A stretch of 64,000 nucleotides of DNA. It comes from Alphaproteobacteria bacterium (GTDB lineage: Bacteria > Pseudomonadota > Alphaproteobacteria > Rickettsiales > UBA3002). Made by a program: the position numbers and the translations under genes. Position 1 is the first letter of the stretch, and the number at the start of each line of letters is the position of its first letter. The DNA is taken from NCBI GenBank assembly GCA_031402515.1, contig JANNSK010000008.1, positions 9,717 through 73,716 of the forward strand, in the 5' to 3' direction. Positions 1 to 64,000 of the stretch are shown piece by piece. The notes under the pieces were generated by a model that saw only the letters and a list, made by a program, of their open reading frames with translations, had not been told where the DNA came from and made no database searches.

Positions 1-2702
1 TTGAGCGAGCCGCCGGTCAGGTTCATGGTGAGCAGCGCGCCGCCGATGGCGAGCGGCACGGTGAGCAGGATGATCAACGGATCACGGAAGCTTTCAAACT
101 GCGCGGCGAGTACGAGATAAATAAATACCAGCGCCATGCCAAATACGGCGGCCATGTTGGATGAGGATTCCTTGAACTCGCGGCTGTTACCGCCGTAATC
201 GATGCGGGTGGCGGGCGCTACTTCGCGCACGACCTGCTCGATGTCCGATAGTGCGTTACCTAGTCCAACGCCCGGCGCGAGGTTGGTGGTGATGGTCACT
301 GCGCGCAGCTTGTTGAAATGGTTGAGCTCGCGCGGGGCGACGCCCTCCTCCAGCGTCACCACATTGGCAAGCGGCGCCATCTCGTTGTTTTTGCCGCGCA
401 CATAGATCGCCGTGAGGTCCGAAGGCGTCATGCGTTTATCGTCGGCGATTTTGACCAGCACGTCATACTGTTCCGAGCCGCGCTTGAAGCGCGTCACCTT
501 GCGCCCGCCAAGCATCGTCTCCAGCGTGCGCCCGGCATCGTCCACCGCGATGCCCATGCCCGCCATTTTTTCGCGCTGCATCAACACACGCAGCTCCGGC
601 TTGTTGAGTTTTAGATCCGTATCGGGTGTGCGGATGCCCGGATTCTGCATCAGCTTCGCCATGATTTTTTCGGTTAGTTCGTTCAGTTTCTCGTAGCTGT
701 CCGTGGTCTGGATCACGATCTCCACCGGCTGGCTGCGCGCGCCCTGCCCCAGCGATTGCGGGTTGATGGCGAAATTGAGCGTACCGGTGATGCCGAGCAG
801 TTTGGGGGTTACTTCCTCGATAATGTCGAAGGAGGAGCGCGAGCGCGACCCCCACGGCTCCAGCCCGAGCACAGAGAAAGTCTGCGTCACGAAGGGGAAC
901 CCTACGGCGATGAAACGCCATTTGCCTTCCGGCACGGCGTCCAAAATCGCTTCCATCTGTTTGGCGTACTGGTCGGAATACTGGATGGTCGAGCCTTCCG
1001 GCGAAATGCCGATGCCGAAAATCACCCCGCGATCCTCCGGCGGCGAGAGTTCCGACTGCAGGTTGAGGAATAGTACGCCGGAGAGGGCGAACGCCAAAAA
1101 TGCGCCGAGCACCACGCGGCCCTTGCGCGCCAGCGTACGCTCGAGGCGGCGTTTATAACCGGCCTCGATGGACAGTATCCAGCGCTCGATTTTCGCCGAC
1201 CACGGCGGCTGGCTTGTATGGTGTTCCATGGAGAGGATGCGCGAGCACATCATGGGCGAGAGCGTCAGTGCGGTGACACCGGAGATGAGCACGGCGCAGG
1301 CGAGCGTCAGTGCGAACTCGACAAAAAGCTGGCCGGTGCGGCCCGGCGTCAGCGCCACCGGCACGAACACGGTGGCCAGCGTCAGCGTCATCGCCACCAC
1401 GGCAAAACCGATCTCGCGCATGCCTTTGGCGGAGGCGTGGATGGCGTCCATCCCGCCTTCCATATGGCGGTAGATATTCTCGAGCACGACAATCGCGTCG
1501 TCGACGACGAGGCCGATGGCGAGCACCATGGCGAGCATGGTCAGCGTGTTGATGGAGAATCCGAACAGATACATCAGCGCCAGGGTGCCGATGAGCGAAA
1601 TGGGAATGGTGACGAGCGGGATCAGCGTCGCCCGCGCCGTGCGCAGGAAGAAGAAAATCGTGAGCACGACGAGCACGATCGCCTCGATGATCGTGTGGAA
1701 GACGTTGTTGATCGAGCGGGCGATGAAGACCGAGGAATCGAAGGCGACGCTGAGTGTCATGGTTTGCGGCAGGTCGCGCTGGATGGCGGGAAGCTCGGCG
1801 CGCACGGCTTTGGAAATGTCGAGCGGGTTGGCGATCGACTGCTTGACGATGCCAAGCGCGATGGCCGATTTGCCGTTGAAGCGGGCGATGGAACGCTCCT
1901 CCTCCGCACCGTAGCCGATATCGGCAACGTCGCCCAGGCGGACGAGATGCCCGACGGCGGCCTCTTTCAGGATGATGTTGCGGAATTCTTCAGGCGTGTT
2001 GAGGTCGGTCTGCGAGACGACGGTGAATTCGCGGTCGAGCGATTCGATGCGCCCGGCAGGTATTTCTACGTTCTGCGCGCGGATAGCATTCTCGGCATCC
2101 TGCGTAGTAAGATCGAAAGCGGCGAGTTTTTCGCGGTCGAGCGAAACGCGCATGGAGTAGCGGCGCTCGGCGAACAGGCGCACACTCGACACGCCGGGCA
2201 GCACCTGCAACCGATCCTGCACGATGATGTCGGCCGCCTCACTGACATCGAGTGGGTTGGCGGTGTCGCTGTTCAACGCCAGCCAGATGATCGGCTGCGC
2301 GTCGGCCTCGACCTTGGCGATGATCGGCTCCTCGATTTCTTCCGGCAGCAGCTTTCTGACACGTGCCACACGGTCACGTACATCAGCGGCGGCGCCGTCA
2401 GCATCACGACTGAGTTTAAACTGTACGGTAATCTGGCTTTGCTCGGAGCGCGAGATGGATTTGATGAAATCAATCCCCTCAATGCCGGAGAGCGAATCTT
2501 CCAAAGGTTTAGTGATCTGCGATTCGATGATCTTGGCCGAAGCTCCGAGATAGTCGGTTTCAACCGTCACCACCGGCACATCGATATTCGGGTATTCGCG
2601 CAAACTCAGCCGATCATAACCGACCAATCCAAGTAGAATAATGACAAGGTTGACAACAATCGAGAGAACCGGCCGCCTGATACAGATCTCGGAAAGCGTC
2701 AC
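1..2702 (-). CDS. RND-family (AcrB/HAE1-like) efflux permease; C-terminal part runs off the left edge
   Basis: Absent from the ORF track because it is open at the window edge. My reverse-strand translation from GTG at 2702 reads VTLSEICIRRPVLSIVVNLVIILLG..., a typical RND N-terminus. It lies 3 nt downstream of the adaptor gene. The + strand ORFs here are Arg/Gly/Asp-rich antisense artefacts. Confidence 0.85.
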   Translation of the reverse strand, partial: MTLSEICIRRPVLSIVVNLVIILLGLVGYDRLSLREYPNIDVPVVTVETDYLGASAKIIESQITKPLEDSLSGIEGIDFIKSISRSEQSQITVQFKLSRDADGAAADVRDRVARVRKLLPEEIEEPIIAKVEADAQPIIWLALNSDTANPLDVSEAADIIVQDRLQVLPGVSSVRLFAERRYSMRVSLDREKLAAFDLTTQDAENAIRAQNVEIPAGRIESLDREFTVVSQTDLNTPEEFRNIILKEAAVGHLVRLGDVADIGYGAEEERSIARFNGKSAIALGIVKQSIANPLDISKAVRAELPAIQRDLPQTMTLSVAFDSSVFIARSINNVFHTIIEAIVLVVLTIFFFLRTARATLIPLVTIPISLIGTLALMYLFGFSINTLTMLAMVLAIGLVVDDAIVVLENIYRHMEGGMDAIHASAKGMREIGFAVVAMTLTLATVFVPVALTPGRTGQLFVEFALTLACAVLISGVTALTLSPMMCSRILSMEHHTSQPPWSAKIERWILSIEAGYKRRLERTLARKGRVVLGAFLAFALSGVLFLNLQSELSPPEDRGVIFGIGISPEGSTIQYSDQYAKQMEAILDAVPEGKWRFIAVGFPFVTQTFSVLGLEPWGSRSRSSFDIIEEVTPKLLGITGTLNFAINPQSLGQGARSQPVEIVIQTTDSYEKLNELTEKIMAKLMQNPGIRTPDTDLKLNKPELRVLMQREKMAGMGIAVDDAGRTLETMLGGRKVTRFKRGSEQYDVLVKIADDKRMTPSDLTAIYVRGKNNEMAPLANVVTLEEGVAPRELNHFNKLRAVTITTNLAPGVGLGNALSDIEQVVREVAPATRIDYGGNSREFKESSSNMAAVFGMALVFIYLVLAAQFESFRDPLIILLTVPLAIGGALLTMNLTGGSL

Positions 2703-2705
2703 GGC

Positions 2706-3818
2706 CTATTCCTTCGTAGTAGCGGGCGGTGGCGTGCCTTTCGGCAACCGCATGACTTTGGCACCGGGTTGTAGTTTTATCTGGCCGGAAGTGACTACTT
2801 CGTCGCCCGCATTCAATCCCTCGACGATTTCGACTTCGCCCTTGAGACGTGTACCGAGTTTCACCGGCACCAGGCTCACCGTGTCATCCGCACCGATGCG
2901 ATAGAGGAACGTATCGTTACCCTGTGGGATAATCGTATTCTCCGGCACCACGAGCGCCGCCTGCTTATTTTCCACTGTCAGTACGACGCGCGCGAAATAG
3001 CCGGGCTTCAGCTTGTAGTCGGGGTTGGGGATGGTGGCGCGCAGAGCAACGGCGCGGCCTTCGACATCAAGCTGCGGATCGAGCGCATAGACCGTGCCGC
3101 GGAAGGTTTCACCGGGTAATGCTTCAACCGAAATGTCGATCTGCTGGCCCTGCTGCAACTGGCCCGCCTGTGTTTCGGGGATGGTAAAATTTACCTTCAT
3201 CGGATCGTAGCTGACGAAATTGGCGAGCTCCTGCCCCACATTCACATAATCACCGGGGCTGACTTTGCGCAGTCCAACCAGCCCATCAAAAGGCGCAGTG
3301 ATGACCGCGTAATCTACCCGGGTTCTGGCAAGGTCGTGATTGGCCTGCGCTACGCCGAGATTGGCGCGCGCCTCATCCGCCGAGCGTTTGGTTGCCGCCC
3401 CCGTGCCAGCCAGCGTGCGGAATCGCTCGTCGTTGAGCTGGGCGAGATGCAGCTGAGCGGCAGACTGTTTCAACTCGGCGCGAGCCATGCGATCATCGAT
3501 CTGGAACAGTTTCTCACCTTTTTTTATCGGCTGACCTTCTTCGAAAGTAATCTCGGTAATGCGCCCGGCGACTTCAGGACGAATGATACTGGATTCATTG
3601 GCGGCCAATGTCCCTACGCTATCGATAGTGATATCAAGCGCGCGCGGTTCGATTTTCACCGATTCGACCGGCATGGCGAATCCGCCGGGCTGGCCGCCCA
3701 CACCACCGATGTAATGACGAACGAAATAAAGTGCTGCCACTGCTATGAGTAGTATAACGAAGATGAGCGGGCGTTTGCCGCTCATGAATCCGGATGGTTT
3801 TATCGTTGGGTTCTTCAT
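2706..3818 (-). CDS. Efflux RND periplasmic adaptor (membrane fusion protein)
   Basis: 370 aa with an N-terminal TM anchor, a coiled-coil hairpin (ARAELKQSAAQLHLAQLNDERFRTLAG...ANLGVAQANHDLARTRVDY) and a beta-barrel tail. Sits immediately upstream of the RND permease. Confidence 0.9.
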   Translation of the reverse strand: MKNPTIKPSGFMSGKRPLIFVILLIAVAALYFVRHYIGGVGGQPGGFAMPVESVKIEPRALDITIDSVGTLAANESSIIRPEVAGRITEITFEEGQPIKKGEKLFQIDDRMARAELKQSAAQLHLAQLNDERFRTLAGTGAATKRSADEARANLGVAQANHDLARTRVDYAVITAPFDGLVGLRKVSPGDYVNVGQELANFVSYDPMKVNFTIPETQAGQLQQGQQIDISVEALPGETFRGTVYALDPQLDVEGRAVALRATIPNPDYKLKPGYFARVVLTVENKQAALVVPENTIIPQGNDTFLYRIGADDTVSLVPVKLGTRLKGEVEIVEGLNAGDEVVTSGQIKLQPGAKVMRLPKGTPPPATTKE

Positions 3819-3998
3819 GGCGCAATTGTTCTAGTAGACTCGCTGACTAATGCCAAGGGTACAAGCCGTGATACATTGTTTTTCCTACACTGATTGCTAT
3901 TGCCTCTGACGCATGGCTTAGCAAGCGCCCTACAAACTGCTGGCAAATATTGATTTTCCTGCTAGGGTTTCTGCCTTTGCAGCCCTACGGAGGTCGAG

Positions 3999-5249
3999 AT
4001 GGCCGGAGCAGACGTCAAGGAATTCACCATATTTGGACTAAAAATGTGGCAGCAGGTGCTGATCGGCCTGGCACTCGGCATCGTTACCGGCTTCGTGCTC
4101 GGCCCCGATGCGGCATCGCTAAAAATTTTCGGCACGATCTTCATCAACCTGGTTAAAATGGTCGTGGTGCCGCTGATTTTCCTGGCGCTGGTTTCCGGCA
4201 TTACCAGCATGGGCGAAGGCGCCAACTTCAAACGCGTCGGCCTGAAAGGTGTGTTCGCCTATCTCTCGACCGCTTTATTTGCCGTGATTATCGGCCTTGC
4301 CACGGGCTATGTCCTCAAACCCGGCGAAGGGCTCAACGTCAATATCGCCGATTATACCAACGACGCGCCCGCCTCCAATGCGCCGCTGATGAAACTGTCG
4401 GACTTCCTGCTCGACCTCATCCCCACCAACATCTTCGGTTCGTTTGCTTCGGCCAACCTTCTGCAGATTATCGTCTTCGCCGTGCTGTTTGGCATGACCA
4501 TGAACTCCATGGGCAAAAAAGCGGCGCGGCCCAAAGAGATTATCCATGACTTTGCCCAGATCGTTTTCAAGCTGATTGAATATATCGTGCGGCTGGCACC
4601 ACTCGCTGTGTTCGGCTTCATGGCTTGGTCGGTTGGTACGCAGGGCATGGAGATCGTAAAAATCCTAATCAAGCTGGTGGGAGCTGTCCTGCTTGCCTGC
4701 ATGTTCCAGTATGCGCTGTTCGGCATCATGATCGCCGTCTTCGCTCGCCTCAACCCGTTCGTCTTTTACCGCAAGCTTGTCACCACACAGCTGATGGCAT
4801 TTTCCACATCCTCGTCGAAGGCAACGCTGACTACCGCCATGCGCGAATGCCATTCCAAGCTTGGTGTCTCCGAGCAGTCCACGCAGTTCCTGCTGCCACT
4901 GGGTGCTGCAATCAATATGGACGGCACGGCAATTTATCTTGGCATCTGCGCACTGTTTTTCTCGCAGCTATTCGGCCATCCACTGCAAATGGCCGATTAT
5001 GCCGTGCTGCTACTGGCCTGTACGTTAGGCTCCATCGGTGCGGCGGGGATTCCATCCGGCTCGATCATCTTCATGGGCATGGTGCTCAATTCGGTCGGTC
5101 TGCCGATTGAAGGTATCGGCCTCTTGCTCGGTGTTGACCGTGCGCTCGACATGGTGCGCACCACCATCAACATCACCGGCGATTGCACCATCACCACGAT
5201 TATTGATGCGACCGAAAAGACGCTGGATAAGAAAGTGTATTATAGTTAG
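3999..5249 (+). CDS. Dicarboxylate/amino acid:cation symporter (DAACS, GltP/DctA-like)
   Basis: 416 aa polytopic protein with SSSKATLTTAM and INMDGTAIY-type motifs characteristic of the family. The start may be the internal MWQQ. Confidence 0.85.
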   Translation: MAGADVKEFTIFGLKMWQQVLIGLALGIVTGFVLGPDAASLKIFGTIFINLVKMVVVPLIFLALVSGITSMGEGANFKRVGLKGVFAYLSTALFAVIIGLATGYVLKPGEGLNVNIADYTNDAPASNAPLMKLSDFLLDLIPTNIFGSFASANLLQIIVFAVLFGMTMNSMGKKAARPKEIIHDFAQIVFKLIEYIVRLAPLAVFGFMAWSVGTQGMEIVKILIKLVGAVLLACMFQYALFGIMIAVFARLNPFVFYRKLVTTQLMAFSTSSSKATLTTAMRECHSKLGVSEQSTQFLLPLGAAINMDGTAIYLGICALFFSQLFGHPLQMADYAVLLLACTLGSIGAAGIPSGSIIFMGMVLNSVGLPIEGIGLLLGVDRALDMVRTTINITGDCTITTIIDATEKTLDKKVYYS

Positions 5250-5255
5250 GCCATC

Positions 5256-6260
5256 ATGGACCGCCCTTTGTGGATGTGGATTATCTTTTTCGCCGTCGTC
5301 GCCCTGCTACTGGTCTTTGATCTCGGCGTACTGCACCGTAAATACAAACCCATCGAGGTGAAAGAAGCGCTGTTGCGCAGCGCGTTTTATCTGGCGCTAG
5401 CCATGGGCTTCAACGTATTCGTGTTCCTCAATCTCGGCCGCCAGCCGGGTTACGAATTCTTCATGGGCTACCTGATCGAGCAATCGTTGAGCCTCGACAA
5501 CCTGTTCGTGTTCATGCTCATCTTCACCCATTTCGGCGTGCCGCGCCAATACCAGCATCGCGTGCTGCTCTGGGGCATCCTGGGCGCGGTGATACTGCGC
5601 GGCATTATGATCTGGCTCGGCTCCACCCTCATTCAGGAATTTACCTGGGTGACGTACGTCTTCGGCGCATTCCTCGTCATCACCGGCATCAAGCTACTCT
5701 TCGCGGCAGACGCGGAGCCCGATGTCACCAACAACCGCATCATCCGTTATATGCGTAAGAATTTTTCCATCACCAAAGACTACGAGGGCGAGAAATTTTT
5801 TGTTGTACGCAACGGCAAGCGGATGATGACGCCACTATTCCTCGTGCTGATACTCATCGAAGTCTCCGACCTTGTCTTCGCGGTGGATTCAATACCGGCG
5901 ATTTTTGCCGTCACTTCCGACCCGTTTATTGTCTACACCTCGAATATCTTCGCCATCCTCGGCCTGCGTTCGCTGTATTTCGCGCTGGCTGCTTTCCTCT
6001 ACCGCTTCGAGTACCTAAAATACGGATTGTCGGCAATCCTGACGCTGATCGGCCTAAAAATGCTGGTGAACCATTATTTCAGCTCGCCGATTATCCCCAC
6101 CGAGATTTCGTTGATTGTTACGGTGACCATCCTTATTTTCTCCGCCGTGCTGTCGCTGGTCAAAACCCGCCGCTCACCCCGTAAAGTAGTGACGACCGGT
6201 TGGGTGCCGGGATCAACGCCCAAGAAGAAGAAAAAGAAAAAAGAACCCAAACCGGAGTAA
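5256..6260 (+). CDS. TerC family integral membrane protein
   Basis: 334 aa with repeated LSLDNLFVF / SDLVFAVDSIPAIFAV motifs typical of TerC/Alx. Carries a Lys-rich C-terminal tail. Confidence 0.85.
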   Translation: MDRPLWMWIIFFAVVALLLVFDLGVLHRKYKPIEVKEALLRSAFYLALAMGFNVFVFLNLGRQPGYEFFMGYLIEQSLSLDNLFVFMLIFTHFGVPRQYQHRVLLWGILGAVILRGIMIWLGSTLIQEFTWVTYVFGAFLVITGIKLLFAADAEPDVTNNRIIRYMRKNFSITKDYEGEKFFVVRNGKRMMTPLFLVLILIEVSDLVFAVDSIPAIFAVTSDPFIVYTSNIFAILGLRSLYFALAAFLYRFEYLKYGLSAILTLIGLKMLVNHYFSSPIIPTEISLIVTVTILIFSAVLSLVKTRRSPRKVVTTGWVPGSTPKKKKKKKEPKPE

Positions 6261-6263
6261 CTG

Positions 6264-7187
6264 ATGCGTTTTCCTTTCCAGCTTTTCCGCAACGTGCCGA
6301 AGTTCGATTTTGTCGGCTACCGCAAGGTCGGATTTTTGATTACCGGCCTCGGTGTGATTGTCTCGATTGCCTCGATTGCCATCCATGGATTCAATTTTGG
6401 CATCGACTTCACCGGCGGCGTGGTCATGGAAGTGCGCACCGAACAAGTGGCCGACGTGGGCAAAATGCGCAGCCTGCTCGATACGGCGGGCACGCAGAAT
6501 GCCAGCCTGCAATCGGTCGGTGATGGCACGCAAGTGCTGATTCGCATAAAACCCGAGGGGACCGAGAATCAGAACCAAGTTGCCCAAGGCGTGCGCGGCG
6601 CGCTCGATACCGGTTACGGTAGTAAAGTGGACTACCTCAAGGTCGATTATGTCGGCCCGCAGGTGGGCTCGGAACTCATCCGTGGCAGTATCATTGCACT
6701 CGCGCTCGCCATGGGCGCCATCATGCTTTACCTGTGGTTTCGCTTCGAATGGCAGTATGGCGTAGGCGGCGTGCTGGCACTCATCCACGATGCCATACTC
6801 ACCCTCGGTTTTTATTCTATTAGCCAAATCGAGTTCAACCTGACCTCGGTCGCAGCACTTCTCACCATCATCGGCTATTCGATTAACGACTCGGTGGTCA
6901 TCTTCGACCGTATCCGCGAAAACCTCCGTAAATATAAAATCCGGCCGCTGGGGGAAGTACTCAATCTTTCCGTCAACGAAACACTGGCGCGCACGTTCCT
7001 CACGGCAGGCACGGTGCTCGCCGCACTCATCGGTCTTGTCGGATTCGGTGGCGAGGTGTTGTTCGGCTTCTCGACGGCGATGATTTTTGGACTCCTAGTC
7101 GGCACCTATTCGTCCATCTATGTCTCGGCGACGGTGCTTATCTACATGAACCTGCGTAACGAGGATGCAGCTGATGCGACAGCATAA
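6264..7187 (+). CDS. secF: Protein translocase subunit SecF
   Basis: 307 aa with the SecF pattern FDFVGYRK...GIDFTGG...YSINDSVVIFDRIRE. No secD is adjacent. Confidence 0.9.
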   Translation: MRFPFQLFRNVPKFDFVGYRKVGFLITGLGVIVSIASIAIHGFNFGIDFTGGVVMEVRTEQVADVGKMRSLLDTAGTQNASLQSVGDGTQVLIRIKPEGTENQNQVAQGVRGALDTGYGSKVDYLKVDYVGPQVGSELIRGSIIALALAMGAIMLYLWFRFEWQYGVGGVLALIHDAILTLGFYSISQIEFNLTSVAALLTIIGYSINDSVVIFDRIRENLRKYKIRPLGEVLNLSVNETLARTFLTAGTVLAALIGLVGFGGEVLFGFSTAMIFGLLVGTYSSIYVSATVLIYMNLRNEDAADATA

Positions 7188-7956
7188 GAACGCACTCCTT
7201 CATTTCGGCTGGCTAGCAGCAGCGCTGCTGACCATCGCCGCCGGGCCGCTATCCAATCCAAATGCGCCCTATCCTTACGCACCGCAGTTTGTTTTGCCGG
7301 AGGATGTACCACCGACCGTGCTGAAAGAGCCGCCGCGCCCCGGCTCGAAGGAATATAAAAAGGAACTGGAGCTGGTTGTCACCAACCAGAAATCGATGAC
7401 AAAAGAGAAAGCCGACATCGTCATGGGTGAAAGCGAGGTATGGCCGGAGATGATTACCCTACCCGCGCTCGGCGATGATTTCACCGAGGAGGAGTATCCG
7501 GCAACTTATCAGTTATTGAAACACGCCGGGTCCGACAGTTGGCGCATTAGCGACGAAACCCGCTACTATTGGAAATCCGTGCGACCATGGTTGGCCGACA
7601 AACGCGTGAAGCTCTATGTAAAGCCGATTGAAACGCCCAGCTATCCCAGCGGCCATACAGTCACCAACCATGTCTGGGCGAGTATTTTAAGCGACCTGAT
7701 GCCGGAACACCGCCAGAAGCTATTCCGACGTGCCGACGAAATCGCCAATCACCGGATCGATGGCGGTGTGCATTATATGTTCGATATCAAGGCCGGCCAT
7801 TTTATGGGCGATAAACTGTATCAGCAGATGCTGGGTTCCCTCGCCTTTCGGCGCGAATTCCGCGCGGCTTGCATCGAGATTCGCGGCAAGGAACATCATC
7901 TGCCAACCGTCAGCACACGCCGCTGTTTACCCAGCTTGGCGGCTGCTCCCCGTTGA
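7165..7956 (+). CDS. PAP2-superfamily (class A acid phosphatase-like) periplasmic phosphatase
   Basis: Signal-like N-terminus. PAP2 motifs are KSVRPW, PSGHT and NHRIDGGVHYMFD. Confidence 0.75.
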   Translation: MQLMRQHKNALLHFGWLAAALLTIAAGPLSNPNAPYPYAPQFVLPEDVPPTVLKEPPRPGSKEYKKELELVVTNQKSMTKEKADIVMGESEVWPEMITLPALGDDFTEEEYPATYQLLKHAGSDSWRISDETRYYWKSVRPWLADKRVKLYVKPIETPSYPSGHTVTNHVWASILSDLMPEHRQKLFRRADEIANHRIDGGVHYMFDIKAGHFMGDKLYQQMLGSLAFRREFRAACIEIRGKEHHLPTVSTRRCLPSLAAAPR

Positions 7957-9294
7957 GGATTCAGTCAGCTTGGTCTCATAAGATTGTAGATTGGCAATGA
8001 CTCTTGTCAGCTGCTCCAGCGGCCCGCAGAAAGTAACACGCGCGTGCCAGTCATCTTTGCCTGCGGGTGAACCTGGCGCGTAGAACGGAACACCAGGTAC
8101 AGGACAAACGCCCACCACATTCACCAGATAGCGCATCATGTCGGCAGGCGTGGTAATGGTGTAGGCTTCGCTGGATTCGGAAATACCCGCAGGCACCTGC
8201 TTACCTTTGAGTCCTACAAAATTTACCCAGCCATAAATCGTGCCGCGCGGATCTTCCATGTGTGCGGTTTTCATTTTAGCGACGCCTTCGGTAAGCATCT
8301 TGCCCTTTTCTTTGAGCAGATCGACAGCACTGACAATGAATCCATCACCATAGAGCAATGCTGCTTCAGCAAGTATCTGGTTTTCAACTCCCATACCGCC
8401 GCCTTTGTTTTCATTCCAGAGCTGTAAGCTGCGTAGCATGTCTTTATGTTTGGTGGCGACGAAGCCGACGCGCTCGCCTGCCAGACCGTACTCCTTGGAC
8501 ACGGTACGGAACACTGCCACACGCCCTTCAGCAAAGAGTTTTTTCTCGACGGGCCCGCGCTGCAATACGGCAGCGATGTCGTACGGCTCACGATCGAACA
8601 CGAGCTTGCCGTACGGGTCGTCGCTGGCAACAATGGTGTCTTTGGTTGTTGAGGTAATGGCAGCAAAAAACGCCTCGCGTTCTTCCGGTGTGTAGTTAGA
8701 GCCGGTGGGGTTCGAGGGCGCGTTAATGAGTACCATTTTTGGATTGGGATAGACTTTAAGCACCGCTGCCAAATCGGTAGCACGCAGGATACCGTCTTTT
8801 GTCGGAATCTCAACCAGTGTGACGCCGGGTGGAAACATATCGAAATTGCTCGGCCAACCGGGTACAGCCATCAGCACCACCTCGCCTGCCTTTACCGTAT
8901 TGAAAAACACGCCATTCAGCGCACCTTTGCCACCGACGCCAATCATGACTTCATCTTTGGTGACAGCGCATCCAGTATCGCGCGAGAAGGTGTGGGCAGC
9001 GGCAGCACGTAAGCTCGGCAAGCCAGTCGTTTCCGAATAGGCATAGATTTTCTCGCCCGTACGCAAGGTTGCATACATTTCCTGCTTAGCGTTTTCTGGG
9101 TTCGCGGCGTCTTGTTTCAAGCGATTCAGCCAGCGTGCCGTTTCATCCTGCGATGGTTTTGGAAACAAATCGCCGATGGTAACAAGATCAACCTTCTTAC
9201 CGCGCGCTTCGGCGTCTTTGGCCATACTGGCGGCGCTCATCGTCGGCGACGGGCGCATCTCGGTTTTACTGGTAATGGTGAAATATCCGGTCAT
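7927..9294 (-). CDS. PLP-dependent aminotransferase, class I/II
   Basis: 455 aa with NAPSNPTG and TVSKEYGLAGERVGF (PLP lysine) motifs. The start is uncertain because of a long N-terminal extension. Confidence 0.8.
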   Translation of the reverse strand: MTGYFTITSKTEMRPSPTMSAASMAKDAEARGKKVDLVTIGDLFPKPSQDETARWLNRLKQDAANPENAKQEMYATLRTGEKIYAYSETTGLPSLRAAAAHTFSRDTGCAVTKDEVMIGVGGKGALNGVFFNTVKAGEVVLMAVPGWPSNFDMFPPGVTLVEIPTKDGILRATDLAAVLKVYPNPKMVLINAPSNPTGSNYTPEEREAFFAAITSTTKDTIVASDDPYGKLVFDREPYDIAAVLQRGPVEKKLFAEGRVAVFRTVSKEYGLAGERVGFVATKHKDMLRSLQLWNENKGGGMGVENQILAEAALLYGDGFIVSAVDLLKEKGKMLTEGVAKMKTAHMEDPRGTIYGWVNFVGLKGKQVPAGISESSEAYTITTPADMMRYLVNVVGVCPVPGVPFYAPGSPAGKDDWHARVTFCGPLEQLTRVIANLQSYETKLTESSTGSSRQAG

Positions 9295-9352
9295 GGCTGG
9301 CTCCTCGCTTTTACGTAATAGCAGGCCCGCCCAAACTCAAGCGCTTTCCGCG

Positions 9353-9772
9353 TTACCTGCGCGACACAACCCACGCATCCGCTGACCATTTGCCCGCGCC
9401 CTGTGTGAGCAGAACGGCAAGCAGCATCGCCCAATAAACGTGCTGGATATTCTGGTCGTAGGTGAACTGGATGACCGCCGTCATGGCGATAAGTGGTAAC
9501 GTGGCAAGCCGTGCCGCAAGCCCCAATACCAGCAATGCTGGGCAGACAAGCTCAAAGAGCGTGGCACTATAAGCCGCAAAGATCGGCGGGACAAATGGCA
9601 CCTGATACTCGTCACGAAACAGGGCAATCGTATTCGCCATATCGCTGATTTTTACCATGCCAGAGAGGAAAAACACCCGCGCCATCCAGAGCCGGACGAT
9701 AAGCAGCAGGGCTGGAGAAAGCTGTGGCGCAATGGTAAGGAAGCGATTGTATAGTTTCATGATTGCTGGCAT
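9353..9772 (-). CDS. doxX: DoxX family membrane protein
   Basis: 139 aa, four TM segments, DoxX-like LLIVRLWMARVFFLSGMVK motif. Preceded by a SigF-type promoter. Confidence 0.8.
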   Translation of the reverse strand: MPAIMKLYNRFLTIAPQLSPALLLIVRLWMARVFFLSGMVKISDMANTIALFRDEYQVPFVPPIFAAYSATLFELVCPALLVLGLAARLATLPLIAMTAVIQFTYDQNIQHVYWAMLLAVLLTQGAGKWSADAWVVSRR

Positions 9773-9806
9773 AAATCCTCATTCGATTGAGTTTCGTATC
9801 CCTTCA

Positions 9807-9832
9807 TTCGAAGGTCAAGCGCGAATGGTTAC
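9807..9832 (-). promoter_or_regulatory. ECF (SigF/ECF16-type) promoter GTAACC-N16-CGAA driving doxX
   Basis: The reverse strand reads TGTAACCATTCG cgcttgacctt CGAAT. The spacer is exactly 16 nt. The site is about 35 nt upstream of the doxX ATG. Confidence 0.75.
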
Positions 9833-10376
9833 ATCGGCATCCGCAACGTCCCCGAACCTCACCGCGCTGATGCAGCTCACGCTGGATGGCGATAAGACTG
9901 CCTATCAGGAGTTCCTCACTCAGGTATCGCGTTACCTGCGCCGTTTCATCGCCCGCAGCATCCCTGCTTCGGATGTGGAGGATGTACTACAGGAAGTGCT
10001 TATTTCCATCCATAAAGCACGACATACCTATGATGGCAAACGCGCGGTGCTACCGTGGGTATCGGCCATCGCCCGCTACCGGATAAGCGATTACCTGCGC
10101 CAGCATTATGCCGCGATGCGGCAATCACAGGTTGATTTGGCCGATGTCGAGGATTTTATCGCCGCCCCTGTAACCGAAACCAGCGAAACCGGCGAATCTA
10201 TCCTTGAGGAAGTGGGACAATTGCCGGAACGCCAACAGAAGATTCTGTATTTGCTACATACCGAAGGCTACACCGCTAAGGAGGTGGGGGCCAAACTCGG
10301 CATGCGGGAATCAGCAGTGAAGGTAGCGGCCCACCGAGCCTATAAGGTAATTCGGGCAAGATTGAGTAGTTCATGA
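9825..10376 (+). CDS. sigF: ECF sigma factor (sigma-70 family, SigF-like)
   Basis: Region 2 and region 4 motifs (DVEDVLQEVLISIHK, ILYLLHTEGYTAKEVGAKLGMRESAVKVAAHRA). Its stop overlaps the anti-sigma start (ATGA). The start is taken at an internal ATG because the longer ORF overlaps doxX. Confidence 0.85.
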   Translation: MVTSASATSPNLTALMQLTLDGDKTAYQEFLTQVSRYLRRFIARSIPASDVEDVLQEVLISIHKARHTYDGKRAVLPWVSAIARYRISDYLRQHYAAMRQSQVDLADVEDFIAAPVTETSETGESILEEVGQLPERQQKILYLLHTEGYTAKEVGAKLGMRESAVKVAAHRAYKVIRARLSSS

Positions 10377-11008
10377 GTGATACACAACAGTTAATTGTCG
10401 CGCTTTCGGCGGACGCCAGACCAGTCATGCCGATGATGGTGCCCAGTCGCCTCGCGCTGCGCCTATCCGCCCTGCTCGCTGCCTACGCGCTCGTGATGGC
10501 ACTGATGCTAGGCCTGCGCGAAGACATTGGAACATACTGGCATCAACCAGTGTATCTTACTGAATTGCTTGCACTGTTTGCACTGGCAGCGGCGAGTATT
10601 ACCGCCTCGGTATTCCGCGCATTTCCGGACCAGTATCAGTACGACACGGTGCGCCACCTACCGGCCGTGGCGTTTGCCGTGTTTTTCGCCTTACTCGCAT
10701 TCCAGTTCTGGCTACCAGGTACACCATCGCCCGTCAACGCCCATGGGATGGAATGCGCGATTTGCATTGGAGCGGTTGCGATTATTCCATCGGCCATCGC
10801 CATGTATCTCATCCGGAAAGGCGCCAGCACGAAGCCACTTCTATCGGGCATGTATGCGGTGCTGGCTTGCGCCGCTATCGGCTGCCTTGTGCTGCGGCTC
10901 ATCGAAGCCAATGATGGCCCCACCCACCTCCTGCTATGGCACTATTTTCCGACACTGGGTTTTGCCGCCCTCGGAGGTATCGCCGGGAAATTCTTACTAA
11001 AATGGTAG
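10373..11008 (+). CDS. nrsF: DUF1109 / NrsF-type membrane anti-sigma factor
   Basis: 211 aa, six predicted TM segments, translationally coupled to the ECF sigma. This is the architecture of Caulobacter NrsF. Confidence 0.75.
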   Translation: MSDTQQLIVALSADARPVMPMMVPSRLALRLSALLAAYALVMALMLGLREDIGTYWHQPVYLTELLALFALAAASITASVFRAFPDQYQYDTVRHLPAVAFAVFFALLAFQFWLPGTPSPVNAHGMECAICIGAVAIIPSAIAMYLIRKGASTKPLLSGMYAVLACAAIGCLVLRLIEANDGPTHLLLWHYFPTLGFAALGGIAGKFLLKW

Positions 11009-11009
11009 T

Positions 11010-11035
11010 GTAACCATTCGACTTGAACTCTCGAA
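11010..11035 (+). promoter_or_regulatory. ECF (SigF/ECF16-type) promoter GTAACC-N16-CGAA driving the DUF2282-MNIO-DUF2063 operon
   Basis: TGTAACCATTCG acttgaactct CGAAT with an exact 16-nt spacer. It shares a 12-nt identical -35 block with the doxX promoter. Confidence 0.8.
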
Positions 11036-11108
11036 TAGACAGGCGTAAGCGTTGCTTGCCCGGGACTATTCCGGTTTCAAACCACTCCAATTTTTGAAAG
11101 GTATTGTT

Positions 11109-11384
11109 ATGAAAAAGCTTCTTCTCACTGCTGCTCTTGCTGGCATCACTGCGGCTACATTCTCGGTTGCTCAAGCCGCCGACGACGCTGCTGCCGCCAA
11201 GGAAAAATGCTACGGCATCGCCAAAGCTGGTAAAAACGATTGCAAATCGGCCGATGGTGCGAATTCCTGTGCAGGCCACTCCAGCAAAGACAACGACCCG
11301 AACGTCTGGAAATTCGTTGCCAAGGGTGAGTGCGAAAAAATGGGCGGCATGTCCGATGCACCAAAAACACCGAAGTCGATGTAA
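11109..11384 (+). CDS. bufA: DUF2282 secreted Cys-containing peptide (bufferin BufA1-type RiPP precursor)
   Basis: Sec signal [23 protein letters not shown]. The core has four Cys ([25 protein letters not shown]...KGECEKMGG). It sits directly upstream of the MNIO gene. Confidence 0.8.
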
Positions 11385-12281
11385 TTGCCTTTTGTTTGTT
11401 TAGGAAAAGGGCTCCCGGTAACCTACCGGGGGCCCTTTGACTCTCGAGTGACATTTACCTCACAGCTTGGATTCGGCCTTGGCCTGCGCGCACCGCATTA
11501 CACGGAAGTGCTACGCGAAAAACCAACACTCGGCTGGTTTGAGATTATTTCCGAGAATTATATGGAAGCCCATCGCGGCTATCTCGACTATCTAGCCGAC
11601 CTCCGCGCACACTATCCTATCGTCATGCATGGCGTATCACTCTCCATCGGCTCCACCGACCCGCTCGACGACGACTATCTAAAAAAACTCAAAGCACTGG
11701 CTGAACATATCGAAGCGCCGTGGATTTCTGACCATCTGTGCTACACGGGCGTCGGCGGCAAAAACACGCACGACCTGTTGCCCCTGCCCTATACGGAAGA
11801 AGCGCTGGAACATATCATACCGCGCATCCAAAAATTACAAGACACGCTGGGCCGCGCCTTCGTGTTCGAGAATGCCTCGACCTATCTCGAGTTTGACGGC
11901 TCGACTATCAGCGAACCAGAATTCTTTGGCGAACTCTGTGCGCGCACCGGCTGTGGCATCCTGCTCGATGTCAACAACGTCTATGTTTCAAGTTTCAATC
12001 ACGGCTGGGATGCGAAGGCGTACATCGACGCGATTCCCACAGCATCCATCGCGCAATACCATCTTGCCGGACACACCAATAAAGGCAGCCACCTCATCGA
12101 CACTCACAACAACCATGTGATCGACGCGGTGTGGGATCTCTATCGTTACACACTGCAAACCAAGGGCATGAAAAGCACCATGATTGAGTGGGACGATGCT
12201 ATCCCAGAATTTTCTGCATTGATGGCGGAACTCGACAAGGCGCGCGCCGTGGCCGATGCGGTGGAAAGGAAAGCTGCATGA
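11385..12281 (+). CDS. bufB: MNIO family enzyme (DUF692/UPF0276; BufB/MbnB-like)
   Basis: TIM-barrel-like DUF692 pattern (GFGLGLRAPHY...WFEIISENYM...HGVSLSIGS...SDHLC...FENASTY...LLDVNNVYVS...HLAGH). The ORF opens right after the bufA stop. The true start is unresolved (TTG at 11385 or a downstream GTG). Confidence 0.85.
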   Translation: MPFVCLGKGLPVTYRGPFDSRVTFTSQLGFGLGLRAPHYTEVLREKPTLGWFEIISENYMEAHRGYLDYLADLRAHYPIVMHGVSLSIGSTDPLDDDYLKKLKALAEHIEAPWISDHLCYTGVGGKNTHDLLPLPYTEEALEHIIPRIQKLQDTLGRAFVFENASTYLEFDGSTISEPEFFGELCARTGCGILLDVNNVYVSSFNHGWDAKAYIDAIPTASIAQYHLAGHTNKGSHLIDTHNNHVIDAVWDLYRYTLQTKGMKSTMIEWDDAIPEFSALMAELDKARAVADAVERKAA

Positions 12282-13027
12282 GCTACGCTTCACAGCTCGC
12301 ATTATTAAACGAGGCAATCGTTGAAGAGTGTTATGGCGCGATGCTGCCTACTATCAAGCACACGCGAACGCATGAGATTTCTGCTGAAACACGGCTGGGA
12401 GTTTACGTGAATGGCTACATGGAGCGGTTACTCAAAGCGGTGCTAGCTGATTACCCGGCGCTCACGCATTACCTTGGCACAGCGCGCATGAACGATATAG
12501 TACGAGCCCATGTGCAGAAAAATCCGTCGCTCCATTGGGATCTCAACCGTTACCCGATCAGTTTCTCCGCATGCTTCACGAATACATCGGAAGACCGCGC
12601 AGCAATTGCGGTAGCGCAACTCGAAAGCACCATCGCTGACGTTTTCTGGATGCCAGAGAGTGCGCCACTGAACGCAGAAACATTGGCCACATTGTCCATG
12701 GAGCAACTTTCCGCAACACATTTCAAGCCGCGCGTAGCGCTACGACTTTTGAAGCTTGATTGCGCTGCCAATGCGTTCTTACAAGCGTTTCGTGATGGGG
12801 AACCGCCGACGGCCATCGCGGCTGAAGAGGAATATCTTTGCGTGGTACGCCATGAAAACGATGTGCGACGTATCGTGCTAGAACCAACCGAATACACGCT
12901 GCTTCACGTGATGTTCAGTGGCGTGCGTTTTGACAGGGCGCTTGATAGCATTAATGATCCCGCACTCACTGAAAAACTACCTCGCTATCTCGCGCGTTGG
13001 CTAAAGCATGGTCTCTTTGTCGCCTAA
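12278..13027 (+). CDS. bufC: DUF2063 protein (MNIO partner, BufC-like)
   Basis: Its ATG overlaps the bufB stop (ATGA). About 250 aa. Position and size match the DUF2063 partner of DUF692 enzymes. Confidence 0.7.
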   Translation: MSYASQLALLNEAIVEECYGAMLPTIKHTRTHEISAETRLGVYVNGYMERLLKAVLADYPALTHYLGTARMNDIVRAHVQKNPSLHWDLNRYPISFSACFTNTSEDRAAIAVAQLESTIADVFWMPESAPLNAETLATLSMEQLSATHFKPRVALRLLKLDCAANAFLQAFRDGEPPTAIAAEEEYLCVVRHENDVRRIVLEPTEYTLLHVMFSGVRFDRALDSINDPALTEKLPRYLARWLKHGLFVA

Positions 13028-13188
13028 TATTTCCTTTTCCATTTTGGAAAAACCGAGCAACTCAGAACTGGGGGCCTCAAGACACGGGCTGCAGCAGCAA
13101 AACACCATCAAGGCACAACCGGACCACTAAGCCAAAAACACACTGTGTTTACTAATAAATACCCGACAGTAAAGTTTATTGATATTGG

Positions 13189-15261
13189 CTAGCCTACGGC
13201 AAGCCGCTCGGCGGCAGCGCCTTCCTTCAACCACTCGCGGCCACCTTGATTGTCGAGATAATGCATCAACGCGCTAACCACCCTGCGATCAAAATGCTTG
13301 CCGGTATCGGCATGCAGAATCTCGATCACCTCATCCCACGCCATCGCCGGACGATAGGATCGCGGTGAAACCATACCTACCAGCGCGTTGGCAACCGCAA
13401 TAATACGCGCCGAGATAAGCACGTCCTGCCCGTTCATGTTCAGCGGGCCGGAGCCGTCCATACGCTCTTGTGCCTGGCACAGTGTCTCGGCCACCGGACC
13501 ATGGAAAGCGATATTTCTTAGTAAATCGGCTGTCGCGGCGAGCGAACTCCTGATAGTCGCTCGCTCGGCATCGTTGAGCACGCCGTCACGGGTAAGCAGG
13601 CCCGCCGGAATATCAGCCTTGCCGAGATTCATCAACTGCGCGGCGGTGGCGGTCGTCTCCACGGTGACACTGTCGAGACCCATAATGCGCGCAGTGGCAG
13701 CTGCAACTTCAGCCACCTGCGCTGAATGGCGGGCGGCATGCGGATCGCGCTTGTCGACCAGCGAGACCAGCATGGACACAAGCTTTTTCAGCGTATCAAC
13801 GCGCAGTTCGCGCTCCTCGATCATCTCGGTCACGTCCTGCTCAGCAATGAGTACGCCGCGCGTGGGCATCCTTACCCCCTCGACTGGAATGCGGGAAAGC
13901 GGTACAAAACGCGCATGGATGGTGCGCAGACCGCGCTCGTCGCTACGCTCGATCAGCCGCGTTTCGTTACGATCATATTCTAGCGCAAGTTGGCATGGTT
14001 CGTTCACCGCCTGTGCGAAGGCTTTACCCATTGCGTTGGCGATCGACTTGCCGCGTGGCTCCTTATCGCCGAGCAACATCAATTCCGCCGCGCGATGATT
14101 GGCGAACCACAGGCCGAGATATTCATCAACGATATAGAGCGGCTCGGGTTGGTTGTCGGTAACGGCCGATAATAGCTCAGCGCGCGCTCCCCACTCTTCA
14201 GCAAGTGCCGACTGCGCACGCGCCACCGCGTTCCGCCAGATGGCGACCACCGTTGCGGTTAAGGCAGCCAGCAGCAGTAGGATGGCAATCGCCACCGTAT
14301 TACGCCATACGGTTGTTTGCGCCAACGCCTCGGCTCGGTCGATTTTGGCGATTAGTACCCATGGCGTGCCAGCGACTGCGCGCGCGGTGAAGAATACCGG
14401 TTGGCCACGATAGTCGATCTTTTCAGCGAATTCGCCGGTATGCGCTAGCGCATGGACCGCAGCAGAACTCTCACTCAACGGCTCGGCATGACTCATCAAC
14501 GGCGACTGATCGAGCAGTGGCGTAAGGTAACGGACATTCTTTCCCTCCGCACGCACCAGCATTACTTCAAGCGTCTGTTCAGGCGTCGGTTGCGGCGCGA
14601 GTAGCGCGAAGAAGCCGCCATCGAGCAAGCGGACACCAACCAGTCTGCCGGTTTGCGCGGCAGGTGAACGGTCCTGCTGTACGCCATAAATCGGAATCAC
14701 GAAGCCCAGTCGCTGGGCACCGCTATCTTCCTGCGTGATGTCAAGCAGCGAGCTTTCACCACGTGGCGCCAGCGTCAGTTTCTCGGTCAAGCCCCCGGCC
14801 AGTGGTGGCATATAGTCCGTCGCCATGACGAGTTTGCCACTGTTATCGATCAGTGCCAGACCGCCACTACCGAGTTTGCGCACATTGGCGCCGATCTGCT
14901 GCTGGAGTGTCGGTGTCGATGGCTCAAAACCCAAGCGTTGCGACGTCATGGTCATCAAGCTGCGCAGATATTCTGCCTGCGCGAGTGGTTCGCCATCGGC
15001 TTGCGCCTGAAGCTGGGTGAAATAAATCTGCAGCGAGGCGTTGTCAGCGAGGCTGGATAGCTCGCGGAACTGGTTTTGTACCCACCCACTAACACCGCGC
15101 GCCTGCGTATCGGCGATGAGGTTGAGTTTATCGCGCCACTGCGCCGTATCGCGCGCGCGTTCATGCTGCAGGAACAAAGCAAGGCTGGCAATACCCGCCG
15201 CGCCAATAAGGAGAATAATGGAACCGATTCCCAAGCGAGACCGAGAAAGCCGAGCGCGCAT
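13189..15261 (-). CDS. Membrane sensor: TM - large periplasmic (Cache-like) domain - TM - PAS-like - degenerate HD-GYP domain
   Basis: 690 aa with TMs at about aa 10-30 and 321-342. The C-terminal domain aligns to HD-GYP but reads DPHAARHS / LMNLGK / AQERMDGSGP instead of D.YT..HS / LHDIGK / HHE..DGSGYP. Confidence 0.8.
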   Translation of the reverse strand: MRARLSRSRLGIGSIILLIGAAGIASLALFLQHERARDTAQWRDKLNLIADTQARGVSGWVQNQFRELSSLADNASLQIYFTQLQAQADGEPLAQAEYLRSLMTMTSQRLGFEPSTPTLQQQIGANVRKLGSGGLALIDNSGKLVMATDYMPPLAGGLTEKLTLAPRGESSLLDITQEDSGAQRLGFVIPIYGVQQDRSPAAQTGRLVGVRLLDGGFFALLAPQPTPEQTLEVMLVRAEGKNVRYLTPLLDQSPLMSHAEPLSESSAAVHALAHTGEFAEKIDYRGQPVFFTARAVAGTPWVLIAKIDRAEALAQTTVWRNTVAIAILLLLAALTATVVAIWRNAVARAQSALAEEWGARAELLSAVTDNQPEPLYIVDEYLGLWFANHRAAELMLLGDKEPRGKSIANAMGKAFAQAVNEPCQLALEYDRNETRLIERSDERGLRTIHARFVPLSRIPVEGVRMPTRGVLIAEQDVTEMIEERELRVDTLKKLVSMLVSLVDKRDPHAARHSAQVAEVAAATARIMGLDSVTVETTATAAQLMNLGKADIPAGLLTRDGVLNDAERATIRSSLAATADLLRNIAFHGPVAETLCQAQERMDGSGPLNMNGQDVLISARIIAVANALVGMVSPRSYRPAMAWDEVIEILHADTGKHFDRRVVSALMHYLDNQGGREWLKEGAAAERLAVG

Positions 15262-15333
15262 AAACCATCCCTTTTTTTGGTGTTAGGGAATGTTGGTTTA
15301 GCTCAGGAGTGGCGCCGGGACAACCGGTTTATA

Positions 15334-16014
15334 CTACCTATACGCCCACCATGATCGGCTATTGATGGCGTAGATGGGACGGTAGTGATAGATATTTGCC
15401 TCGTTGGTAACAGAACTTGCCTGATTATCGAGCAGGTAGCGCTCGCCACCCGACTTCACCTCGAGAACCGCATGCATAATACCACCTAAGTTATTGTCCT
15501 GTACAATGATGATGCGCATCGAGGACTCGGGTACGCCCAAGCGCTTGAGCGAAATGAACTTGGCAATAGCGTAATCCTCGCAGTCACCGCCGCGGCTCAT
15601 GAACTCGTATGGCGTCTGCCAGTAATCCTCAACACCAAGATTATCTTTGTCCTCGACATATTTGATATCGTTGAAGAAATCATTGACCGCATCGAGCTTC
15701 GCCTCCAGTGAATTGCCGCTCTGTTCGCTGAGCATTCTTTCCCAGCGGCGCGCATCGCAATCATCATCTTTACACTGCTTATCGGCTTCGGCTTTTTCTC
15801 GATTGTAACGCGGCATCAACGAGGTCCATTTGGTGAAGGCGGAAAGGTCACCCGAGCTGGTCTGTTGTGAGGAGAGCAAGGGGTTCGAGATTGCATGCGC
15901 CATGCCCGGAAGCATCAGGAAAACGGCGAAGAGCAGTATGCTTGCCGCCATCATCCGTTTCGGGAAGAGGGTCTGACATGTGGTAATCCGGGTTTTATGT
16001 AAGCAATCCACCAT
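15334..16014 (-). CDS. Periplasmic transglutaminase-like cysteine peptidase (BTLCP, LapG family)
   Basis: Signal peptide MMAASILLFAVFLMLPGMAHA (likely start about 15954). Catalytic Cys/His/Asp context is GGDCEDYAIAKF ... IMHAVLEV ... LLDNQ. Confidence 0.85.
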   Translation of the reverse strand: MVDCLHKTRITTCQTLFPKRMMAASILLFAVFLMLPGMAHAISNPLLSSQQTSSGDLSAFTKWTSLMPRYNREKAEADKQCKDDDCDARRWERMLSEQSGNSLEAKLDAVNDFFNDIKYVEDKDNLGVEDYWQTPYEFMSRGGDCEDYAIAKFISLKRLGVPESSMRIIIVQDNNLGGIMHAVLEVKSGGERYLLDNQASSVTNEANIYHYRPIYAINSRSWWAYR

Positions 16015-16165
16015 CCTTTTGATGATACGTGGACATGCTTGAAGAATGCTTAATTATGGAAACAATTGTAGCAATTAGAATTCTATTAACCAGTTGATAT
16101 AAATGGTATAAATAGCTACATTTTTACTCAATTCCTAGCGAAACAGCAAAAAACTTATTGCCCGT

Positions 16166-17026
16166 TTATAATTTCGCGCGGGCAAGATCTAGCAACCGCG
16201 TCCAGTTCGAGGACGAGGCCAGCGCGAGGTAAATAAAGCCCAGCCAGTTCTTCTGGCGGAAATCGAGGAAAATCTCCGGCGGCAGTTCATTAAATGCCTT
16301 CTCGTTAATCATCAGGAATCCGCTAAGCTGGATATCTTTCCCCTTCAGCGTCGCCTTGAAATTATACGGCGTCAACAGATTGTGCTGCTTGAGCTCACGG
16401 CAAAGGGTTTTCGTCACCGCCATATGCTGGTGGAATGACGTACAGAATTCCAGCGCGCGCTTGGTGAACTCGCTCGGCTCGCCCGCCTTGTCGAATAGCG
16501 GTGTAGCACCGCGCTTGGTTTTTACCGAATATTCCGGCGCACCCTCATCAAGCGAGAGGAAGAATTTCGCGTTGGTGGGGTCGCGGAAAAAGATGAACGG
16601 GTATTGGCGCACATAGGCGGGGACATAATGGTCCTGCCGCCAGCGACCGCTGCTATGAATGAAATAATTATCCTCGCCGCAGCCTAATACCGCAAGCGGC
16701 AAGGGCTGCTCAGGATCGGCGGTGAATACGATGGGATAGCTTTTCGCCGCCTCGACAAACTCCACAGCATTCAGCATGACGGAATTCGTGCCCCTGGCGA
16801 ATTTCATATCATGCATGGGCGCCAGGCTTGCCATGGCGTGACGGGTTTTATCGAGCACCGTCGGCGCCTTGAAGAATAGCGGCAGGTTCGACGGCGCTTC
16901 GCTGAGCTTAGACGCCACACTGGCGGATGACTTAGCGGCGGTCACCGGCCGTTTCGGCGTGTAGCGTTTCACCTTTGCCACTTTCTTTAGTTCTTTCGTT
17001 TTTGTCTTACCATTGGCCACAGTCAC
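16166..17026 (-). CDS. SapC family protein with a Lys-rich N-terminal extension
   Basis: SapC-like core (NAVEFVEAAKSYPIVFT ... YVPAYVRQYPFIF). 286 aa. Confidence 0.7.
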   Translation of the reverse strand: MTVANGKTKTKELKKVAKVKRYTPKRPVTAAKSSASVASKLSEAPSNLPLFFKAPTVLDKTRHAMASLAPMHDMKFARGTNSVMLNAVEFVEAAKSYPIVFTADPEQPLPLAVLGCGEDNYFIHSSGRWRQDHYVPAYVRQYPFIFFRDPTNAKFFLSLDEGAPEYSVKTKRGATPLFDKAGEPSEFTKRALEFCTSFHQHMAVTKTLCRELKQHNLLTPYNFKATLKGKDIQLSGFLMINEKAFNELPPEIFLDFRQKNWLGFIYLALASSSNWTRLLDLARAKL

Positions 17027-17190
17027 TTCCTTTCATCGTAAGGGAATAGATGCGTGTTTTGGTTAACCATATCAGGAGCGTGAGTTCCAGCCCTATGTGA
17101 TGGCGGCTGAAATATCTGGTTTTTCATTACGCAAACCAGTGGACAGTCGCCCGATTACCCTTAGAATGCCTTTCCAACCATGAGGTTGCG

Positions 17191-18843
17191 ATGGTAAAAA
17201 AGCCTTCCATCTACACACAGCATCTCGGTAAAACCCCGGCGAATTATGTGCCGCTTTCGCCGCTCGGCTTCATCGAGCGCGCGGCGCAAGTGTACCCTGA
17301 CCATACGGCGATGATTCACCTCGATACGCGCCGCACATGGCGCAAGCAATATGCGCGTTGCCGGCAATTGGCCAGCGCGCTCGCCAAACAAGGCATTGGC
17401 AAGGAGGACACGGTGTCAATCCTTGCCCATAACTGCCCAGCGCATTTTGAGGTCTACTATGGTGTGCCGATGGTGGGTGCGGTCATCAGCGCCCTCAACA
17501 CCCGGCTCGATGCGGCGATGATCGCCTTCATGCTTGAGCACTCGGCAACCAAGTTGTTATTCATCGACCGCCAGCTCGCACCTCTTGTGAAAGATGCGCT
17601 GATGAACATGAAAACTAAGCCCATCATCATCGATATCGATGATCCTGCTTACACCGGCCCCGGCGAGCGCATTGGGAACATAGAGTATGAGGAGTTCATC
17701 GCGCAAGGCGATCCGGAATTCGCTTGGACGCTGCCAGAGGATGAATGGGCACCGATTGCGCTGAACTATACCTCCGGCACAACGGGCGATCCCAAGGGCG
17801 TCGTCTACCATCATCGCGGCGCATACTTAAACGCCATCGGTAACGCGCTGATCTGGAACATGCAGACGCATCCAGTGTATCTGTGGACGCTGCCGATGTT
17901 TCATGCCAGTGGCTGGTGTTTTCACTGGACCACCGCGGCGATGAGCGGCACGAACGTCATTCTGCGCAGGGTCGACGCGGCGGATATTTTCGCCCTCATC
18001 GAAAACCACGGCGTCACCCATTTCACCGCCGCACCCGTCGTGCTCAACACGCTCATCAACGCACCGGCGCAGGTGCAGAAAAAATACGGCCGCGTCATCG
18101 AGGTCATGACCGCAGGATCGGCGCCGCCCGCTGCCGTGCTTGAGGCCTGCGAGGAAATGGATTTCAATGTCACCCATGTCTACGGCGCGACGGAAGTATA
18201 TGGGCCCAACATGTCCTGCGCCTGGCATCGAGAGTGGGATGCACTGCCTTCCGACAAACGCGCCGAGCTGAACGCGCGCCAGGGGGTACGCTCCCCTGCC
18301 CTTGAATATATGATGGTCGCCGATCACAAAACGATGGGAGAAACGCCATGGGATGGGAAAACCATCGGCGAATGCATGATGCGCGGCAACGTAGTGATGA
18401 GCGGGTATTTGAAGAATCCTGTGACGACGGAGGCCACCTTCAAGGGCGGCTGGTATCACACCGGCGACCTCGCCGTGCGCCATCCGGATGGGTATATCGA
18501 GGTTAAGGATCGCTTGAAGGATATCATCATCTCCGGTGGTGAGAATATCTCGACCATCGAGGTCGAGAGCATCATTTACCGCCACCCGGCGGTGCTCGAA
18601 GCCGCTGTCGTTGCGCGGCCTCACAATCATTGGGGTGAAACACCCTGCGCTTTCATCGAGCTTAAAGTTGGCGCAAAATGCTCGGAAGAAGAAATGATCG
18701 AGTATTGCCGCACGCATATGGCACGTTTCAAAGCACCGAAAACGGTGATATTTGGACCGCTGGATAAAACCCCCACCGGAAAAATCCAGAAATTCATCCT
18801 GCGCGAACGCGCGAAGCAGCTGACCACCAAGGAGTCCGCATGA
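17191..18843 (+). CDS. Acyl-CoA synthetase (AMP-forming, medium/branched-chain type)
   Basis: AMP-binding motifs YTSGTTGDPKGV, GYLKNP, YHTGDL, PKTPTGKIQK. Confidence 0.9.
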   Translation: MVKKPSIYTQHLGKTPANYVPLSPLGFIERAAQVYPDHTAMIHLDTRRTWRKQYARCRQLASALAKQGIGKEDTVSILAHNCPAHFEVYYGVPMVGAVISALNTRLDAAMIAFMLEHSATKLLFIDRQLAPLVKDALMNMKTKPIIIDIDDPAYTGPGERIGNIEYEEFIAQGDPEFAWTLPEDEWAPIALNYTSGTTGDPKGVVYHHRGAYLNAIGNALIWNMQTHPVYLWTLPMFHASGWCFHWTTAAMSGTNVILRRVDAADIFALIENHGVTHFTAAPVVLNTLINAPAQVQKKYGRVIEVMTAGSAPPAAVLEACEEMDFNVTHVYGATEVYGPNMSCAWHREWDALPSDKRAELNARQGVRSPALEYMMVADHKTMGETPWDGKTIGECMMRGNVVMSGYLKNPVTTEATFKGGWYHTGDLAVRHPDGYIEVKDRLKDIIISGGENISTIEVESIIYRHPAVLEAAVVARPHNHWGETPCAFIELKVGAKCSEEEMIEYCRTHMARFKAPKTVIFGPLDKTPTGKIQKFILRERAKQLTTKESA

Positions 18844-20027
18844 ACAAAGACCCGATTGTAATCGTCAGCTACGCCCGTACGCCGATAGGCGGCTTCCAAG
18901 GCGACTTCGGTGCCGTCTCCGCACCCGAGCTTGGCGCGGCAGCCATCAAAGCCGCCATCGTCCGCAGTGGCGTCAAGAACGATGCGGTGGATGACGTCAT
19001 CATGGGCTGCGTCTTGCCCGCAGGTCAGGGTCAGGCCCCAGCGCGGCAAGCCTCCCGCGGCGCGGGATTGCCCGACAAAGTCGGCGCGACAACCGTGAAC
19101 AAAATGTGCGGCTCAGGCATGCGCGCCGTGATGTTCGCCCATGACCAGATTCTGGCAGGAAGCTCGGATATCATCGTCGCCGGCGGGATGGAGAGCATGA
19201 CCAACGCGCCCTATCTTATTCCCAAAGCTCGCGCCGGATTGCGCATGGGACACGGCGAAGTGAAGGATACCATGTTCCTCGACGGGCTTGAGGATGCCTA
19301 CCAGAAAGGCACGTTGATGGGCGTATTCGCCGAACAGTGCGCGGGGCATTATAAATTTACCCGCGAAGCACAGGATGCGTTCGCCATGACCTCCCTCACC
19401 CGCGCACAGAAAGCGATTGTAAACGGTAATTTTAAAACCGAAATTACGCCGGTAGAAATCGTGTCGCGCACGGGCACCGTCACCGTAGAAATCGACGAAC
19501 AACCCGGCAAAGCCAGGCCGGAGAAAATCACCACCCTCAAGCCCGCCTTCGCCAAGGATGGCACCGTCACCGCCGCCAATGCCAGCTCGATCTCCGATGG
19601 CGCCGCAGCGTTGCTATTGATGCGCCGCTCACAGGCGGAAAAACTAAAAATTAAAATCCTCGCCACCATTGTCAACCATAGCACGCATGCACAAGCGCCA
19701 GACTGGTTCACCACTGCTCCGGTCGGTGCTATGAAAAAGCTCTCCGAGAAAACTGGCTGGAAGTTCTCCGATGTTGATTTGTTCGAGGTGAATGAGGCTT
19801 TCGCCGTAGTGGCGATGGCAGCGATGAAGGAACTCAACCTCCCGCACGAGAAAGTGAATATCCATGGTGGCGCTTGTGCGTTGGGCCACCCCATCGGCGC
19901 CTCCGGCGCGCGCATTATGGCCACGCTGCTTTCCGCGCTGGAGCAGAACAACCTCAAGCGCGGCATGGCGTCGTTATGTATCGGCGGTGGCGAAGCCACC
20001 GCCATTGCGATTGAGCGCACCGCATGA
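18840..20027 (+). CDS. Acetyl-CoA C-acyltransferase (thiolase)
   Basis: Thiolase motifs NKMCGSGMRAV, NIHGGACALGHPIGASGARI, CIGGGEA. Its start overlaps the upstream stop. Confidence 0.9.
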   Translation: MNKDPIVIVSYARTPIGGFQGDFGAVSAPELGAAAIKAAIVRSGVKNDAVDDVIMGCVLPAGQGQAPARQASRGAGLPDKVGATTVNKMCGSGMRAVMFAHDQILAGSSDIIVAGGMESMTNAPYLIPKARAGLRMGHGEVKDTMFLDGLEDAYQKGTLMGVFAEQCAGHYKFTREAQDAFAMTSLTRAQKAIVNGNFKTEITPVEIVSRTGTVTVEIDEQPGKARPEKITTLKPAFAKDGTVTAANASSISDGAAALLLMRRSQAEKLKIKILATIVNHSTHAQAPDWFTTAPVGAMKKLSEKTGWKFSDVDLFEVNEAFAVVAMAAMKELNLPHEKVNIHGGACALGHPIGASGARIMATLLSALEQNNLKRGMASLCIGGGEATAIAIERTA

Positions 20028-21166
20028 ATCTGACCAACGAGCAGGAAATGATCCGCGACATGGCGCGCGAATTTGCGCAAGGCAAGCTCTTGCCAGGGGC
20101 CGCTGAGCGCGACCGCACGAGTGGGTTTCCAGAAAAAGAAATCGCCGAGATGGGCAAGCTCGGGCTGATGGGCATGATTGTACCTGAGGAGTTCGGCGGC
20201 GCTGGCGCAGACACCGTGTCGATGGCACTTGCGATTGCCGAAATCGCTGCGGCGGATGGTGGTGTATCGACCGTGATGAGCGTACAGAACTCGCTTATCT
20301 GCATGGCACTTTTACGCTTTGGTAATGACCCACAGAAACAGAAGTTTCTTGCCCCCTGCGCCCGTGGCGAAATGATCGGCGCCTTCGCTTTGAGCGAACC
20401 GCAGGCAGGTTCCGACGCTTCTGCCTTGCGCACCAAAGCAGTGAAAAAAGGCAGCGAGTACATCCTTAACGGAACCAAGCAATTCATCACCTCCGGCAAG
20501 CATGGCGATGTCGCCATCGTCTTTGCCGTGACGGATGCGGCTGCTGGGAAAAAAGGCATCTCCGCCTTCATCGTACCCACCAACACATCCGGTTATACCG
20601 TGGCAACCGTCGAGCATAAAATGGGCCAGCATTCCTCCGACACGGCGCAAATCGTGTTCGATGACATGCATATACCTGCCGAGAATCTTTTGGGCAAAGA
20701 AGGCGAAGGCTACAAAATTGCGCTCGCCAATTTGGAAGGCGGGCGTATCGGCATTGCCGCGCAATCGGTGGGGCTGGCGCAGGCGGCGTACGACGCCGCG
20801 CTGGCCTATGCCCGCGAACGGGAGAGTTTTGGTAAACCTATTTTTGAGCATCAGGCAGTCGGATTCCGCCTTGCCGATATGGCCACCCAACTTCACGCCG
20901 CACGGCTGATGGTGCTGCATGCCGCGGCACTGCGCGATGCTGGGAAACCATGCTTGAAGGAAGCCTGCATGGCCAAGCTCTTTGCCTCCGAAGCAGCGGA
21001 AGCTGTCGCCAGTAGCGCGATTCAAGTGCATGGCGGTTATGGTTACCTCGCGGATTTTCCAGTCGAGCGGATTTACCGTGACGCCCGCGTCTGCACGATT
21101 TATGAAGGCACCAGCGACATTCAGCGCATGGTCATCACCAAAGAAATCACCAAGGAAAATGCATGA
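20024..21166 (+). CDS. Acyl-CoA dehydrogenase (short/branched-chain type)
   Basis: ACAD motifs GAFALSEPQAGSD, QIHGGYGY, IYEGTSDIQ. Confidence 0.9.
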   Translation: MNLTNEQEMIRDMAREFAQGKLLPGAAERDRTSGFPEKEIAEMGKLGLMGMIVPEEFGGAGADTVSMALAIAEIAAADGGVSTVMSVQNSLICMALLRFGNDPQKQKFLAPCARGEMIGAFALSEPQAGSDASALRTKAVKKGSEYILNGTKQFITSGKHGDVAIVFAVTDAAAGKKGISAFIVPTNTSGYTVATVEHKMGQHSSDTAQIVFDDMHIPAENLLGKEGEGYKIALANLEGGRIGIAAQSVGLAQAAYDAALAYARERESFGKPIFEHQAVGFRLADMATQLHAARLMVLHAAALRDAGKPCLKEACMAKLFASEAAEAVASSAIQVHGGYGYLADFPVERIYRDARVCTIYEGTSDIQRMVITKEITKENA

Positions 21167-21930
21167 AAATTGAAAAGAATATTGCAGCGATTGTCACCGG
21201 CGGTGGCTCCGGCATGGGTGCTGCCACAGCGCACGCACTGGCCAAGGCGGGCGCGAAGGTTGCACTGCTTGATATGAATCTCGATGCAGCCAAAAAAGTT
21301 GCAGATAAAATCGGCGCCATCGCCATCGCCTGCGACGTCACCAGCGGTAAGAGCGTCGAAGATGCGCTCGCCGTAGCAGCCAAGGCGCATGGGCATGCAC
21401 GCATCGTCGTTCATTGCGCAGGGATCCTCATCGGCAAACGCATCCTCGGCAAGGAAGGCCCTGCCGACCTTGAGCATTTCGCTAAGGTGATAAATGTTAA
21501 TCTCGTCGGCGCGTTTAATGTCATGCGATTGGTTTCGGCGGATATGTCAACCCTTGAACCCGTTACTAAATCCGGCGAGCGCGGCATCATTATTAACGCC
21601 GCCTCCATCGCCGCGTTTGAGGGGCAAATCGGCCAAGCGGCCTATTCCGCCTCCAAAGGCGGTGTCGTGGCCATGACACTGCCCGCCGCCCGCGAACTTG
21701 CCCGTTTCGGTATCCGCGTGATGGCCATCGCGCCGGGTGCGGTCGCCACGCCGATGATTGGAGAAATATCAGAAGAGTTGCAGGCGTCCATCACCGCCTC
21801 CATCCCTTTCCCCAGCCGCTTCGCTGAGCCTGATGAATTCGCATCGCTCACCCTGCACATCATCGAAAACGAAATGCTGAACGGCACGGTGATCCGCCTC
21901 GACGGCGCCACTCGCCTGCAACCGAAATAG
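21163..21930 (+). CDS. SDR-family 3-hydroxyacyl-CoA dehydrogenase (type II / 3-hydroxy-2-methylbutyryl-CoA dehydrogenase-like)
   Basis: TGGGSGMG cofactor motif and YSASKGGV active site. Sits between the ACAD and prpB. Confidence 0.8.
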
Positions 21931-21937
21931 GAGCCCC

Positions 21938-22819
21938 ATGTCACTTGTCCATGCCGGCGGTTTATTCCGCAAAACACTCCGGGAAGAAAAGCCGCTGCAG
22001 ATCGTAGGCGCGATAAACGCCTACTCGGCGATGATGGCCAAACGCATCGGCTACCGGGCGCTTTACCTTTCCGGGGCGGGTGTGGCCAACGCCTCACACG
22101 GCATGCCAGATCTGGCCGTCACTACGTTGAATGATGTACTTGAGGATGCGCGACGCATCACCGCCGCTGTTGATGTGCCGCTGCTGGTCGACATTGATAC
22201 AGGTTTTGGCGGCGCATTTAATATCGCCCGCACCATCCGGGAAATGGAACGCGCCGGTGTCGCCGCCGTGCATATCGAAGACCAGGTGGCGCAAAAACGC
22301 TGCGGCCACCGGCCGGGCAAGGAAATCGTATCGTCCGAAGAAATGCAGGATCGCATCAAAGCAGCAGTCGACGCACGGCACGACAAAGATTTCGTTATCA
22401 TGGCCCGCACGGATGCTTTGGCGGTTGTAGGGCTGGACGCGGCGATTGAACGCGCAGTAGCTTACGTCAAAGCCGGCGCCGATATGATTTTCGCTGAAGC
22501 GATGACAGACCTTGCGCACTACAAAAAATTCAAAGACGCGGTGAAGGTGCCATTGCTGGCCAACGCTACCGAGTTCGGCAAAACCCCGCTATTTACGAAA
22601 GAAGAATTGAAGGGCGGTGGCATCGATATGATCCTCTACCCCTTAAGCGCCTTCCGCGCGATGAACAAGGCGGCGCTCGATGTTTACAGCGCCATCCGCC
22701 GCGATGGACACCAGAAGAATGTCGTGGATAAAATGCAAACACGCGAGGAGCTTTATGATTTCCTCGACTACCACGCCTACGAGAAAAAACTCGATGTCTT
22801 TTTTGGAGGAAAGAAATGA
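21938..22819 (+). CDS. prpB: Methylisocitrate lyase
   Basis: PEP mutase/ICL family motifs ([23 protein letters not shown]). Context with prpC and prpD. Confidence 0.9.
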
Positions 22820-23949
22820 CTACCGATGTTAAACTCAAGGTAAAAACCGGTGGCCTCGCCGGTGTGAATGCGGGCGAAACGGCTATCTCCGCCGCCGGCG
22901 GCGGGCATGATCTCGATTACCGCGGGTACAGTATTTATGACCTCGCCGAACATGCGACGTTCGAGGAAGTGGCCTATCTCCTTGTGTATGGCAAACTGCC
23001 GAATACAAAAGAACTCGCCACCTATCGCACCAAGCTACAAGCCTTGCGTGATGTACCAAGGCTGCTGAAAGAAGTGCTGGAGCGCATTTCGACCAATGCG
23101 CACCCGATGGATGTGATGCGCACCGCTTGTTCGTTCTTGGGCACCATCGAACCCGAGAATAAAAGCCGCGACCAATGCGCCGTCACGGATCGGTTGCTTG
23201 GCATATTTCCAGCTATATTGGTGTATTGGTGGAAGTTTGCGCATGAAGGCAAGCGCATTGAATGCGTCACCGGCGGCAAAGGTGTCGGCGAACATTTTCT
23301 TACCTTGCTGCATGGAAAGGCGCCTTCTGCGTTACATAAGCGCGCGATGGATGTGTCGCTAATCTTGTACGCCGAACACGAATTCAACGCTTCGACCTTT
23401 GCCGCGCGCGTCGCTACCTCAACCCTCTCGGATTTCCACTCTGCGATCACCGCCGCCATCGGCACACTGCGTGGACCGCTGCATGGCGGCGCGAATGAAG
23501 CGGCGATGGAGCTGATTCAGCAATTCAAAACATCCGAATCCGCCGTCACTGGTGTAAAAGAAATGATGGCAGAGAAAAAACTCATCATGGGATTCGGCCA
23601 CCGCGTCTATAGTGAGTGCGACCCACGCAATAAAGTCATCAAGGAATGGTCGCGCAAGCTGTGCACTGCAGGAGATAAAAAGAACCTGTTTGATATTTCC
23701 GAAGCGATTGAAACACTGATGTGGGACGAAAAACACCTCTTCCCCAATCTCGACTTTTTTAGCGCTAGCACCTATCACATGATGGGCATCCCCACCCCAA
23801 TGTTCACGCCGGTTTTTGTCATGGCGCGCATCTCCGGCTGGGCGGCACATGTGATTGAGCAGCGCGGCAGCAACAAGCTCATCCGCCCCTCGGCCATCTA
23901 TACCGGCCCGTCACATCTTCCTTATATTCCCTTAGACAAGAGAAGCTAA
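22816..23949 (+). CDS. prpC: 2-methylcitrate synthase
   Basis: Citrate synthase family ([17 protein letters not shown]). Overlapping start with prpB. Confidence 0.9.
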
Positions 23950-25382
23950 TGAGCGCCAATGTTGAGTATAACAAGCGCCCCGAGCCCGATTCCGTCATGG
24001 TCGATATCGCCGACTATATAACGGGTTACACTATCAGCAGCGACGAAGCCTACCACACTGCGCGCCATTGTTTCATGGATACGCTAGGTTGCGGCATCCT
24101 CGCGTTGCGCTTTCCCGAATGCGTGCGACTACTGGGCCCCATCGTTCCCGGCACTGTGGTGCCCAACGGTGCGCGCGTACCCGGCACACCATACGTACTG
24201 GACCCAGTCAAGGCCGCGTTCGATATCGCCTGCATGATCCGCTGGCTGGATTTCAACGACACATGGCTTGCCGCCGAATGGGGCCATCCGTCGGACAATA
24301 TGGGCGGAATTCTTGCCGTCGCCGATTACCTTAACCGCACGGGGAAAGCCAAGTTCACCATGCGTGATGTGTTGACCGCAATGATTAAGGCGCATGAAAT
24401 CCAGGGCTGCATGGCGCTTGAGAACAGCTTCAATCGCGTCGGACTCGACCACGTCATTCTGGTAAAACTCGCCAGCGCAGCTGTGGTAGCTCAAATGATG
24501 GGCGCTGCTAAATCACAAATTATAGACACGATTTCGCAAGTGTTTGTCGATGGGCAATCGTTACGCACCTATCGCCATTCGCCGAATGCCGGGTCGCGCA
24601 AATCCTGGGCGGCGGGCGACGCAACCAGCCGTGCCGTGCGCCTCGCCATGATGGTGATGGCGGGCGAAATGGGCTATCCCAGCGCCATCACCGCGCCTAA
24701 ATGGGGCTTCTACGATGTATTATTCAAGGGCAAACCTTTTGCCTTCCAGCGCCCTTACGGTTCGTATGTCATGGAACAGGTGTTATTCAAAATCTCTTTC
24801 CCCGCCGAGTTCCATGCGCAAACAGCGGTCGAGGCGACGGTGAAGCTACATCCCAAAATCCAAGGTCGGCTGAACGACATTAAAGAGATCAAGCTAACGA
24901 CACATGAATCTGCCATCCGCATCATCAGCAAAACCGGGCCGCTACATAACTATGCCGACCGCGACCATTGCCTGCAATATATGGTGGCAATTGGCCTCAT
25001 TTTTGGCAATCTCACCGCTGACCATTACGAGGATAAAGTCGCCAAAGACCCACGCATCGACGCGCTACGCGATAAAATGACAGTCGTGGAAGACAAGCGC
25101 TACAGCACGGACTACCACGACCCCGAGAAGCGTTCGATTGCTAATAAAATGCAGATATTCTTCCATGATGGCACATCAACAGAAGCGATTGAAATCGAAT
25201 ATCCTATCGGCCACCGCCGCCGTCGCGCCGAGGGAATTCCAGTGTTAGAGAAAAAATTTCTTAGCAATCTCGAAGGCCATTACAGCGCTAAAAAATCCGC
25301 CGAGATTTTTGCGCTCTGTCAGGATGTCAAAACATTCGAGGCTATGTCCGTGTCCACAATGATGGACTTACTCGCTACGTAG
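23949..25382 (+). CDS. prpD: 2-methylcitrate dehydratase
   Basis: 477 aa MmgE/PrpD family. Completes prpBCD. Confidence 0.9.
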
Positions 25383-26160
25383 CAAACGCGATCAATCGTT
25401 CCACAACCTGCTGCAATACGACCTGCAATTGCGCGACTTTTGCATCGTCAAAATCATACGGCTGCGTCTCCTGCATGTAATTATGTTGGGCGAGTTCGAG
25501 CTGCACCGCGTGCACACCCACCGCCGGATTCCCATAATGGCGGGTGATGTAGCCGCCCTTGAATCGCTCGTTGAGCACGGCGGAATAGCCGCTGTCTTTT
25601 CCTAACACCAGCAACGACTCCGCGAGCGCACTATCCGCTGATGCCCCATCCGCCGTGCCGAAATTAAGATCGGGCAACGTGCCATCGAACAATGTCGGCA
25701 CTGCTGAGGCGATGGAATGCGCGTCGAGCAACACCACGCGCGGCGATTGCGTACGCAATGAACGCAGCAGGCTGCGCAGTTTTTCGTGGTAGGGCTGCCA
25801 GTAGGCGACGGTGCGTGTCAAGGTCTCGGCCTTATCCGGTTCCCTTCCATTCATATATATCGGCGAGGAATCGAACAAAGTCGTCGGGCACAGGCCAGTG
25901 GTGAATTTACCGGGATAGAGCGGCGCATCATCCGGCGCACGATTAAGGTCAACCACATAGCGCGACATCGTGCCGATGAGCATATGCACGCCCATCGCCC
26001 GAGCAAATCCATACAGTCGGTCCACATGCCAATCCGTATCGGGCAAAGTTTTTGCCATCTTGGTGAGGCGCGGGAAAATATCCTCCGGCACGTGCGTTCC
26101 CGCATGCGGCACGCTGATGACGACCGGCAGTTTGCCTTCCAAATAGCGGTAGAGTTCCAT
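25375..26160 (-). CDS. hutG: N-formylglutamate amidohydrolase
   Basis: FGase family ([10 protein letters not shown] ... DLNR ... LDAHS). Start taken at MELYRY. Confidence 0.85.
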
Positions 26161-26207
26161 AGCCTGCGATGGTATCCCTAGCGCATTATCGATGCAAGGA
26201 GAGCACG

Positions 26208-27872
26208 ATGCCCCAGACAAAAACCGCCCCCAACCGACGGATCGTCACCGCCCCGCGCGGCAATACACTGAACGCGAAATCATGGCTCACTGAAGCGCCC
26301 TTGCGCATGCTGATGAACAATCTCGACCCGGAGGTCGCTGAAAACCCCGATGAGCTTGTCGTCTATGGCGGCATCGGCAAGGCGGCGCGCAACTGGGAAT
26401 GTTTCGACGCCATCGTGGCAAGCCTGAAAGCACTGGAGAAAGACGAAACACTGCTGGTGCAATCGGGCAAGCCGGTCGGCGTGTTCAAAACGCACACGGG
26501 CGCGCCGCGCGTGCTCATCGCCAACTCGAACCTCGTACCGCACTGGGCAAACTGGGAGCATTTCCGCGAACTCGATAAGAAGGGCCTCATGATGTACGGG
26601 CAAATGACCGCAGGCTCGTGGATTTATATCGGCAGCCAGGGCATCGTGCAGGGCACGTATGAAACCTTCGCCGAAATGGGCCGCCAGCATTACAAGGGCG
26701 ACCTCTCCGGCAAGTGGATTTTGACCGGGGGGTTGGGCGGCATGGGCGGCGCACAACCGCTGGCGGCCACCATGGCAGGTGCGTCGATGCTCGCTGTTGA
26801 GTGCGACCCCACGCGCATCGAGAAACGGCTACAAACAAAATATCTCGATAAGAGTGCGACGACGCTCGATGAAGCACTCGCACTTATCGAACAATCCAAA
26901 ACGCCGATCTCTGTCGGCCTGCTCGGCAACGCGGCGGATGTGTTTTCCGAACTCGTCAAGCGCGGCGTCCGGCCCGATGCGGTGACCGACCAGACATCGG
27001 CGCACGATCCGCTCAACGGCTATTTGCCACAGGGCATGACCATGGCGGAAGCGGCAGCATTGCGCGCGAAGAATCCCGCAGAGATGATCAAACGCGCCAA
27101 GGATTCGATGGCGGTGCAAGTCCGCGCGATGCTGGCGTTCCACACACAAGGTATTCCGGTGTTCGACTATGGCAACAACATCCGCCAGATGGCGCAGGAG
27201 GCGGGCGTAAAAAACGCCTTCGATTTCCCCGGCTTCGTGCCAGCTTACATTCGTCCGCTATTTTGTCGTGGCATTGGGCCGTTCCGTTGGGCGGCTTTGT
27301 CGGGCGATCCTGCGGACATAAAAAAGACAGACGATAAAGTGCGCGAGCTACTGCCGGAAAATAAATCCCTCATGCGCTGGCTGGATATGGCGAGTGAGCG
27401 TATTAAGTTTCAAGGATTGCCCGCGCGTATTTGCTGGGTGGGCTTGGGCGACCGCGCCAAGCTCGGGCTTGCATTCAACGAAATGGTGGCGAGCGGCGAG
27501 CTTTCTGCGCCCATCGTCATCGGCCGCGACCATTTGGATTCCGGTTCCGTCGCCTCCCCCAACCGCGAAACGGAAGGGATGAAAGATGGCTCCGACGCCG
27601 TGTCCGACTGGCCGCTGCTCAACGCGCTGCTCAATACCGCTTCGGGTGCGACATGGGTCAGCCTGCATCACGGCGGAGGTGTCGGCATGGGTTTCTCGCA
27701 ACATGCGGGCATGGTCATCGTCGCCGACGGCAGCGCCGACGCGGCGCGGCGATTAGAAAGAGTGCTCACCAACGACCCCGCCACCGGCGTCATGCGCCAT
27801 GCCGACGCGGGCTACGAACTTGCGATTGAGTGCGCGAAAGAGAAGGGGCTTAAGTCGCCGATGGTTTCTTAA
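26208..27872 (+). CDS. hutU: Urocanate hydratase
   Basis: Unmistakable HutU sequence ([22 protein letters not shown]). Start taken at MPQTKT. Confidence 0.95.
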
Positions 27873-27873
27873 T

Positions 27874-27910
27874 CGTCATTGCGAGGGCTTTAGCCCGAAG
27901 CAATCCACCT
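27874..27910. repeat. Left palindromic element / inverted repeat flanking the HNH gene
   Basis: cgtcattgcgag-ggctttagccc-gaagcaatccacct. The outer 12 nt and inner 14 nt are identical to the reverse complement of 28677..28708. Confidence 0.8.
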
Positions 27911-27949
27911 TCACTTTTCCCGAATGCTTGCTATTCTTAGTGTCATGAA

Positions 27950-28645
27950 ATGATAAGAAAAGAAATGCTTATGAAATTTGAATTACAGTTACGAAAAAGA
28001 AACAACTCAAAAGACGACCTCATTGCCGATTTACAGAAAATTGCCAGTGAAATTGAGCAAAGTACCCTTACTGCATCTGTTTATGCGGAAAAGGGAAGAT
28101 ACGGCGTCAATACAATGCTGCGGCGTTTTGGTTCTTGGAATAATGCGCTCAAAGCCGCTGGGTTAAAACTGAGTAACCGCCTTAATATCCCTGACGAGGA
28201 ACTTTTTGAAAATCTCGCATATGTGTGGCAAACTCTTGGTCGCCAACCAGTTGGCAAGGATGTAGAAAAATCTCGCGGTTTGTCTAAATTTTCACTGGGA
28301 ACATACGAAAAAAGATTTGGCACATGGAACAAAGCACTCGAAGGCTTTATCAACTATATCAATAAAGATGAAACTGCCGAAAGAACGCTGGCAGAACCTG
28401 CTAAAACTAAATCCAGTCAAAGGCGAACAACTAAGAAAATCAACTGGCGTTTACGCCATATGATCCTTGTTAGGGATAACTGCATTTGTCAAATGTGCGG
28501 CACTTCCCCTGCAAAAGACCCAGATACAGAATTACATGTAGACCATATCATACCGTGGACAAAAGGCGGAGAAACACTTTCAGAGAATCTTCGGACACTT
28601 TGTTCTAAATGCAATATTGGAAAGAGCGATTTATTAATAGAGTAG
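27950..28645 (+). CDS. HNH endonuclease with two N-terminal homing-endonuclease-associated repeats
   Basis: Repeats ...YGVNTMLRRFGSWNNALKAAGL and ...LGTYEKRFGTWNKALEGF. HNH core is CQMCG...HVDHIIPWTKGG...NLRTLCSKCNIGK. Visibly AT-richer than its neighbours. Confidence 0.85.
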   Translation: MIRKEMLMKFELQLRKRNNSKDDLIADLQKIASEIEQSTLTASVYAEKGRYGVNTMLRRFGSWNNALKAAGLKLSNRLNIPDEELFENLAYVWQTLGRQPVGKDVEKSRGLSKFSLGTYEKRFGTWNKALEGFINYINKDETAERTLAEPAKTKSSQRRTTKKINWRLRHMILVRDNCICQMCGTSPAKDPDTELHVDHIIPWTKGGETLSENLRTLCSKCNIGKSDLLIE

Positions 28646-28676
28646 TTGAATTCCCGCTTTTGCAGGAATGACAAAA

Positions 28677-28708
28677 AGGTGGATTGCTTCGCTACGCTCG
28701 CAATGACG
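28677..28708. repeat. Right palindromic element / inverted repeat flanking the HNH gene
   Basis: aggtggattgcttc-gctacg-ctcgcaatgacg. Preceded by a second small hairpin, ttcccgcttttgcaggaa (about 28650..28668). Confidence 0.8.
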
Positions 28709-28710
28709 GT

Positions 28711-30240
28711 TTATTTGAGTAACTCCCCGCTCTTCACCAGCGCATAAACCGCTTCGATATCCGGCCCAAGGATGCGGTCTTTTTTGAGGAACGGCACACG
28801 CTTGCGGATTTTGGCTTTGACCTTCTCCAGCTTCGGTGAGGTTTTGAGTGGTTTGAGCATATCAAGGGCCTGGGCGGCGACGAGCAGTTCGATGGCGATG
28901 ACGTAGCGCGCATGTTCGATGACTTTCAATGCCTTAAGGCCGGCGCCGGGCCCCATCGAGACATGGTCTTCCTGGTCGTTATTCGTAGGGATAGAATCGA
29001 CACTGGAGGGGAAACTTAACGATTTGCACTCGCTGACCAGCGCGGCAGCGGTGGTCTGGATCATCATCAACCCGGAGTTCAAACCACCGTCTTCGATCAG
29101 GAATGCAGGCAGGCCGCTTTTCTCCGGCTTCATCGCGCCGTTGATGCGGCGTTCGGAAATCGCCGCCAGTGTGGCCAGTGCGGCAGCGATACGGTCACAC
29201 ACCCGCGCCGGGTAAATCGCATGGAAGTTGCCGCCGTGGATGACTTCCTCACGGTCGGGGAATAGCAGCGGGTTGTCTGTCGTCGCGTTGATTTCATTTT
29301 CGAGGATTTCTTTGGCGTGGGAAAGTTCCTCCCACACCATACCATGCACCTGCGGCGCGCAGCGCAGCGAATAGGCGTCCTGCACCTTGTCGCAATGCGC
29401 GTGGCTTTTTTCGATTTCAGTGCGCCCCAGCCATGTCGCAATCGCGCGGCCACATTCAAGCGTTCCCTTCTGGCGCTGCTCTTTCAGCAACGGCGTGTCG
29501 GTCAGGTGGTGACTGGCGCGCATGGCCTCGACCATCATCGCCGCCGCGAGGTTCGCCGTGTCGAGTAATTGCGAGGCCTCCGACCACGCCTTCACCGCCA
29601 TCGCCGCCGTGAGTTGTGTGCCGTTGATGAGGCAAAGACCCTCTTTGGGTCCAAGCTGAATCGGTTTGAGTTTGGCTTTTTTCAGCGCCGTGTCTGCGCT
29701 CGCCCGCGCGAAGCCTTTACCGCTCGGCATGGTGCATTCACCCTCGCCAATCGTCGTGAGCACCGCATGGGCGGAAGGCGCTAAGTCGCCCGAGGCGCCG
29801 ACACTGCCGCGCGCGGGCACGCAGGCGAGGATGCCTGCCTCAATCGTTTTGATGATCTGTTCGAGCTTGGAAAGCGCGAGGCCGCGATGGCCGCGACAGA
29901 CGGAATTGAGCAGGATAATCCACATCGACAGCACGAGGTCGCGCGGAAGTTCCTCCCCGACACCGCAGGCATGCGAGCGGATAATGTTGCGCTGAAGCTC
30001 GGCGATCTGGTTAGGCTTAATGCGTGTTTTGGCGAAATAGCCGAAGCCGGTATTCAGCCCGTAAACCGTCGCGCCACTACGCACGAGCTTGTTCAGGAAT
30101 TTTTCTGCGGCGGACACACGCTTCTTCGCTGACTCGCCAACACGGATTTTTAGCTTCGCCTTCGGTTCAAGCGCCAGTGCGGAAAACGCTACCAGTGTTT
30201 CAACATCCAGTGATTCGCCATCAATCATAATCTCAGCCAT
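28711..30240 (-). CDS. hutH: Histidine ammonia-lyase
   Basis: MIO-forming GSVGASGDL motif. 509 aa. Confidence 0.95.
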   Translation of the reverse strand: MAEIMIDGESLDVETLVAFSALALEPKAKLKIRVGESAKKRVSAAEKFLNKLVRSGATVYGLNTGFGYFAKTRIKPNQIAELQRNIIRSHACGVGEELPRDLVLSMWIILLNSVCRGHRGLALSKLEQIIKTIEAGILACVPARGSVGASGDLAPSAHAVLTTIGEGECTMPSGKGFARASADTALKKAKLKPIQLGPKEGLCLINGTQLTAAMAVKAWSEASQLLDTANLAAAMMVEAMRASHHLTDTPLLKEQRQKGTLECGRAIATWLGRTEIEKSHAHCDKVQDAYSLRCAPQVHGMVWEELSHAKEILENEINATTDNPLLFPDREEVIHGGNFHAIYPARVCDRIAAALATLAAISERRINGAMKPEKSGLPAFLIEDGGLNSGLMMIQTTAAALVSECKSLSFPSSVDSIPTNNDQEDHVSMGPGAGLKALKVIEHARYVIAIELLVAAQALDMLKPLKTSPKLEKVKAKIRKRVPFLKKDRILGPDIEAVYALVKSGELLK

Positions 30241-31495
30241 TTTCGACCTCTCGTAATACGCCGCGACGGATCACCGCGCGGCAGGGATTTCTCTCTGCGT
30301 GATAGGATAGTTCGTCGGGATGCGCAATATCCCACAGCGCTAAATCTGCCTGTTTGCCGACTTCAATCGTGCCGACATCGCTTAATCCAAGCGCTTTTGC
30401 CGCATGACGAGTGACGCCTGTCAGCGCTTCCGCAGGAGTGAGCTCAAACAATTCGTGGCCCATATGCAGTATCCGCAGCAGGCTGGTGATGGGCGATGTG
30501 CCGGGGTTACAATCCGACGCCAGCGCCAGGGCGACACTTGCTTTGCGCAATGCGGCGACGGGTGGTTTATGAGTTTCCTTCAACGTATAAAACGCACCGG
30601 GTAGGAGTACAGCAACGGTTTTTGCTTTAGCCATCGCCGCAATCCCAGCATCACTTATATATTCCAGATGGTCGGCGGAGAGTGCGTTATATTTGGCCGC
30701 GAGCGCCGCCCCGCCCTGATTAGACAATTGCTCGGCATGGAGTTTGACCGGAAGTCCAAGCTTCTGCGCCGTGTCAAAGATGCGTGTGATTTGTGCCGGA
30801 GTAAAACCGATATTTTCGCAGAACCCATCCACCGCATCGGCGAGTTTTTCTTTGGCAATCGCAGGCAGCATCTCGTTGCAAATGAGGTCAACATAGCCAT
30901 CCGCATTGCCCTTGAATTCAGGTGGCACGGCATGCGCACCTAAAAATGTGGTGCGTACCGTGATTGGGTATGCTGCAGCAAGCTTGCGGGCGACGCGCAG
31001 CATCTTTATTTCGCTTGCCGTATCCAGCCCGTAGCCGGATTTGATTTCGATGGTGGTCACCCCCTCGCGCAGGAAATCCTGCAGGCGTTTGCTTGCGGAT
31101 TCTAAAAGTTCGCTATCCGATGCCGCGCGTGTTTCACGGACGGTGGAGAGAATCCCGCCGCCAGCTTCAGCGATTTCCTTGTAGGTTTTTCCTTGCGCGC
31201 GCATGGCATGTTCGTGGTCGCGATTGCCCGCGTAGACAAGATGGGTGTGACAATCGATCAGGCCAGGTGTGAGCCATTTTCCCTTCGCATCATGCGTTCT
31301 TTTGGCAGGGTTGGCGGTACTCTTGCCAACCCACGCAATCCGCCCATCCTTAATGCCGACGGCGCCGTTTTCAATCACACCATAGCCGTCCACCATCGTC
31401 GCCAGATGGGTGTTGGTGATGAGCATGTCGAAGGTTTCGTGGTTGTTTGCCACCGGCAACTCCGGTAAAAGCGCTTTATTGAATGAGCGCATCAT
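30233..31495 (-). CDS. hutI: Imidazolonepropionase
   Basis: Amidohydrolase motifs (GLIDCHTHLVYAG, KLHAEQLS). The true start is probably the internal MLITN (about 31426). Confidence 0.9.
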   Translation of the reverse strand: MMRSFNKALLPELPVANNHETFDMLITNTHLATMVDGYGVIENGAVGIKDGRIAWVGKSTANPAKRTHDAKGKWLTPGLIDCHTHLVYAGNRDHEHAMRAQGKTYKEIAEAGGGILSTVRETRAASDSELLESASKRLQDFLREGVTTIEIKSGYGLDTASEIKMLRVARKLAAAYPITVRTTFLGAHAVPPEFKGNADGYVDLICNEMLPAIAKEKLADAVDGFCENIGFTPAQITRIFDTAQKLGLPVKLHAEQLSNQGGAALAAKYNALSADHLEYISDAGIAAMAKAKTVAVLLPGAFYTLKETHKPPVAALRKASVALALASDCNPGTSPITSLLRILHMGHELFELTPAEALTGVTRHAAKALGLSDVGTIEVGKQADLALWDIAHPDELSYHAERNPCRAVIRRGVLREVENG

Positions 31496-31497
31496 AA

Positions 31498-32859
31498 ATG
31501 AGGCCCGAACGCATGCAATGGGAAAGACCAGCCGCGATCTTCGCCGCCACCGCGCTCACCGCCGCCGGTTGGCAGAAGGATGTGTTGATCACGCTGGATG
31601 GAACGGGAGTAATCGCCAGCGTCACCGCCAACAGCAAAGTGCCAGCAGGCGCGCCAGCGTTCGACCTCATCCTGCCCGGCATGAGTAATGTGCATTCCCA
31701 CGCATTTCAGCGTGCCATGGCAGGGCTTGCCGAACATTCCTCCGGACAGGATCAGGATAATTTCTGGAGCTGGCGTGAGGTGATGTACCAGTTTGCGCTG
31801 ACGCTTACCCCGGAACAGGTAGAATCCAGCGCTCGCTCGCTTTATGTTGAATTGCTGAAGCGAGGTTATACGTCGGTCGGCGAATTCCACTACATGCACC
31901 ATGATACAAACGGCGATCCTTACGCTAATCCTGCCGAGCTTTCTGAGCGTATCGTTGCTGCAGCAGAAAGTGCCGGTATTCATCTCACCCACCTGCCCGT
32001 ACTGTATGAAACCGCCAATGTTGGTGGGATTACGGCACACAGTGATCAGCGTCGCTTTATCCATACGCCGGATGCTTATCTACGACTGCTGGAAGCCCTC
32101 CAGAAAAAATATGGAACATCGCCGAATATCACACTTGGCGTTGCCCCCCACTCGCTGCGCGCAGTGAACCCAGAGTCATTGAAGTTGGTGCTGGAGACAC
32201 TGCCCAGTCTGGGTTTAAGCGACTGCACGTTGCATATCCACGCTGCCGAGCAGGAGAAAGAAGTTGCCGATTGCGTAGCCTTCAGCGGCGAAAGACCGGT
32301 GGAATGGCTGCTGAATCATATGCAAATCGACAAGCGCTGGTGCCTGATCCATGCCACGCATATGACGGTGGAGGAAACCAAGCGTCTCGCTGCCTCGGGC
32401 GCAGTAGCCGGAGTATGCCCGACGACGGAAGCCAATCTGGGTGACGGGATATTTCCAGCACAATCCTATGTTAAAGCAGGCGGAAAATTCGGCATCGGCA
32501 CGGACAGCAATGTCTGCGTCAGCCCATTTGAAGAATTGCGGATGTTGGAATACGCGCAGCGCCTCTCCTTACGCAAACGCACGCTGCTTGCCTCCGGCAC
32601 ATCCGCCTCCACCGGCCGCGCGCTCATTGACGCTGCCACAGCAGGCGGCGCGCAGGCACTGGGCATTCGCGCTGGCTGTATTGGCAAAGGCTACCGCGCC
32701 GATCTCGTAGCGCTATCGACGCAGGACCCGCTGCTCGCCGACAAGCAAGGCGACCGTATCCTCGACACGCTGATATTTGTCAACGACCGTCCGCCGGTAA
32801 CCGATGTGTTCGTCGCCGGCAGACATGTCATCGTCAATGGCCGTCACGCACAAAGCTAG
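31498..32859 (+). CDS. hutF: Formimidoylglutamate deiminase
   Basis: Amidohydrolase family with HSHAFQRAMAG. Pairs with hutG for the two-step route. The start is possibly MQWERP (31513). Confidence 0.85.
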   Translation: MRPERMQWERPAAIFAATALTAAGWQKDVLITLDGTGVIASVTANSKVPAGAPAFDLILPGMSNVHSHAFQRAMAGLAEHSSGQDQDNFWSWREVMYQFALTLTPEQVESSARSLYVELLKRGYTSVGEFHYMHHDTNGDPYANPAELSERIVAAAESAGIHLTHLPVLYETANVGGITAHSDQRRFIHTPDAYLRLLEALQKKYGTSPNITLGVAPHSLRAVNPESLKLVLETLPSLGLSDCTLHIHAAEQEKEVADCVAFSGERPVEWLLNHMQIDKRWCLIHATHMTVEETKRLAASGAVAGVCPTTEANLGDGIFPAQSYVKAGGKFGIGTDSNVCVSPFEELRMLEYAQRLSLRKRTLLASGTSASTGRALIDAATAGGAQALGIRAGCIGKGYRADLVALSTQDPLLADKQGDRILDTLIFVNDRPPVTDVFVAGRHVIVNGRHAQS

Positions 32860-32964
32860 GCTCTTTTAGCGCATGTCTGCGCTTTATTTTCCTATAGAGC
32901 ATAAAAACAAACGCCCCGGCGGTTTGAACCGCCGGGGCGTAAACGTTGTAGTGTAACTTCTGAT

Positions 32965-35900
32965 CTAGTTGATGATCGTGAAGTCAGCGGCTGTCAGCGC
33001 TATCTTGGTGCTGACCAAGGCAATCTGCACTGCTGCACCGGCACCGCTGCCGTCTGCATCGTAGTACAGTTTGCCGTTCGACGTGTTGTAGATGAGGAAG
33101 TCGTCAGCATCCACTGCCGCCGCAACCCCTGCGCCGGAGATGAAGTGCGCAGCGTTCAACGCACCGACACCGCCGATGAAGGCCGCAGTGAAGATGTCGT
33201 TATCGAGCTGGAAGCTGTCGTCACCGTTAACAACCGACGAGAAGTCCTTGAGGGTTTTGAGGTTGGCAGTACCCAGCGCGGTATCGAACAGGAAGACATC
33301 GTCCCCGGCTTCACCGTAGAGTTTGCTGTCCTTGCCCAGGCCGCCGTTGATCGTGTCGTTGACAGCACCGCCTCGAATCTCGTCGTTGCCGTCGCCGCCG
33401 TTGAGTTCGTCAGCACCCGCCTCGCCGTAAAGCTTGTCGTTACCGCCATCGCCGTTCAGCGTATCGTCACCATCAGCACCGCCACCCAGGCTGTCGCCAC
33501 CATAGAGCTTATCGTTGCCGAGGCCACCGTTGAGCTCGTCCTCATCGTCACCGCCGACGAGCGAATCGGTACCATCACCGCCGTTCAGCGTATCCTGGTT
33601 GGCCTCGCCGTAGAGCTTGTCGCTGCCGATATCACCGTTGAGTTCATCATCATCACTGCCGCCGGTGATAGAGTCGTTACCGTCACCGCCGTTGATGGTG
33701 TCGTCCTCATCGTCGCCGTCAAGGGTATCCTTGCCGAGACCGCCATCGATGGAGTCTTCATCGTTACCGCCGTTAATATCGTCATTGCCGTCGCCGCCGT
33801 CGATCGTGTCCTCACCGTTGCCGCCGGTGATGGTGTCTTTATCGGTACCACCATCGAGCGAATCGTCGCCGCCGTCACCGTCGATCGAGTCATCGTCGTC
33901 ACCGCCGTCAACGGTGTCGTTATCGTCGCCCCCAGCGATCGTATCATCGCCAGTTTCACCAAGGATCGAATCGTCCTCTGTGCCGCCGGTGAGCGAATCG
34001 TTACCGGCACCGCCTTCCAGCGTGTCCTCATCACCTTCACCGTGCAGCGTATCGTTACCGACACCGCCGAGAAGCGAATCATCACCGGCACCGCCGCTGA
34101 TGGAGTCATTGCCAGCAAGGCCGTCGATGTCATCACCGCTTGCCAAACCGGCAATCGTGTCGTTGCCCGCCGTGGTAAGGCCGGTGACGGTGAGTGTATC
34201 ACCCGCATCGAAGATGAGTGCGCCAAGTGCGGCATACTGAGTCGTGTTGATCGTTGCCGCGTTGTCGGTCAGGTCGATGATATCAATGCCCGCCGTACCG
34301 AGCGCGGTAATTGCACCCGCTGTCAACGCGGCTAATTGGGCGCCGCTCATCGTCAGCGTGACCACGTCCGCACCGGTGAGGGTCACCGTACCCAGCGCGT
34401 CATACTGCGCTTTGGTCAGCTCCAGCACGTTATTGGTGGCGTTGAGGATATCGATGCCATCGCTGTCAAGGTCACCGATCTCGCCTGAGGTAAGCGCCGC
34501 GATATTGGCGCCGGTATCAGCAAGGGTAACCACGTCCGCCGGAGTGAGCGCGATGGTGTTTTGGAATGCGTCCTCGTACTGTTCAACGGTCAGCGACAGC
34601 ACGTTGTCGGAAGCATTGAACGTCACTGACGCGCTAAGATCATCGAGCGCTACCATTTGCAACGCTGTCAGCGCTGCCAGGTTAGCACCTGTATCGACAA
34701 CCGTGATCGCGTCAGTCGCATCCACGTCAACGCCGCTATCGGCCAGCGCCGCAGCCTGTGCCGCAGTGAGTGTGATCGCGTTGGTTGAGGAGTTGATGCT
34801 GTCGACGAGATCATCATCGAGATCACCGATGGCCCCCGCCGAGAGCCCGGCAATGTTGGCACCGGTGTCGGTTAATGTCACAGCATCACCCGCCGTAAGC
34901 ACTGTCGTGCCCAGCGCACTATATTGCGCTACCGTGAGTGACAAGACGTTGTCGGACGTGTTGATCGCATCGAAATTGGCGTTATCCAGCGCGGCAAAAT
35001 CCGCTGCGGAGAGCGCCGCAACGTTAGCGCCGGTATCCACCAGCGTGACGGTATCACCGCTTGCTGCAACCCCGCCGTTATCGATAAGCGCCTCTGCTTG
35101 CGCGGCGGTGAGGTTCAGCACGTTGTTGTCGGTCGAATCGAAGATATCCACACTTCGCGAAGAGGCAATGTAGACGGCCATCGCCACCGCACTCAAGCCT
35201 TCGATATTGGCCTGGGTATCGGCGAGAGTGAGTGTATCGCCGCCAGAGAAGGTGAGTGCAACTGCGGCATCCCACTGCGCTTTGGTAAGGCTGATCGCGT
35301 TGTCGGTAGCATCGACAGCATCGACAAAGAAACCATTCAAGTTCGCGATGTCCACTGTCGTCAGCGCCGCAATGTTGGCACCCGTATCCGCCAGGGTGAT
35401 CGTATCACCGGCGACAAGCACCGTTGTACCCAGTGCAGCGATCTTAGCTGCCGTGAGCGATAAAACGTTGTCCGAAGCGTCGATGATATCCACACCGGCG
35501 TTATCGAGTGCACCAATCTGGCCCGCGGAAAGCGCGCCAATGTTCGCACCGGTATCCGCCAAGGTGACCGCGTCACCTGCAGCGATAACAACCGTGCCCA
35601 GTGACGAGGCTTGCGCCGCCGTGAGGGAAATGGCGTCGTCGGAAGCGTTGATCGCATCCACACCGGCGTTATCGAGTGCCGCGATTTGCGCAGCGCTCAT
35701 CGCGGCGATGTTGGCACCGGTATCAACAACGGTGACCACGTCACCCGCAGCAATGACCACCGAGCCCAGCGCGGTCGCTTGCGCAACGCTCAGGTTGATT
35801 GCGTTGTCGGACGCATCGATTGCATCGACGTTGGCACCCGCCATGGCGGCGATGTTGACGGTCAAGATAGCGGCAATGTTGGCGCCGGTATCAACCACGG

Positions 35901-38900
35901 TAACCGTATCAGCGGAAGTGAAGGTTTTGTTGACGCCCGTCACTGCACCCACTTGGTCGGCGGTGAGGTTCAGCGCGTTGTTGGTGGAATCGAATACATC
36001 CACACCCTGCGAAATATAGCTGCCGAAGTTGCCCGATGTCAGCGCCTCGATGTTGGCTTGCGTATCGGTCATGGTGACCACGTCAGCGCCGGTCAAGGCG
36101 ATCGCCGTACCGTCGGCCAGCGCATCGAGCTGGGCGATGCTCAGGCTGAGCACGTTGTCGGTCGCATCCCACGTATCCACGTTGGAAAGCGCGTTAATCG
36201 CCGCAGCGCCCTGCGCCGCGAGGTTGGCACCGGTATCTGCCATGGTAACGGCATCACCGGCAGTGAGTGCAATACCACCGAGCGCGCCATATTTAGCCAC
36301 CGTGAGGCTGAGTACGTTGTCGGTCGCGTTGATGGTCACCGAATTCGCGCCGGCTTCAATGACGGCCAGCGCGGTGATCTGACCGACCGACAGCGCAGCA
36401 ATGTTGGCGCCCGTATCGGCAATCGTGACATCATCAGTCGCAGCGACAGTGGTGGTGCCGAGCACGGCAGCTTGCGCTGCGGTGAAGGTGATGACGTTGT
36501 CCGAAGCGTCGAAAATCACTGCCGCGGCCAGACCGTCAAGCGCGGTAATTTGGCCAGCGGTAAGGCCGCCAATGTTAGCGCCGGTATCAGCAATCGTGAT
36601 TGTATCGGTAGCATCGACAGTAATATCGCCCAGCGCCGCTGCCTTTGCAGCCGTCAAGGTAATCGCGTTGTCCGAAGCGTTAATGAGCACCGTGGCGGCG
36701 AGTGCCGCGAGGTCGGTGAAGTCGGCAGCAGCCATGGCACCGATAGCTGCACCCGTATCCGCCACGGTGAGCGTATCGGAGGAGTGAACGGTGACATCGC
36801 CCAGCGCCGAAGCTTTCGCTGCGGTCCAGGTGAAGGCGTTGTCGGAAGCGTTGAGGAGTACGGTGCCGGAAAGGCCAGCCAGTACGCCGATTTCACCAGC
36901 GCTGAAGCCACCGATGGCCGCACCGGTATCCACCACGCTAAGTGTGTCAGTGGCGTGAACACCAACACCAGCCAGGGCCGCTGCTTTCGCCACATCCCAT
37001 GTAAAGGCGTTGTCGGAAGCGTTGATAACAACGGTGGCCGCCAAGCCGTCCAGCGCAGTGATCTGGCCCGCGGTCAGCGCACCGATATTCGCACCGGTAT
37101 CGACAATGGTAACCGTGTCGGAGACAGCAATATCAACCGTGCCCAGCGCGATGGCTTGTGCCACGGTGAGGCTGATGGCGTTGTCGGAAGCGTCGATAAC
37201 ATCAACGTCATAGCCAGCCGCGTCGAGATCACCAATGTTTGTTGAAGAAAGCGCTGCGATGTTAGCGCCTGTATCAGCCAGCGTGACGGTGTCACCGGCG
37301 GTGAGCAGGACATCACCCAAGGCCAGGAACTGCGCGGCAGTCAGTGAGTAGGCGTCGCCGCCGGTGTCGTCGAAGGTCACCGTGGCGTCTTTATCAGCAA
37401 GATTATCGATCTGAGTGGAGGTCAGCGAGCCGATATCCGCATCCGAGACCAAGACTGCATCACCTGCGATGAGGGAAATGTCGCCAATAACGGCTGCCTT
37501 TGCGACATCCAGTGTGTAAGCGTTACCGCCGGTATCGTCGAAGACGATAGAAGCGGCTTTGCCAGCAAGATTGGAAATCTGGCCAGAGGTCAGCGCGCCG
37601 ACATCACCATCGAGGATAGTGACCGTGTCCGTCGCAGCGAGCGAAATACCGCCGAGAACCGCCGCCTGAGCCACACTCAAGGAGTAAGCGTTATCCGACG
37701 CGTCGATAGTGACCGCGGCGGAAAGCGCATCAAGGATAGTGATCTGACCCGCGGTCAGGTCATCGATATTGGCGCCTGTATCCGAAATGGTGATCGTGTC
37801 GGACGCCGCAACATCCACCGCGCCCAGCGCCGCAGCTTGTGCGGCAGTGAAGGTGATGGCGTTGTCAGTGGCGTCGATAGCATCCACACCCGCACCAGCG
37901 AGCGCCGCGATGTTGGCTGCCGACAGGCCTTGAATGTTGGCGGCGGTGTCAGACAAGGTAACCGTGTCGCCGTTATTGAGGTTCACCGCACCCAGCGCGT
38001 TGAACTGCGCCACTGTGAGGCTGAGCGCGTTGTCCGACGCGTTGATCACGTCGATAAGTTTCGCTGCAAGACCGCCGATAGTACCAGCACTCATCGCGGC
38101 GATGTTGGCACCCGTATCGAGGATGGACACAACGTCGGCCCCGGTGAGCGTGAGCCCACTACCGAGTTCCGCAACTTGCGCCACCGTAAGCGAAAGCGTG
38201 TTGCCACTGGAATCGAGCACGACTGCCGCATCCTTGGCCGCCAGGTTCGCGAGCTCAACCGTCGTCAGAGCAGCAAGGTTGGCACCGGTGTCAGCTACTG
38301 TAACCGTATCGCCTGCAGCAAGGACGAGATCGCCGACAGCCGCGGCTTTGGCCGCCGTCAACGTGTAGGCATCGCCGCCGGTGTCATTAAGGGTAACGGT
38401 GGCGTCCTTGTCGGCAAGGTTATCGATCTGGATTGACGTCAACGCACCGATATCGCCATCTGATACCAATACCGCATCCGAGGAATGTAGCGCAATATCG
38501 CCGACAACCGCAGCCTTGGCCACGTCGAGCGTATAAGCGTTACCGCCCGTGTCGTCGAAGATGACGGAAGCGGCAAGGCCCGCGAGATCCGTAATGTCGG
38601 CAGCAGCCAGTGCGCCAATATCAGCATCCGAAACGGTAAGCGTATCGGTTGCATCCACCGTGATGTCGCCCAGCGCCGCTGCTTTGGTCGCATCCCAGGT
38701 GAAGGCGTTGTCCGACGCATTGATGAGTACTGTGCCGGCGACTCCGGCGAGATCGCCGATATCCGCTGCGGAAAGACCGCCAATGTTGGCGCCCGTATCC
38801 GAAATCGTAAGCGTATCGGAAACATCAACGGCAATGCCAGCAAGCGCGGCTGCCTTTGCAGCGTCCCAGGTGAAGGCGTTATCGGAAGCGTTAATGGTCA

Positions 38901-40422
38901 AGGATAAAGCAGAAGCCTCGATCGTGGCAAGCTCGCCGATGTCGGCAGCGGTCAAGGCACCGATATTGGCGCCGGTGTCGGCAATCGTTACCGCATCGGT
39001 ACCAGCAATCACAATCGTATTTAATGCGGCAGCTTGTGCGGCAGTGAATGAAATAACGTTGTCCGACGCGTTAATAGTGATCGACAAAGCGGTGGCGGCA
39101 AGCAGATCCGCAAAGTCGGCAGCACTCATGCCGCCAATGGCAGCACCAGTGTCGGCAATCGTGACCGCATCGTTGGCGGCAATGCCGACTGCGCCGAGGG
39201 CCGAAGCTTTCGCCGCCGTCCAGGTGAAGGCGTTATCGGAAGCGTTGATTTCATCGACAAAGTCACCGGCAAGACGACCGATTTCAACAGCGGTGAAGCC
39301 ACCAATGGCAGCGCCGGTATCCGCCACCGTTACCACGTCAGCAGTAGTGAAGGCAGCGCCGTTCGTTACCGCGTTGATTTTAGCCACGGTGAGGTTGAGG
39401 ACGTTATCCGTCGCATCCACAACATCCACACCTTGCGTGACATACGCAGCGAGCGCTGCGGCGCTGAGCGCTTCGATGTTGGCTTGCGTATCGGCGAGGG
39501 TTACGGTATCGCCCGCAGCAAGCGTGATGGGGAATGCGGCAAGCGCATCAAGCTGTGCGAGGCTGAAGGTAGCCGCGTTGTCGGTCGCGTCATAGGCGAC
39601 GACCTGCGAATCCAGGGCAGCGATGGCCGCAGCGCTGATGGCGGTAAGGTTGGCGCCAGTATCCGCCAGCGTGACGCTATCGCTTGCATGCAGCTTGGCA
39701 ATACCCGCGTCATATTTTGCTTTGGTCCAGGAAATGACGTCGTTGGAAGCATTGAGCACATCTACCGTTGCCGTACCGAGCTCACCCACCGTCAGTGTGG
39801 CGATGTTGGCGCCAGTATCAGCAATAGTAACCGTATCGCCCGCGGCAAGCGTGACGGCGCCGAGCGAAGTGAATTGCGCCACGGTGAGCGATAGCGCGTT
39901 GTCCGACGTATCGATGGTGTCAACGCCGTTGGAGGCGAGCGCAGCGATTTGCACTGCGGTAAGCGCCGCCGTGTTCGCGCCCGTGTCGGCCAGCGTAACG
40001 GTGTTCGACGCGTCAATCGCCATACCGCCGTTGGTAATGGCACTGTATTGCGCAACGAGGTAGGAGACAGAACCATCCGATGCGGTGACGATGCCGAAGC
40101 CTTTGGCAGCAATCGCCGTGAAGTTGGCCGCCGAAACACCAGCAAGGTTGGCGCCGCTATCAGAAAGAATAAGGAAGTCGTCCCCGTCGACCGTAACCGC
40201 GCTTGCCGCCAGCGCTACTGACTGGTCAGCGGCCAGAGTGATCAAATCGTCGCTCGCATCAATGGCGTCTATCCCGTTGGCGGCCAGCCCGGAGATCTGC
40301 GCGGCGGAGAGCCCCGCAATGTTCGCGCCCGTATCATCGATGGTGTAGACATCGCCACCAGCGTATGGCTGGCTGGCGCCATCGCCGAGATAGAATGCTA
40401 CAGTAATGTTGAAATTGGCCAT
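32965..40422 (-). CDS. Giant secreted repeat protein (2485 aa) with a C-terminal RTX Ca-binding block; probable T1SS substrate/adhesin
   Basis: About 30-35 tandem ~56-aa repeats (T.[10 protein letters not shown]....I..L...GVD.IDASDN..SLT.AQ..ALG.V...AGD.V). These are followed by about 290 aa of GGxGxDxUx nonapeptides and a ~109-aa C-terminal tail ([18 protein letters not shown]...). Confidence 0.9.
   Translation of the reverse strand: [2485 protein letters not shown]
33295..34170 (-). repeat. RTX nonapeptide block (about 30 GGxGxD units), approximate bounds
   Basis: [38 protein letters not shown]... read from the ORF translation. Confidence 0.85.
34171..40330 (-). repeat. Coding tandem array of ~168-nt (~56-aa) units, approximate bounds
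   Basis: The DTGANI...IDASDN...LT.AQ periodicity is visible throughout the translation. Confidence 0.85.
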
Positions 40423-41045
40423 GATGGAACTCCCTAAAGGATTAAACGGTTAAATTGAGTGAATAGGATTGGTTGGAATTGGTTAATAGCAAGCCGCGTA
40501 AGCGAGCAATAGCGGAGACTGCGATATGCATAAGCGGCGCGCAAGCGAAGAGCAATACAGCTGACGGCGCGGCGGCGCGCGACCCTTGTCCAGATGCTGC
40601 TTCGAGCGAGCGTTTCATTTTTTTAACGATCATCGGTACTCCGAAATTGATTACACTACCTGTGCAGGATCGACTGGTAAGCTACCAAGAACATTGACGC
40701 TAATTGAACGCAAGTTTGATACCCCACTATCGCAGCGAGTGTACATTGCTTTGGGTGTATTATCTTTACTAAATGTCGATTTTTATTTTTGTAGGTGCAA
40801 GTATATCACGCCGCGAAAGCCGACCTTCGCAAAGGCGCGGAAATACTTTGTTACACCATGTTTGGCACGCCGCATAGCTTGTGGATAAGCTTGTGACCTA
40901 TTCCGTTAAGTCGCGTTATAGCGGCGGTTAATAATTTATTAATTTTAAAACACCCTGTTAACTAAAACATTAACCAAAATTTGGATGCCGAATGCACAAG
41001 AAGTCATTATGAGTGGTGCATTATTCATTAGCCTCGGAGAATCCC

Positions 41046-41705
41046 ATGCAGCTACCTCGCTCTACCCTTATGATCGGCCTTGTCGCCGTTGCGGGGATTG
41101 CCGCACTGACCATCATGCAGCGCCCTGCATTACACGTTGAATCAGAAGCCATCGGCGAGAATGGCGCCATTGCTGAACCATACGCACTCTGCAAAGCAAC
41201 GGAAACCAGCAAAAGCGGGCGCGGCGAGAATATACGACCCACGATTTCCTGGTCGGATGCGCCAAAAGAAACCAAGTCGTTCGCACTCGTTATATCCGAT
41301 CCCGATGTGCCTGCCGATTTCACCGATGCGGGCAAAGAGGGAAAAACCATCCCTGCCAATGCGCCACGTCAGATATTCTACCACTGGGCGCTGGCAGATA
41401 TTCCGGCAGACATTGTCAGCATCCCCGGTGGCAACGCACGTAAAGCGCCCGGCTTCGGCGCGGCGGCCCTGAGTGATCTTGGCAGTTATGTGCCCAATGC
41501 GAAAAACTACGGGGGGCCCTGCCCACCTTGGAACGATGAACGCGTGCACCACTATCACTTCACCATCTATGCGCTTGATGTGCCGACTCTGGGATTGCCG
41601 CCGAACGCCACGGCAAAGGATATGGCGGCTGCCGTCGCCGACCATACGCTGGCATCGGGGAAAATCATCGGCACCTACACGCTGAATCCGGCGTTGCGGA
41701 AATAG
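41046..41705 (+). CDS. YbhB/YbcL (PEBP/Raf-kinase-inhibitor-like) periplasmic protein
   Basis: PEBP signature (DPDVP ... HYHFTIYALD). Signal/TM N-terminus. Start taken at MQLPRS. Confidence 0.8.
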   Translation: MQLPRSTLMIGLVAVAGIAALTIMQRPALHVESEAIGENGAIAEPYALCKATETSKSGRGENIRPTISWSDAPKETKSFALVISDPDVPADFTDAGKEGKTIPANAPRQIFYHWALADIPADIVSIPGGNARKAPGFGAAALSDLGSYVPNAKNYGGPCPPWNDERVHHYHFTIYALDVPTLGLPPNATAKDMAAAVADHTLASGKIIGTYTLNPALRK

Positions 41706-41760
41706 CAAACCCTGAAATACCGTTGCCGCGCCATAGTAATTCATCTATCCAAACCCTCGT

Positions 41761-41850
41761 GGAGAGGTGGCCGAGTGGTTTAAGGCAGCAGTCTTGAAAA
41801 CTGCCGTACTGGCAACGGTACCGTGAGTTCGAATCTCACCCTCTCCGCCA
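41761..41850 (+). tRNA. tRNA-Ser (anticodon UGA), CCA encoded
   Basis: Acceptor GGAGAGG/CCTCTCC, anticodon loop CTTGAAA, long variable arm, T-loop GTTCGAATC. Confidence 0.95.
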
Positions 41851-41964
41851 TTATTTATTCCAAGGAAATCTGATACAATTCATTTTTCCTTGGAAATAAT
41901 GGCAGGAATCCTTACTTGTAAGCCAAGCTGGGCTTTATTGGATTTTCTTGCATCCAAGTCAAAT

Positions 41965-41988
41965 ACGGGTAGATTTGCGGGTAGATTT
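41965..41988 (+). repeat. Tandem 12-mers (a/g)cgggtagattt x2 upstream of int; candidate integrase arm sites
   Basis: Direct reading. Related copies gggtagaaaa / gcgggtagatta lie at 46531..46552. Confidence 0.6.
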
Positions 41989-42007
41989 ACCTGCAGGAGT
42001 CTAACTC

Positions 42008-43222
42008 ATGGCGCTCACAGAACTGGCGATTAAGAGCCAAAAACCAAAATCAAAAGCCTATCGCGTTGCCGATGCTGGGGGTCTAACGCTTGAAATAGCC
42101 CCTTCTGGTAGCAAACTATGGCGCTGGCGCTATTACTATCACGGTAAAGAGCAAATGCTCGCTCTTGGCAAATATCCCACCGTTACCCTTGCTGAAGCCA
42201 GAAAGCGGCGCGATGCAGCGCGTGCCTTATTGGAGGCAGGCAAACACCCCTCGCGCGAGAAGCAAGCCACCAAGCTGCGCCGAATAAGCGAAGGCGAGAA
42301 TACCTTTGAGCGTGTCGCCCGCCATTGGATGACAACCAAACAAAAGGGCCTGAATAAAAAATACGTCACTCAAAACCTTGCGCGCATGGAGCAGCGAGTT
42401 TTCCCGATGATTGGCAACCTACCTATTGCAGAGATAACCATTCCCGATGTGGTGCGCGTAGTGGAGAGTATTAGCGAACGCGGCACCATCGAAACTGCCA
42501 AGCGGATGAAACAAATCATAAGCCAAGTATTTCGGTATGCAGCGCAGCGCGCCATGTGTGAGCATAACCCTGCTGCTGACTTACGCGGTATTTTACCTAC
42601 ACCAGATAAAAAGCATCACGCCTGCGTTCCCCTCAATGAATTACCTCAGCTATTAAAGGCCATCGAAGCCCGTGAGCCTGACCTCACCAAGGCCGCGATG
42701 GAGCTGCTCGCCCTTACCTTTGTGCGCACTGGTGAGCTTATCGGCGCGAAGTGGGATGAAATCGACTGGGTGCGCGAGGAGTGGCACATACCCGCAGAAC
42801 GCATGAAGATGAAGCGGCCGCATGTGGTGCCGTTATCAAAGCAAGCTATTACCATACTCCATGAGTTGCGGCGTCGGACAGGTAACCACGAGTACGTCTT
42901 TTTTAGCGCCGCTAGCAAAAGCAACCATGTCAGCAACGGGATTGTACTCATGGCACTGCGTCGCATGGGTTATCAGGGGCGCATGACGGGGCACGGCTTT
43001 AGAACGCTTGCCAGCACCATCCTAAACGAAAAGGGCTACCCACCTGATGTAATCGAGCGCCAGTTGGCGCATGAGGACAGCGACAAGATACGTTCGGCCT
43101 ACAACCGTGCCGAGTACCTGCTCGAACGCAAGAAAATGATGCAAGATTATGCTGATATTCTCGATGCCATGATGAAGCCAGCCAAGGACAAGGTCGTTAA
43201 GATGAAGAGGGCTGCGCGATGA
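42008..43222 (+). CDS. int: Tyrosine recombinase/integrase (P4-like, DUF4102 N-terminus)
   Basis: N-terminal KAYRVADAGGLTLEIAPSGSKLWRWRY. Catalytic region has HGFR...LAHED...Y. Confidence 0.9.
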   Translation: MALTELAIKSQKPKSKAYRVADAGGLTLEIAPSGSKLWRWRYYYHGKEQMLALGKYPTVTLAEARKRRDAARALLEAGKHPSREKQATKLRRISEGENTFERVARHWMTTKQKGLNKKYVTQNLARMEQRVFPMIGNLPIAEITIPDVVRVVESISERGTIETAKRMKQIISQVFRYAAQRAMCEHNPAADLRGILPTPDKKHHACVPLNELPQLLKAIEAREPDLTKAAMELLALTFVRTGELIGAKWDEIDWVREEWHIPAERMKMKRPHVVPLSKQAITILHELRRRTGNHEYVFFSAASKSNHVSNGIVLMALRRMGYQGRMTGHGFRTLASTILNEKGYPPDVIERQLAHEDSDKIRSAYNRAEYLLERKKMMQDYADILDAMMKPAKDKVVKMKRAAR

Positions 43223-43722
43223 CTATAGAGCGTTTCCCTTACGAGGTGAGCGTACTGCCGGACAAAGTGCGGGTTAAGTTTGATGGCAAGCATGACCCAA
43301 AGGAAGCTGATGCGCTCATCAAGCAGGCAATTATGAATAGTACCCCCAGAGCCCGCATAGAGAAGCTGCGGCGGCATCCTGAAATGGGAGCAGAAGCTGA
43401 CCGCCTTCAAGCCTTGCTTGCCGCAGGTGTAACCGATGATGGGTTCTTTGATAAAATCGCCCTTGCAGAAAAAGATGCATTTTTGCTGGACGCCCACCCA
43501 AAACTCTTGAGGGATGCAAAGCGGCAAGCTGGTGCGAGAAAAGAACGGCGACCAGAAATAACTCATTGGATTGAGCAGCATTTGAGACATGACCCCAGAG
43601 CTAAAAGCCCAGATTTATGGAAAATCGCTCCTGAATTTATTACCGATGCCATTACGGAACATCCTTTCAAGAAACGTGTCACCGCTGTTCGAAAGAAAAT
43701 GAAGTGCGCTGCTAATAAATAG
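43219..43722 (+). CDS. Hypothetical protein (island-borne)
   Basis: 167 aa. Its start overlaps the int stop. I recognise no family. Confidence 0.5.
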   Translation: MTIERFPYEVSVLPDKVRVKFDGKHDPKEADALIKQAIMNSTPRARIEKLRRHPEMGAEADRLQALLAAGVTDDGFFDKIALAEKDAFLLDAHPKLLRDAKRQAGARKERRPEITHWIEQHLRHDPRAKSPDLWKIAPEFITDAITEHPFKKRVTAVRKKMKCAANK

Positions 43723-43788
43723 CGGCGCAGTCGTCATTTAAGCTGCCTCCATCCAAACAATTCTGTTTGGACTCTTGGAGGTCAGACA

Positions 43789-43974
43789 ATGACAAAAATC
43801 CTAAAATTACCCGCTGTAATGGAAGCTACGGGACTATCTCGTTCATCCATTTATGCTTTCATCAAAAAGGGCAGTTTTCCTGCAGCCATTCGTTTAGGTG
43901 CACGCGCTGTCGGCTGGGATGAAGCCGAAATCGCCACATGGAAAGAGCAGCGAATTGCCCAGCGCGCTGCGTGA
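43789..43974 (+). CDS. alpA: AlpA-family transcriptional regulator / excisionase
   Basis: 61 aa; LPAVMEATGLSRSSIYAFIKKGSFPAAIRLGARAVGWDEAEIATW is the classic AlpA HTH. Confidence 0.85.
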   Translation: MTKILKLPAVMEATGLSRSSIYAFIKKGSFPAAIRLGARAVGWDEAEIATWKEQRIAQRAA

Positions 43975-43992
43975 AAAGACCCATACAGAAAA

Positions 43993-44017
43993 CCCCACCT
44001 GTCTGGGTGGGGTCTTT
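43993..44017 (+). terminator. Rho-independent terminator after alpA
   Basis: ccccacc-tgtctg-ggtgggg followed by tcttt. Confidence 0.6.
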
Positions 44018-44560
44018 GCGGGTCTCTGGTGGGAGTCCCCGCATCGTTGATTGCGACTGCACGAGCGATTGTAATGTTATCGCTCATCGTGTCAACGCCG
44101 ATGTCCTGCCCACGGTTGTGCCTTCCCGATTCCAAAAGGCTCTATCTCCGCGCGGTCTTTGCCCTTTAAGACGAGTTAAAGAGGGATTTCCGAGCGCCCG
44201 AATGGTCGTTAGCGTCCTGAGGGATAACCTGACACGAAAGCCCAAGCATCCGGCGTAATGAACATGCGGAAGGGGAGACCGGCTGGTCACCGATAATAGA
44301 CAGTCAGGCTATACGGGGATGAAAAGCTAACCGTCTAAACCGTGAGAACTCCTGTGAGGGAGGGAGACGAGCGGAAAGCGGAGTATTGCCTAAAATTTAG
44401 GTGACGTTTTTTAGAATTATATTTCAATAGGGTGGGCGGGGTCGCTTCAATTCTAAAAGAGCCTCGACTCGGTGACACGGCACATCAAACTCTCTTATCA
44501 CAAACTCAGAATTTTGCCCTCGCGCGCGCGGATGCTCGTTAGCAGATACTCAAGGCCATC

Positions 44561-45121
44561 CTAACGGCTTTCTCGCTTGGTTCCTTCAATTTTGGGAGGG
44601 CAAAGCGCCTCAAAGCTGCCTTCCCAGTTCTTACGCGCAGCATCCTCGCAACTCAACCAATCGGCCCTTCGTCCAAGTTCTTTATCCAAGCGGGCGAAGA
44701 ATAGATTGAACGCTGCGGGGCTAAATATCTTTGCCTCGCCAGTGGAACTTGGGAGCGTATAAACGCTAGTTCCCGCGATGGCACCTGTTGCGCCACCAGT
44801 TTGGATACTGCTTAGGTCTAGGTATATCTTTGTTCCCTTGCCCGTTTTTTCGGTGTCAACTTTCCACTGGGTTACGCCTTCGTGAAACGCAAGCAGAAGA
44901 AAGAGCGTCCACGGCTTGGTGGCAACCAGACCGCGCGGTTGATGTGAAATGGTGTATTCGTTGTCGGACTTCCTTAACACTTCTTCTGCCGCGCGAATCA
45001 GCCTTTCCTGAGACAAGCCATAAGTACGACTGGCAACTAAAAGGTACTCCTCTCTCGTGACCTGTCGATTTTCGGCGCAGGCGGCAACGAGAAGGGTTAA
45101 CGCAAGAACGAATGACTTCAT
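44561..45121 (-). CDS. Hypothetical lipoprotein (island cargo)
   Basis: Lipobox LLVAAC at the N-terminus. 186 aa. No family recognised. Confidence 0.6.
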   Translation of the reverse strand: MKSFVLALTLLVAACAENRQVTREEYLLVASRTYGLSQERLIRAAEEVLRKSDNEYTISHQPRGLVATKPWTLFLLLAFHEGVTQWKVDTEKTGKGTKIYLDLSSIQTGGATGAIAGTSVYTLPSSTGEAKIFSPAAFNLFFARLDKELGRRADWLSCEDAARKNWEGSFEALCPPKIEGTKRESR

Positions 45122-45140
45122 ATCAATGACTCCTGTCAGC

Positions 45141-45518
45141 TTAAGGTTTAAGCCACGCTTTAGATTGAGGTGAAAACAAAAGGCAAAATGCCACTATCTG
45201 TAATATCATTGGTGCGATAATGAGGATGCCGATTATACCAAGTGAAAGATAAGTTTCTAATGAGGCAACAAATGGCAAGAATCCGAGTCCCCAAATAACA
45301 ACAAAAATCCATTTAGCCGTATTGCTTTGTCTTCGACTTATGAAGAACACTAAAGTTAGCGTTATAGCTATAGCGACCACGAATGTTGCCATCGTAAAAC
45401 CTTTTCCAAAAGCATCGCTGAATAGCTTGTAATTCAAAAGCATATTGATTACTGAAATCAACTGCGAGACCAACATCAGTTGCTCAAACTTTTTTATATG
45501 CTCAGGCATGCTTTTCAT
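45141..45518 (-). CDS. Hypothetical small polytopic membrane protein (island cargo)
   Basis: Start taken at MKSMPEHIKKF. Three to four hydrophobic segments. AT-rich codon usage. Confidence 0.55.
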   Translation of the reverse strand: MKSMPEHIKKFEQLMLVSQLISVINMLLNYKLFSDAFGKGFTMATFVVAIAITLTLVFFISRRQSNTAKWIFVVIWGLGFLPFVASLETYLSLGIIGILIIAPMILQIVAFCLLFSPQSKAWLKP

Positions 45519-45522
45519 AAAA

Positions 45523-46209
45523 TTACCTCGTTGATATTGCCCATCCACACGCCGCCGCAACCTTGCCGATGTGCGAGTAAAACCCACGCAAATTGAAACG
45601 AACTAAGGCAAGCGATGAGTTGAATGGTAAAAACTCAAAAATCATCTCTTCGGCACCCAGCATGCTTTTCGCAAGCTGTATAGGATGCGGAGCGAATAAT
45701 GCTTCGCCATCAGTCGATTTGCCCCACGACTGGTTGTAAGCAGGGTTTTTATCAATTCTGATTCTGACACCTGCCTTTTGATAAGAGTATGCGCCTGACT
45801 TAGCCTGCGTGTAAGTGTGGACATAAATTTCTGTTCGATTTTCTTTGCAACGCACCGTTAGCGTGGGTCGTACATTCTTAAGCCACGCCTGCACTTCATT
45901 GGTGGCATCAAGTTCGAGAGCGATTCCCTGACTATCATCCATTGGAGAGGTCGTGTTATAGACCCTCCAAGACGGAGTCGAATAATCGCTGGTTTTTTTA
46001 GGTTCAGTATTGGTTTTTATTTTACCAAAAAACTGCGGGCATTCACCGCCACGGCAATACCCCTTCAGGAATCCTTCTTTGGCAGCCTCCTGATAAGCTG
46101 GATTAGAGACAAGAAAATAAATGGCTAAAGCAAGGCTGCCTAATGCAGTTTTGCGTTTGTTTCCCACCCAAAGCACTGTCGCTATGAGCAGAAAAAACAA
46201 GATGGTCAT
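45523..46209 (-). CDS. Hypothetical N-terminally anchored periplasmic protein (island cargo)
   Basis: Start taken at MTILFFLLIATVLWV. Single TM followed by a ~190-aa soluble domain with a Cys pair. No family recognised. Confidence 0.55.
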   Translation of the reverse strand: MTILFFLLIATVLWVGNKRKTALGSLALAIYFLVSNPAYQEAAKEGFLKGYCRGGECPQFFGKIKTNTEPKKTSDYSTPSWRVYNTTSPMDDSQGIALELDATNEVQAWLKNVRPTLTVRCKENRTEIYVHTYTQAKSGAYSYQKAGVRIRIDKNPAYNQSWGKSTDGEALFAPHPIQLAKSMLGAEEMIFEFLPFNSSLALVRFNLRGFYSHIGKVAAACGWAISTR

Positions 46210-46530
46210 CGGCTCCCCCCACTGGTGGCCGGGGAGTTTCAAAACCTACTGTAAGGAAGGTCGCGCATATCTTTAGGCTTTCGCCCTGAACATACACATG
46301 CGCCTCCCCGACCGTGTGGTCGAGGAGTGCTTGCGGTGCACTTGAACCGCTTACAGTAGGGGTTTGAACGCCCCACCTAGCTTGGCTAGGCGAAGTGCAT
46401 AATAGCCGTTATACGCCGCATGGCAACGATTTACATATAGGTGCATTTTTTGAATATTCGTCGGAAGAATACCGTTTGTATCTTGCAAGCTATGAATCCA
46501 AGTTGATGCACTGGAATCCAAGGTATTGGT

Positions 46531-46552
46531 GGGTAGAAAAGCGGGTAGATTA
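46531..46552 (+). repeat. GGGTAGA repeats near the right island end (candidate arm sites)
   Basis: gggtagaaaa gcgggtagatta, in the same orientation as 41965..41988. Confidence 0.5.
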
Positions 46553-46622
46553 CTGATGCCATGAAGGAAGGTTGGCTGCTGCCAAGGCTTGCAGGCTATT
46601 GTTAGGCTGTCACCCTCCGCCA

Positions 46623-47285
46623 TTACACCGTCAGGCCGAGATGAGCCTCATGACCGGTGAAGCTGAGCAGAAGAACGATTGCCCGACTAACAACAGCACT
46701 GAACCAATCCATGACACCGAGCTGCGGCACGAAGATAAGCACCAGCAGGATAAGCATGCCGAAGCGTTCGGTCTTGGCATAAAGCTGCCCGAGTTTGCCG
46801 GGCATGAGCGCGCGCAGAATGCGCCCACCATCAAGCGGCAGCAACGGCAGCAGGTTGAACATCATCAGCATACTGTTGACGAGTACTCCGTGAAACAGAT
46901 TGGCGGCAAGCCAGTCTGCCTCGCCTGCCACTGGTGCGGGCAGCAGCAGCGCGCAACCGACAGCGAGCAGTAGATTGGTCGCGGGTCCAGCGAGCGCGAC
47001 CATGAACATACCGGGATAAAGCGGACGGAGATTATGGAAATTCACCGGCACCGGTTTGGCATAGCCGAACATCACCGGCGAATGGGCAAGCAGCAACAAT
47101 CCCGGAAGCAGCACCGTCCCCACCGGGTCGATATGGCGTAACGGGTTGGCGGTGATGCGGCCCAAGCGCCGTGCGGTGTCGTCACCGAAGCGCTCGGCCA
47201 TCCAGCCATGCGCCGCCTCGTGCAACGTGATGGCGAACAGCACCGGCAGCAGCCAGGTCGAGAAGGTATAGAGTGATAGGTCCAT
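46623..47285 (-). CDS. Site-2 protease family (peptidase M50) membrane protein
   Basis: HEAAHG zinc motif and NLLPLLPLDGG motif. Confidence 0.85.
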   Translation of the reverse strand: MDLSLYTFSTWLLPVLFAITLHEAAHGWMAERFGDDTARRLGRITANPLRHIDPVGTVLLPGLLLLAHSPVMFGYAKPVPVNFHNLRPLYPGMFMVALAGPATNLLLAVGCALLLPAPVAGEADWLAANLFHGVLVNSMLMMFNLLPLLPLDGGRILRALMPGKLGQLYAKTERFGMLILLVLIFVPQLGVMDWFSAVVSRAIVLLLSFTGHEAHLGLTV

Positions 47286-47306
47286 GATGTTTTTAAGCTA
47301 CGCGAC

Positions 47307-47849
47307 TTACCACGGCAGCATACGGCGCAGCACCGTGTCACCACGAATGAAGTGATGGTACAGTGCGGCGAGCAGATGCAACACGATGATGGCGATGAGT
47401 ACATACGCGCCGTATTCGTGAAGCTCGCGGAAGGTGCCGGCCCAGACTTTGCTTTTATCGACAAGGCTCGGAAGAGTGTACCAACCGAACACCGAAACCG
47501 GGTAGCCTGCGGCAGACGACATGCCCCAGCCGACCAGCGGCATGAACAGCATCATGAAATATAAAAGATAGTGCGTGCCGTGTGCGGCGAACCGCTCGAG
47601 GCTGCTCGTCTCGCCGGGCAAGGCAGGAACGATATTCATTTGCCGCCAGAGCAAGCGCAGCACGACGGCACCCAGTATCAATGCGCCTACTGCTTTATGG
47701 ATGCCGTAGATTTCCATTTTCTCAGGGCCTTTTTCCATACCGATCATATAAAGCCCAACCGCCAGCATACCGATGATGGCGATGGCCATCATCCAATGGA
47801 AAAATTTGGCGATGATGCCGTAAGTGAACACGGTATTACGCAGGCACAT
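47307..47849 (-). CDS. Cytochrome b561 family protein
   Basis: 180 aa, four TMs, conserved His (FHWMMA, HKAVG, HYLLY, HLLAALYHH). Confidence 0.8.
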   Translation of the reverse strand: MCLRNTVFTYGIIAKFFHWMMAIAIIGMLAVGLYMIGMEKGPEKMEIYGIHKAVGALILGAVVLRLLWRQMNIVPALPGETSSLERFAAHGTHYLLYFMMLFMPLVGWGMSSAAGYPVSVFGWYTLPSLVDKSKVWAGTFRELHEYGAYVLIAIIVLHLLAALYHHFIRGDTVLRRMLPW

Positions 47850-47871
47850 AGCTCCTCCGTATCAAAGGGTG

Positions 47872-49509
47872 TTAGCGCTGGTAACGTGAGCCGGGCAGGA
47901 ACCCTTCGCGCTGGCCGTAAGGATTGGCGGCTACGCCGAGGTCGGTGATGCTGCCGCAGCGCAGTTTCTCTGCCGGAATGGTGGTGCAGAGATTACGAAT
48001 CGATTCCGCGCGGGCGAAGGGGCCAATACGCAATGACACGGCCGTATGGCCTCGCAACTGCGCCTGATAGGGCGAGGTAACGCGCACGCGCACCACCGGA
48101 AAATCCGGATGGGCCTGACGATACGCTTCCCAGTAACCAAGCGCGGCTTGCGCATCGACGAACTGGCCAATCTGCGCCCATAATGTTTTCTGACCCAGTG
48201 TCGAAGAAGGGCTGAGCGATACGGGTGGTTGTTGCACGACCGGTACAGCAGCAACAGGTTGTGAAACAGACGGTGGTACGACGTCTTCCGTCAGCGGTAC
48301 GCGCTGCGCTTCACCGACACGGACATTGCCTTCGCCTGCGGCGATTTTCTCCGCGCCACCTTCGGGCACGCTTGGGCTCGACTTAAACGGTGCCACAGAC
48401 GGCGCGGCAGCAACGACAGGGAGATCTCCGGTTTTCATTGGTGGTGCGATGGGTGTTGCTTCCACCTTGGGAACAGCGGGAGCAACCATCGGCTGTCCGG
48501 CGGCGAGCGCCGCACGATCCTGCGCTCTCAGAGGAGCGGGCGGTGGCGGTAACTGGAACGGTCCGTTATCCACGATAGGAGGCTGAGACATCGCAACCGC
48601 AGGTGCGGATGGTACAAGAGCAGGAACAGCCGGTGCCGACGCAACCACCGGCACTTGCCCGGTTTCCAATGGACGCCAGCCGGGACGCGCGGTCGGATCA
48701 ACCGTGAACGGATTCGGGCGCGCCGCAACCGTTTCGACCGGCACGGATGCTTCCTTCACGCTCGTCGGTGTGGCAGCGGGCTTTACAGCAACTTTCTTTT
48801 TTTCTTCATCATCGCTGAATGGGTTGAGGTGCCACCAGAAGGAACGTGATTTTTCTTTGACTTCCCTCGTTGGTAGTTTGGCCGCAACCGGCGCGGCGGG
48901 CGCTGCAGCCACGACCATGGGTTGTTCGCCTGCCGCTTCGGCAAGCGCCATATCCATGGGTTTTTCGTTCTTCCACGGCATGGGAGCGGCGGCGGGCAGT
49001 TCCTGCGGCGGCATATCGCTGAAGCCCGGCGCAGGCATGGTGGTGCTGCTGGCAATCGCCGCTTCATTCGCCGGGTCGCGCGCTATCTGTACGGCAGCCG
49101 GGTTTGTTTGTGTGACGGGCTCCAGCGGCGCGGCGGCGGCGGTATCTACTGCGGGCTTGGCAGTGCCGATCGGTACGTTCTGTTCGACCATCGCAGTTTC
49201 CACGACATAACAATCATCGCCGGAGCCGGCTAGCTTGGCGCAGACCGCCTGCGCATCGGCGCGTGTATTGAGCGGACCGGCCTGTGTGCGATAGACGGTG
49301 AGGTTATCCGGCGGCAGGGTGATCTCACGCACGCTGGTGGTGAGAGAACCCAGCGCGGCAGCGTTCTTGCTTTTTATGGCGACGAGGTGCGAGGCCGCTT
49401 CATCCTTGCTCTCGAATGAGCCAAACTGGAGCATGAACACGGGAGCGGCGAGCGCGCTGGTAGCCAGCAGCGAGGCGGCAACAGCGATGGCAGGGAAACG
49501 ATATCTCAC
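47872..49509 (-). CDS. SPOR domain-containing protein with a Pro/Ala-rich linker
   Basis: Signal peptide and an N-terminal SPOR-like fold (FMLQFGSFESKDEA...). Long PA-rich spacer, then a C-terminal SPOR (WAQIGQFVDAQAALGYW...LRIGPF). Confidence 0.75.
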   Translation of the reverse strand: MRYRFPAIAVAASLLATSALAAPVFMLQFGSFESKDEAASHLVAIKSKNAAALGSLTTSVREITLPPDNLTVYRTQAGPLNTRADAQAVCAKLAGSGDDCYVVETAMVEQNVPIGTAKPAVDTAAAAPLEPVTQTNPAAVQIARDPANEAAIASSTTMPAPGFSDMPPQELPAAAPMPWKNEKPMDMALAEAAGEQPMVVAAAPAAPVAAKLPTREVKEKSRSFWWHLNPFSDDEEKKKVAVKPAATPTSVKEASVPVETVAARPNPFTVDPTARPGWRPLETGQVPVVASAPAVPALVPSAPAVAMSQPPIVDNGPFQLPPPPAPLRAQDRAALAAGQPMVAPAVPKVEATPIAPPMKTGDLPVVAAAPSVAPFKSSPSVPEGGAEKIAAGEGNVRVGEAQRVPLTEDVVPPSVSQPVAAVPVVQQPPVSLSPSSTLGQKTLWAQIGQFVDAQAALGYWEAYRQAHPDFPVVRVRVTSPYQAQLRGHTAVSLRIGPFARAESIRNLCTTIPAEKLRCGSITDLGVAANPYGQREGFLPGSRYQR

Positions 49510-49694
49510 TGAAAGATCCTCAGAGTTGAGTGCTTGCGGATGGTCTTGTTCTATGAATTAACGATTGTGTCTAGGCGAATCACCCCTGTGGCGCAAGCGG
49601 TTTTTCCAGTGGCCACACAGGCGGTTGTGGATGAAAGCTTCAGTAATTAATGATTTTTCTTTTCATTCATGGCCAGCTTCGTTAGGCACGCGGT

Positions 49695-51266
49695 ATGAAT
49701 GTTTATGCACAGTCGGCCAAAGCTTGGCCATTCGAGGAAGCGCGCGCCATCCTCGCTCGCCTTCAGACAACGAAGAACGACAAAGGCTACGTATTGTTTG
49801 AAACTGGCTATGGCCCCTCCGGCCTACCCCATATTGGCACGTTCGGCGAGGTCGCCCGCACCACCATGGTCCGCAGTGCGTTCGAGCAATTATCAACCAT
49901 TCCAACTAGACTCATTTGTTTCTCCGACGATATGGATGGTTTGCGCAAGGTGCCGGAGAATCTACCCAATGGCGAGATGCTCGCCGCGAACCTCGGCAAG
50001 CCACTCACCTCTGTCCCCGACCCGTTTGGCACGCATGAGAGTTTCGGCCATCATATGAACGCGCGCCTCTGCGCCTTCCTCGACACGTTCGGCTTCGACT
50101 ACGAATTCAAATCCTCGACCGCTACTTATAAGGGTGGAGAGTTTAACAAAACACTGCTCACCCTCCTCGCCCATTACGATAAGGTCATGGAAGTGATGCT
50201 GCCCACCTTGGGCGAGGAACGCCAGCAAACCTATTCGCCATTCCTTCCTGTCTCACCACACTCGGGAAAAGTGCTGCTCGCCAAGGTGGTAAAGGTCGAC
50301 ACCGCAAAGGGCACCATTACTTATGTTGAGGAAGATGGCTCGGAAGAAACCGTGCCAGTGACCGGCGGCCACTGCAAGCTACAATGGAAGCCGGATATGG
50401 GCATGCGCTGGGCGGCGCTCGGCGTTGATTACGAAATGTACGGCAAGGACCATCTGGCTTCCGCGCCACTGTATGATTCGATTTGCAAAATCGCCGGAGG
50501 AAAGCCACCAGCACAATTCATGTTCGAATTGTTCCTCGACGAAAAGGGCCAGAAGATTTCCAAATCGAAAGGCAACGGCATCACGATTGACCAATGGCTG
50601 ACCTATGCGCCGCAGGAGAGCCTCGCACTTTATATGTTCACCTCGCCGCGTAAAGCGAAGAAACTGTATTTCGACGTCATCCCACAACAGGTCGACGATT
50701 ACCTGACGCATCTGGAGAAATACACCGCAATGGATGCGGCACAAAAGCTTGAGAACCCCGTCTGGCATATCCACCAAGGCAAGGTGCCCACACCCGAAAG
50801 CCCCATCAAGTTCAGCCTGCTGCTCAACCTCGCCTCGGCCTGCAATGCGGAGAATGCGTCGGTGCTGTGGGGTTTTATCACCCGCCATAGCCCGCAAGCA
50901 ACACCGGCCACCTGCCCCTTCCTCAACAAACTCGTCGCCTACGCGGTGAAATATTACGACGACTTCGTGAAGCCAACCAAATCATTCCGCTTAGGCTCCG
51001 ACACCGAACACACGGCGCTCGGCGAACTGCGCGCGTATCTTATGTCAGCTGATGGTCAGGATGGAGAAACCATCCAAACCAAAGTCTATGAAATCGGCGT
51101 CACCCATTTCGGCAAAGAAAATCTGCGCGAATGGTTCAAGGCCACATACGAATTACTCCTTGGCCAGTCGCAGGGCCCGCGTCTGGGCTCGTTCATCGCC
51201 CTGTTCGGCATCAGTGAGACCATCGCCCTCATTGACACCGCGCTGGCGCGCAAGGTCGCTGCGTAA
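49695..51266 (+). CDS. lysK: Lysine--tRNA ligase, class I
   Basis: HIGT (HIGH-type) and KISKSKGNG (KMSKS) motifs. 523 aa, class I LysRS architecture. Confidence 0.9.
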   Translation: MNVYAQSAKAWPFEEARAILARLQTTKNDKGYVLFETGYGPSGLPHIGTFGEVARTTMVRSAFEQLSTIPTRLICFSDDMDGLRKVPENLPNGEMLAANLGKPLTSVPDPFGTHESFGHHMNARLCAFLDTFGFDYEFKSSTATYKGGEFNKTLLTLLAHYDKVMEVMLPTLGEERQQTYSPFLPVSPHSGKVLLAKVVKVDTAKGTITYVEEDGSEETVPVTGGHCKLQWKPDMGMRWAALGVDYEMYGKDHLASAPLYDSICKIAGGKPPAQFMFELFLDEKGQKISKSKGNGITIDQWLTYAPQESLALYMFTSPRKAKKLYFDVIPQQVDDYLTHLEKYTAMDAAQKLENPVWHIHQGKVPTPESPIKFSLLLNLASACNAENASVLWGFITRHSPQATPATCPFLNKLVAYAVKYYDDFVKPTKSFRLGSDTEHTALGELRAYLMSADGQDGETIQTKVYEIGVTHFGKENLREWFKATYELLLGQSQGPRLGSFIALFGISETIALIDTALARKVAA

Positions 51267-52105
51267 TGAGCAAGCCCACCTTCCAAACCATCGCCGCCAC
51301 GTATGACGGGTTCATCATCGACCTATGGGGCGTGGTGCATGACGGCACGGAATTGTATCCCGGCGCGGCGGAAGCACTTGGCTGGCTCCATGCGCAAAAA
51401 AAGCCCGTCGTATTTTTGTCGAACGCACCTCGCGTCGCCGCCAAAGCCACCGCGCGCCTCACCGAGATGGGCATCCCGCACGCACACTATATCGATATCA
51501 TCACCTCCGGTCAGGCGGCGCATGACTGGCTAAAGGGCAGCAACAAATTCGGCAAAAAATACTTTTACCTCGGCCCCAGCAAGGACGAGGATATTCTCAT
51601 TGACCTTGCCGAATACCAGCGCGTCAATGATATCACGGACGCGGATTTTGTGCTGAACACCGGTTACCAATACGACTTCCAGCCCGAGAAAGAAATCCTG
51701 CCGCTCCTCGCTAAATTAGTGATGGAGGGAAAACCATTCCTCTGTGTTAACCCTGACCTCGAAGTAGTGAAACAGGACGGCACGCAGATGCTTTGCGCCG
51801 GGCAGGTCGCGGCTGAATACCAGAGGCTCGGCGGCAGCGTCACCTATGTCGGCAAGCCGCACGCAAAAGTATATGAAACATGCCGCAAACTATTACCCAA
51901 AGGCAGGCTGCTCGCCATCGGCGATAATCTTGTCACCGACATCAAAGGCGCCAACGATGCCAAGCTCGACGCGCTGCTCATCACCGGTGGCGTGCTGAAG
52001 GCGCAATACAAGAAAGTCTTAGGTCCCGCTGAAGCCATGGGCGTCTGCGGCCAGGCAGGCGTGCACGCCGAATATGTGTTACCGACTTTTTCCCTCAGCC
52101 AGTAA
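51266..52105 (+). CDS. HAD-superfamily class IIA hydrolase
   Basis: DLWGVVHDG, SNAPR and GDNLVTDIKGA motifs. Confidence 0.8.
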   Translation: MSKPTFQTIAATYDGFIIDLWGVVHDGTELYPGAAEALGWLHAQKKPVVFLSNAPRVAAKATARLTEMGIPHAHYIDIITSGQAAHDWLKGSNKFGKKYFYLGPSKDEDILIDLAEYQRVNDITDADFVLNTGYQYDFQPEKEILPLLAKLVMEGKPFLCVNPDLEVVKQDGTQMLCAGQVAAEYQRLGGSVTYVGKPHAKVYETCRKLLPKGRLLAIGDNLVTDIKGANDAKLDALLITGGVLKAQYKKVLGPAEAMGVCGQAGVHAEYVLPTFSLSQ

Positions 52106-52621
52106 TTCGCGGATTTCTTCCTGTTCACCGGACTGCGTCCAGTCGGTGGCGCCGTTATAGCGGTAGCGCAGTACGCCTGCGCGATCGATGAGAAGTGTCG
52201 CCGGCAGGCCGAAGCCCCCGAGCGTGCGCTGAAACCCACCACCGGCATCGATTGCAAGATGCGGCAAATCGAGATCCTCATCATCGAATAGGCGGCGCAG
52301 GTCAGCGAAAGTTTTATCGGTATCGACCGAAAGCGGGATGACCACCAGCCCCTCCGCTCCCAACGCCTGCTCCAGCCTATCGAGGGTGGGCAGTTCCTCA
52401 AGGCAGGGCGTGCACCAGGTCGCCCACAGATTCAGCACCACCACTTTGCCCTTAAAATCGGCGAGTGTGTGGCGCTTGCCCTTATCCATCGCCATCTTGT
52501 CTGCAGGGGTGGCGGCGTTTTCCAGCGGAATCCAGCGGTAAAGAATCGGCATGCCGGCAAACGCGCTTGCGGAAATCATTGCGAGGATGCTGGCAAAAAT
52601 GATATGTCGGATAAATCGCAT
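52079..52621 (-). CDS. tlpA: TlpA-family periplasmic thiol:disulfide oxidoreductase
   Basis: WATWCTPC thioredoxin motif. Signal anchor from MRFIRHIIFASIL. Divergent from argH, as in many alphaproteobacteria. Confidence 0.8.
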   Translation of the reverse strand: MRFIRHIIFASILAMISASAFAGMPILYRWIPLENAATPADKMAMDKGKRHTLADFKGKVVVLNLWATWCTPCLEELPTLDRLEQALGAEGLVVIPLSVDTDKTFADLRRLFDDEDLDLPHLAIDAGGGFQRTLGGFGLPATLLIDRAGVLRYRYNGATDWTQSGEQEEIRELLAEGKSR

Positions 52622-52635
52622 AATAGGGACTGTAC

Positions 52636-54036
52636 GTGAAATCAAAATCGAAAGCAAAAGCCAACCCGATGTGGGGCGGGCATTACGCAGGAGGTCCGGC
52701 CAAGGCCTTCGCGGCAATTAACCCGTCAATCGATGTCGATAAGCGGCTGTACGCCGAAGACATCAAAGGCTCGATTGCACATACGCGGATGCTGGCCAAG
52801 CAGAAAATCATCCCGGCGAAGGATGCGCAAAAAATTGAGCAGGGCCTGAAACAAATCGAACACGAAATCGCCTCGGGAAAATTTGTATTCAGCGCCGCGC
52901 TCGAAGACATCCACATGAATGTCGAGGCACGACTAAAAGAGCTCATCGGCGATGCAGCAGGCAGGTTGCACACTGCACGCTCGCGTAACGACCAGGTGGC
53001 GACCGACCTGCGCCTCTATACACGTGAAGCGCTGCAATCGCTCGACGGCGCATTGTGTGCACTGCAGGCCGCGCTGATTGGGCAGGCGGAGAAACATGTC
53101 GAAACCTACATGCCCGGCCTCACGCACTTACAACCGGCGCAACCGATCAGCTTCGCTCATCACCTGATGGCCTATGTCGAAATGCTTGCGCGTGACCGCT
53201 CGCGGCTGGTCGATGCGCGCGGGCGACTGAACGAATCGCCGCTGGGCGCTGCAGCACTTGCCGGCACCGCCTACCCTATCGACCGCGCGATGACGGCGAA
53301 GGAACTTGGTTTCGCCCGCCCCATGAAAAATTCGCTCGACGCCGTCGCCGACCGCGATTACGTGGTGGAGATTCTCGCCGCACTTTCCATCCTCGCCATA
53401 CATTTGTCGCGCCTCGCCGAGGAACTGATTTTCTGGTCGTCACCGCTCATCGGCTTTGTCACCTTGAGTGAGGATTTCACCAGCGGCTCCTCCATCATGC
53501 CGCAAAAACGCAATCCGGATGCGGCTGAACTGATTCGCGGCAAAACCGGCGGCGTCACCGGCGCGCTCGTCGCCACGCTCACCATGCTGAAATCCTTGCC
53601 GCTCGCCTATAATAAAGACATGCAGGAAGACAAACGCCCCTTCTTCTCCGCGCTTGACGACATCACGCTCATGGTCCCCGCCATGGAGGGGATGATCGCA
53701 TCGCTCACCGCCAACAAACGGCGCATGCGCGAGGCCTGCACCAAAGGTCATCTCAACGCGACCGACCTTGCCGACTGGCTGGTAACAAAACTCGGCGTCA
53801 CTTTCCGCGAAGCGCATGCGCTAACCGGCAAGCTGGTGAAGCTCGCTGAAAAGAAAGACATCGCGCTGGATGCGTTAAGCCTCGCTGATATGCGTTCCGT
53901 GCACAATGGCATCACCAAAGATGTCTACAAAGCCATCACGCTCGATGCTTGTGTCGCGCGGCGAACCAGCTTTGGCGGTACAGCACCCGTTCGCGTGTAC
54001 GTCGCCATTGCCGCCGCAAAGAAGGAGTGCCTATGA
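52636..54036 (+). CDS. argH: Argininosuccinate lyase
   Basis: GSSIMPQKRNP signature. 466 aa. Confidence 0.95.
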   Translation: MKSKSKAKANPMWGGHYAGGPAKAFAAINPSIDVDKRLYAEDIKGSIAHTRMLAKQKIIPAKDAQKIEQGLKQIEHEIASGKFVFSAALEDIHMNVEARLKELIGDAAGRLHTARSRNDQVATDLRLYTREALQSLDGALCALQAALIGQAEKHVETYMPGLTHLQPAQPISFAHHLMAYVEMLARDRSRLVDARGRLNESPLGAAALAGTAYPIDRAMTAKELGFARPMKNSLDAVADRDYVVEILAALSILAIHLSRLAEELIFWSSPLIGFVTLSEDFTSGSSIMPQKRNPDAAELIRGKTGGVTGALVATLTMLKSLPLAYNKDMQEDKRPFFSALDDITLMVPAMEGMIASLTANKRRMREACTKGHLNATDLADWLVTKLGVTFREAHALTGKLVKLAEKKDIALDALSLADMRSVHNGITKDVYKAITLDACVARRTSFGGTAPVRVYVAIAAAKKECL

Positions 54037-54224
54037 CACGCGCACTACTTATGGTAATGGCTGCACTGATGCTAACTTCCTGTGGCGTCAAGCGGCCGCT
54101 GATGAAGCCGGAAGATATTGCTGCTCATGAAGAAAAACGCGCAAAGGAGAACGAGCAGCGTGAGGTGGACCGCAAGGCGGAAGAGCAGCGAAGACAAATG
54201 CTGCAAGCCATTCAACCTCGGTAG
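54033..54224 (+). CDS. Small lipoprotein (LptM/YifL-like)
   Basis: MTRALLMVMAALMLTSCGVKRPL: lipobox plus a CG.K.PL motif. Its ATG overlaps the argH stop. Lies immediately upstream of lysA. Confidence 0.6.
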   Translation: MTRALLMVMAALMLTSCGVKRPLMKPEDIAAHEEKRAKENEQREVDRKAEEQRRQMLQAIQPR

Positions 54225-54225
54225 C

Positions 54226-55479
54226 ATGATGGATTATTTCAACCACCGCGACGGTGAGCTCTACGCAGAAGATATCGTCCTGCATGATATCGCCAACAAA
54301 GTCGGCACACCGTTTTATTGCTACTCCGCGGCGACGCTTACCCGCCATGCCGAAGTATTTAAAGATGCATTAAAACAATTAAAGCCACTCGTCTGTTTTG
54401 CGGTGAAAGCCAACAGCAACCTCGCTGTTTTGAAACTACTCGGCAAGACTGGCCTCGGCGCGGATGTTGTTTCTGAAGGTGAAGCGCGGCGGGCAATGGC
54501 GGCAGGAATTCCTGCCAGTCGCATCGTGTTTTCCGGTGTTGGCAAACAGCCGGGCGAGATGCGCTATGCACTTGAGCAAGACATTCTACAATTCAATGTC
54601 GAGTCCGCATCGGAACTTCATACGCTCTCTGAGGTGGCAGGCTTACTTGGAAAAAAAGCCCGGGTTGCACTGCGGGTAAACCCCGATGTCGATGCGGCGA
54701 CGCACGTCAAAATCTCCACCGGGAAAAAAGAGAATAAATTCGGCATCAGTATGGATGACGCGCCGGCACTCTATGCCACGGCGACACTACTTTCCGGCAT
54801 TGATGTCGTCGGTGTGTCGGTGCATATCGGCTCACAGCTTACGTCGCTTGAACCCTTCCGCGACGCCTATTTGCGCGTACGTTCACTCGTTGAGTTGCTG
54901 CGCGCGCGTGGCATCGCCGTGCGTACCATCGACCTCGGTGGCGGGCTTGGCGTACCGTATGATGGCGAAGCGCCGCCCTTGCCTTCGGCTTATGGCGAAA
55001 TGGTTTCAGAAGTATTCTCCGGCCTCAATGCACAATTCATTTTTGAGCCCGGCCGCATGATTGCCGCCAATGCAGGCATTCTGGTCACCCGCGTCATTTA
55101 TGTCAAACACAGCGAACGCAGCTATGTCATCGTCGATGCCGGAATGAACGATCTCATGCGCCCGGCGCTTTACGATGCGCGCCATGCTGTCGTTGCCGTT
55201 ACTGAGACCAAAGCGAAGGAAGCTGTTGTCGACCTCGCAGGCCCAGTCTGTGAGTCAAGCGACGTGTTCGTGAAAGATTTAAAAATCCCGATGCCGCAAG
55301 AAGGTGACCTTCTCGCGCTACGCAGCGCGGGCGCCTACGGTGCTACCATGTCGAACAGCTATAACTCACGCCTGCTGATTCCCGAAGTATTGGTGAGTGG
55401 CAAGAAGTTCTCTGTCATCCGCGCCCGACCATCATACGCTGATATGTTGAAGCAGGATGTGGTTCCGGATTGGGTTTAG
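54226..55479 (+). CDS. lysA: Diaminopimelate decarboxylase
   Basis: FAVKANSN (PLP Lys), GGGLGVPY, CESSD motifs. Start taken at MMDYFNH. Confidence 0.92.
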   Translation: MMDYFNHRDGELYAEDIVLHDIANKVGTPFYCYSAATLTRHAEVFKDALKQLKPLVCFAVKANSNLAVLKLLGKTGLGADVVSEGEARRAMAAGIPASRIVFSGVGKQPGEMRYALEQDILQFNVESASELHTLSEVAGLLGKKARVALRVNPDVDAATHVKISTGKKENKFGISMDDAPALYATATLLSGIDVVGVSVHIGSQLTSLEPFRDAYLRVRSLVELLRARGIAVRTIDLGGGLGVPYDGEAPPLPSAYGEMVSEVFSGLNAQFIFEPGRMIAANAGILVTRVIYVKHSERSYVIVDAGMNDLMRPALYDARHAVVAVTETKAKEAVVDLAGPVCESSDVFVKDLKIPMPQEGDLLALRSAGAYGATMSNSYNSRLLIPEVLVSGKKFSVIRARPSYADMLKQDVVPDWV

Positions 55480-56018
55480 TGGACGTCCAAGTACCCGATG
55501 AACGGTAGCTCGCGGTAATGATTGGCGTAGTCCAAGCCATAACCGACGACGAATTTATCGGGGATGGAGAACCCGACGAAATCAGCCTTCACCGAGACAT
55601 CGAGCTTGCCGGGTTTCTCAAGCAGTACGGCGATTTTTACTGAATCTGCGCCACGCCCCGTGATGAGCTCACGAGCTGCGCTGAGCGTGCGCCCGGTTTC
55701 TAAAATATCGTCAACGATGAGGACGGATTTTCCTTTGACATCATCGGCAAGATCGCGACCGATATGCACCTCTCCGGAACTTTCTTTGCCAGCACCATAA
55801 CTCGACAGCGTTATAAAATCGATCTGCGGATGCACACCGATAGCATAGAGCTCGCGCACGAGATCGGCGGTGAACATGAACGAGCCACGCAGCAGCGAGA
55901 CAATCAGGAAATCCCCGGAAATCTTGACGGCAATTTCAGAGGCCAGCGCTTCCACCCGCTCTTTGATCTCGGCAGCGGTAAACAGCACGGGGATTGAACG
56001 CTTCGCAGATTTCATCAT
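55476..56018 (-). CDS. hpt: Hypoxanthine phosphoribosyltransferase
   Basis: VLIVDDILETGRTL PRPP-binding motif. 180 aa. Confidence 0.9.
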   Translation of the reverse strand: MMKSAKRSIPVLFTAAEIKERVEALASEIAVKISGDFLIVSLLRGSFMFTADLVRELYAIGVHPQIDFITLSSYGAGKESSGEVHIGRDLADDVKGKSVLIVDDILETGRTLSAARELITGRGADSVKIAVLLEKPGKLDVSVKADFVGFSIPDKFVVGYGLDYANHYRELPFIGYLDVH

Positions 56019-56752
56019 CGCCAGCTCAGTTCCATCGGATGGCCGAGGTCGACCACGATAGTCGCCACCCTGTCGCCGAGGCCAATTTTGATATCCTCAA
56101 CACCGAACGGGTACACCTCCTCAACTTTTAGCACGTGATGCACCGGGTATTTACGCGACCAGACAGTTTCGCCCGCCTTATCCCGGAGGGCGACGCGTAC
56201 TTCGGGCAGCATGCGTTCACTATCCGCATGATTGGCGATGGAACCTTTGAGGATGAATTGGGTGCGGCCACCCTTTTCTTCCCGGCGTTCGATGCTAACG
56301 GTGTTAAAAACCAGTCCCTGCGTATCGGTAACGCCGAGGGATGCATAAATTTTTTCTAACTCCGGGCGGTATTGCCACGTAGGGAAATGACCGATGAGGG
56401 CGATGGTAAGCCACGACGCGGCGAGAACGCTCGCCCCAAGCATGAACGGCCAGACGGGGATGTTGCGCTTTTTGATGACGGGTACTTTGCGGGCGGCATC
56501 ACCCTCGAGTTTCGGTGCAGACGCCTCTGGACTTTCCGCCGCCCGCTCGGCGAGCGTCGCAAAATCAACCGTGACTTCTTTGGTGAGCGTTGCCTGCTCG
56601 GCAGCAGCCGTCACAGCCACTTCCGGCGGCCGCGTTGGTTGCACAAACCATTGGTGGGTGCAGGAGCCACAACGCACAGTGCGTCCGGCCGACGGGATCA
56701 GCGCATCGGCCACCAGAAAGCGGGCTTGGCAAGTTGGGCATTCGAGAATCAT
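56015..56752 (-). CDS. MJ0042-type zinc-ribbon protein with TM and DUF3426-like C-terminus
   Basis: MILECPTCQARFLV...VRCGSCTHQW, followed by one TM. Confidence 0.75.
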   Translation of the reverse strand: MILECPTCQARFLVADALIPSAGRTVRCGSCTHQWFVQPTRPPEVAVTAAAEQATLTKEVTVDFATLAERAAESPEASAPKLEGDAARKVPVIKKRNIPVWPFMLGASVLAASWLTIALIGHFPTWQYRPELEKIYASLGVTDTQGLVFNTVSIERREEKGGRTQFILKGSIANHADSERMLPEVRVALRDKAGETVWSRKYPVHHVLKVEEVYPFGVEDIKIGLGDRVATIVVDLGHPMELSWR

Positions 56753-56878
56753 AAAGAGACCAGAGGCTAGAGATTAGAGGTCAGGGAAGTCATGCGCTAG
56801 AGTATATTGCTTTGTATCAATTGCGGCTATATAAAATGCCAAACCCTGACCTCCGGCCTCTAACCTCCGGCCTCTAAC

Positions 56879-57541
56879 ATGATCCGCTGCCACAATCTTG
56901 CCCTTGAATATGTTCCCGGAAAACCGGTGCTCAAACATGTAAACCTGCATCTAGAGCACGGTTCGTTTACTTTTGTCGCGGGCGCCTCGGGTGCTGGCAA
57001 ATCCTCACTGTTGTCACTGTTGTCGCTGTCGCAGAAGCCGAGCTCGGGTACGTTGCATTTATTCGGGCAGGATGTCACCGATCTGCCACGTGAAGACCTT
57101 CCTGATGCGCGACGAAAAATCGGCACAGTTTTTCAAGACTACCAACTACTGAACCACCTCACAGTTGCCCAGAACGTCGCGCTTCCTTTAAAAATTATTG
57201 GCGAGAAGCCGCAACAACTCACTGCAAAAGTTGAAGAGCTGCTAGCATGGATAGGACTTGACGGTTTTGCCGATGTGCGCCCACCACTGCTTTCTGGTGG
57301 GCAGAAACAGCGCGTTGCCATCGCCCGCGCGGTTATCAACAATCCCCTGCTTATTCTTGCCGATGAACCTACCGGCAATCTCGACCACGAACTCTCCATG
57401 AAACTGATGCACCTATTCCGCTCACTGAATAAAATCGGAGCAACGGTCGTCTTTGCAACCCACGACGAGTCGCTGATCGAGGCCTTCGATTATCCCGTGA
57501 TTTATTTACGCGATGGGCAGCTGCATAGAAACAGAAGATAG
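56879..57541 (+). CDS. ftsE: Cell division ATP-binding protein FtsE
   Basis: Walker [10 protein letters not shown], signature LSGGQKQR, Walker B ILADEP. 220 aa. Confidence 0.9.
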
Positions 57542-58243
57542 CTTCTCCGTCGCCTCGTTGATCACCGTCTCCAGCTGCGCAAGCCATGGTTTATAGTCGT
57601 CGGAGGGCGCAGAGGACAGCGGCGGTAAAAATTCAACCACCGCATGGCCGGGGCGTTTCAGTAGCGGGCGCTTCGGCCAGAATAGTCCGGCATTGAGCGC
57701 GGCGGGCACCACCGACTGCTGCATGGCGGTACTGACACGGGCGATGCCAGCATGAAAAGGGCGCGTTTGTCCGGGCGGGATGCGGGTGCCTTCAGGGAAG
57801 ACCACCAGCACGCGTCCTTGAGCTCCATATTCTTTCATACACTCAGCAATACGTTCGATCGCACCCTTCGGCTTGCTGCGATTGATGCCAATCTGACCGC
57901 TACGCCATAAATACCAACCAAATACTGGGATCCAGTACAGTTCACGCTTAAGTACGAATACCGGATTTCTGAGCAAGCCCCACAACATCAATGTATCCCA
58001 CACCGACTGGTGCTTGGAGGCAACGATGCGCGCACCGCTTAGATGCTCCAACCCGCGTGCTTCGGAGGCGATACCGCAGCTGACACGTAGCCAGAGCAGC
58101 GAGATATAAACCCAGAAACGTGCAGCAATCCATGTGGCCTGGCGCGATATCAGTGTCGGCAAGGAAAGAATGCCGAGAACAACGGTGAAACTTATCCAGC
58201 CGACAAAAAATACGCAGGTGCGCACGGTGACCATTACATCCAT
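57506..58243 (-). CDS. plsC: 1-acyl-sn-glycerol-3-phosphate acyltransferase family
   Basis: KHQSVWD (HX4D) and VFPEGTR motifs. Start taken at MDVMV (the ORF extends to 58318). Its 3' end overlaps the ftsE 3' end by 36 nt. Confidence 0.8.
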   Translation of the reverse strand: MDVMVTVRTCVFFVGWISFTVVLGILSLPTLISRQATWIAARFWVYISLLWLRVSCGIASEARGLEHLSGARIVASKHQSVWDTLMLWGLLRNPVFVLKRELYWIPVFGWYLWRSGQIGINRSKPKGAIERIAECMKEYGAQGRVLVVFPEGTRIPPGQTRPFHAGIARVSTAMQQSVVPAALNAGLFWPKRPLLKRPGHAVVEFLPPLSSAPSDDYKPWLAQLETVINEATEKLSSVSMQLPIA

Positions 58244-58815
58244 GGTCGCAACAAGGCGGCGAGGGTTTTGTGGTATTCGGTCATCAACAGGCGGCGTGTA
58301 TTCTGGTGGCGCCACCATTCAGCGCGACGGAATCCGTCGGGGAACACAGAATCAGCAATCAGCGTAATGCCCGGCAGCGCATGGCGGAACTCGATTAGGC
58401 TGCGCGTCATGTGATAATGTGCGGTGATGAGGCGAACCGAATGCCACTCGTGCCCACGCGCGAACTCGGCGACTTCCTCGGCGTTGGTGCGTGTAGTCGA
58501 GGCGGCATGCCCAAGCACAATAAGCGCGCCACGCGCACGAATCGCTTCGCGTGTGGCGAGATTCGCATGCACCGCCAGCATCTCCGGCAGCGTTACCTTA
58601 CTACCCACGCCGCTGATGAACAGAATGGGAGAAGCCTCCTCAGCCAGCATAGCGAAGCCGCGTTCGACGCGTCCGTTACCACCGGTGAGTACCACTGTCA
58701 CATCAGTTTTTATATCGGACGACGTGGGGGCTGACGGCATAGCACCAACGAACCAGGCAAGGCCGATGGACCAGCCGATCAGCATGAACAGGATGATGGA
58801 CATCAGGAAACGCAT
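58234..58815 (-). CDS. YdcF/ElyC (DUF218) family protein
   Basis: N-terminal TM and the DUF218 pattern VVLTGG...ISG...HM.R. Confidence 0.7.
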   Translation of the reverse strand: MRFLMSIILFMLIGWSIGLAWFVGAMPSAPTSSDIKTDVTVVLTGGNGRVERGFAMLAEEASPILFISGVGSKVTLPEMLAVHANLATREAIRARGALIVLGHAASTTRTNAEEVAEFARGHEWHSVRLITAHYHMTRSLIEFRHALPGITLIADSVFPDGFRRAEWWRHQNTRRLLMTEYHKTLAALLRPWM

Positions 58816-58840
58816 GCGACGAATCTAAAAGGAGTCGCGC

Positions 58841-59389
58841 TTAAGCGCCAGCAGACTTTATGATATATTGCACAGCATCAAGAAGATCTTCACAGATTGC
58901 CGCTGGCTCGAGCCCGGACGGCAACCCTTTTGCAAGCGTTTCCTCACCCTTGCCGGAGCGGACTAGTATAAACGGACAACCTGCTTTGTGCGCCGCCTGC
59001 ATATCGCGAAGCATATCGCCGACAAAAAATGTTTGCGCCACTTTGGCCTTAAAATCGCTTAGGGCCTCAAGCAACATGCCAGCGCCTGGTTTGCGGCGCT
59101 CAGTTGCGGCCTCCGGCGCTTCCGTCGCTACATAGATGCGGTCGATGCGCCCGCCCGCTTTTTCGATTTCACTGCACATATAATCGTGGATGGCGTCGAG
59201 CACGGATTGGGAAAGTTTCCCGCGTCCCACCGCCGACTGGTTAGTGCAGATGGCAATCTGAAAGTCATTCTTGGCGAGCATGACTGCAGCTTCGATGGCG
59301 CGGGGGAGGAATATAAATTTATCGAGCGAGAGTATGCCCTCAGCACGATCCTGATTGATGACGCCATCGCGATCAAGAAGGACTAGCAT
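58841..59389 (-). CDS. HAD-IIIA hydrolase (GmhB-like phosphatase)
   Basis: LLDRDGVIN, CTNQS and FVGDMLRDMQAA motifs. Start taken at the ATG that overlaps the ftsX stop. Confidence 0.75.
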   Translation of the reverse strand: MLVLLDRDGVINQDRAEGILSLDKFIFLPRAIEAAVMLAKNDFQIAICTNQSAVGRGKLSQSVLDAIHDYMCSEIEKAGGRIDRIYVATEAPEAATERRKPGAGMLLEALSDFKAKVAQTFFVGDMLRDMQAAHKAGCPFILVRSGKGEETLAKGLPSGLEPAAICEDLLDAVQYIIKSAGA

Positions 59390-60276
59390 CAGTGCATATG
59401 GTGCAGCATCGACCGCACCGTCAATCGAGTGGCGAGAAGCGCGGTCAGTGCGGTGAATATGGGAAGAGTCACAAACACAATCAGATGCAGCGGACTGAAG
59501 GAAATGATTGGCAGAACCGGCGAGGCGAAACGATGCGAAGCGACCACTGCCGCCACAAAGATTGCCGCTGCGACGCCGACGCCGATAAGCGATCCGCGAC
59601 CGGCAAGTATGGCACTGTTCCATTGGAACTGGCGCAGAATATAGTCGTCCGTGGCACCGAACATATGCAGAAGGCTGACGGTTTTGAAATGCAGCTTGAG
59701 GTTGGTTCTGGCGACAAGCACAATCATCCCCAGCACGCAGGCGAGCAGTAAGGCGGCGACAAGTAGCACCAGCGCCTGTAATAATGTCATGGCTTTTACC
59801 ATATGCGCGACCCAGGGGCCCCGATCCTCGACCGTGATGCTTTTGTCGATTTTGATAAGCCGCCCGCGTAAAGCCTCAAGATCAACCACCGTTTTGTCGC
59901 CACTGACGCCGGTCTTCACATCGATGAGCACCGGCACCGGCAACTCGTCGAGGGCAAAACCATCGCCCAACCATGGTTTGAGCAATGCTTCCATATCCTT
60001 CTGTTCGAGCACGGTGACATCTTCAACTCCGGCCGTAGCACGTAGCGCACTCACAACATCGTCAATAAATATGGGGGCGCGAGAGGCAGGAATTTCAACC
60101 TGAACGACACCGGTCACGTCTTTGGACTGGCTGGCGAGCGTGCCGGTCAGCGTCATGGCAACGGTGAGCAACAGGGCGGCGAATCCGGCCATGCAGGCGA
60201 TCATCGCTGGCAGCATGCGGTGCGCGTCGTCGCGAGCGAAGGGAATATCATTCGAGAGAAGTTGTTTGAAACCCAT
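59389..60276 (-). CDS. ftsX: Cell division permease FtsX
   Basis: 295 aa with TM1, a periplasmic domain and three C-terminal TMs; matches FtsX-family topology and sequence. Confidence 0.8.
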   Translation of the reverse strand: MGFKQLLSNDIPFARDDAHRMLPAMIACMAGFAALLLTVAMTLTGTLASQSKDVTGVVQVEIPASRAPIFIDDVVSALRATAGVEDVTVLEQKDMEALLKPWLGDGFALDELPVPVLIDVKTGVSGDKTVVDLEALRGRLIKIDKSITVEDRGPWVAHMVKAMTLLQALVLLVAALLLACVLGMIVLVARTNLKLHFKTVSLLHMFGATDDYILRQFQWNSAILAGRGSLIGVGVAAAIFVAAVVASHRFASPVLPIISFSPLHLIVFVTLPIFTALTALLATRLTVRSMLHHMH

Positions 60277-60326
60277 GGACGCAGACTAGCAGGTCATGCG
60301 TTTGTGTCAAAGTGGCGAGTGACGCT

Positions 60327-60902
60327 TCACGCTTTGGTATCCACTTGCTTTGCCGCAGCACCGGCAGCAACACCCACCATGGCAGGGCGCAGCAGGCGAT
60401 CATGGATGACATAGCCCGCCTGCAAGACCTGCACGATGGTGCCCGGCTCGGTCTCCGGCGTTTCGATTTGTGCGACGGCCTGATGGTAATTGTGATTGAA
60501 CTTCTCGCCCATCGGATCGAGGCGGCGAATGCCTTGCTTTTCAAAAATACTCAACAACTCTTTCTGAGTCATCTCCACACCGGTAGCCAGCGAGGCGACA
60601 GCAGGCTGCGACTCCTTCAACTCTTCAGGGATACTTGCCGTTGCGCGCTGTAGATTCTCCAGCACATCGACAAGATCGCGCGCAAAACTGGTCACCGCAT
60701 ATTTTGACATATCGGCAAGCTCGCGCTCAGTGCGCTTTCTGGTATTCTCCGCTTCAGCACGTGCACGCAGGATATGGTCCTTGAGAGAGGCGATTTCTTT
60801 TTCCTTCTCATCGAGCAGGACTTGCAAAGCGCGCGCCATCGCTTCAGGGCTGGCTTCAGCCTCGGTGGTATTTTCTTCGGGGATTTCTTCAGGTTCGCTC
60901 AT
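60327..60902 (-). CDS. grpE: Nucleotide exchange factor GrpE
   Basis: Acidic N-terminus, a coiled coil, and C-terminal GYVIHDRLLRPAMV. Confidence 0.92.
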   Translation of the reverse strand: MSEPEEIPEENTTEAEASPEAMARALQVLLDEKEKEIASLKDHILRARAEAENTRKRTERELADMSKYAVTSFARDLVDVLENLQRATASIPEELKESQPAVASLATGVEMTQKELLSIFEKQGIRRLDPMGEKFNHNYHQAVAQIETPETEPGTIVQVLQAGYVIHDRLLRPAMVGVAAGAAAKQVDTKA

Positions 60903-60909
60903 GATGCGT

Positions 60910-60941
60910 ATTATGTCGCGTCTTTTGTCCTATTTTTCAAG
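60910..60941 (-). promoter_or_regulatory. Possible RpoH (sigma-32)-type promoter for grpE
   Basis: The reverse strand reads CTTGAAAAATAGGACAAAAGACGCGACATAAT just upstream of the ATG. CTTGAA matches the -35 well; the -10 is only approximate. Confidence 0.35.
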
Positions 60942-61065
60942 TGGCAAAGTGAGGTTTCAGGTTCCGGGGCTGAGGTAATGCATTGCCACTTGCTACGGAT
61001 GCGCTGTAACCTATAACCTGTAGGCTCCTGCTGACACCTGAAACCCGGACCCTGAAACCTAAAAT

Positions 61066-61785
61066 ATGTCCCGCTCATTCAAACGTACCGCCAGCCAACT
61101 ACGCCCCGTTACCCTTACGCCGGACGCCTCGCGCCATGCGGAAGGGTCCTGCCTCGTCGAATTCGGCCATACGAAAGTACTGTGCACAGCATCCATCGAG
61201 GAATCAGTGCCGCCGCATTTGCGTAATAAGGGCACCGGCTGGGTGACGGCGGAATACGGTATGCTTCCACGTGCAACCAATTCGCGCAACCCGCGTGAGG
61301 CGGCACGTGGCAAACAATCCGGCCGCACACAGGAAATCCAGCGACTCATCGGCCGTTCTTTGCGCACCTCGATCGACCTTACAAAAATCGGCGAACGGCA
61401 GATTATCATCGATTGCGATGTCATCGAGGCCGATGGCGGAACACGCACCGCTTCCATCACTGGTGGATATGTGGCACTCGCCTGCGCCGTGTACAGCCTA
61501 AAAAAACGCGGATTGCTCAAACACGGCGACCCGCTGATTGCGCCGGTCGCCGCCATCTCTTGCGGCATCGTCGCGGGCGCTGCATTACTAGACCTTGACT
61601 ATGAAGAAGATTCCTCAGCTCAAGTTGATGCCAATATCATCATGACGGCAGATGGCAGGATTGTTGAACTACAAATGTCCGGCGAGGAAGCCACCTTCAG
61701 CGAATCTGAGCTCGCCGAACTCATCACGCTGGGCAAGAACGGCATCGCTGAGCTCATCAAGAAACAACGGGAAGTGCTGGCGTGA
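61066..61785 (+). CDS. rph: Ribonuclease PH
   Basis: Classic RNase PH sequence ([17 protein letters not shown]). Confidence 0.95.
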
Positions 61786-62393
61786 AGAACCTCTCTCCAC
61801 TTGTTGTCGCCAGTCATAACCCAGGCAAAGCGCGCGAAATCGAGGTGCTACTCTCATCGCTACAGATCAAAGTCACCTCCGCTGCCGCGCTCAACCTGCC
61901 CGAACCGGAGGAGACCGGAAATACCTTCGAGGAGAATGCTGAACTGAAAGCCCGCGCAGCAGCACGTGTGGCAAACATGACCGCGCTGGCCGATGATTCA
62001 GGATTGGTCGTACCCGCTCTCGATGGTGCACCCGGTATTTATTCGGCGCGCTGGGCGGGCGAAACCAAAGACTTTGCCGTCGCCATGGCGTGTGTGGAGA
62101 AAGAACTCCGCGCAAAAAACATTGAGCCAACCGGCACACCGGCGTTTTTTGTGTGTGTGCTTACATTGGCCAATCCACGCGATGAAGTCATCACCGTGCG
62201 TGGCGAGGTGCATGGCAAACTTACGTTCCCGGCGCGCGGCAATAAAGGTTTCGGTTACGACCCTATTTTCATTGCAGAGGGCTGCCGCCAGACATTCGGC
62301 GAAATGAAGCCCTCGGTGAAGCAGCGCATCAGCCATCGCACCAACGCTTTTAAGTTGCTACTGAAGCTACTCGAGCAGGAGAAGGCGGCATGA
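61782..62393 (+). CDS. rdgB: Non-canonical purine NTP pyrophosphatase (RdgB/HAM1)
   Basis: [27 protein letters not shown] motifs. Confidence 0.92.
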
Positions 62394-62947
62394 CCAAACC
62401 AAAAATCATTACCCTCGCCGCCTCCTTCCGCGGTGAAAAATCGCTCAACCAGCAACTGCTTACCATCACACGGAAAGCATTGGAGGCGGATGCCGATCTT
62501 ACCGACATTACCTATGCGGATTGTGATGGGCCGACCTATAAAGACAACGGCGAAACATTGCCCAAAGGCGCCAAGCTGCTGGCGGATGCCTTGCTCGCAC
62601 ATGACGGAATCGTCATCGCCACCCCGGAATATAACTGGTCCATTCCCGGCGGGCTAAAAAACCTCGTCGACTGGTTGTCAGTCGACAAACGAGGGCCGCT
62701 CAATGGCAAGGTGGCGCTGCTCATGTGCGCCTCGACCTCCTCGCGCGGCGGCATCAGCGGATTGCAACAATTGCGCACGGCGCTGCAAGTATTGGGCTGC
62801 TGGGTGTATCCGCACCTCGTCAGCATCGGCAGCGCGCATGAGCACATGAAAAACGTTGAACTTGCCAAGCAGGCCGACCGGCAGTATTTATCGGACTCGG
62901 TCCGCGATTTCCTCCGAGCTACAGAGGCCCTCCATGCGCATCATTAA
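62390..62947 (+). CDS. NADPH-dependent FMN reductase family protein
   Basis: ATPEYNWSIPGGLKN motif. 185 aa. Confidence 0.8.
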   Translation: MTKPKIITLAASFRGEKSLNQQLLTITRKALEADADLTDITYADCDGPTYKDNGETLPKGAKLLADALLAHDGIVIATPEYNWSIPGGLKNLVDWLSVDKRGPLNGKVALLMCASTSSRGGISGLQQLRTALQVLGCWVYPHLVSIGSAHEHMKNVELAKQADRQYLSDSVRDFLRATEALHAHH

Positions 62948-64000
62948 ATCCCTCGCTCTCGCCCTTATACTCACCTGCGCCACACAGAGTGTCGCGGCTG
63001 AATCTATTGTCAAAAGCCAACTCACCATGAATGCCGAGAAGGTGAAAGCAGGCGAGCCTATCTGGGCGGCGATTACGCTCGCCATGCCGAAAGACTGGCA
63101 TGTGTACTGGAAGAATCCTGGTGACTCCGGCATCGCTACTTCTTTTGAGTGGAAGTTGCCCGAAGGCGTCACCGCAGGCGAAACACTCTGGCCCAAGCCG
63201 CGCCGTGTGGCCACCGGCACCATCATCAACTACGGCTATGCCGACCGCGCCATTTTCCTGACACCGCTTACCCCTGATCGCGACAACATCACCGGCGAGA
63301 TGTCGGTGAAGGTCAGTTGGCTGGCCTGTAAGGATACCTGTATTCCTGAATCGGCAACGTTCCGCGCCTACCTGCCGCAGAAGGATGTAACCGCGGCAAA
63401 AGTTGTGAACGAAGCGCGCAGGTATTTGACAAAACCGTTGTCCGGTGCTGCAACCTATCGCGTCGAAGATAAAAAAATTGTGCTTGAGATTGCCTCCTTC
63501 GAGCCATTCAGTGCCTTGTCGCAATTCATTCCGCTTGAGAACGGTATTATCGCCAACGACGGCGCACAGGAAGTGACGCGCACGAGCGGCAAACTCACCA
63601 TCGCCATGCCGCGCGGCAATACGTCACCCATCAAAGAATGGCACGGCATACTACGTAGCGCTGATAACGGATTTGAAGTCACCGCCACGGCACAAAACAT
63701 GGCACCGACGGCAACGGAACAATCGCCGACGGCTTCTTCCTCCTCGCTCATTGTCATTCTGCTGCTGGCACTCGCTGGCGGATTGCTGCTGAACCTGATG
63801 CCGTGCGTGTTGCCGATTCTGTCGCTCAAGGCGCTGGCGCTGGCGAAAAAAGGCGGTGGCTCCAACGCCGAAGCTAAACGTCAGGGCATTGCTTATACCG
63901 CAGGCGTTGTCGGCGGATTTATACTCATCGCGCTGGTATTGCTCTCACTGAAATCGGCGGGTGAGGCGGCGGGTTGGGGATTCCAGTTACAGAGTCCGGG
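62934..64000 (+). CDS. DsbD/ScsB-like thiol:disulfide interchange protein (N-terminal part; continues beyond the window)
   Basis: Not in the ORF track (no stop in the window). My translation gives MRIIKSLALALILTCATQSVAAESIV...WHVYWKNPGDSG... and later LLNLMPCVLPILSLKALA, the DsbD TM Cys motif, in the same frame. Confidence 0.8.
   Translation, partial: MRIIKSLALALILTCATQSVAAESIVKSQLTMNAEKVKAGEPIWAAITLAMPKDWHVYWKNPGDSGIATSFEWKLPEGVTAGETLWPKPRRVATGTIINYGYADRAIFLTPLTPDRDNITGEMSVKVSWLACKDTCIPESATFRAYLPQKDVTAAKVVNEARRYLTKPLSGAATYRVEDKKIVLEIASFEPFSALSQFIPLENGIIANDGAQEVTRTSGKLTIAMPRGNTSPIKEWHGILRSADNGFEVTATAQNMAPTATEQSPTASSSSLIVILLLALAGGLLLNLMPCVLPILSLKALALAKKGGGSNAEAKRQGIAYTAGVVGGFILIALVLLSLKSAGEAAGWGFQLQSP

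Follow-up and report, generated by a model that had tools for sequence, protein, structure and literature searches.

A probable Buf1-type bufferin gene cluster of an uncultured alphaproteobacterium, with an ECF16-like sigma/anti-sigma pair of its own

Positions 9353-13027 of a 64,000-nucleotide stretch of DNA (hereafter the window) from an uncultured alphaproteobacterium very probably (about 0.88) contain a Buf1-type bufferin biosynthetic cluster that is controlled by its own ECF16-like sigma/anti-sigma pair. A bufferin is a small exported peptide that is thought to mop up excess copper. The cluster consists of a divergent doxX, the ECF sigma and nrsF genes, and bufA, bufB and bufC, in that order (Table 1). 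A previous sequence-only reading had listed the same genes and interpreted them as a locus for a bufferin-type RiPP metallophore; the list was confirmed gene for gene, Pfam and NCBIfam searches upheld each DUF assignment, and none of the refutation tests run in silico spoke against the interpretation. The gene calls were reproduced independently on an identical metagenome contig (L001), and the module is kept as a unit in differing genomic neighbourhoods (L003, L005 and L083). The chemistry, namely modification and copper binding, we infer from homologues in Caulobacter, Fontimonas and Haemophilus.

The cluster is complete but ordinary and belongs to a known system. The characterisation of bufferins dates from 2024 (Leprevost et al. 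2024, PMC11626156), and cultured Burkholderiaceae carry the six-gene set as annotated neighbours (Burkholderia and Paraburkholderia plasmids; RefSeq annotation). According to a 2025 survey, sigma and NrsF genes are found in Buf1 clusters (PMC12452194). The earlier reading overestimated how rare the arrangement is. The one unreported feature of the cluster is a predicted promoter copy inside the sigma gene; no published report of it was found.

Table 1. Features of the cluster, in window coordinates
Feature	Position	Strand	Evidence
doxX (bufD counterpart), DoxX-family membrane protein, 139 aa	9353..9772	-	PF07681, E=8.8e-17
Predicted doxX promoter, SigF/ECF16-type	9807..9832	-	exact GTAACC (9832-9827)-N16-CGAA (9810-9807)
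ECF sigma factor, ECF16-like, 183 aa	9825..10376	+	Sigma70_r2, Sigma70_r4_2 and Sigma70_ECF matches
Internal promoter-like element T-GTAACC-N17-CGAA-T	10169..10197	+	sigma codons 115-125, synonymous-site conservation; GTAACC at 10170-10175
nrsF-type (DUF1109) membrane anti-sigma factor, 211 aa	10373..11008	+	PF06532, E=1.1e-32
Predicted bufABC promoter, SigF/ECF16-type	11010..11035	+	exact GTAACC-N16-CGAA
bufA, Buf1-type (DUF2282) precursor, 91 aa	11109..11384	+	PF10048, E=7.2e-23
GC-rich 15-bp hairpin, bufA-bufB spacer	11406..11438	+	MFE -31.6 kcal/mol, z=-3.6
bufB, MNIO (DUF692) maturase, 277 aa, GTG start	11448..12281	+	PF05114, E=8.6e-107
bufC, DUF2063 partner, 249 aa	12278..13027	+	PF09836, E=3.2e-12

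The precursor and its maturation genes

BufA has been proposed to be a DUF2282 peptide with a Sec signal and four cysteines, and each of these points was borne out. Its N terminus is signal-like (KK, a hydrophobic stretch, and AQA before the cleavage site), with residues 1-23 forming a signal peptide that ends in AQA and is followed by ADD. The cysteines lie at residues 34, 45, 54 and 75 (codons at 11208, 11241, 11268 and 11331) and are invariant across 40 homologues. Among the 1617 BufA homologues found, several are named BufA1 by NCBI, and those that are 59-62% identical carry the name "BufA1 family periplasmic bufferin-type metallophore". A close characterised counterpart is buf1ABCD of Caulobacter vibrioides (CCNA_03363-03366, or CC3254-3257), with sigF-nrsF nearby (PMC11626156; Kohler et al. 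2012, PMC3511200). Both precursors contain a DUF2282 domain, a Sec signal and a core of 68 residues, with core cysteines at 12/23/31/52 in Caulobacter and 11/22/31/52 in the window, and Ser30-Cys31-Ala32 and Trp44, which were named in the Caulobacter study (PMC11626156), are the same in the window's BufA. The MNIO, DUF2063 and DoxX genes are likewise common to both.

BufB, previously described as a DUF692 (MNIO) enzyme, scored 361.6 bits on the NCBIfam MNIO_BufB equivalog model (cut-off 310), and its relatives in the PDB include 3bww, TglH (8hci) and MbnB. Its invariant residues (H61, H96, E141, D174, N177, H205, D218, H220 and E247) make up a His/Asp/Glu/Asn set that, judged from sequence, is typical of MNIO iron ligands. 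The predicted ATGA coupling of bufB to the DUF2063 gene was found at 12278-12281. An AlphaFold2 model of BufC (pLDDT 85.6, pTM 0.80) matched best to TglI (8hi7_A and 8hci_A) and to the DUF2063 protein NGO1945 (3dee), with a probability of 1.00 each.

An older annotation would have no RiPP here at all, with DUF2282 as an unmodified Cys-rich membrane or periplasmic protein, DUF2063 as a DNA-binding regulator and DUF692 as a small-molecule TIM-barrel enzyme. Pfam still describes PF10048 as a "predicted integral membrane protein" and PF09836 as a "putative DNA-binding domain", and RefSeq labels BufC homologues "DNA-binding domain-containing protein". However, the sole hydrophobic stretch of BufA is its N-terminal signal sequence, the BufB score lies above the equivalog cut-off, the BufC model aligns with TglI of the TglHI holoenzyme, and in vitro reconstitution and genetics in Caulobacter established that BufA is modified by BufB and BufC; the older annotation is thus extremely improbable.

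In the proposed bufferin pathway, BufC would dock BufB, a multi-iron oxidase, to the precursor, and BufB would convert core Cys22 and Cys31 into 5-thiooxazoles in the cytoplasm, a step predicted because the cluster is homologous to Caulobacter Buf1. The modified peptide would then be exported by Sec, its signal peptide cut after AQA and a Cys11-Cys52 disulfide formed, and the resulting 68-residue periplasmic product would bind Cu(I)/Cu(II) and buffer metal stress.

The gene order bufA-bufB is as first described, but the two are not immediately adjacent: a 63-nt spacer with the 15-bp hairpin lies between them. No U-tract follows the hairpin. A hairpin of other sequence occurs at the equivalent site in all six close relatives, with a T-run behind it in L003 and L007. 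The window's hairpin probably sets how much precursor is made per enzyme, either by terminating part of the transcripts or by stabilising the mRNA. More BufA than BufB and BufC would be produced, given the strong hairpin behind bufA and a bufB GTG start with no visible Shine-Dalgarno sequence.

The divergent DoxX gene, recognised earlier and confirmed by its PF07681 match, forms a separate transcription unit. Its product is 45-49% identical to DoxX proteins encoded, as is canonical, by the fourth gene of bufABCD operons (L097, L122, L143 and L159). DoxX of Caulobacter is dispensable for modification, and the window's DoxX would be a co-induced accessory protein.

Regulators, promoters and the inducing signal

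The sigma open reading frame spans 9657..10376, with ATG 9825 as the real start; the same start was called on L001. The protein scored 73.9 bits on TIGR02937 (cut-off 42.9). Its gene is coupled to the DUF1109 gene, as proposed, through an ATGA overlap at 10373-10376. The NrsF-type product matches PF06532 end to end (1-204 of 204). Of the six transmembrane segments attributed to it, five were clear in a simple hydropathy scan, but the sixth, at the C terminus, was only weaker.

The suggestion of SigF-NrsF-type regulation from two promoters, made without coordinates, was substantiated: both non-regulatory transcription units carry the ECF16/SigF consensus, which in Caulobacter was established with 5' RACE and reporter assays for the orthologous operon CC3254-57 (PMC3511200). 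The -35 element of the doxX promoter overlaps the sigma start codon. The bufABC promoter begins 2 nt past the nrsF stop codon, and 73 nt separate its end from the bufA ATG; the predicted 5' leader is ~67 nt long, compared with 61 nt behind the GTAACC-N16-CGAA promoter of the Caulobacter operon. GTAACC-N15-17-CGAA has five matches in the window; 0.23 would be expected by chance, and 100 shuffles never gave as many as five. L003, L005 and L083 have the same divergent element in the same position, as do 41 of 84 related loci. An element equivalent to the bufABC promoter follows nrsF in L005, L006, L083 and others, and wherever a bufA or doxX is linked to a related sigma gene, a SigF-type motif precedes it. 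The two promoters are correctly placed and oriented, and sigma-RNA polymerase would fire both of these perfect sequences, and thereby doxX and bufABC.

By analogy with Caulobacter NrsF and Bradyrhizobium OsrA, membrane-bound NrsF would keep sigma inactive in the unstressed cell, and an envelope stress, whether metal or oxidant, would act on NrsF and free sigma. Cys128, the first of the two classical sensor cysteines, is invariant in 64/64 homologues, and so is Glu178 at the site of the second. The anti-sigma factors of S. meliloti and Methylobacterium have Cys at this second site and keep both cysteines, as does Caulobacter NrsF (C181). Orthology of the regulator to Caulobacter SigF-NrsF was rejected: the second sensor Cys is missing, and the score on the NrsF equivalog model is 26.7 bits, far under the cut-off of 300. 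In OsrA and NrsF, signal release requires the second Cys, so the window's pair may respond to a different signal.

The same genes might then answer to oxidant or reactive-chlorine envelope stress instead of copper, with the thiooxazole/thiol peptide and DoxX as redox or oxidant scavengers or as protection from sulfur stress. The Cys-to-Glu exchange holds throughout the subgroup, whose sigma/anti-sigma pairs mostly adjoin MsrB, MsrA and Met-rich MXKDX genes: where a related sigma gene has a divergent SigF-type promoter (41 cases), that promoter precedes an MsrB-like gene in 22, a Met-rich MXKDX gene in 10, an MsrA gene in 3 and a DoxX gene in only 4. ECF16-controlled MXKDX and Msr operons respond to hypochlorite in Azospira and Brucella, and the 2025 survey itself took doxX genes to suggest protection from other stresses (PMC12452194). 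However, Caulobacter SigF also controls msr genes, and its targets are induced by Cr and Cd but not by H2O2, t-butyl hydroperoxide, paraquat or diamide. Moreover, Cu, unlike Fe, Zn or Mn, induces the characterised Buf1 and Buf2, which have a KD of ~6e-15 M for Cu and help cells to grow under copper (PMC11626156), and the window's BufA keeps the residues around the copper site. An oxidant trigger is thus unlikely, and a copper-buffering role is preferred.

A promoter-like element inside the sigma gene

No SigF-type promoter was found upstream of the sigma gene. A promoter-like element lies within the sigma gene, ~175 nt upstream of the nrsF start. Among 81 sigma homologues, it is fixed at synonymous sites in ~95%: the Val codon is GTA in 80 (18% in the Val background), the codon before it ends in T in 79 (17% background), the codon preceding Glu ends in C in 79, and Glu is GAA in 80. 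Its spacer is 1 nt longer than that of the external promoters of this clade. This conservation at synonymous sites suggests a candidate promoter for the anti-sigma gene. As an internal copy of sigma's own promoter, it would probably make an nrsF-only transcript, through which the response could switch itself off while sigma would not activate its own gene.

Relation to known systems

Caulobacter and the window both co-transcribe a DUF1109 anti-sigma gene with an ECF sigma gene. Unlike in Caulobacter, sigma and nrsF of the window directly precede bufA on one strand, doxX is transcribed divergently, alone and from a predicted promoter of its own, and the SigF-type promoter that precedes sigF is missing before the sigma gene.

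A related layout is found on plasmids of Burkholderia glumae (L167) and Paraburkholderia fungorum (L165), where sigma, DUF1109, DUF2282, DUF692, DUF2063 and DoxX genes are all adjacent, although their sigma factors are only 33-37% identical to that of the window. Both have a SigF-type promoter between nrsF and bufA, none upstream of sigma, and an internal GTAACC...CGAA in the sigma frame at the equivalent Val-Thr codons. However, their internal element has the canonical N16 spacer, with the -10 in another codon register, doxX closes the operon, and the bufA-bufB spacer is short and lacks a hairpin.

DUF2282-DUF692-DUF2063-DoxX operons that are ECF-controlled or metal-induced are also known as gig in Cupriavidus metallidurans, GIG in Legionella and SMb20527-30 in S. 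meliloti with RpoE7-EcfR7. SMb20527-30 runs divergently from its ECF16 sigma gene and shares the window's promoter motif. The genes for S. meliloti RpoE7 and the Cupriavidus plasmid homologue are preceded by a promoter of their own type and lack an internal element.

The gene set of an MNIO, a DUF2063-type partner and DoxX is shared with HvfA-HvfB-HvfC-HvfX of Haemophilus influenzae, with oxazolins and with the thiooxazole metallophores of Fontimonas. In such systems, as predicted for the window, it acts on a signal-peptide-bearing, Cys-rich precursor to give a copper-binding product. On the Haemophilus-type models, BufB reached 243.6 bits (HvfB, cut-off 360) and DoxX 62.9 bits (NCBIfam HvfX family, cut-off 80). 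The precursors also belong to different families, with EGKCG repeats in Haemophilus-type systems and DUF2282 in the window. In some close relatives of the window (L003 and L007), the DUF2282 domain comes with fused CEGK-type repeats, which the window's BufA lacks.

Gene content of the locus and its relatives

The sequence-only reading had described a bufferin-type metallophore locus with its own ECF sigma/anti-sigma pair. That observation is confirmed: all six components were reproduced at their claimed coordinates by the ORF list, the sequence and HMM scans, and each assignment to DUF2282, DUF692, DUF2063, DoxX and DUF1109 was upheld by those scans. The bufferin interpretation is likewise supported. 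The module extends from the stop codon of doxX to that of bufC (9353-13027), and the same starts and Pfam labels appear in independent gene calls on an identical metagenome contig (Logan SRR20217205). ATG 9825 fits as the start of the sigma gene, since alignments to sigma models begin at about residue 60 of the long ORF. The sigma factor, which contains sigma2 and sigma4 only, is paired with a multi-pass DUF1109 membrane protein of five to six hydrophobic segments, and its stop codon overlaps the nrsF ATG in an ATGA at 10373-10376. The doxX gene is divergent rather than the fourth gene of the operon, and carries a sigma-type promoter like that of bufA; the score of its product falls short of the HvfX equivalog cut-off of NCBIfam.

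Coordinates of the genes, residues and regulatory elements of the module
Feature	Coordinates	Strand	Remarks
doxX	9353..9772	-	139 aa; PF07681, E=8.8e-17
ECF sigma	9657..10376 (long ORF)	+	183 aa from ATG
nrsF (DUF1109)	10373..11008	+	211 aa; PF06532 end to end, 1.1e-32
bufA (DUF2282)	11109..11384	+	91 aa; PF10048, E=7.2e-23; 100-nt spacer before gene
bufB (MNIO)	11448..12281	+	277 aa; GTG start, 63 nt after bufA
bufC (DUF2063)	12278..13027	+	249 aa; ATGA-coupled to bufB; PF09836, E=3.2e-12
SigF-type promoter, doxX	9832..9807	-	exact match; about 35 nt before doxX
SigF-type promoter, bufABC	11010..11035	+	2 nt after nrsF stop, 73 nt before bufA
T-GTAACC-N17-CGAA-T	10169..10197 (core 10170..10196)	+	sigma codons 115-125
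Cys128 of nrsF	10754..10756	+	invariant in 64/64 homologues
Glu178 of nrsF	10904..10906	+	at second Cys position; invariant in 64/64 of subgroup
GC-rich hairpin	11406..11438	+	bufA-bufB spacer; -31.6 kcal/mol

Searching genomes with BufB and metagenomes with a sigma alignment yielded 160 loci. The closest relatives, with a BufB identity of 66-72%, come from MAGs labelled Rickettsiales or Alphaproteobacteria, and the SecF encoded in the window points to the same groups. The exact order doxX(-)/sigma-nrsF-bufA-bufB-bufC is common to three close relatives (L003, L005 and L083), while the flanking genes differ between relatives; the six genes therefore move as a module. None of the neighbouring genes (SecF, PAP2, aminotransferase, HD-GYP and LapG) proved syntenic in the related loci, and thus the flanks are not part of it. 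A class I/II aminotransferase gene (7927..9294, - strand) begins 58 nt past the end of doxX, in the same orientation. No terminator was detected between the two, and transcription from the doxX promoter could continue into it; in L003 the aminotransferase is not linked to doxX. On the other side, a gene for a 690-aa PAS and HD-GYP-type (HD_5) protein (13189..15261, - strand) directly follows bufC in convergent orientation, and next to it lies a gene for a LapG-like transglutaminase-fold cysteine protease (Peptidase_C93; 15334..16014, - strand). This pair looks like a c-di-GMP/adhesin-release module, and in relatives it shows no synteny with the bufferin module.

Bufferins were described in 2024 (PMC11626156), and a survey of MNIO clusters in 2025 counted Sigma70_r2/r4_2 and NrsF among the known components of such clusters, the sigma and NrsF genes occurring in Buf1 but not Buf2 clusters (PMC12452194). 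Genes for sigma, NrsF/DUF1109, DUF2282, DUF692, DUF2063 and DoxX follow one another on plasmids of Burkholderia glumae and Paraburkholderia fungorum in RefSeq, and pSymB of S. meliloti has a divergent version under RpoE7. The locus type is therefore already known. As a bufferin locus it is one more example of a family for which NCBI has curated models and which already counts thousands of members, and it changes little. Moderate interest attaches to the promoter copy conserved within the sigma gene and to the anti-sigma subgroup with a Cys/Glu pair; the bufferin cluster itself offers little that is new. The locus is nonetheless compact, complete and cleanly wired, with two perfect promoters, regulator, precursor, maturase, partner and DoxX within 3.7 kb. 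Its source is an uncultured alphaproteobacterium, and the cluster is small enough to be synthesized whole, so that induction signals and product chemistry could be probed.

Precursor, spacer hairpin and maturation proteins

BufA scored 80.8 bits against PF10048 (cut-off 22.4) and bears the precomputed label PF10048:BufA1. More than 1600 homologues are found in the database, several of which are named "BufA1 family periplasmic bufferin-type metallophore" by NCBI; a sequence search of the PDB gave no meaningful match. The Sec signal and four cysteines attributed to this peptide from sequence alone both hold. Read from the sequence, the N-terminus comprises a basic n-region, a hydrophobic stretch (residues 4-22), which is the only hydrophobic segment by hydropathy, and an AxA site with predicted cleavage before ADD; the cysteines (C34, C45, C54 and C75) are conserved without exception across 40 homologues. 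The resulting core has 68 residues, as does that of Caulobacter Buf1, with Cys at 11/22/31/52 versus 12/23/31/52 in Buf1, and the Ser30-Cys31-Ala32 and Trp44 of Buf1 are also present (PMC11626156). In Caulobacter Buf1, the inner Cys pair is converted to copper-binding 5-thiooxazoles, while the outer pair is unmodified and predicted by a model to form a disulfide; thiooxazole formation and copper binding of the product are established only in Caulobacter and related systems (PMC11626156).

Among the relatives, L003 (6553..6948) and L007 (about 6628..6945) encode a DUF2282 precursor with a C-terminal (K/E)NGCEGK-repeat tail that resembles the EGKCG/oxazolin motif. L005 encodes an additional small precursor containing KNSCK repeats (4700..4910), preceded by a GTAACC-N16-CGAA promoter of its own at 4622..4647. 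The extra Cys-rich sequence of these three relatives is absent from the BufA studied here.

In 6/6 close relatives a strong hairpin separates the last precursor gene from bufB (for instance at about 6963-6985 in L003, with counterparts in L004, L005, L006 and L007), its structure being kept while its sequence differs, and in two of them it is followed by a T-run. The bufB start lies 5-10 nt past the hairpin, and no Shine-Dalgarno sequence is visible. Placing a hairpin after the precursor gene is the usual way in which RiPP operons make the precursor exceed the enzyme, and the hairpin here would presumably keep BufA output above enzyme output. A search of Rfam (E<=1) revealed no known RNA or riboswitch in the bufA leader or the rest of 9000-13400.

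BufB scored 361.6 bits on the NCBI equivalog NF050167 MNIO_BufB (cut-off 310), and its relatives among solved MNIO structures are 3bww, TglH and MbnB (PDB search). Nine residues (H61, H96, E141, D174, N177, H205, D218, H220 and E247) do not vary across 89 sequences; they are the putative MNIO iron ligands, with an order and spacing that fit those of the MbnB structures. For BufC, a sequence search of the PDB gave no relative and no meaningful match, and a word-indexed search gave five homologous proteins. The AlphaFold2 model built on this shallow five-sequence alignment was confident despite its depth (pLDDT 85.6, pTM 0.80), and its C-terminus is predicted to form an RRE-like module of beta-beta-beta plus helices. 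The best Foldseek matches of the model were TglI (8hi7_A, E=3e-6), which pairs with the MNIO TglH to form the TglHI holoenzyme, and the DUF2063 crystal structure NGO1945 (3dee, E=6e-5); BufC is therefore an MNIO partner protein. An older annotation as a DNA-binding regulator was set aside, the modelled fold pointing to TglI and NGO1945 instead.

Predicted sigma-dependent promoters and an element within the sigma gene

The Caulobacter SigF consensus, GTAACC-N16-CGAA, comes from work on the orthologous operon CC3254-57 by 5' RACE and with reporters (PMC3511200); target promoters of ECF16 (SigF-like) systems read tGTAACc-N16-CGAA. The claim that both promoters sit within the locus was borne out: two exact N16 copies, one before doxX and one before bufA, are the sole ones in the window. 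They have the extension GTAACCATTCG in common, and the -35 box of the doxX promoter overlaps the start codon of the sigma gene (ATGGTTAC). A pattern allowing N15-17 is expected 0.23 times per window, and the observed count was reached in 0/100 shuffles. Since the exact N16 consensus occurs only twice, and N16 sites with one mismatch are at the level of chance elsewhere (6 additional sites, about 3 expected), the predicted regulon within the window comprises doxX and bufABC. The N17 pattern matches at three positions, 10170, 44849 and 63387, the last two of which are probably chance matches: 44849..44875 (- strand) lies inside a 186-aa ORF without a Pfam match, and 63387..63413 (+ strand) has no listed complete + strand ORF of at least 60 aa downstream.

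No SigF-type promoter turned up ahead of the sigma gene (9825) on the + strand. Scanning for sigma-70-type promoters likewise gave none on the + strand upstream of 9825, and manual inspection of 9720-9824 together with aligned relatives gave no convincing element. A SigF-type promoter upstream of the sigma gene occurs in only 1/84 related sigma genes, while a divergent one abutting the sigma start codon is present at 41/84 related loci.

The remaining N17 match, at 10170, lies within the sigma ORF itself, and GTAACC-N17-CGAA recurs within this ORF at 81/84 related loci. It sits on the Val116-Thr117...Glu124 codons, in the linker between sigma2 and sigma4. Its codons were compared in an alignment of 81 distinct but phylogenetically non-independent sigma genes (pairwise identity 35-99%, median 72%), with background frequencies computed from the same genes. 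Val116 is encoded by GTA in 80/81 (18% of Val codons in the background), Thr117 by ACC in 77/81 (55% of Thr codons) and Glu124 by GAA in 80/81 (61% of Glu codons). The codon preceding Val116 ends in T in 79/81, although eight different amino acids are encoded there, and the codon before Glu124 ends in C, again in 79/81, against 17% and 31%, respectively, of third positions; the codon after Glu124 starts with T in 78/81. The element is thus preserved, down to its synonymous sites, in about 95% of the homologous genes, while a neighbouring Ser codon is free to vary (TCC 38, TCT 27, TCA 7). The loci were collected with patterns from other parts of the protein, so that sampling did not select for the motif. 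In Burkholderia glumae (L167) and Paraburkholderia fungorum (L165), the element occupies the same Val-Thr codons, but the spacer is N16 and the -10 falls in another codon register, which argues for selection at the DNA level and not at the protein level. By contrast, in S. meliloti RpoE7 and in one Methylobacterium and one Cupriavidus homologue, a promoter lies upstream and the internal element is absent.

Judging from this codon conservation, the internal element is probably a sigma-dependent promoter for an nrsF transcript. Such a transcript would bring about negative feedback with no positive autoregulation of sigma. If active, the promoter would make a simple, evolutionarily conserved ECF switch with negative feedback only, and would explain why anti-sigma expression rises with sigma activity, a rise previously taken for autoregulation of the entire operon.

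The anti-sigma subgroup and its signal

Anti-sigma factors of this type contain a conserved Cys pair, C131/C181 in Caulobacter NrsF and C129/C179 in Bradyrhizobium OsrA, of which the second (C181 or C179) is required for signal-dependent release of sigma. In the NrsF studied here, the first Cys is kept and the second is replaced by Glu (C128/E178), unlike the S. meliloti and Methylobacterium anti-sigma factors, in which the second site is Cys. His residues near Cys128 and Glu178 are also conserved in the subgroup. The protein scored 26.7 bits on the NCBIfam equivalog NF042994 (cut-off 300); it is a member of the Pfam NrsF family, not an ortholog of Caulobacter NrsF. The residue pattern suggests a possibly different sensing chemistry, and the Cys-to-Glu change sets apart a subgroup that may respond to another signal than the Caulobacter and Bradyrhizobium models do.

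Taken together, these features suggest a distinct and widespread ECF16-like subgroup in which the upstream autoregulatory promoter has been lost, the cognate promoter lies inside the sigma gene, such that only the anti-sigma gene is transcribed from it and negative feedback is hard-wired, and NrsF senses through a Cys/Glu rather than a Cys/Cys pair. We give this reading somewhat better than even odds (about 0.55). Within the incomplete portion of the ECF16, SigF, EcfF, RpoE7, BcrS and Azospira literature that was covered, we found no description of an intragenic ECF16 promoter or of a circuit combining an internal promoter with a Cys/Glu pair.

A less likely reading is that the inducing signal is an oxidant or hypochlorite instead of copper. 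At sibling sigma loci (L084-L161), the divergent upstream gene, which is the target of a promoter of the same type, is mostly MsrB-like (22), MXKDX (10) or MsrA (3), with DoxX in 4, the names of the Tat-signal MsrB-like, Met-rich MXKDX and MsrA proteins being assigned by eye from sequence motifs. Such Msr/MXKDX targets resemble the hypochlorite-response modules of Azospira and Brucella. However, characterised bufferin operons are copper-induced and copper-protective, and Caulobacter SigF controls msr genes as well; among the sibling loci, only the DoxX-linked clade, to which the present locus belongs, is joined to bufABC.

In S. meliloti R14 pSymB (L163), ecfR7 lies downstream of rpoE7 in two frames (about 5030..5700), where the gene table of the plasmid lists no gene; it may be a frameshifted pseudogene or reflect a sequencing error.

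Follow-up and report, generated by a model that had tools for sequence, protein, structure and literature searches.

A predicted DvhD/DvhG-type c-di-GMP switch with a degenerate HD-GYP receptor, encoded next to a SapC gene in an alphaproteobacterium

Described c-di-GMP switches and the locus

LapD/LapG is known from Pseudomonas fluorescens, with orthologues in Legionella (CdgS9), Bordetella, Vibrio and Shewanella (BpfD/BpfG). In Pseudomonas aeruginosa, LapG cuts the TpsA protein CdrA at a C-terminal TAAG (PMC4694147, PMC6156197, PMC8346871). A second pair, DvhD/DvhG, corresponds to DVU1020/DVU1019 of Desulfovibrio vulgaris Hildenborough (Karbelkar et al. 2024 PNAS, PMC10990149). When this pair was reconstituted in 2024, c-di-GMP was bound with a Kd of 322 nM and DvhD was found to place DvhG under c-di-GMP control (PMC10990149). 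Structures of DvhD (9rc0, 9rbz and 9rc2) were reported by Font et al. (2026 Nat Commun, PMC13090378); the protein does not hydrolyse c-di-GMP, and ligand binding makes its stalk splay (PMC13090378). The DvhD/DvhG supplementary tables already list alphaproteobacterial homologues.

The window, a 64-kb stretch of alphaproteobacterial DNA, contains three intact, co-directional genes on the minus strand (13189–17026), separated by gaps of 151 nt (SapC–BTLCP) and 72 nt (BTLCP–receptor). Their coordinates in the ORF listing match those of a first-pass annotation exactly. The genes encode a SapC-family protein (16166–17026, 286 aa; Pfam PF07277), a LapG/DvhG-like BTLCP cysteine protease assigned to the periplasm (15334–16014, 226 aa; PF06035) and a 690-aa protein (13189–15261) that we predict to be a DvhD-type inner-membrane c-di-GMP receptor. 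The first-pass annotation knew of no described HD-GYP analogue of LapD, a statement overturned by the 2024 report of DvhD/DvhG and the 2026 structures. A consensus scan placed a terminator-like hairpin and T-run on the minus strand at 13053–13065, ~125 nt past the receptor stop codon, which might possibly be the end of a three-gene transcription unit; the region holds three such hairpins compared to a shuffled mean of 4.4, i.e. no excess.

A receptor with a degenerate HD-GYP domain

The receptor has the TM-periplasmic-TM-PAS-HD-GYP layout first read from its sequence. Secondary structure in the AF2 model (pLDDT 83.1) places TM1 at aa ~10–31 and TM2 at aa ~320–343, with a periplasmic domain of ~285 aa between them (aa ~33–318; 14308–15165, minus strand). 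On the cytoplasmic side, Pfam detects a PAS domain (PAS_4, aa 369–456; 13894–14157, minus strand; 24.6 bits, cut-off 23.1) and a domain of the HD-GYP type (HD_5, aa 497–661; 13279–13773, minus strand; 101.4 bits, cut-off 27.2, E=5.8e-29). The periplasmic domain is of the dCache rather than the LapD_MoxY_N type, and in Foldseek it matches the DvhD dCache domain 9rc2 (E=5.7e-8, TM 0.74). This is the top dCache match, and the remaining dCache matches reach TM 0.56–0.63.

Each of the three receptor modules finds its closest PDB match in DvhD, in both sequence and fold (9rc0, 9rbz, 9rc2). Using phmmer, the receptor matched 9rc0 at E=8.6e-35 and 9rbz at 1.6e-32, compared to 2e-15 for the top catalytic HD-GYP protein, and the receptor family profile matched 9rc0 at E=4.5e-71 over both PAS and HD-GYP. 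Foldseek likewise ranked 9rc0 and 9rbz first for the AF2 model. The HD-GYP domain shares 36% identity with the c-di-GMP-bound DvhD HD-GYP domain in 9rbz (TM 0.86–0.89), while the two periplasmic domains share only 12%.

As the first-pass annotation had noted, the HD-GYP motifs are nearly all lost. In the window receptor, HD is replaced by MN, HHE by AQE and GYP by G-P (the tyrosine is deleted), and the last metal-binding aspartate is asparagine. We counted residue conservation over 72 receptor orthologues. The metal ligands are replaced in 71 of these; the HD position reads (M/L/I/V)N and the last metal aspartate is asparagine, each in 71/72. In HHE, histidine is not a common residue at either of its two positions.

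Most residues that contact c-di-GMP in DvhD are kept. The residues named in PMC13090378 were mapped onto the receptor through the phmmer alignment, anchored by 11 matching identities. The equivalents of DvhD L577 and R650 (L562 and R634) are invariant in all 72 orthologues, that of M646 (M630) is kept in 70, that of K520 (R505) is arginine in 71 and that of Y652 (Y/W636) is kept in 66. Thus the HD-GYP domain probably binds c-di-GMP without hydrolysing it, by analogy with DvhD. Two DvhD contacts are missing: the GYP tyrosine, whose DvhD counterpart Y621 contacts a c-di-GMP phosphate, is deleted in the window receptor and most orthologues, and the bridging-site R569 is unconserved across the 72. 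The affinity, the stoichiometry or the ligand may thus not be the same as in DvhD.

The most conserved stretch of the receptor family lies in the periplasm. Helix alpha1 of the dCache domain is interrupted at aa 72–75 in the AF2 secondary structure, and the motif L71-x-D-N74-A-S-L-Q78-I-Y80 at this alpha1/alpha1' junction is invariant. In the published model of the D. vulgaris pair, the DvhD alpha1' helix is predicted to bind DvhG (PMC13090378). From its conservation, we consider the alpha1/alpha1' junction a candidate protease interface.

The protease, its pairing and its candidate substrate

The BTLCP protein matches Peptidase_C93/BTLCP (PF06035) at 68.7 bits (cut-off 27) and carries the motifs GGDCEDYAIAKF, HAVLEV and LLDNQ. 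The complete Cys/His/Asp context claimed for it holds up, since these residues fall in register with the LapG structures 4FGO and 4U65_E (E about 1e-17); the same alignment reveals the D-C-E calcium/catalytic motif together with the catalytic His and Asp. The signal peptide is likewise visible by eye as a Sec-type leader, KR / AASILLFAVFLMLPG / AHA-I. These features predict a competent protease.

Pairing of protease and receptor is conserved across genomes, a check proposed in the first-pass annotation. The BTLCP gene directly adjoins the receptor gene in 69 of 77 informative genome loci, 31 of them co-directional and 38 divergent. That the receptor is a conventional dCache chemosensor working outside-in, or else a functional c-di-GMP phosphodiesterase, and lies beside a protease gene by chance is a most improbable reading. 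It draws on the small extracellular ligands that dCache domains usually bind and on the receptor's matches to HD-GYP phosphodiesterase families in Pfam and NCBIfam. However, the metal-binding residues are all replaced in nearly every orthologue, the homologue DvhD does not hydrolyse, periplasmic conservation peaks at a surface helix junction rather than a pocket, and adjacency in two orientations is not incidental. A LapD/LapG-like 'inside-out' switch built on HD-GYP, as the first-pass annotation had suggested, is instead strongly supported: DvhD is the top match for every module, the metal ligands are replaced while the c-di-GMP contacts are kept, and the protease gene is adjacent.

A likely substrate appears in relatives of the window locus. 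The conserved gene order of its subclade is TpsB, giant beta-helix TpsA, SapC, BTLCP and receptor. The order giant beta-helix–SapC–BTLCP–receptor occurs in 6 of 7 metagenomic relatives (≥51% identity) and in the genome locus L001, and an ShlB-type TpsB gene lies upstream of the giant gene in locus L090. The N-terminus of the giant there has TPS-domain motifs, and the C-termini of the giant proteins have LFSYAGR, LSLLN and L-x-PAAGG in common. PAAGG is found in 10 of 11 TpsAs (background 0.023 per 1000 aa). By analogy with CdrA, we infer that the subclade substrate is most likely this two-partner-secreted (type Vb) TpsA, with the LxPAAGG region as the putative cleavage site. In some copies of the repeat unit the first alanine is replaced by K, Q, H or S, and the TpsA of locus L026 lacks a di-alanine copy altogether, so the motif may have some other role.

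Neither TpsA nor TpsB nor any PAAG-repeat protein is encoded in the 64-kb window, and the gene for the substrate must therefore lie in another part of this genome. Alternatively, a rearrangement removed TpsB and TpsA and left the triad as an orphaned, substrate-less and decaying remnant. The place that the giant gene occupies directly upstream of SapC in most of the relatives is taken here by a divergent acyl-CoA synthetase gene, 164 nt upstream of the triad, which speaks for such a loss. We give this explanation very little chance, given that none of the three ORFs is disrupted, that each conserved motif is retained, and that the receptor is present on contigs of two samples, in one of them together with SapC and BTLCP. 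Additionally, at least 14 genomes have the SapC/TpsA cluster and the BTLCP–receptor pair at separate loci, indicating that the unlinked arrangement is normal.

SapC matches PF07277 at 204.5 bits (cut-off 28.9), in agreement with its initial family assignment. The protein lacks a signal peptide, its N-terminus is Lys-rich and disordered, and it is thus presumably cytoplasmic. Its AF2 model (pLDDT 87.9) has no neighbor among PDB folds at E≤0.001. Iyer et al. (2010, PMC2938197) predicted SapC to be an uncharacterised enzyme and also found SapC genes in TonB-receptor/tryptophan-halogenase/JmjC neighborhoods. The Campylobacter fetus SapC belongs to the same Pfam family. Unlike in the C. fetus and Iyer et al. 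contexts, the window-type gene adjoins neither T1SS genes nor halogenases; it lies before BTLCP and, in relatives, after the giant TpsA gene, which is directly 5' of close SapC homologues. An adjacent BTLCP gene is missing from many SapC–TpsA clusters, which counts against the explanation offered below. The proposed tie of SapC to T1SS is not supported here; its conserved neighbor in the relatives' loci is the type Vb TpsA.

The 2485-aa RTX protein suggested as the target, 17 kb away, does exist (32965–40422), but its link to the switch does not stand. That the switch controls this protein, secreted by a T1SS and held by an N-terminal plug as in LapA/DvhA, with a T1SS-associated SapC as in C. 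fetus, is in our estimate very unlikely. The protein is encoded on the same strand as the triad and has 11 RTX stretches, the characterised Dvh system employs T1SS adhesins, and in other lineages 14 of 80 loci have RTX adhesin-like genes no further than 8 kb from the pair; in one complete example, L045, the protein has a LapA-like retention-module sequence. However, the window protein starts straight with ~45-aa repeats in place of a retention module, has no [T/A/P]AAG site in its 2485 aa and matches other loci through RTX nonapeptides only, and the association is not conserved. The Pfam scan of window ORFs turned up no T1SS gene and no ABC, MFP or TolC set. Between the RTX gene and the triad lie about 16 kb of genes for fatty-acid and histidine catabolism, and the RTX gene sits beside a tRNA-Ser/integrase island.

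The proposed switch and its known counterparts

We consider it highly probable that BTLCP and receptor form a DvhG/DvhD-type c-di-GMP switch, with TpsA release as the likely output. The receptor would be an inner-membrane dimer whose degenerate HD-GYP domain, by homology to DvhD, binds c-di-GMP and leaves it intact. Binding would alter the stalk, PAS domain and transmembrane helices such that, at high c-di-GMP, the dCache domain restrains the secreted protease, the likely contact being the conserved alpha1' helix. A drop in c-di-GMP would free the protease to cut at a di-alanine site in the periplasmic end that anchors the giant surface protein, probably in the C-terminal LxPAAGG region by analogy with LapG and CdrA, releasing this protein from the cell. 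SapC may act as a cytoplasmic accessory of TpsA.

Like LapD/LapG, the window pair is proposed to consist of an inner-membrane c-di-GMP receptor governing a periplasmic BTLCP that frees a giant surface protein; the genes are adjacent and the proteases homologous. The receptors are unrelated: LapD has LapD_MoxY_N, HAMP and GGDEF-EAL where the window receptor has dCache, PAS and HD-GYP, respectively. The window protease scores only 91.7 bits against the NCBIfam LapG equivalog (cut-off 320).

The domain order, the loss of metal ligands with most c-di-GMP contacts kept, and the adjacent BTLCP gene with its D-C-E motif are all as in DvhD/DvhG. The two receptors differ in identity (~36% in HD-GYP, 12% in dCache), in the HD position (MN versus SQ in DvhD) and in the loss of the Y621 and R569 equivalents. 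In D. vulgaris, DvhG is anchored in the membrane and has a linker of ~180 aa, whereas the window protease is short with a cleavable-looking leader, similar to the predicted signal peptides of most DvhG orthologues. The Dvh operon encodes a T1SS and RTX adhesins that have TAAG sites and retention domains at the N-terminus; the window's subclade goes with TpsB/TpsA and SapC.

In this respect the relatives resemble CdrA/CdrB with LapG: the BTLCP gene adjoins TpsB and a giant beta-helix TpsA, whose C-terminus bears [P]AAG motifs, most followed by two cysteines, and topologically is the portion that stays in the periplasm. They differ in having a DvhD-like receptor, a repeated LxPAAGG unit rather than a single TAAG and an intercalated SapC gene, and the window itself has no TpsA. 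Thus the locus is an alphaproteobacterial member of the known DvhD/DvhG adhesin-release switch and hence not new; its coupling to type Vb secretion and SapC is the sole element that is possibly new.

The SapC, protease and receptor genes

Three genes lie on the minus strand, encoding SapC (16166-17026, 286 aa), a LapG/DvhG-like periplasmic cysteine protease (BTLCP; 15334-16014, 226 aa) and a 690-aa receptor (13189-15261). The first-pass annotation had placed them with short gaps between them, and its ORF coordinates proved exact, all three intact calls matching. The intergenic gaps are 151 and 72 nt, the latter separating BTLCP from the receptor. A promoter and terminator scan gave counts no higher than the shuffled expectation, so the operon structure of the triad is deduced only from its short gaps. 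SapC matches PF07277 over its full length (204.5 bits, profile positions 1-220 of 220), BTLCP matches Peptidase_C93 (PF06035, 68.7 bits, cut-off 27), and the receptor carries PAS_4 (aa 369-456) and HD_5 (aa 497-661, E=5.8e-29). A leader peptide and two TM segments are visible in both sequence and predicted structure.

The Cys/His/Asp motifs read earlier in BTLCP are in register with the catalytic residues of the LapG structures 4FGO and 4U65_E, to which its GDCED motif, His and Asp align. Additionally, Asp and Glu stand on either side of the Cys, matching the calcium site (D316/C317/E318) of DvhG, the Desulfovibrio vulgaris protease. By its HMM match, its catalytic triad and its predicted calcium-binding Asp and Glu, BTLCP is a member of Peptidase_C93, the family of LapG and DvhG. 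NCBIfam gave sub-threshold matches only for the triad: BTLCP scored 91.7 bits against the LapG equivalog NF045674, below the curated cut-off of 320, and the receptor 81.5 bits against the HD-GYP response-regulator phosphodiesterase (cut-off 400). As judged from these profiles, BTLCP is a LapG-like protease and not the gammaproteobacterial LapG equivalog.

The window derives from an uncultured alphaproteobacterium, and its best ArgH match reaches 70%. Two other gene groups in the window were recorded. Directly downstream of the receptor gene, and convergent with it, is a bufferin-type RiPP cluster (9657-13027, plus strand) that comprises an ECF sigma factor (9657-10376), an NrsF anti-sigma (10373-11008), a BufA1/DUF2282 precursor (11052-11384), MbnB/DUF692 (11385-12281) and HvfC/DUF2063 (12188-13027), all on the plus strand and all with Pfam labels taken from the identical contig L085. 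Inside a histidine-utilisation cluster, an HNH endonuclease with homing-endonuclease-associated repeats (27950-28645, plus strand) is flanked by hutU (26169-27872) and hutH (28711-30240).

Relation of the receptor to DvhD

A receptor of this kind has been characterized in D. vulgaris. [quoted passage not shown] For c-di-GMP, the cytoplasmic part of DvhD has a Kd of 322 nM, and in P. fluorescens DvhD puts DvhG under c-di-GMP control (PMC10990149). In DvhD the periplasmic domain adopts a dCache fold in which helix α1 is broken, the HD-GYP dimer binds three c-di-GMP without metals or hydrolysis, and the stalk helices splay upon ligand binding; an AF3 model sets DvhG on helix α1' (PMC13090378). 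The earlier statement that no HD-GYP-based LapD analogue had been described is contradicted by these two papers (PMC10990149, PMC13090378). With this class of system already in print, the main novelty claim for the window falls.

The AF2 model of the window receptor (pLDDT 83.1) bears out a topology of TM1, periplasmic dCache and TM2. [quoted passage not shown] The DvhD periplasmic domain, 9rc2, was matched with E=5.7e-8 and TM 0.74, compared with 0.56-0.63 for other dCache domains, and dCache helix α1 is broken in the receptor model likewise. As in DvhD, the PAS domain is joined by a helical stalk to the HD-GYP domain, as indicated by the two Pfam domains and the fold match. A phmmer-type search with the receptor sequence found 9rc0 (E=8.6e-35) and 9rbz (E=1.6e-32), with the best catalytic HD-GYP protein at 2e-15, and a receptor-family profile matched 9rc0 with E=4.5e-71 over 320 residues of PAS and HD-GYP. 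The DvhD dCache chain was missed by both single-sequence and family-profile searches and was recovered by fold comparison alone. A locus labelled Desulfovibrionaceae, L065, was considered as a bridge to DvhD and set aside, as it is no notably closer to DvhD than is the window's family (E=3e-44).

No Pfam match to LapD_MoxY_N, HAMP, GGDEF or EAL was found in the receptor. LapD_MoxY_N with its LapG-binding Trp loop and the HAMP-GGDEF-EAL module, both typical of LapD, are thus replaced here by dCache and PAS/HD-GYP.

The HD-GYP motifs of the window receptor are degenerate, with HD changed to MN, HH to AQ and the terminal metal Asp to Asn. To survey this degeneracy we used full-length homologues (28, at 31-60% identity) together with another 71 orthologues drawn from species-representative genomes. 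HD is (M/L/I/V)-N in 71/72 receptor orthologues, and Asn takes the place of the terminal metal Asp in 71/72 as well. Across the family the His pair of HHE is substituted, and most members carry a deletion of the GYP Tyr. With its metal-coordinating residues gone, the HD-GYP domain is predicted to be non-catalytic. Since the degeneracy is common to the family, it represents a fixed, conserved state and not recent decay.

Residues could be mapped unambiguously from the receptor to DvhD, as 11 residues named in PMC13090378 fit one numbering offset. At the canonical c-di-GMP site, four contacts are kept (DvhD L577, M646, R650 and Y652; window L562, M630, R634 and Y636), and two changes are conservative (K582 to R567, E668 to D652). 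Y523 corresponds to H508, a position with an aromatic residue or His in most orthologues, and the GYP tyrosine Y621 is deleted. At the bridging site, K520 (R505) and P567 (P552) are kept, while the peripheral R569 is lost (G554). Over the 72 orthologues the equivalents of the DvhD contacts are conserved except for Y621 and R569; most of the contacts, not all, are present.

The association with the protease is widespread. A receptor relative is encoded by 334 species-representative genomes, and the best 80 of these 334 loci are mostly from Alphaproteobacteria (among them Rhodospirillales, 'Rickettsiales' MAGs, Dongia, Aestuariispira, Roseospirillum and Sneathiellales). Using tblastn with the window BTLCP, we found a BTLCP gene directly adjoining the receptor gene in 69 of the 77 loci among these 80 that had enough flanking sequence, so the pairing proposed from the window is conserved in relatives. 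The protease gene is co-directional and upstream in 31 of the 69, as in the window, and divergent in 38. That the pairing is kept through two arrangements favours a functional link over inherited synteny. Most recurrent neighbours in one sublineage, pnp, parC, truB, rpsO, infB and recO, reflect synteny and were rejected as functional partners. Within the receptor itself, the most conserved stretch is L-x-D-N-A-S-L-Q-I-Y, which sits at the α1/α1' break of the dCache domain. By analogy with DvhD, we propose the α1' region carrying it as a putative protease-binding helix.

RTX proteins and two-partner secretion giants

The first-pass annotation had tied the pair to an RTX giant 17 kb away (32965-40422, minus strand) and to T1SS. 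We rejected this protein as a protease substrate, as it consists of repeats from its very start and has no retention module. The motif [T/A/P]AAG is absent from all of its 2485 aa, and none of the window ORFs scanned against Pfam is a T1SS gene; the proposed link is therefore not borne out. Dvh and Lap systems differ in having a neighbouring T1SS and an adhesin with an N-terminal retention module and [T/A/P]AAG. The RTX protein resembles other loci by RTX nonapeptides only. When compared by blastp without composition correction, it gave long alignments at 21-22% identity to the giant of the homologous locus L081, which we regard as compositional. The protein is built of ~45-aa repeats of the 'ADTGANIAALTAAQIAAL' type, with RTX nonapeptides confined to aa 2110-2360. 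Its gene abuts a tRNA-Ser (41761-41850), a phage-type integrase (42008-43222) and a region of low GC (0.48-0.52 at 40-46 kb), so that it borders what is probably a genomic island.

RTX adhesin-like genes do flank the pair in 14/80 genome loci. Large genes of this type come after the pair in other alphaproteobacterial lineages (L045 10182-16325, minus strand; L031, L054, L055, L059, L066, L067 and L070), and their products combine TDGSETL-type repeats with a LamG-like region and RTX at the C-terminus. The L045 adhesin, which is complete (2048 aa), contains a LapA-like retention-module sequence at aa ~110-190 and TAAG at 354.

Relatives in the window's own subclade have a different neighbour. 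The conserved gene order there is a giant β-helix protein, SapC, BTLCP and receptor, as seen in six of the seven metagenomic relatives that were examined, which are 51-61% identical, and in the genome locus L001 (53%). The giants measure 2029-4160 aa where the full length is known, and carry a signal peptide and the TPS motifs NWQxFDI...LNRV...NPNGVFFG at the N-terminus. An ShlB-type TpsB transporter is encoded upstream of the giant in L090. Although these N-terminal motifs are present, the L090 giant at full length drew no TPS hit from Pfam; the homologous L092 protein has a recorded TPS match (PF05860). The subclade giants are TpsA proteins of type Vb (two-partner) secretion.

The TpsA C-termini share LFSYAGR, LSLLN, one to three L-x-P-(A/K/Q/H/S)-A-G-G units and GN-x-FL, with a Cys...Cys tail in most (L081, L087, L089, L090, L091, L092, L173, L001 and L017). 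This module also occurs in clusters without an adjacent BTLCP, such as L092. PAAGG is present in 10 of the 11 TpsAs that were examined, its background frequency being 0.023 per 1000 residues, and it fits the LapG/DvhG consensus [T/A/P]AAG. It also parallels the C-terminal TAAG at which LapG cleaves CdrA, itself a TpsA (PMC4694147, PMC6156197, PMC8346871).

TpsB and a TpsA with the C-terminal di-alanine motif are encoded with the protease in the subclade relatives L001, L081, L087, L089, L090 and L173, and also in L011, L017 and L036. TPS genes also flank the pair in 7/80 genome loci, in other gene orders. On contig JABDCC010000016.1 (L011/L194) the order is BTLCP, receptor, TpsB and TpsA, with SapC (L194) ~10 kb further along. 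On contig JAGVLO010000015.1 (L036/L183), BTLCP and receptor are followed after ~5 kb by TpsB and TpsA, with SapC (L183) ~20 kb away. That the five gene types stay in one conserved neighbourhood while their order changes supports a functional link. Another subclade relative, P0013 (L088 4471-8652), has a short TpsA of ~814 aa with four PAAG motifs, an ShlB gene divergent from BTLCP-receptor and no SapC.

Within the 64-kb window we found no TpsA, TpsB or PAAG-repeat ORF, so the gene for the substrate must lie elsewhere. The SapC/TpsA cluster and the BTLCP-receptor pair occupy separate loci in at least 14 genomes, and thus the unlinked state of the window is not unusual.

SapC and comparison with known systems

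Among ~32 close SapC homologues in genome loci, the C-terminus of a TpsA giant is encoded directly upstream of SapC in 25, so that SapC is primarily a TpsA companion; BTLCP follows SapC in seven and the receptor in two. The SapC alignment contains 25 invariant residues, including H61, N79, E87, R138, D158 and E159, and the protein lacks a signal peptide. It has no sequence match in the PDB and, despite a confident AF2 model (pLDDT 87.9, pTM 0.78), no PDB fold neighbour at E≤0.001. SapC was predicted to be an uncharacterised enzyme in 2010 (Iyer et al. 2010, PMC2938197), and we found nothing on its function in the literature beyond that prediction. We infer that SapC would act in the cytoplasm to modify or chaperone the TpsA giant.

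Taken together, the pair probably forms a c-di-GMP-gated periplasmic protease switch of the DvhD/DvhG type. The mechanism suggested by the first-pass annotation was thus essentially right, but its undescribed status and its RTX/T1SS link were wrong. In a clade of uncultured Alphaproteobacteria, gene content raises the perhaps new and, in our judgement, evenly balanced prospect that a switch of this type serves type Vb secretion, not T1SS, with SapC as a third partner; this coupling comes from comparative context, TpsA and TpsB being absent from the window itself. The switch would free the giant β-helix TpsA by cutting its repeated C-terminal LxPAAGG anchor motif, SapC would be indispensable to TpsA as its third partner, and the window would hold the SapC-protease-receptor part of the module, uncoupled from the substrate genes. 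If true, the SapC family, without a function for 25 years, gains its first defined functional context, and the constant position of SapC behind these TpsA genes offers an experimental entry point. Additionally, the LxPAAGG motifs conserved at the C-terminus of the TpsA giants provide a directly testable candidate cleavage site.

High-affinity c-di-GMP binding and c-di-GMP-dependent protease control are known for D. vulgaris DvhD only. The window pair is an alphaproteobacterial addition to this already known DvhD/DvhG kind, whose DvhG homologues in the alphaproteobacteria Kiloniella and Sneathiella appear in the supplementary tables of PMC13090378. The HD-GYP-based adhesin-release switch thereby reaches beyond the sulfate reducers in which it was characterized, and its two-gene cassette appears portable, in some lineages standing beside RTX adhesin-like genes and in others beside two-partner-secretion giants.
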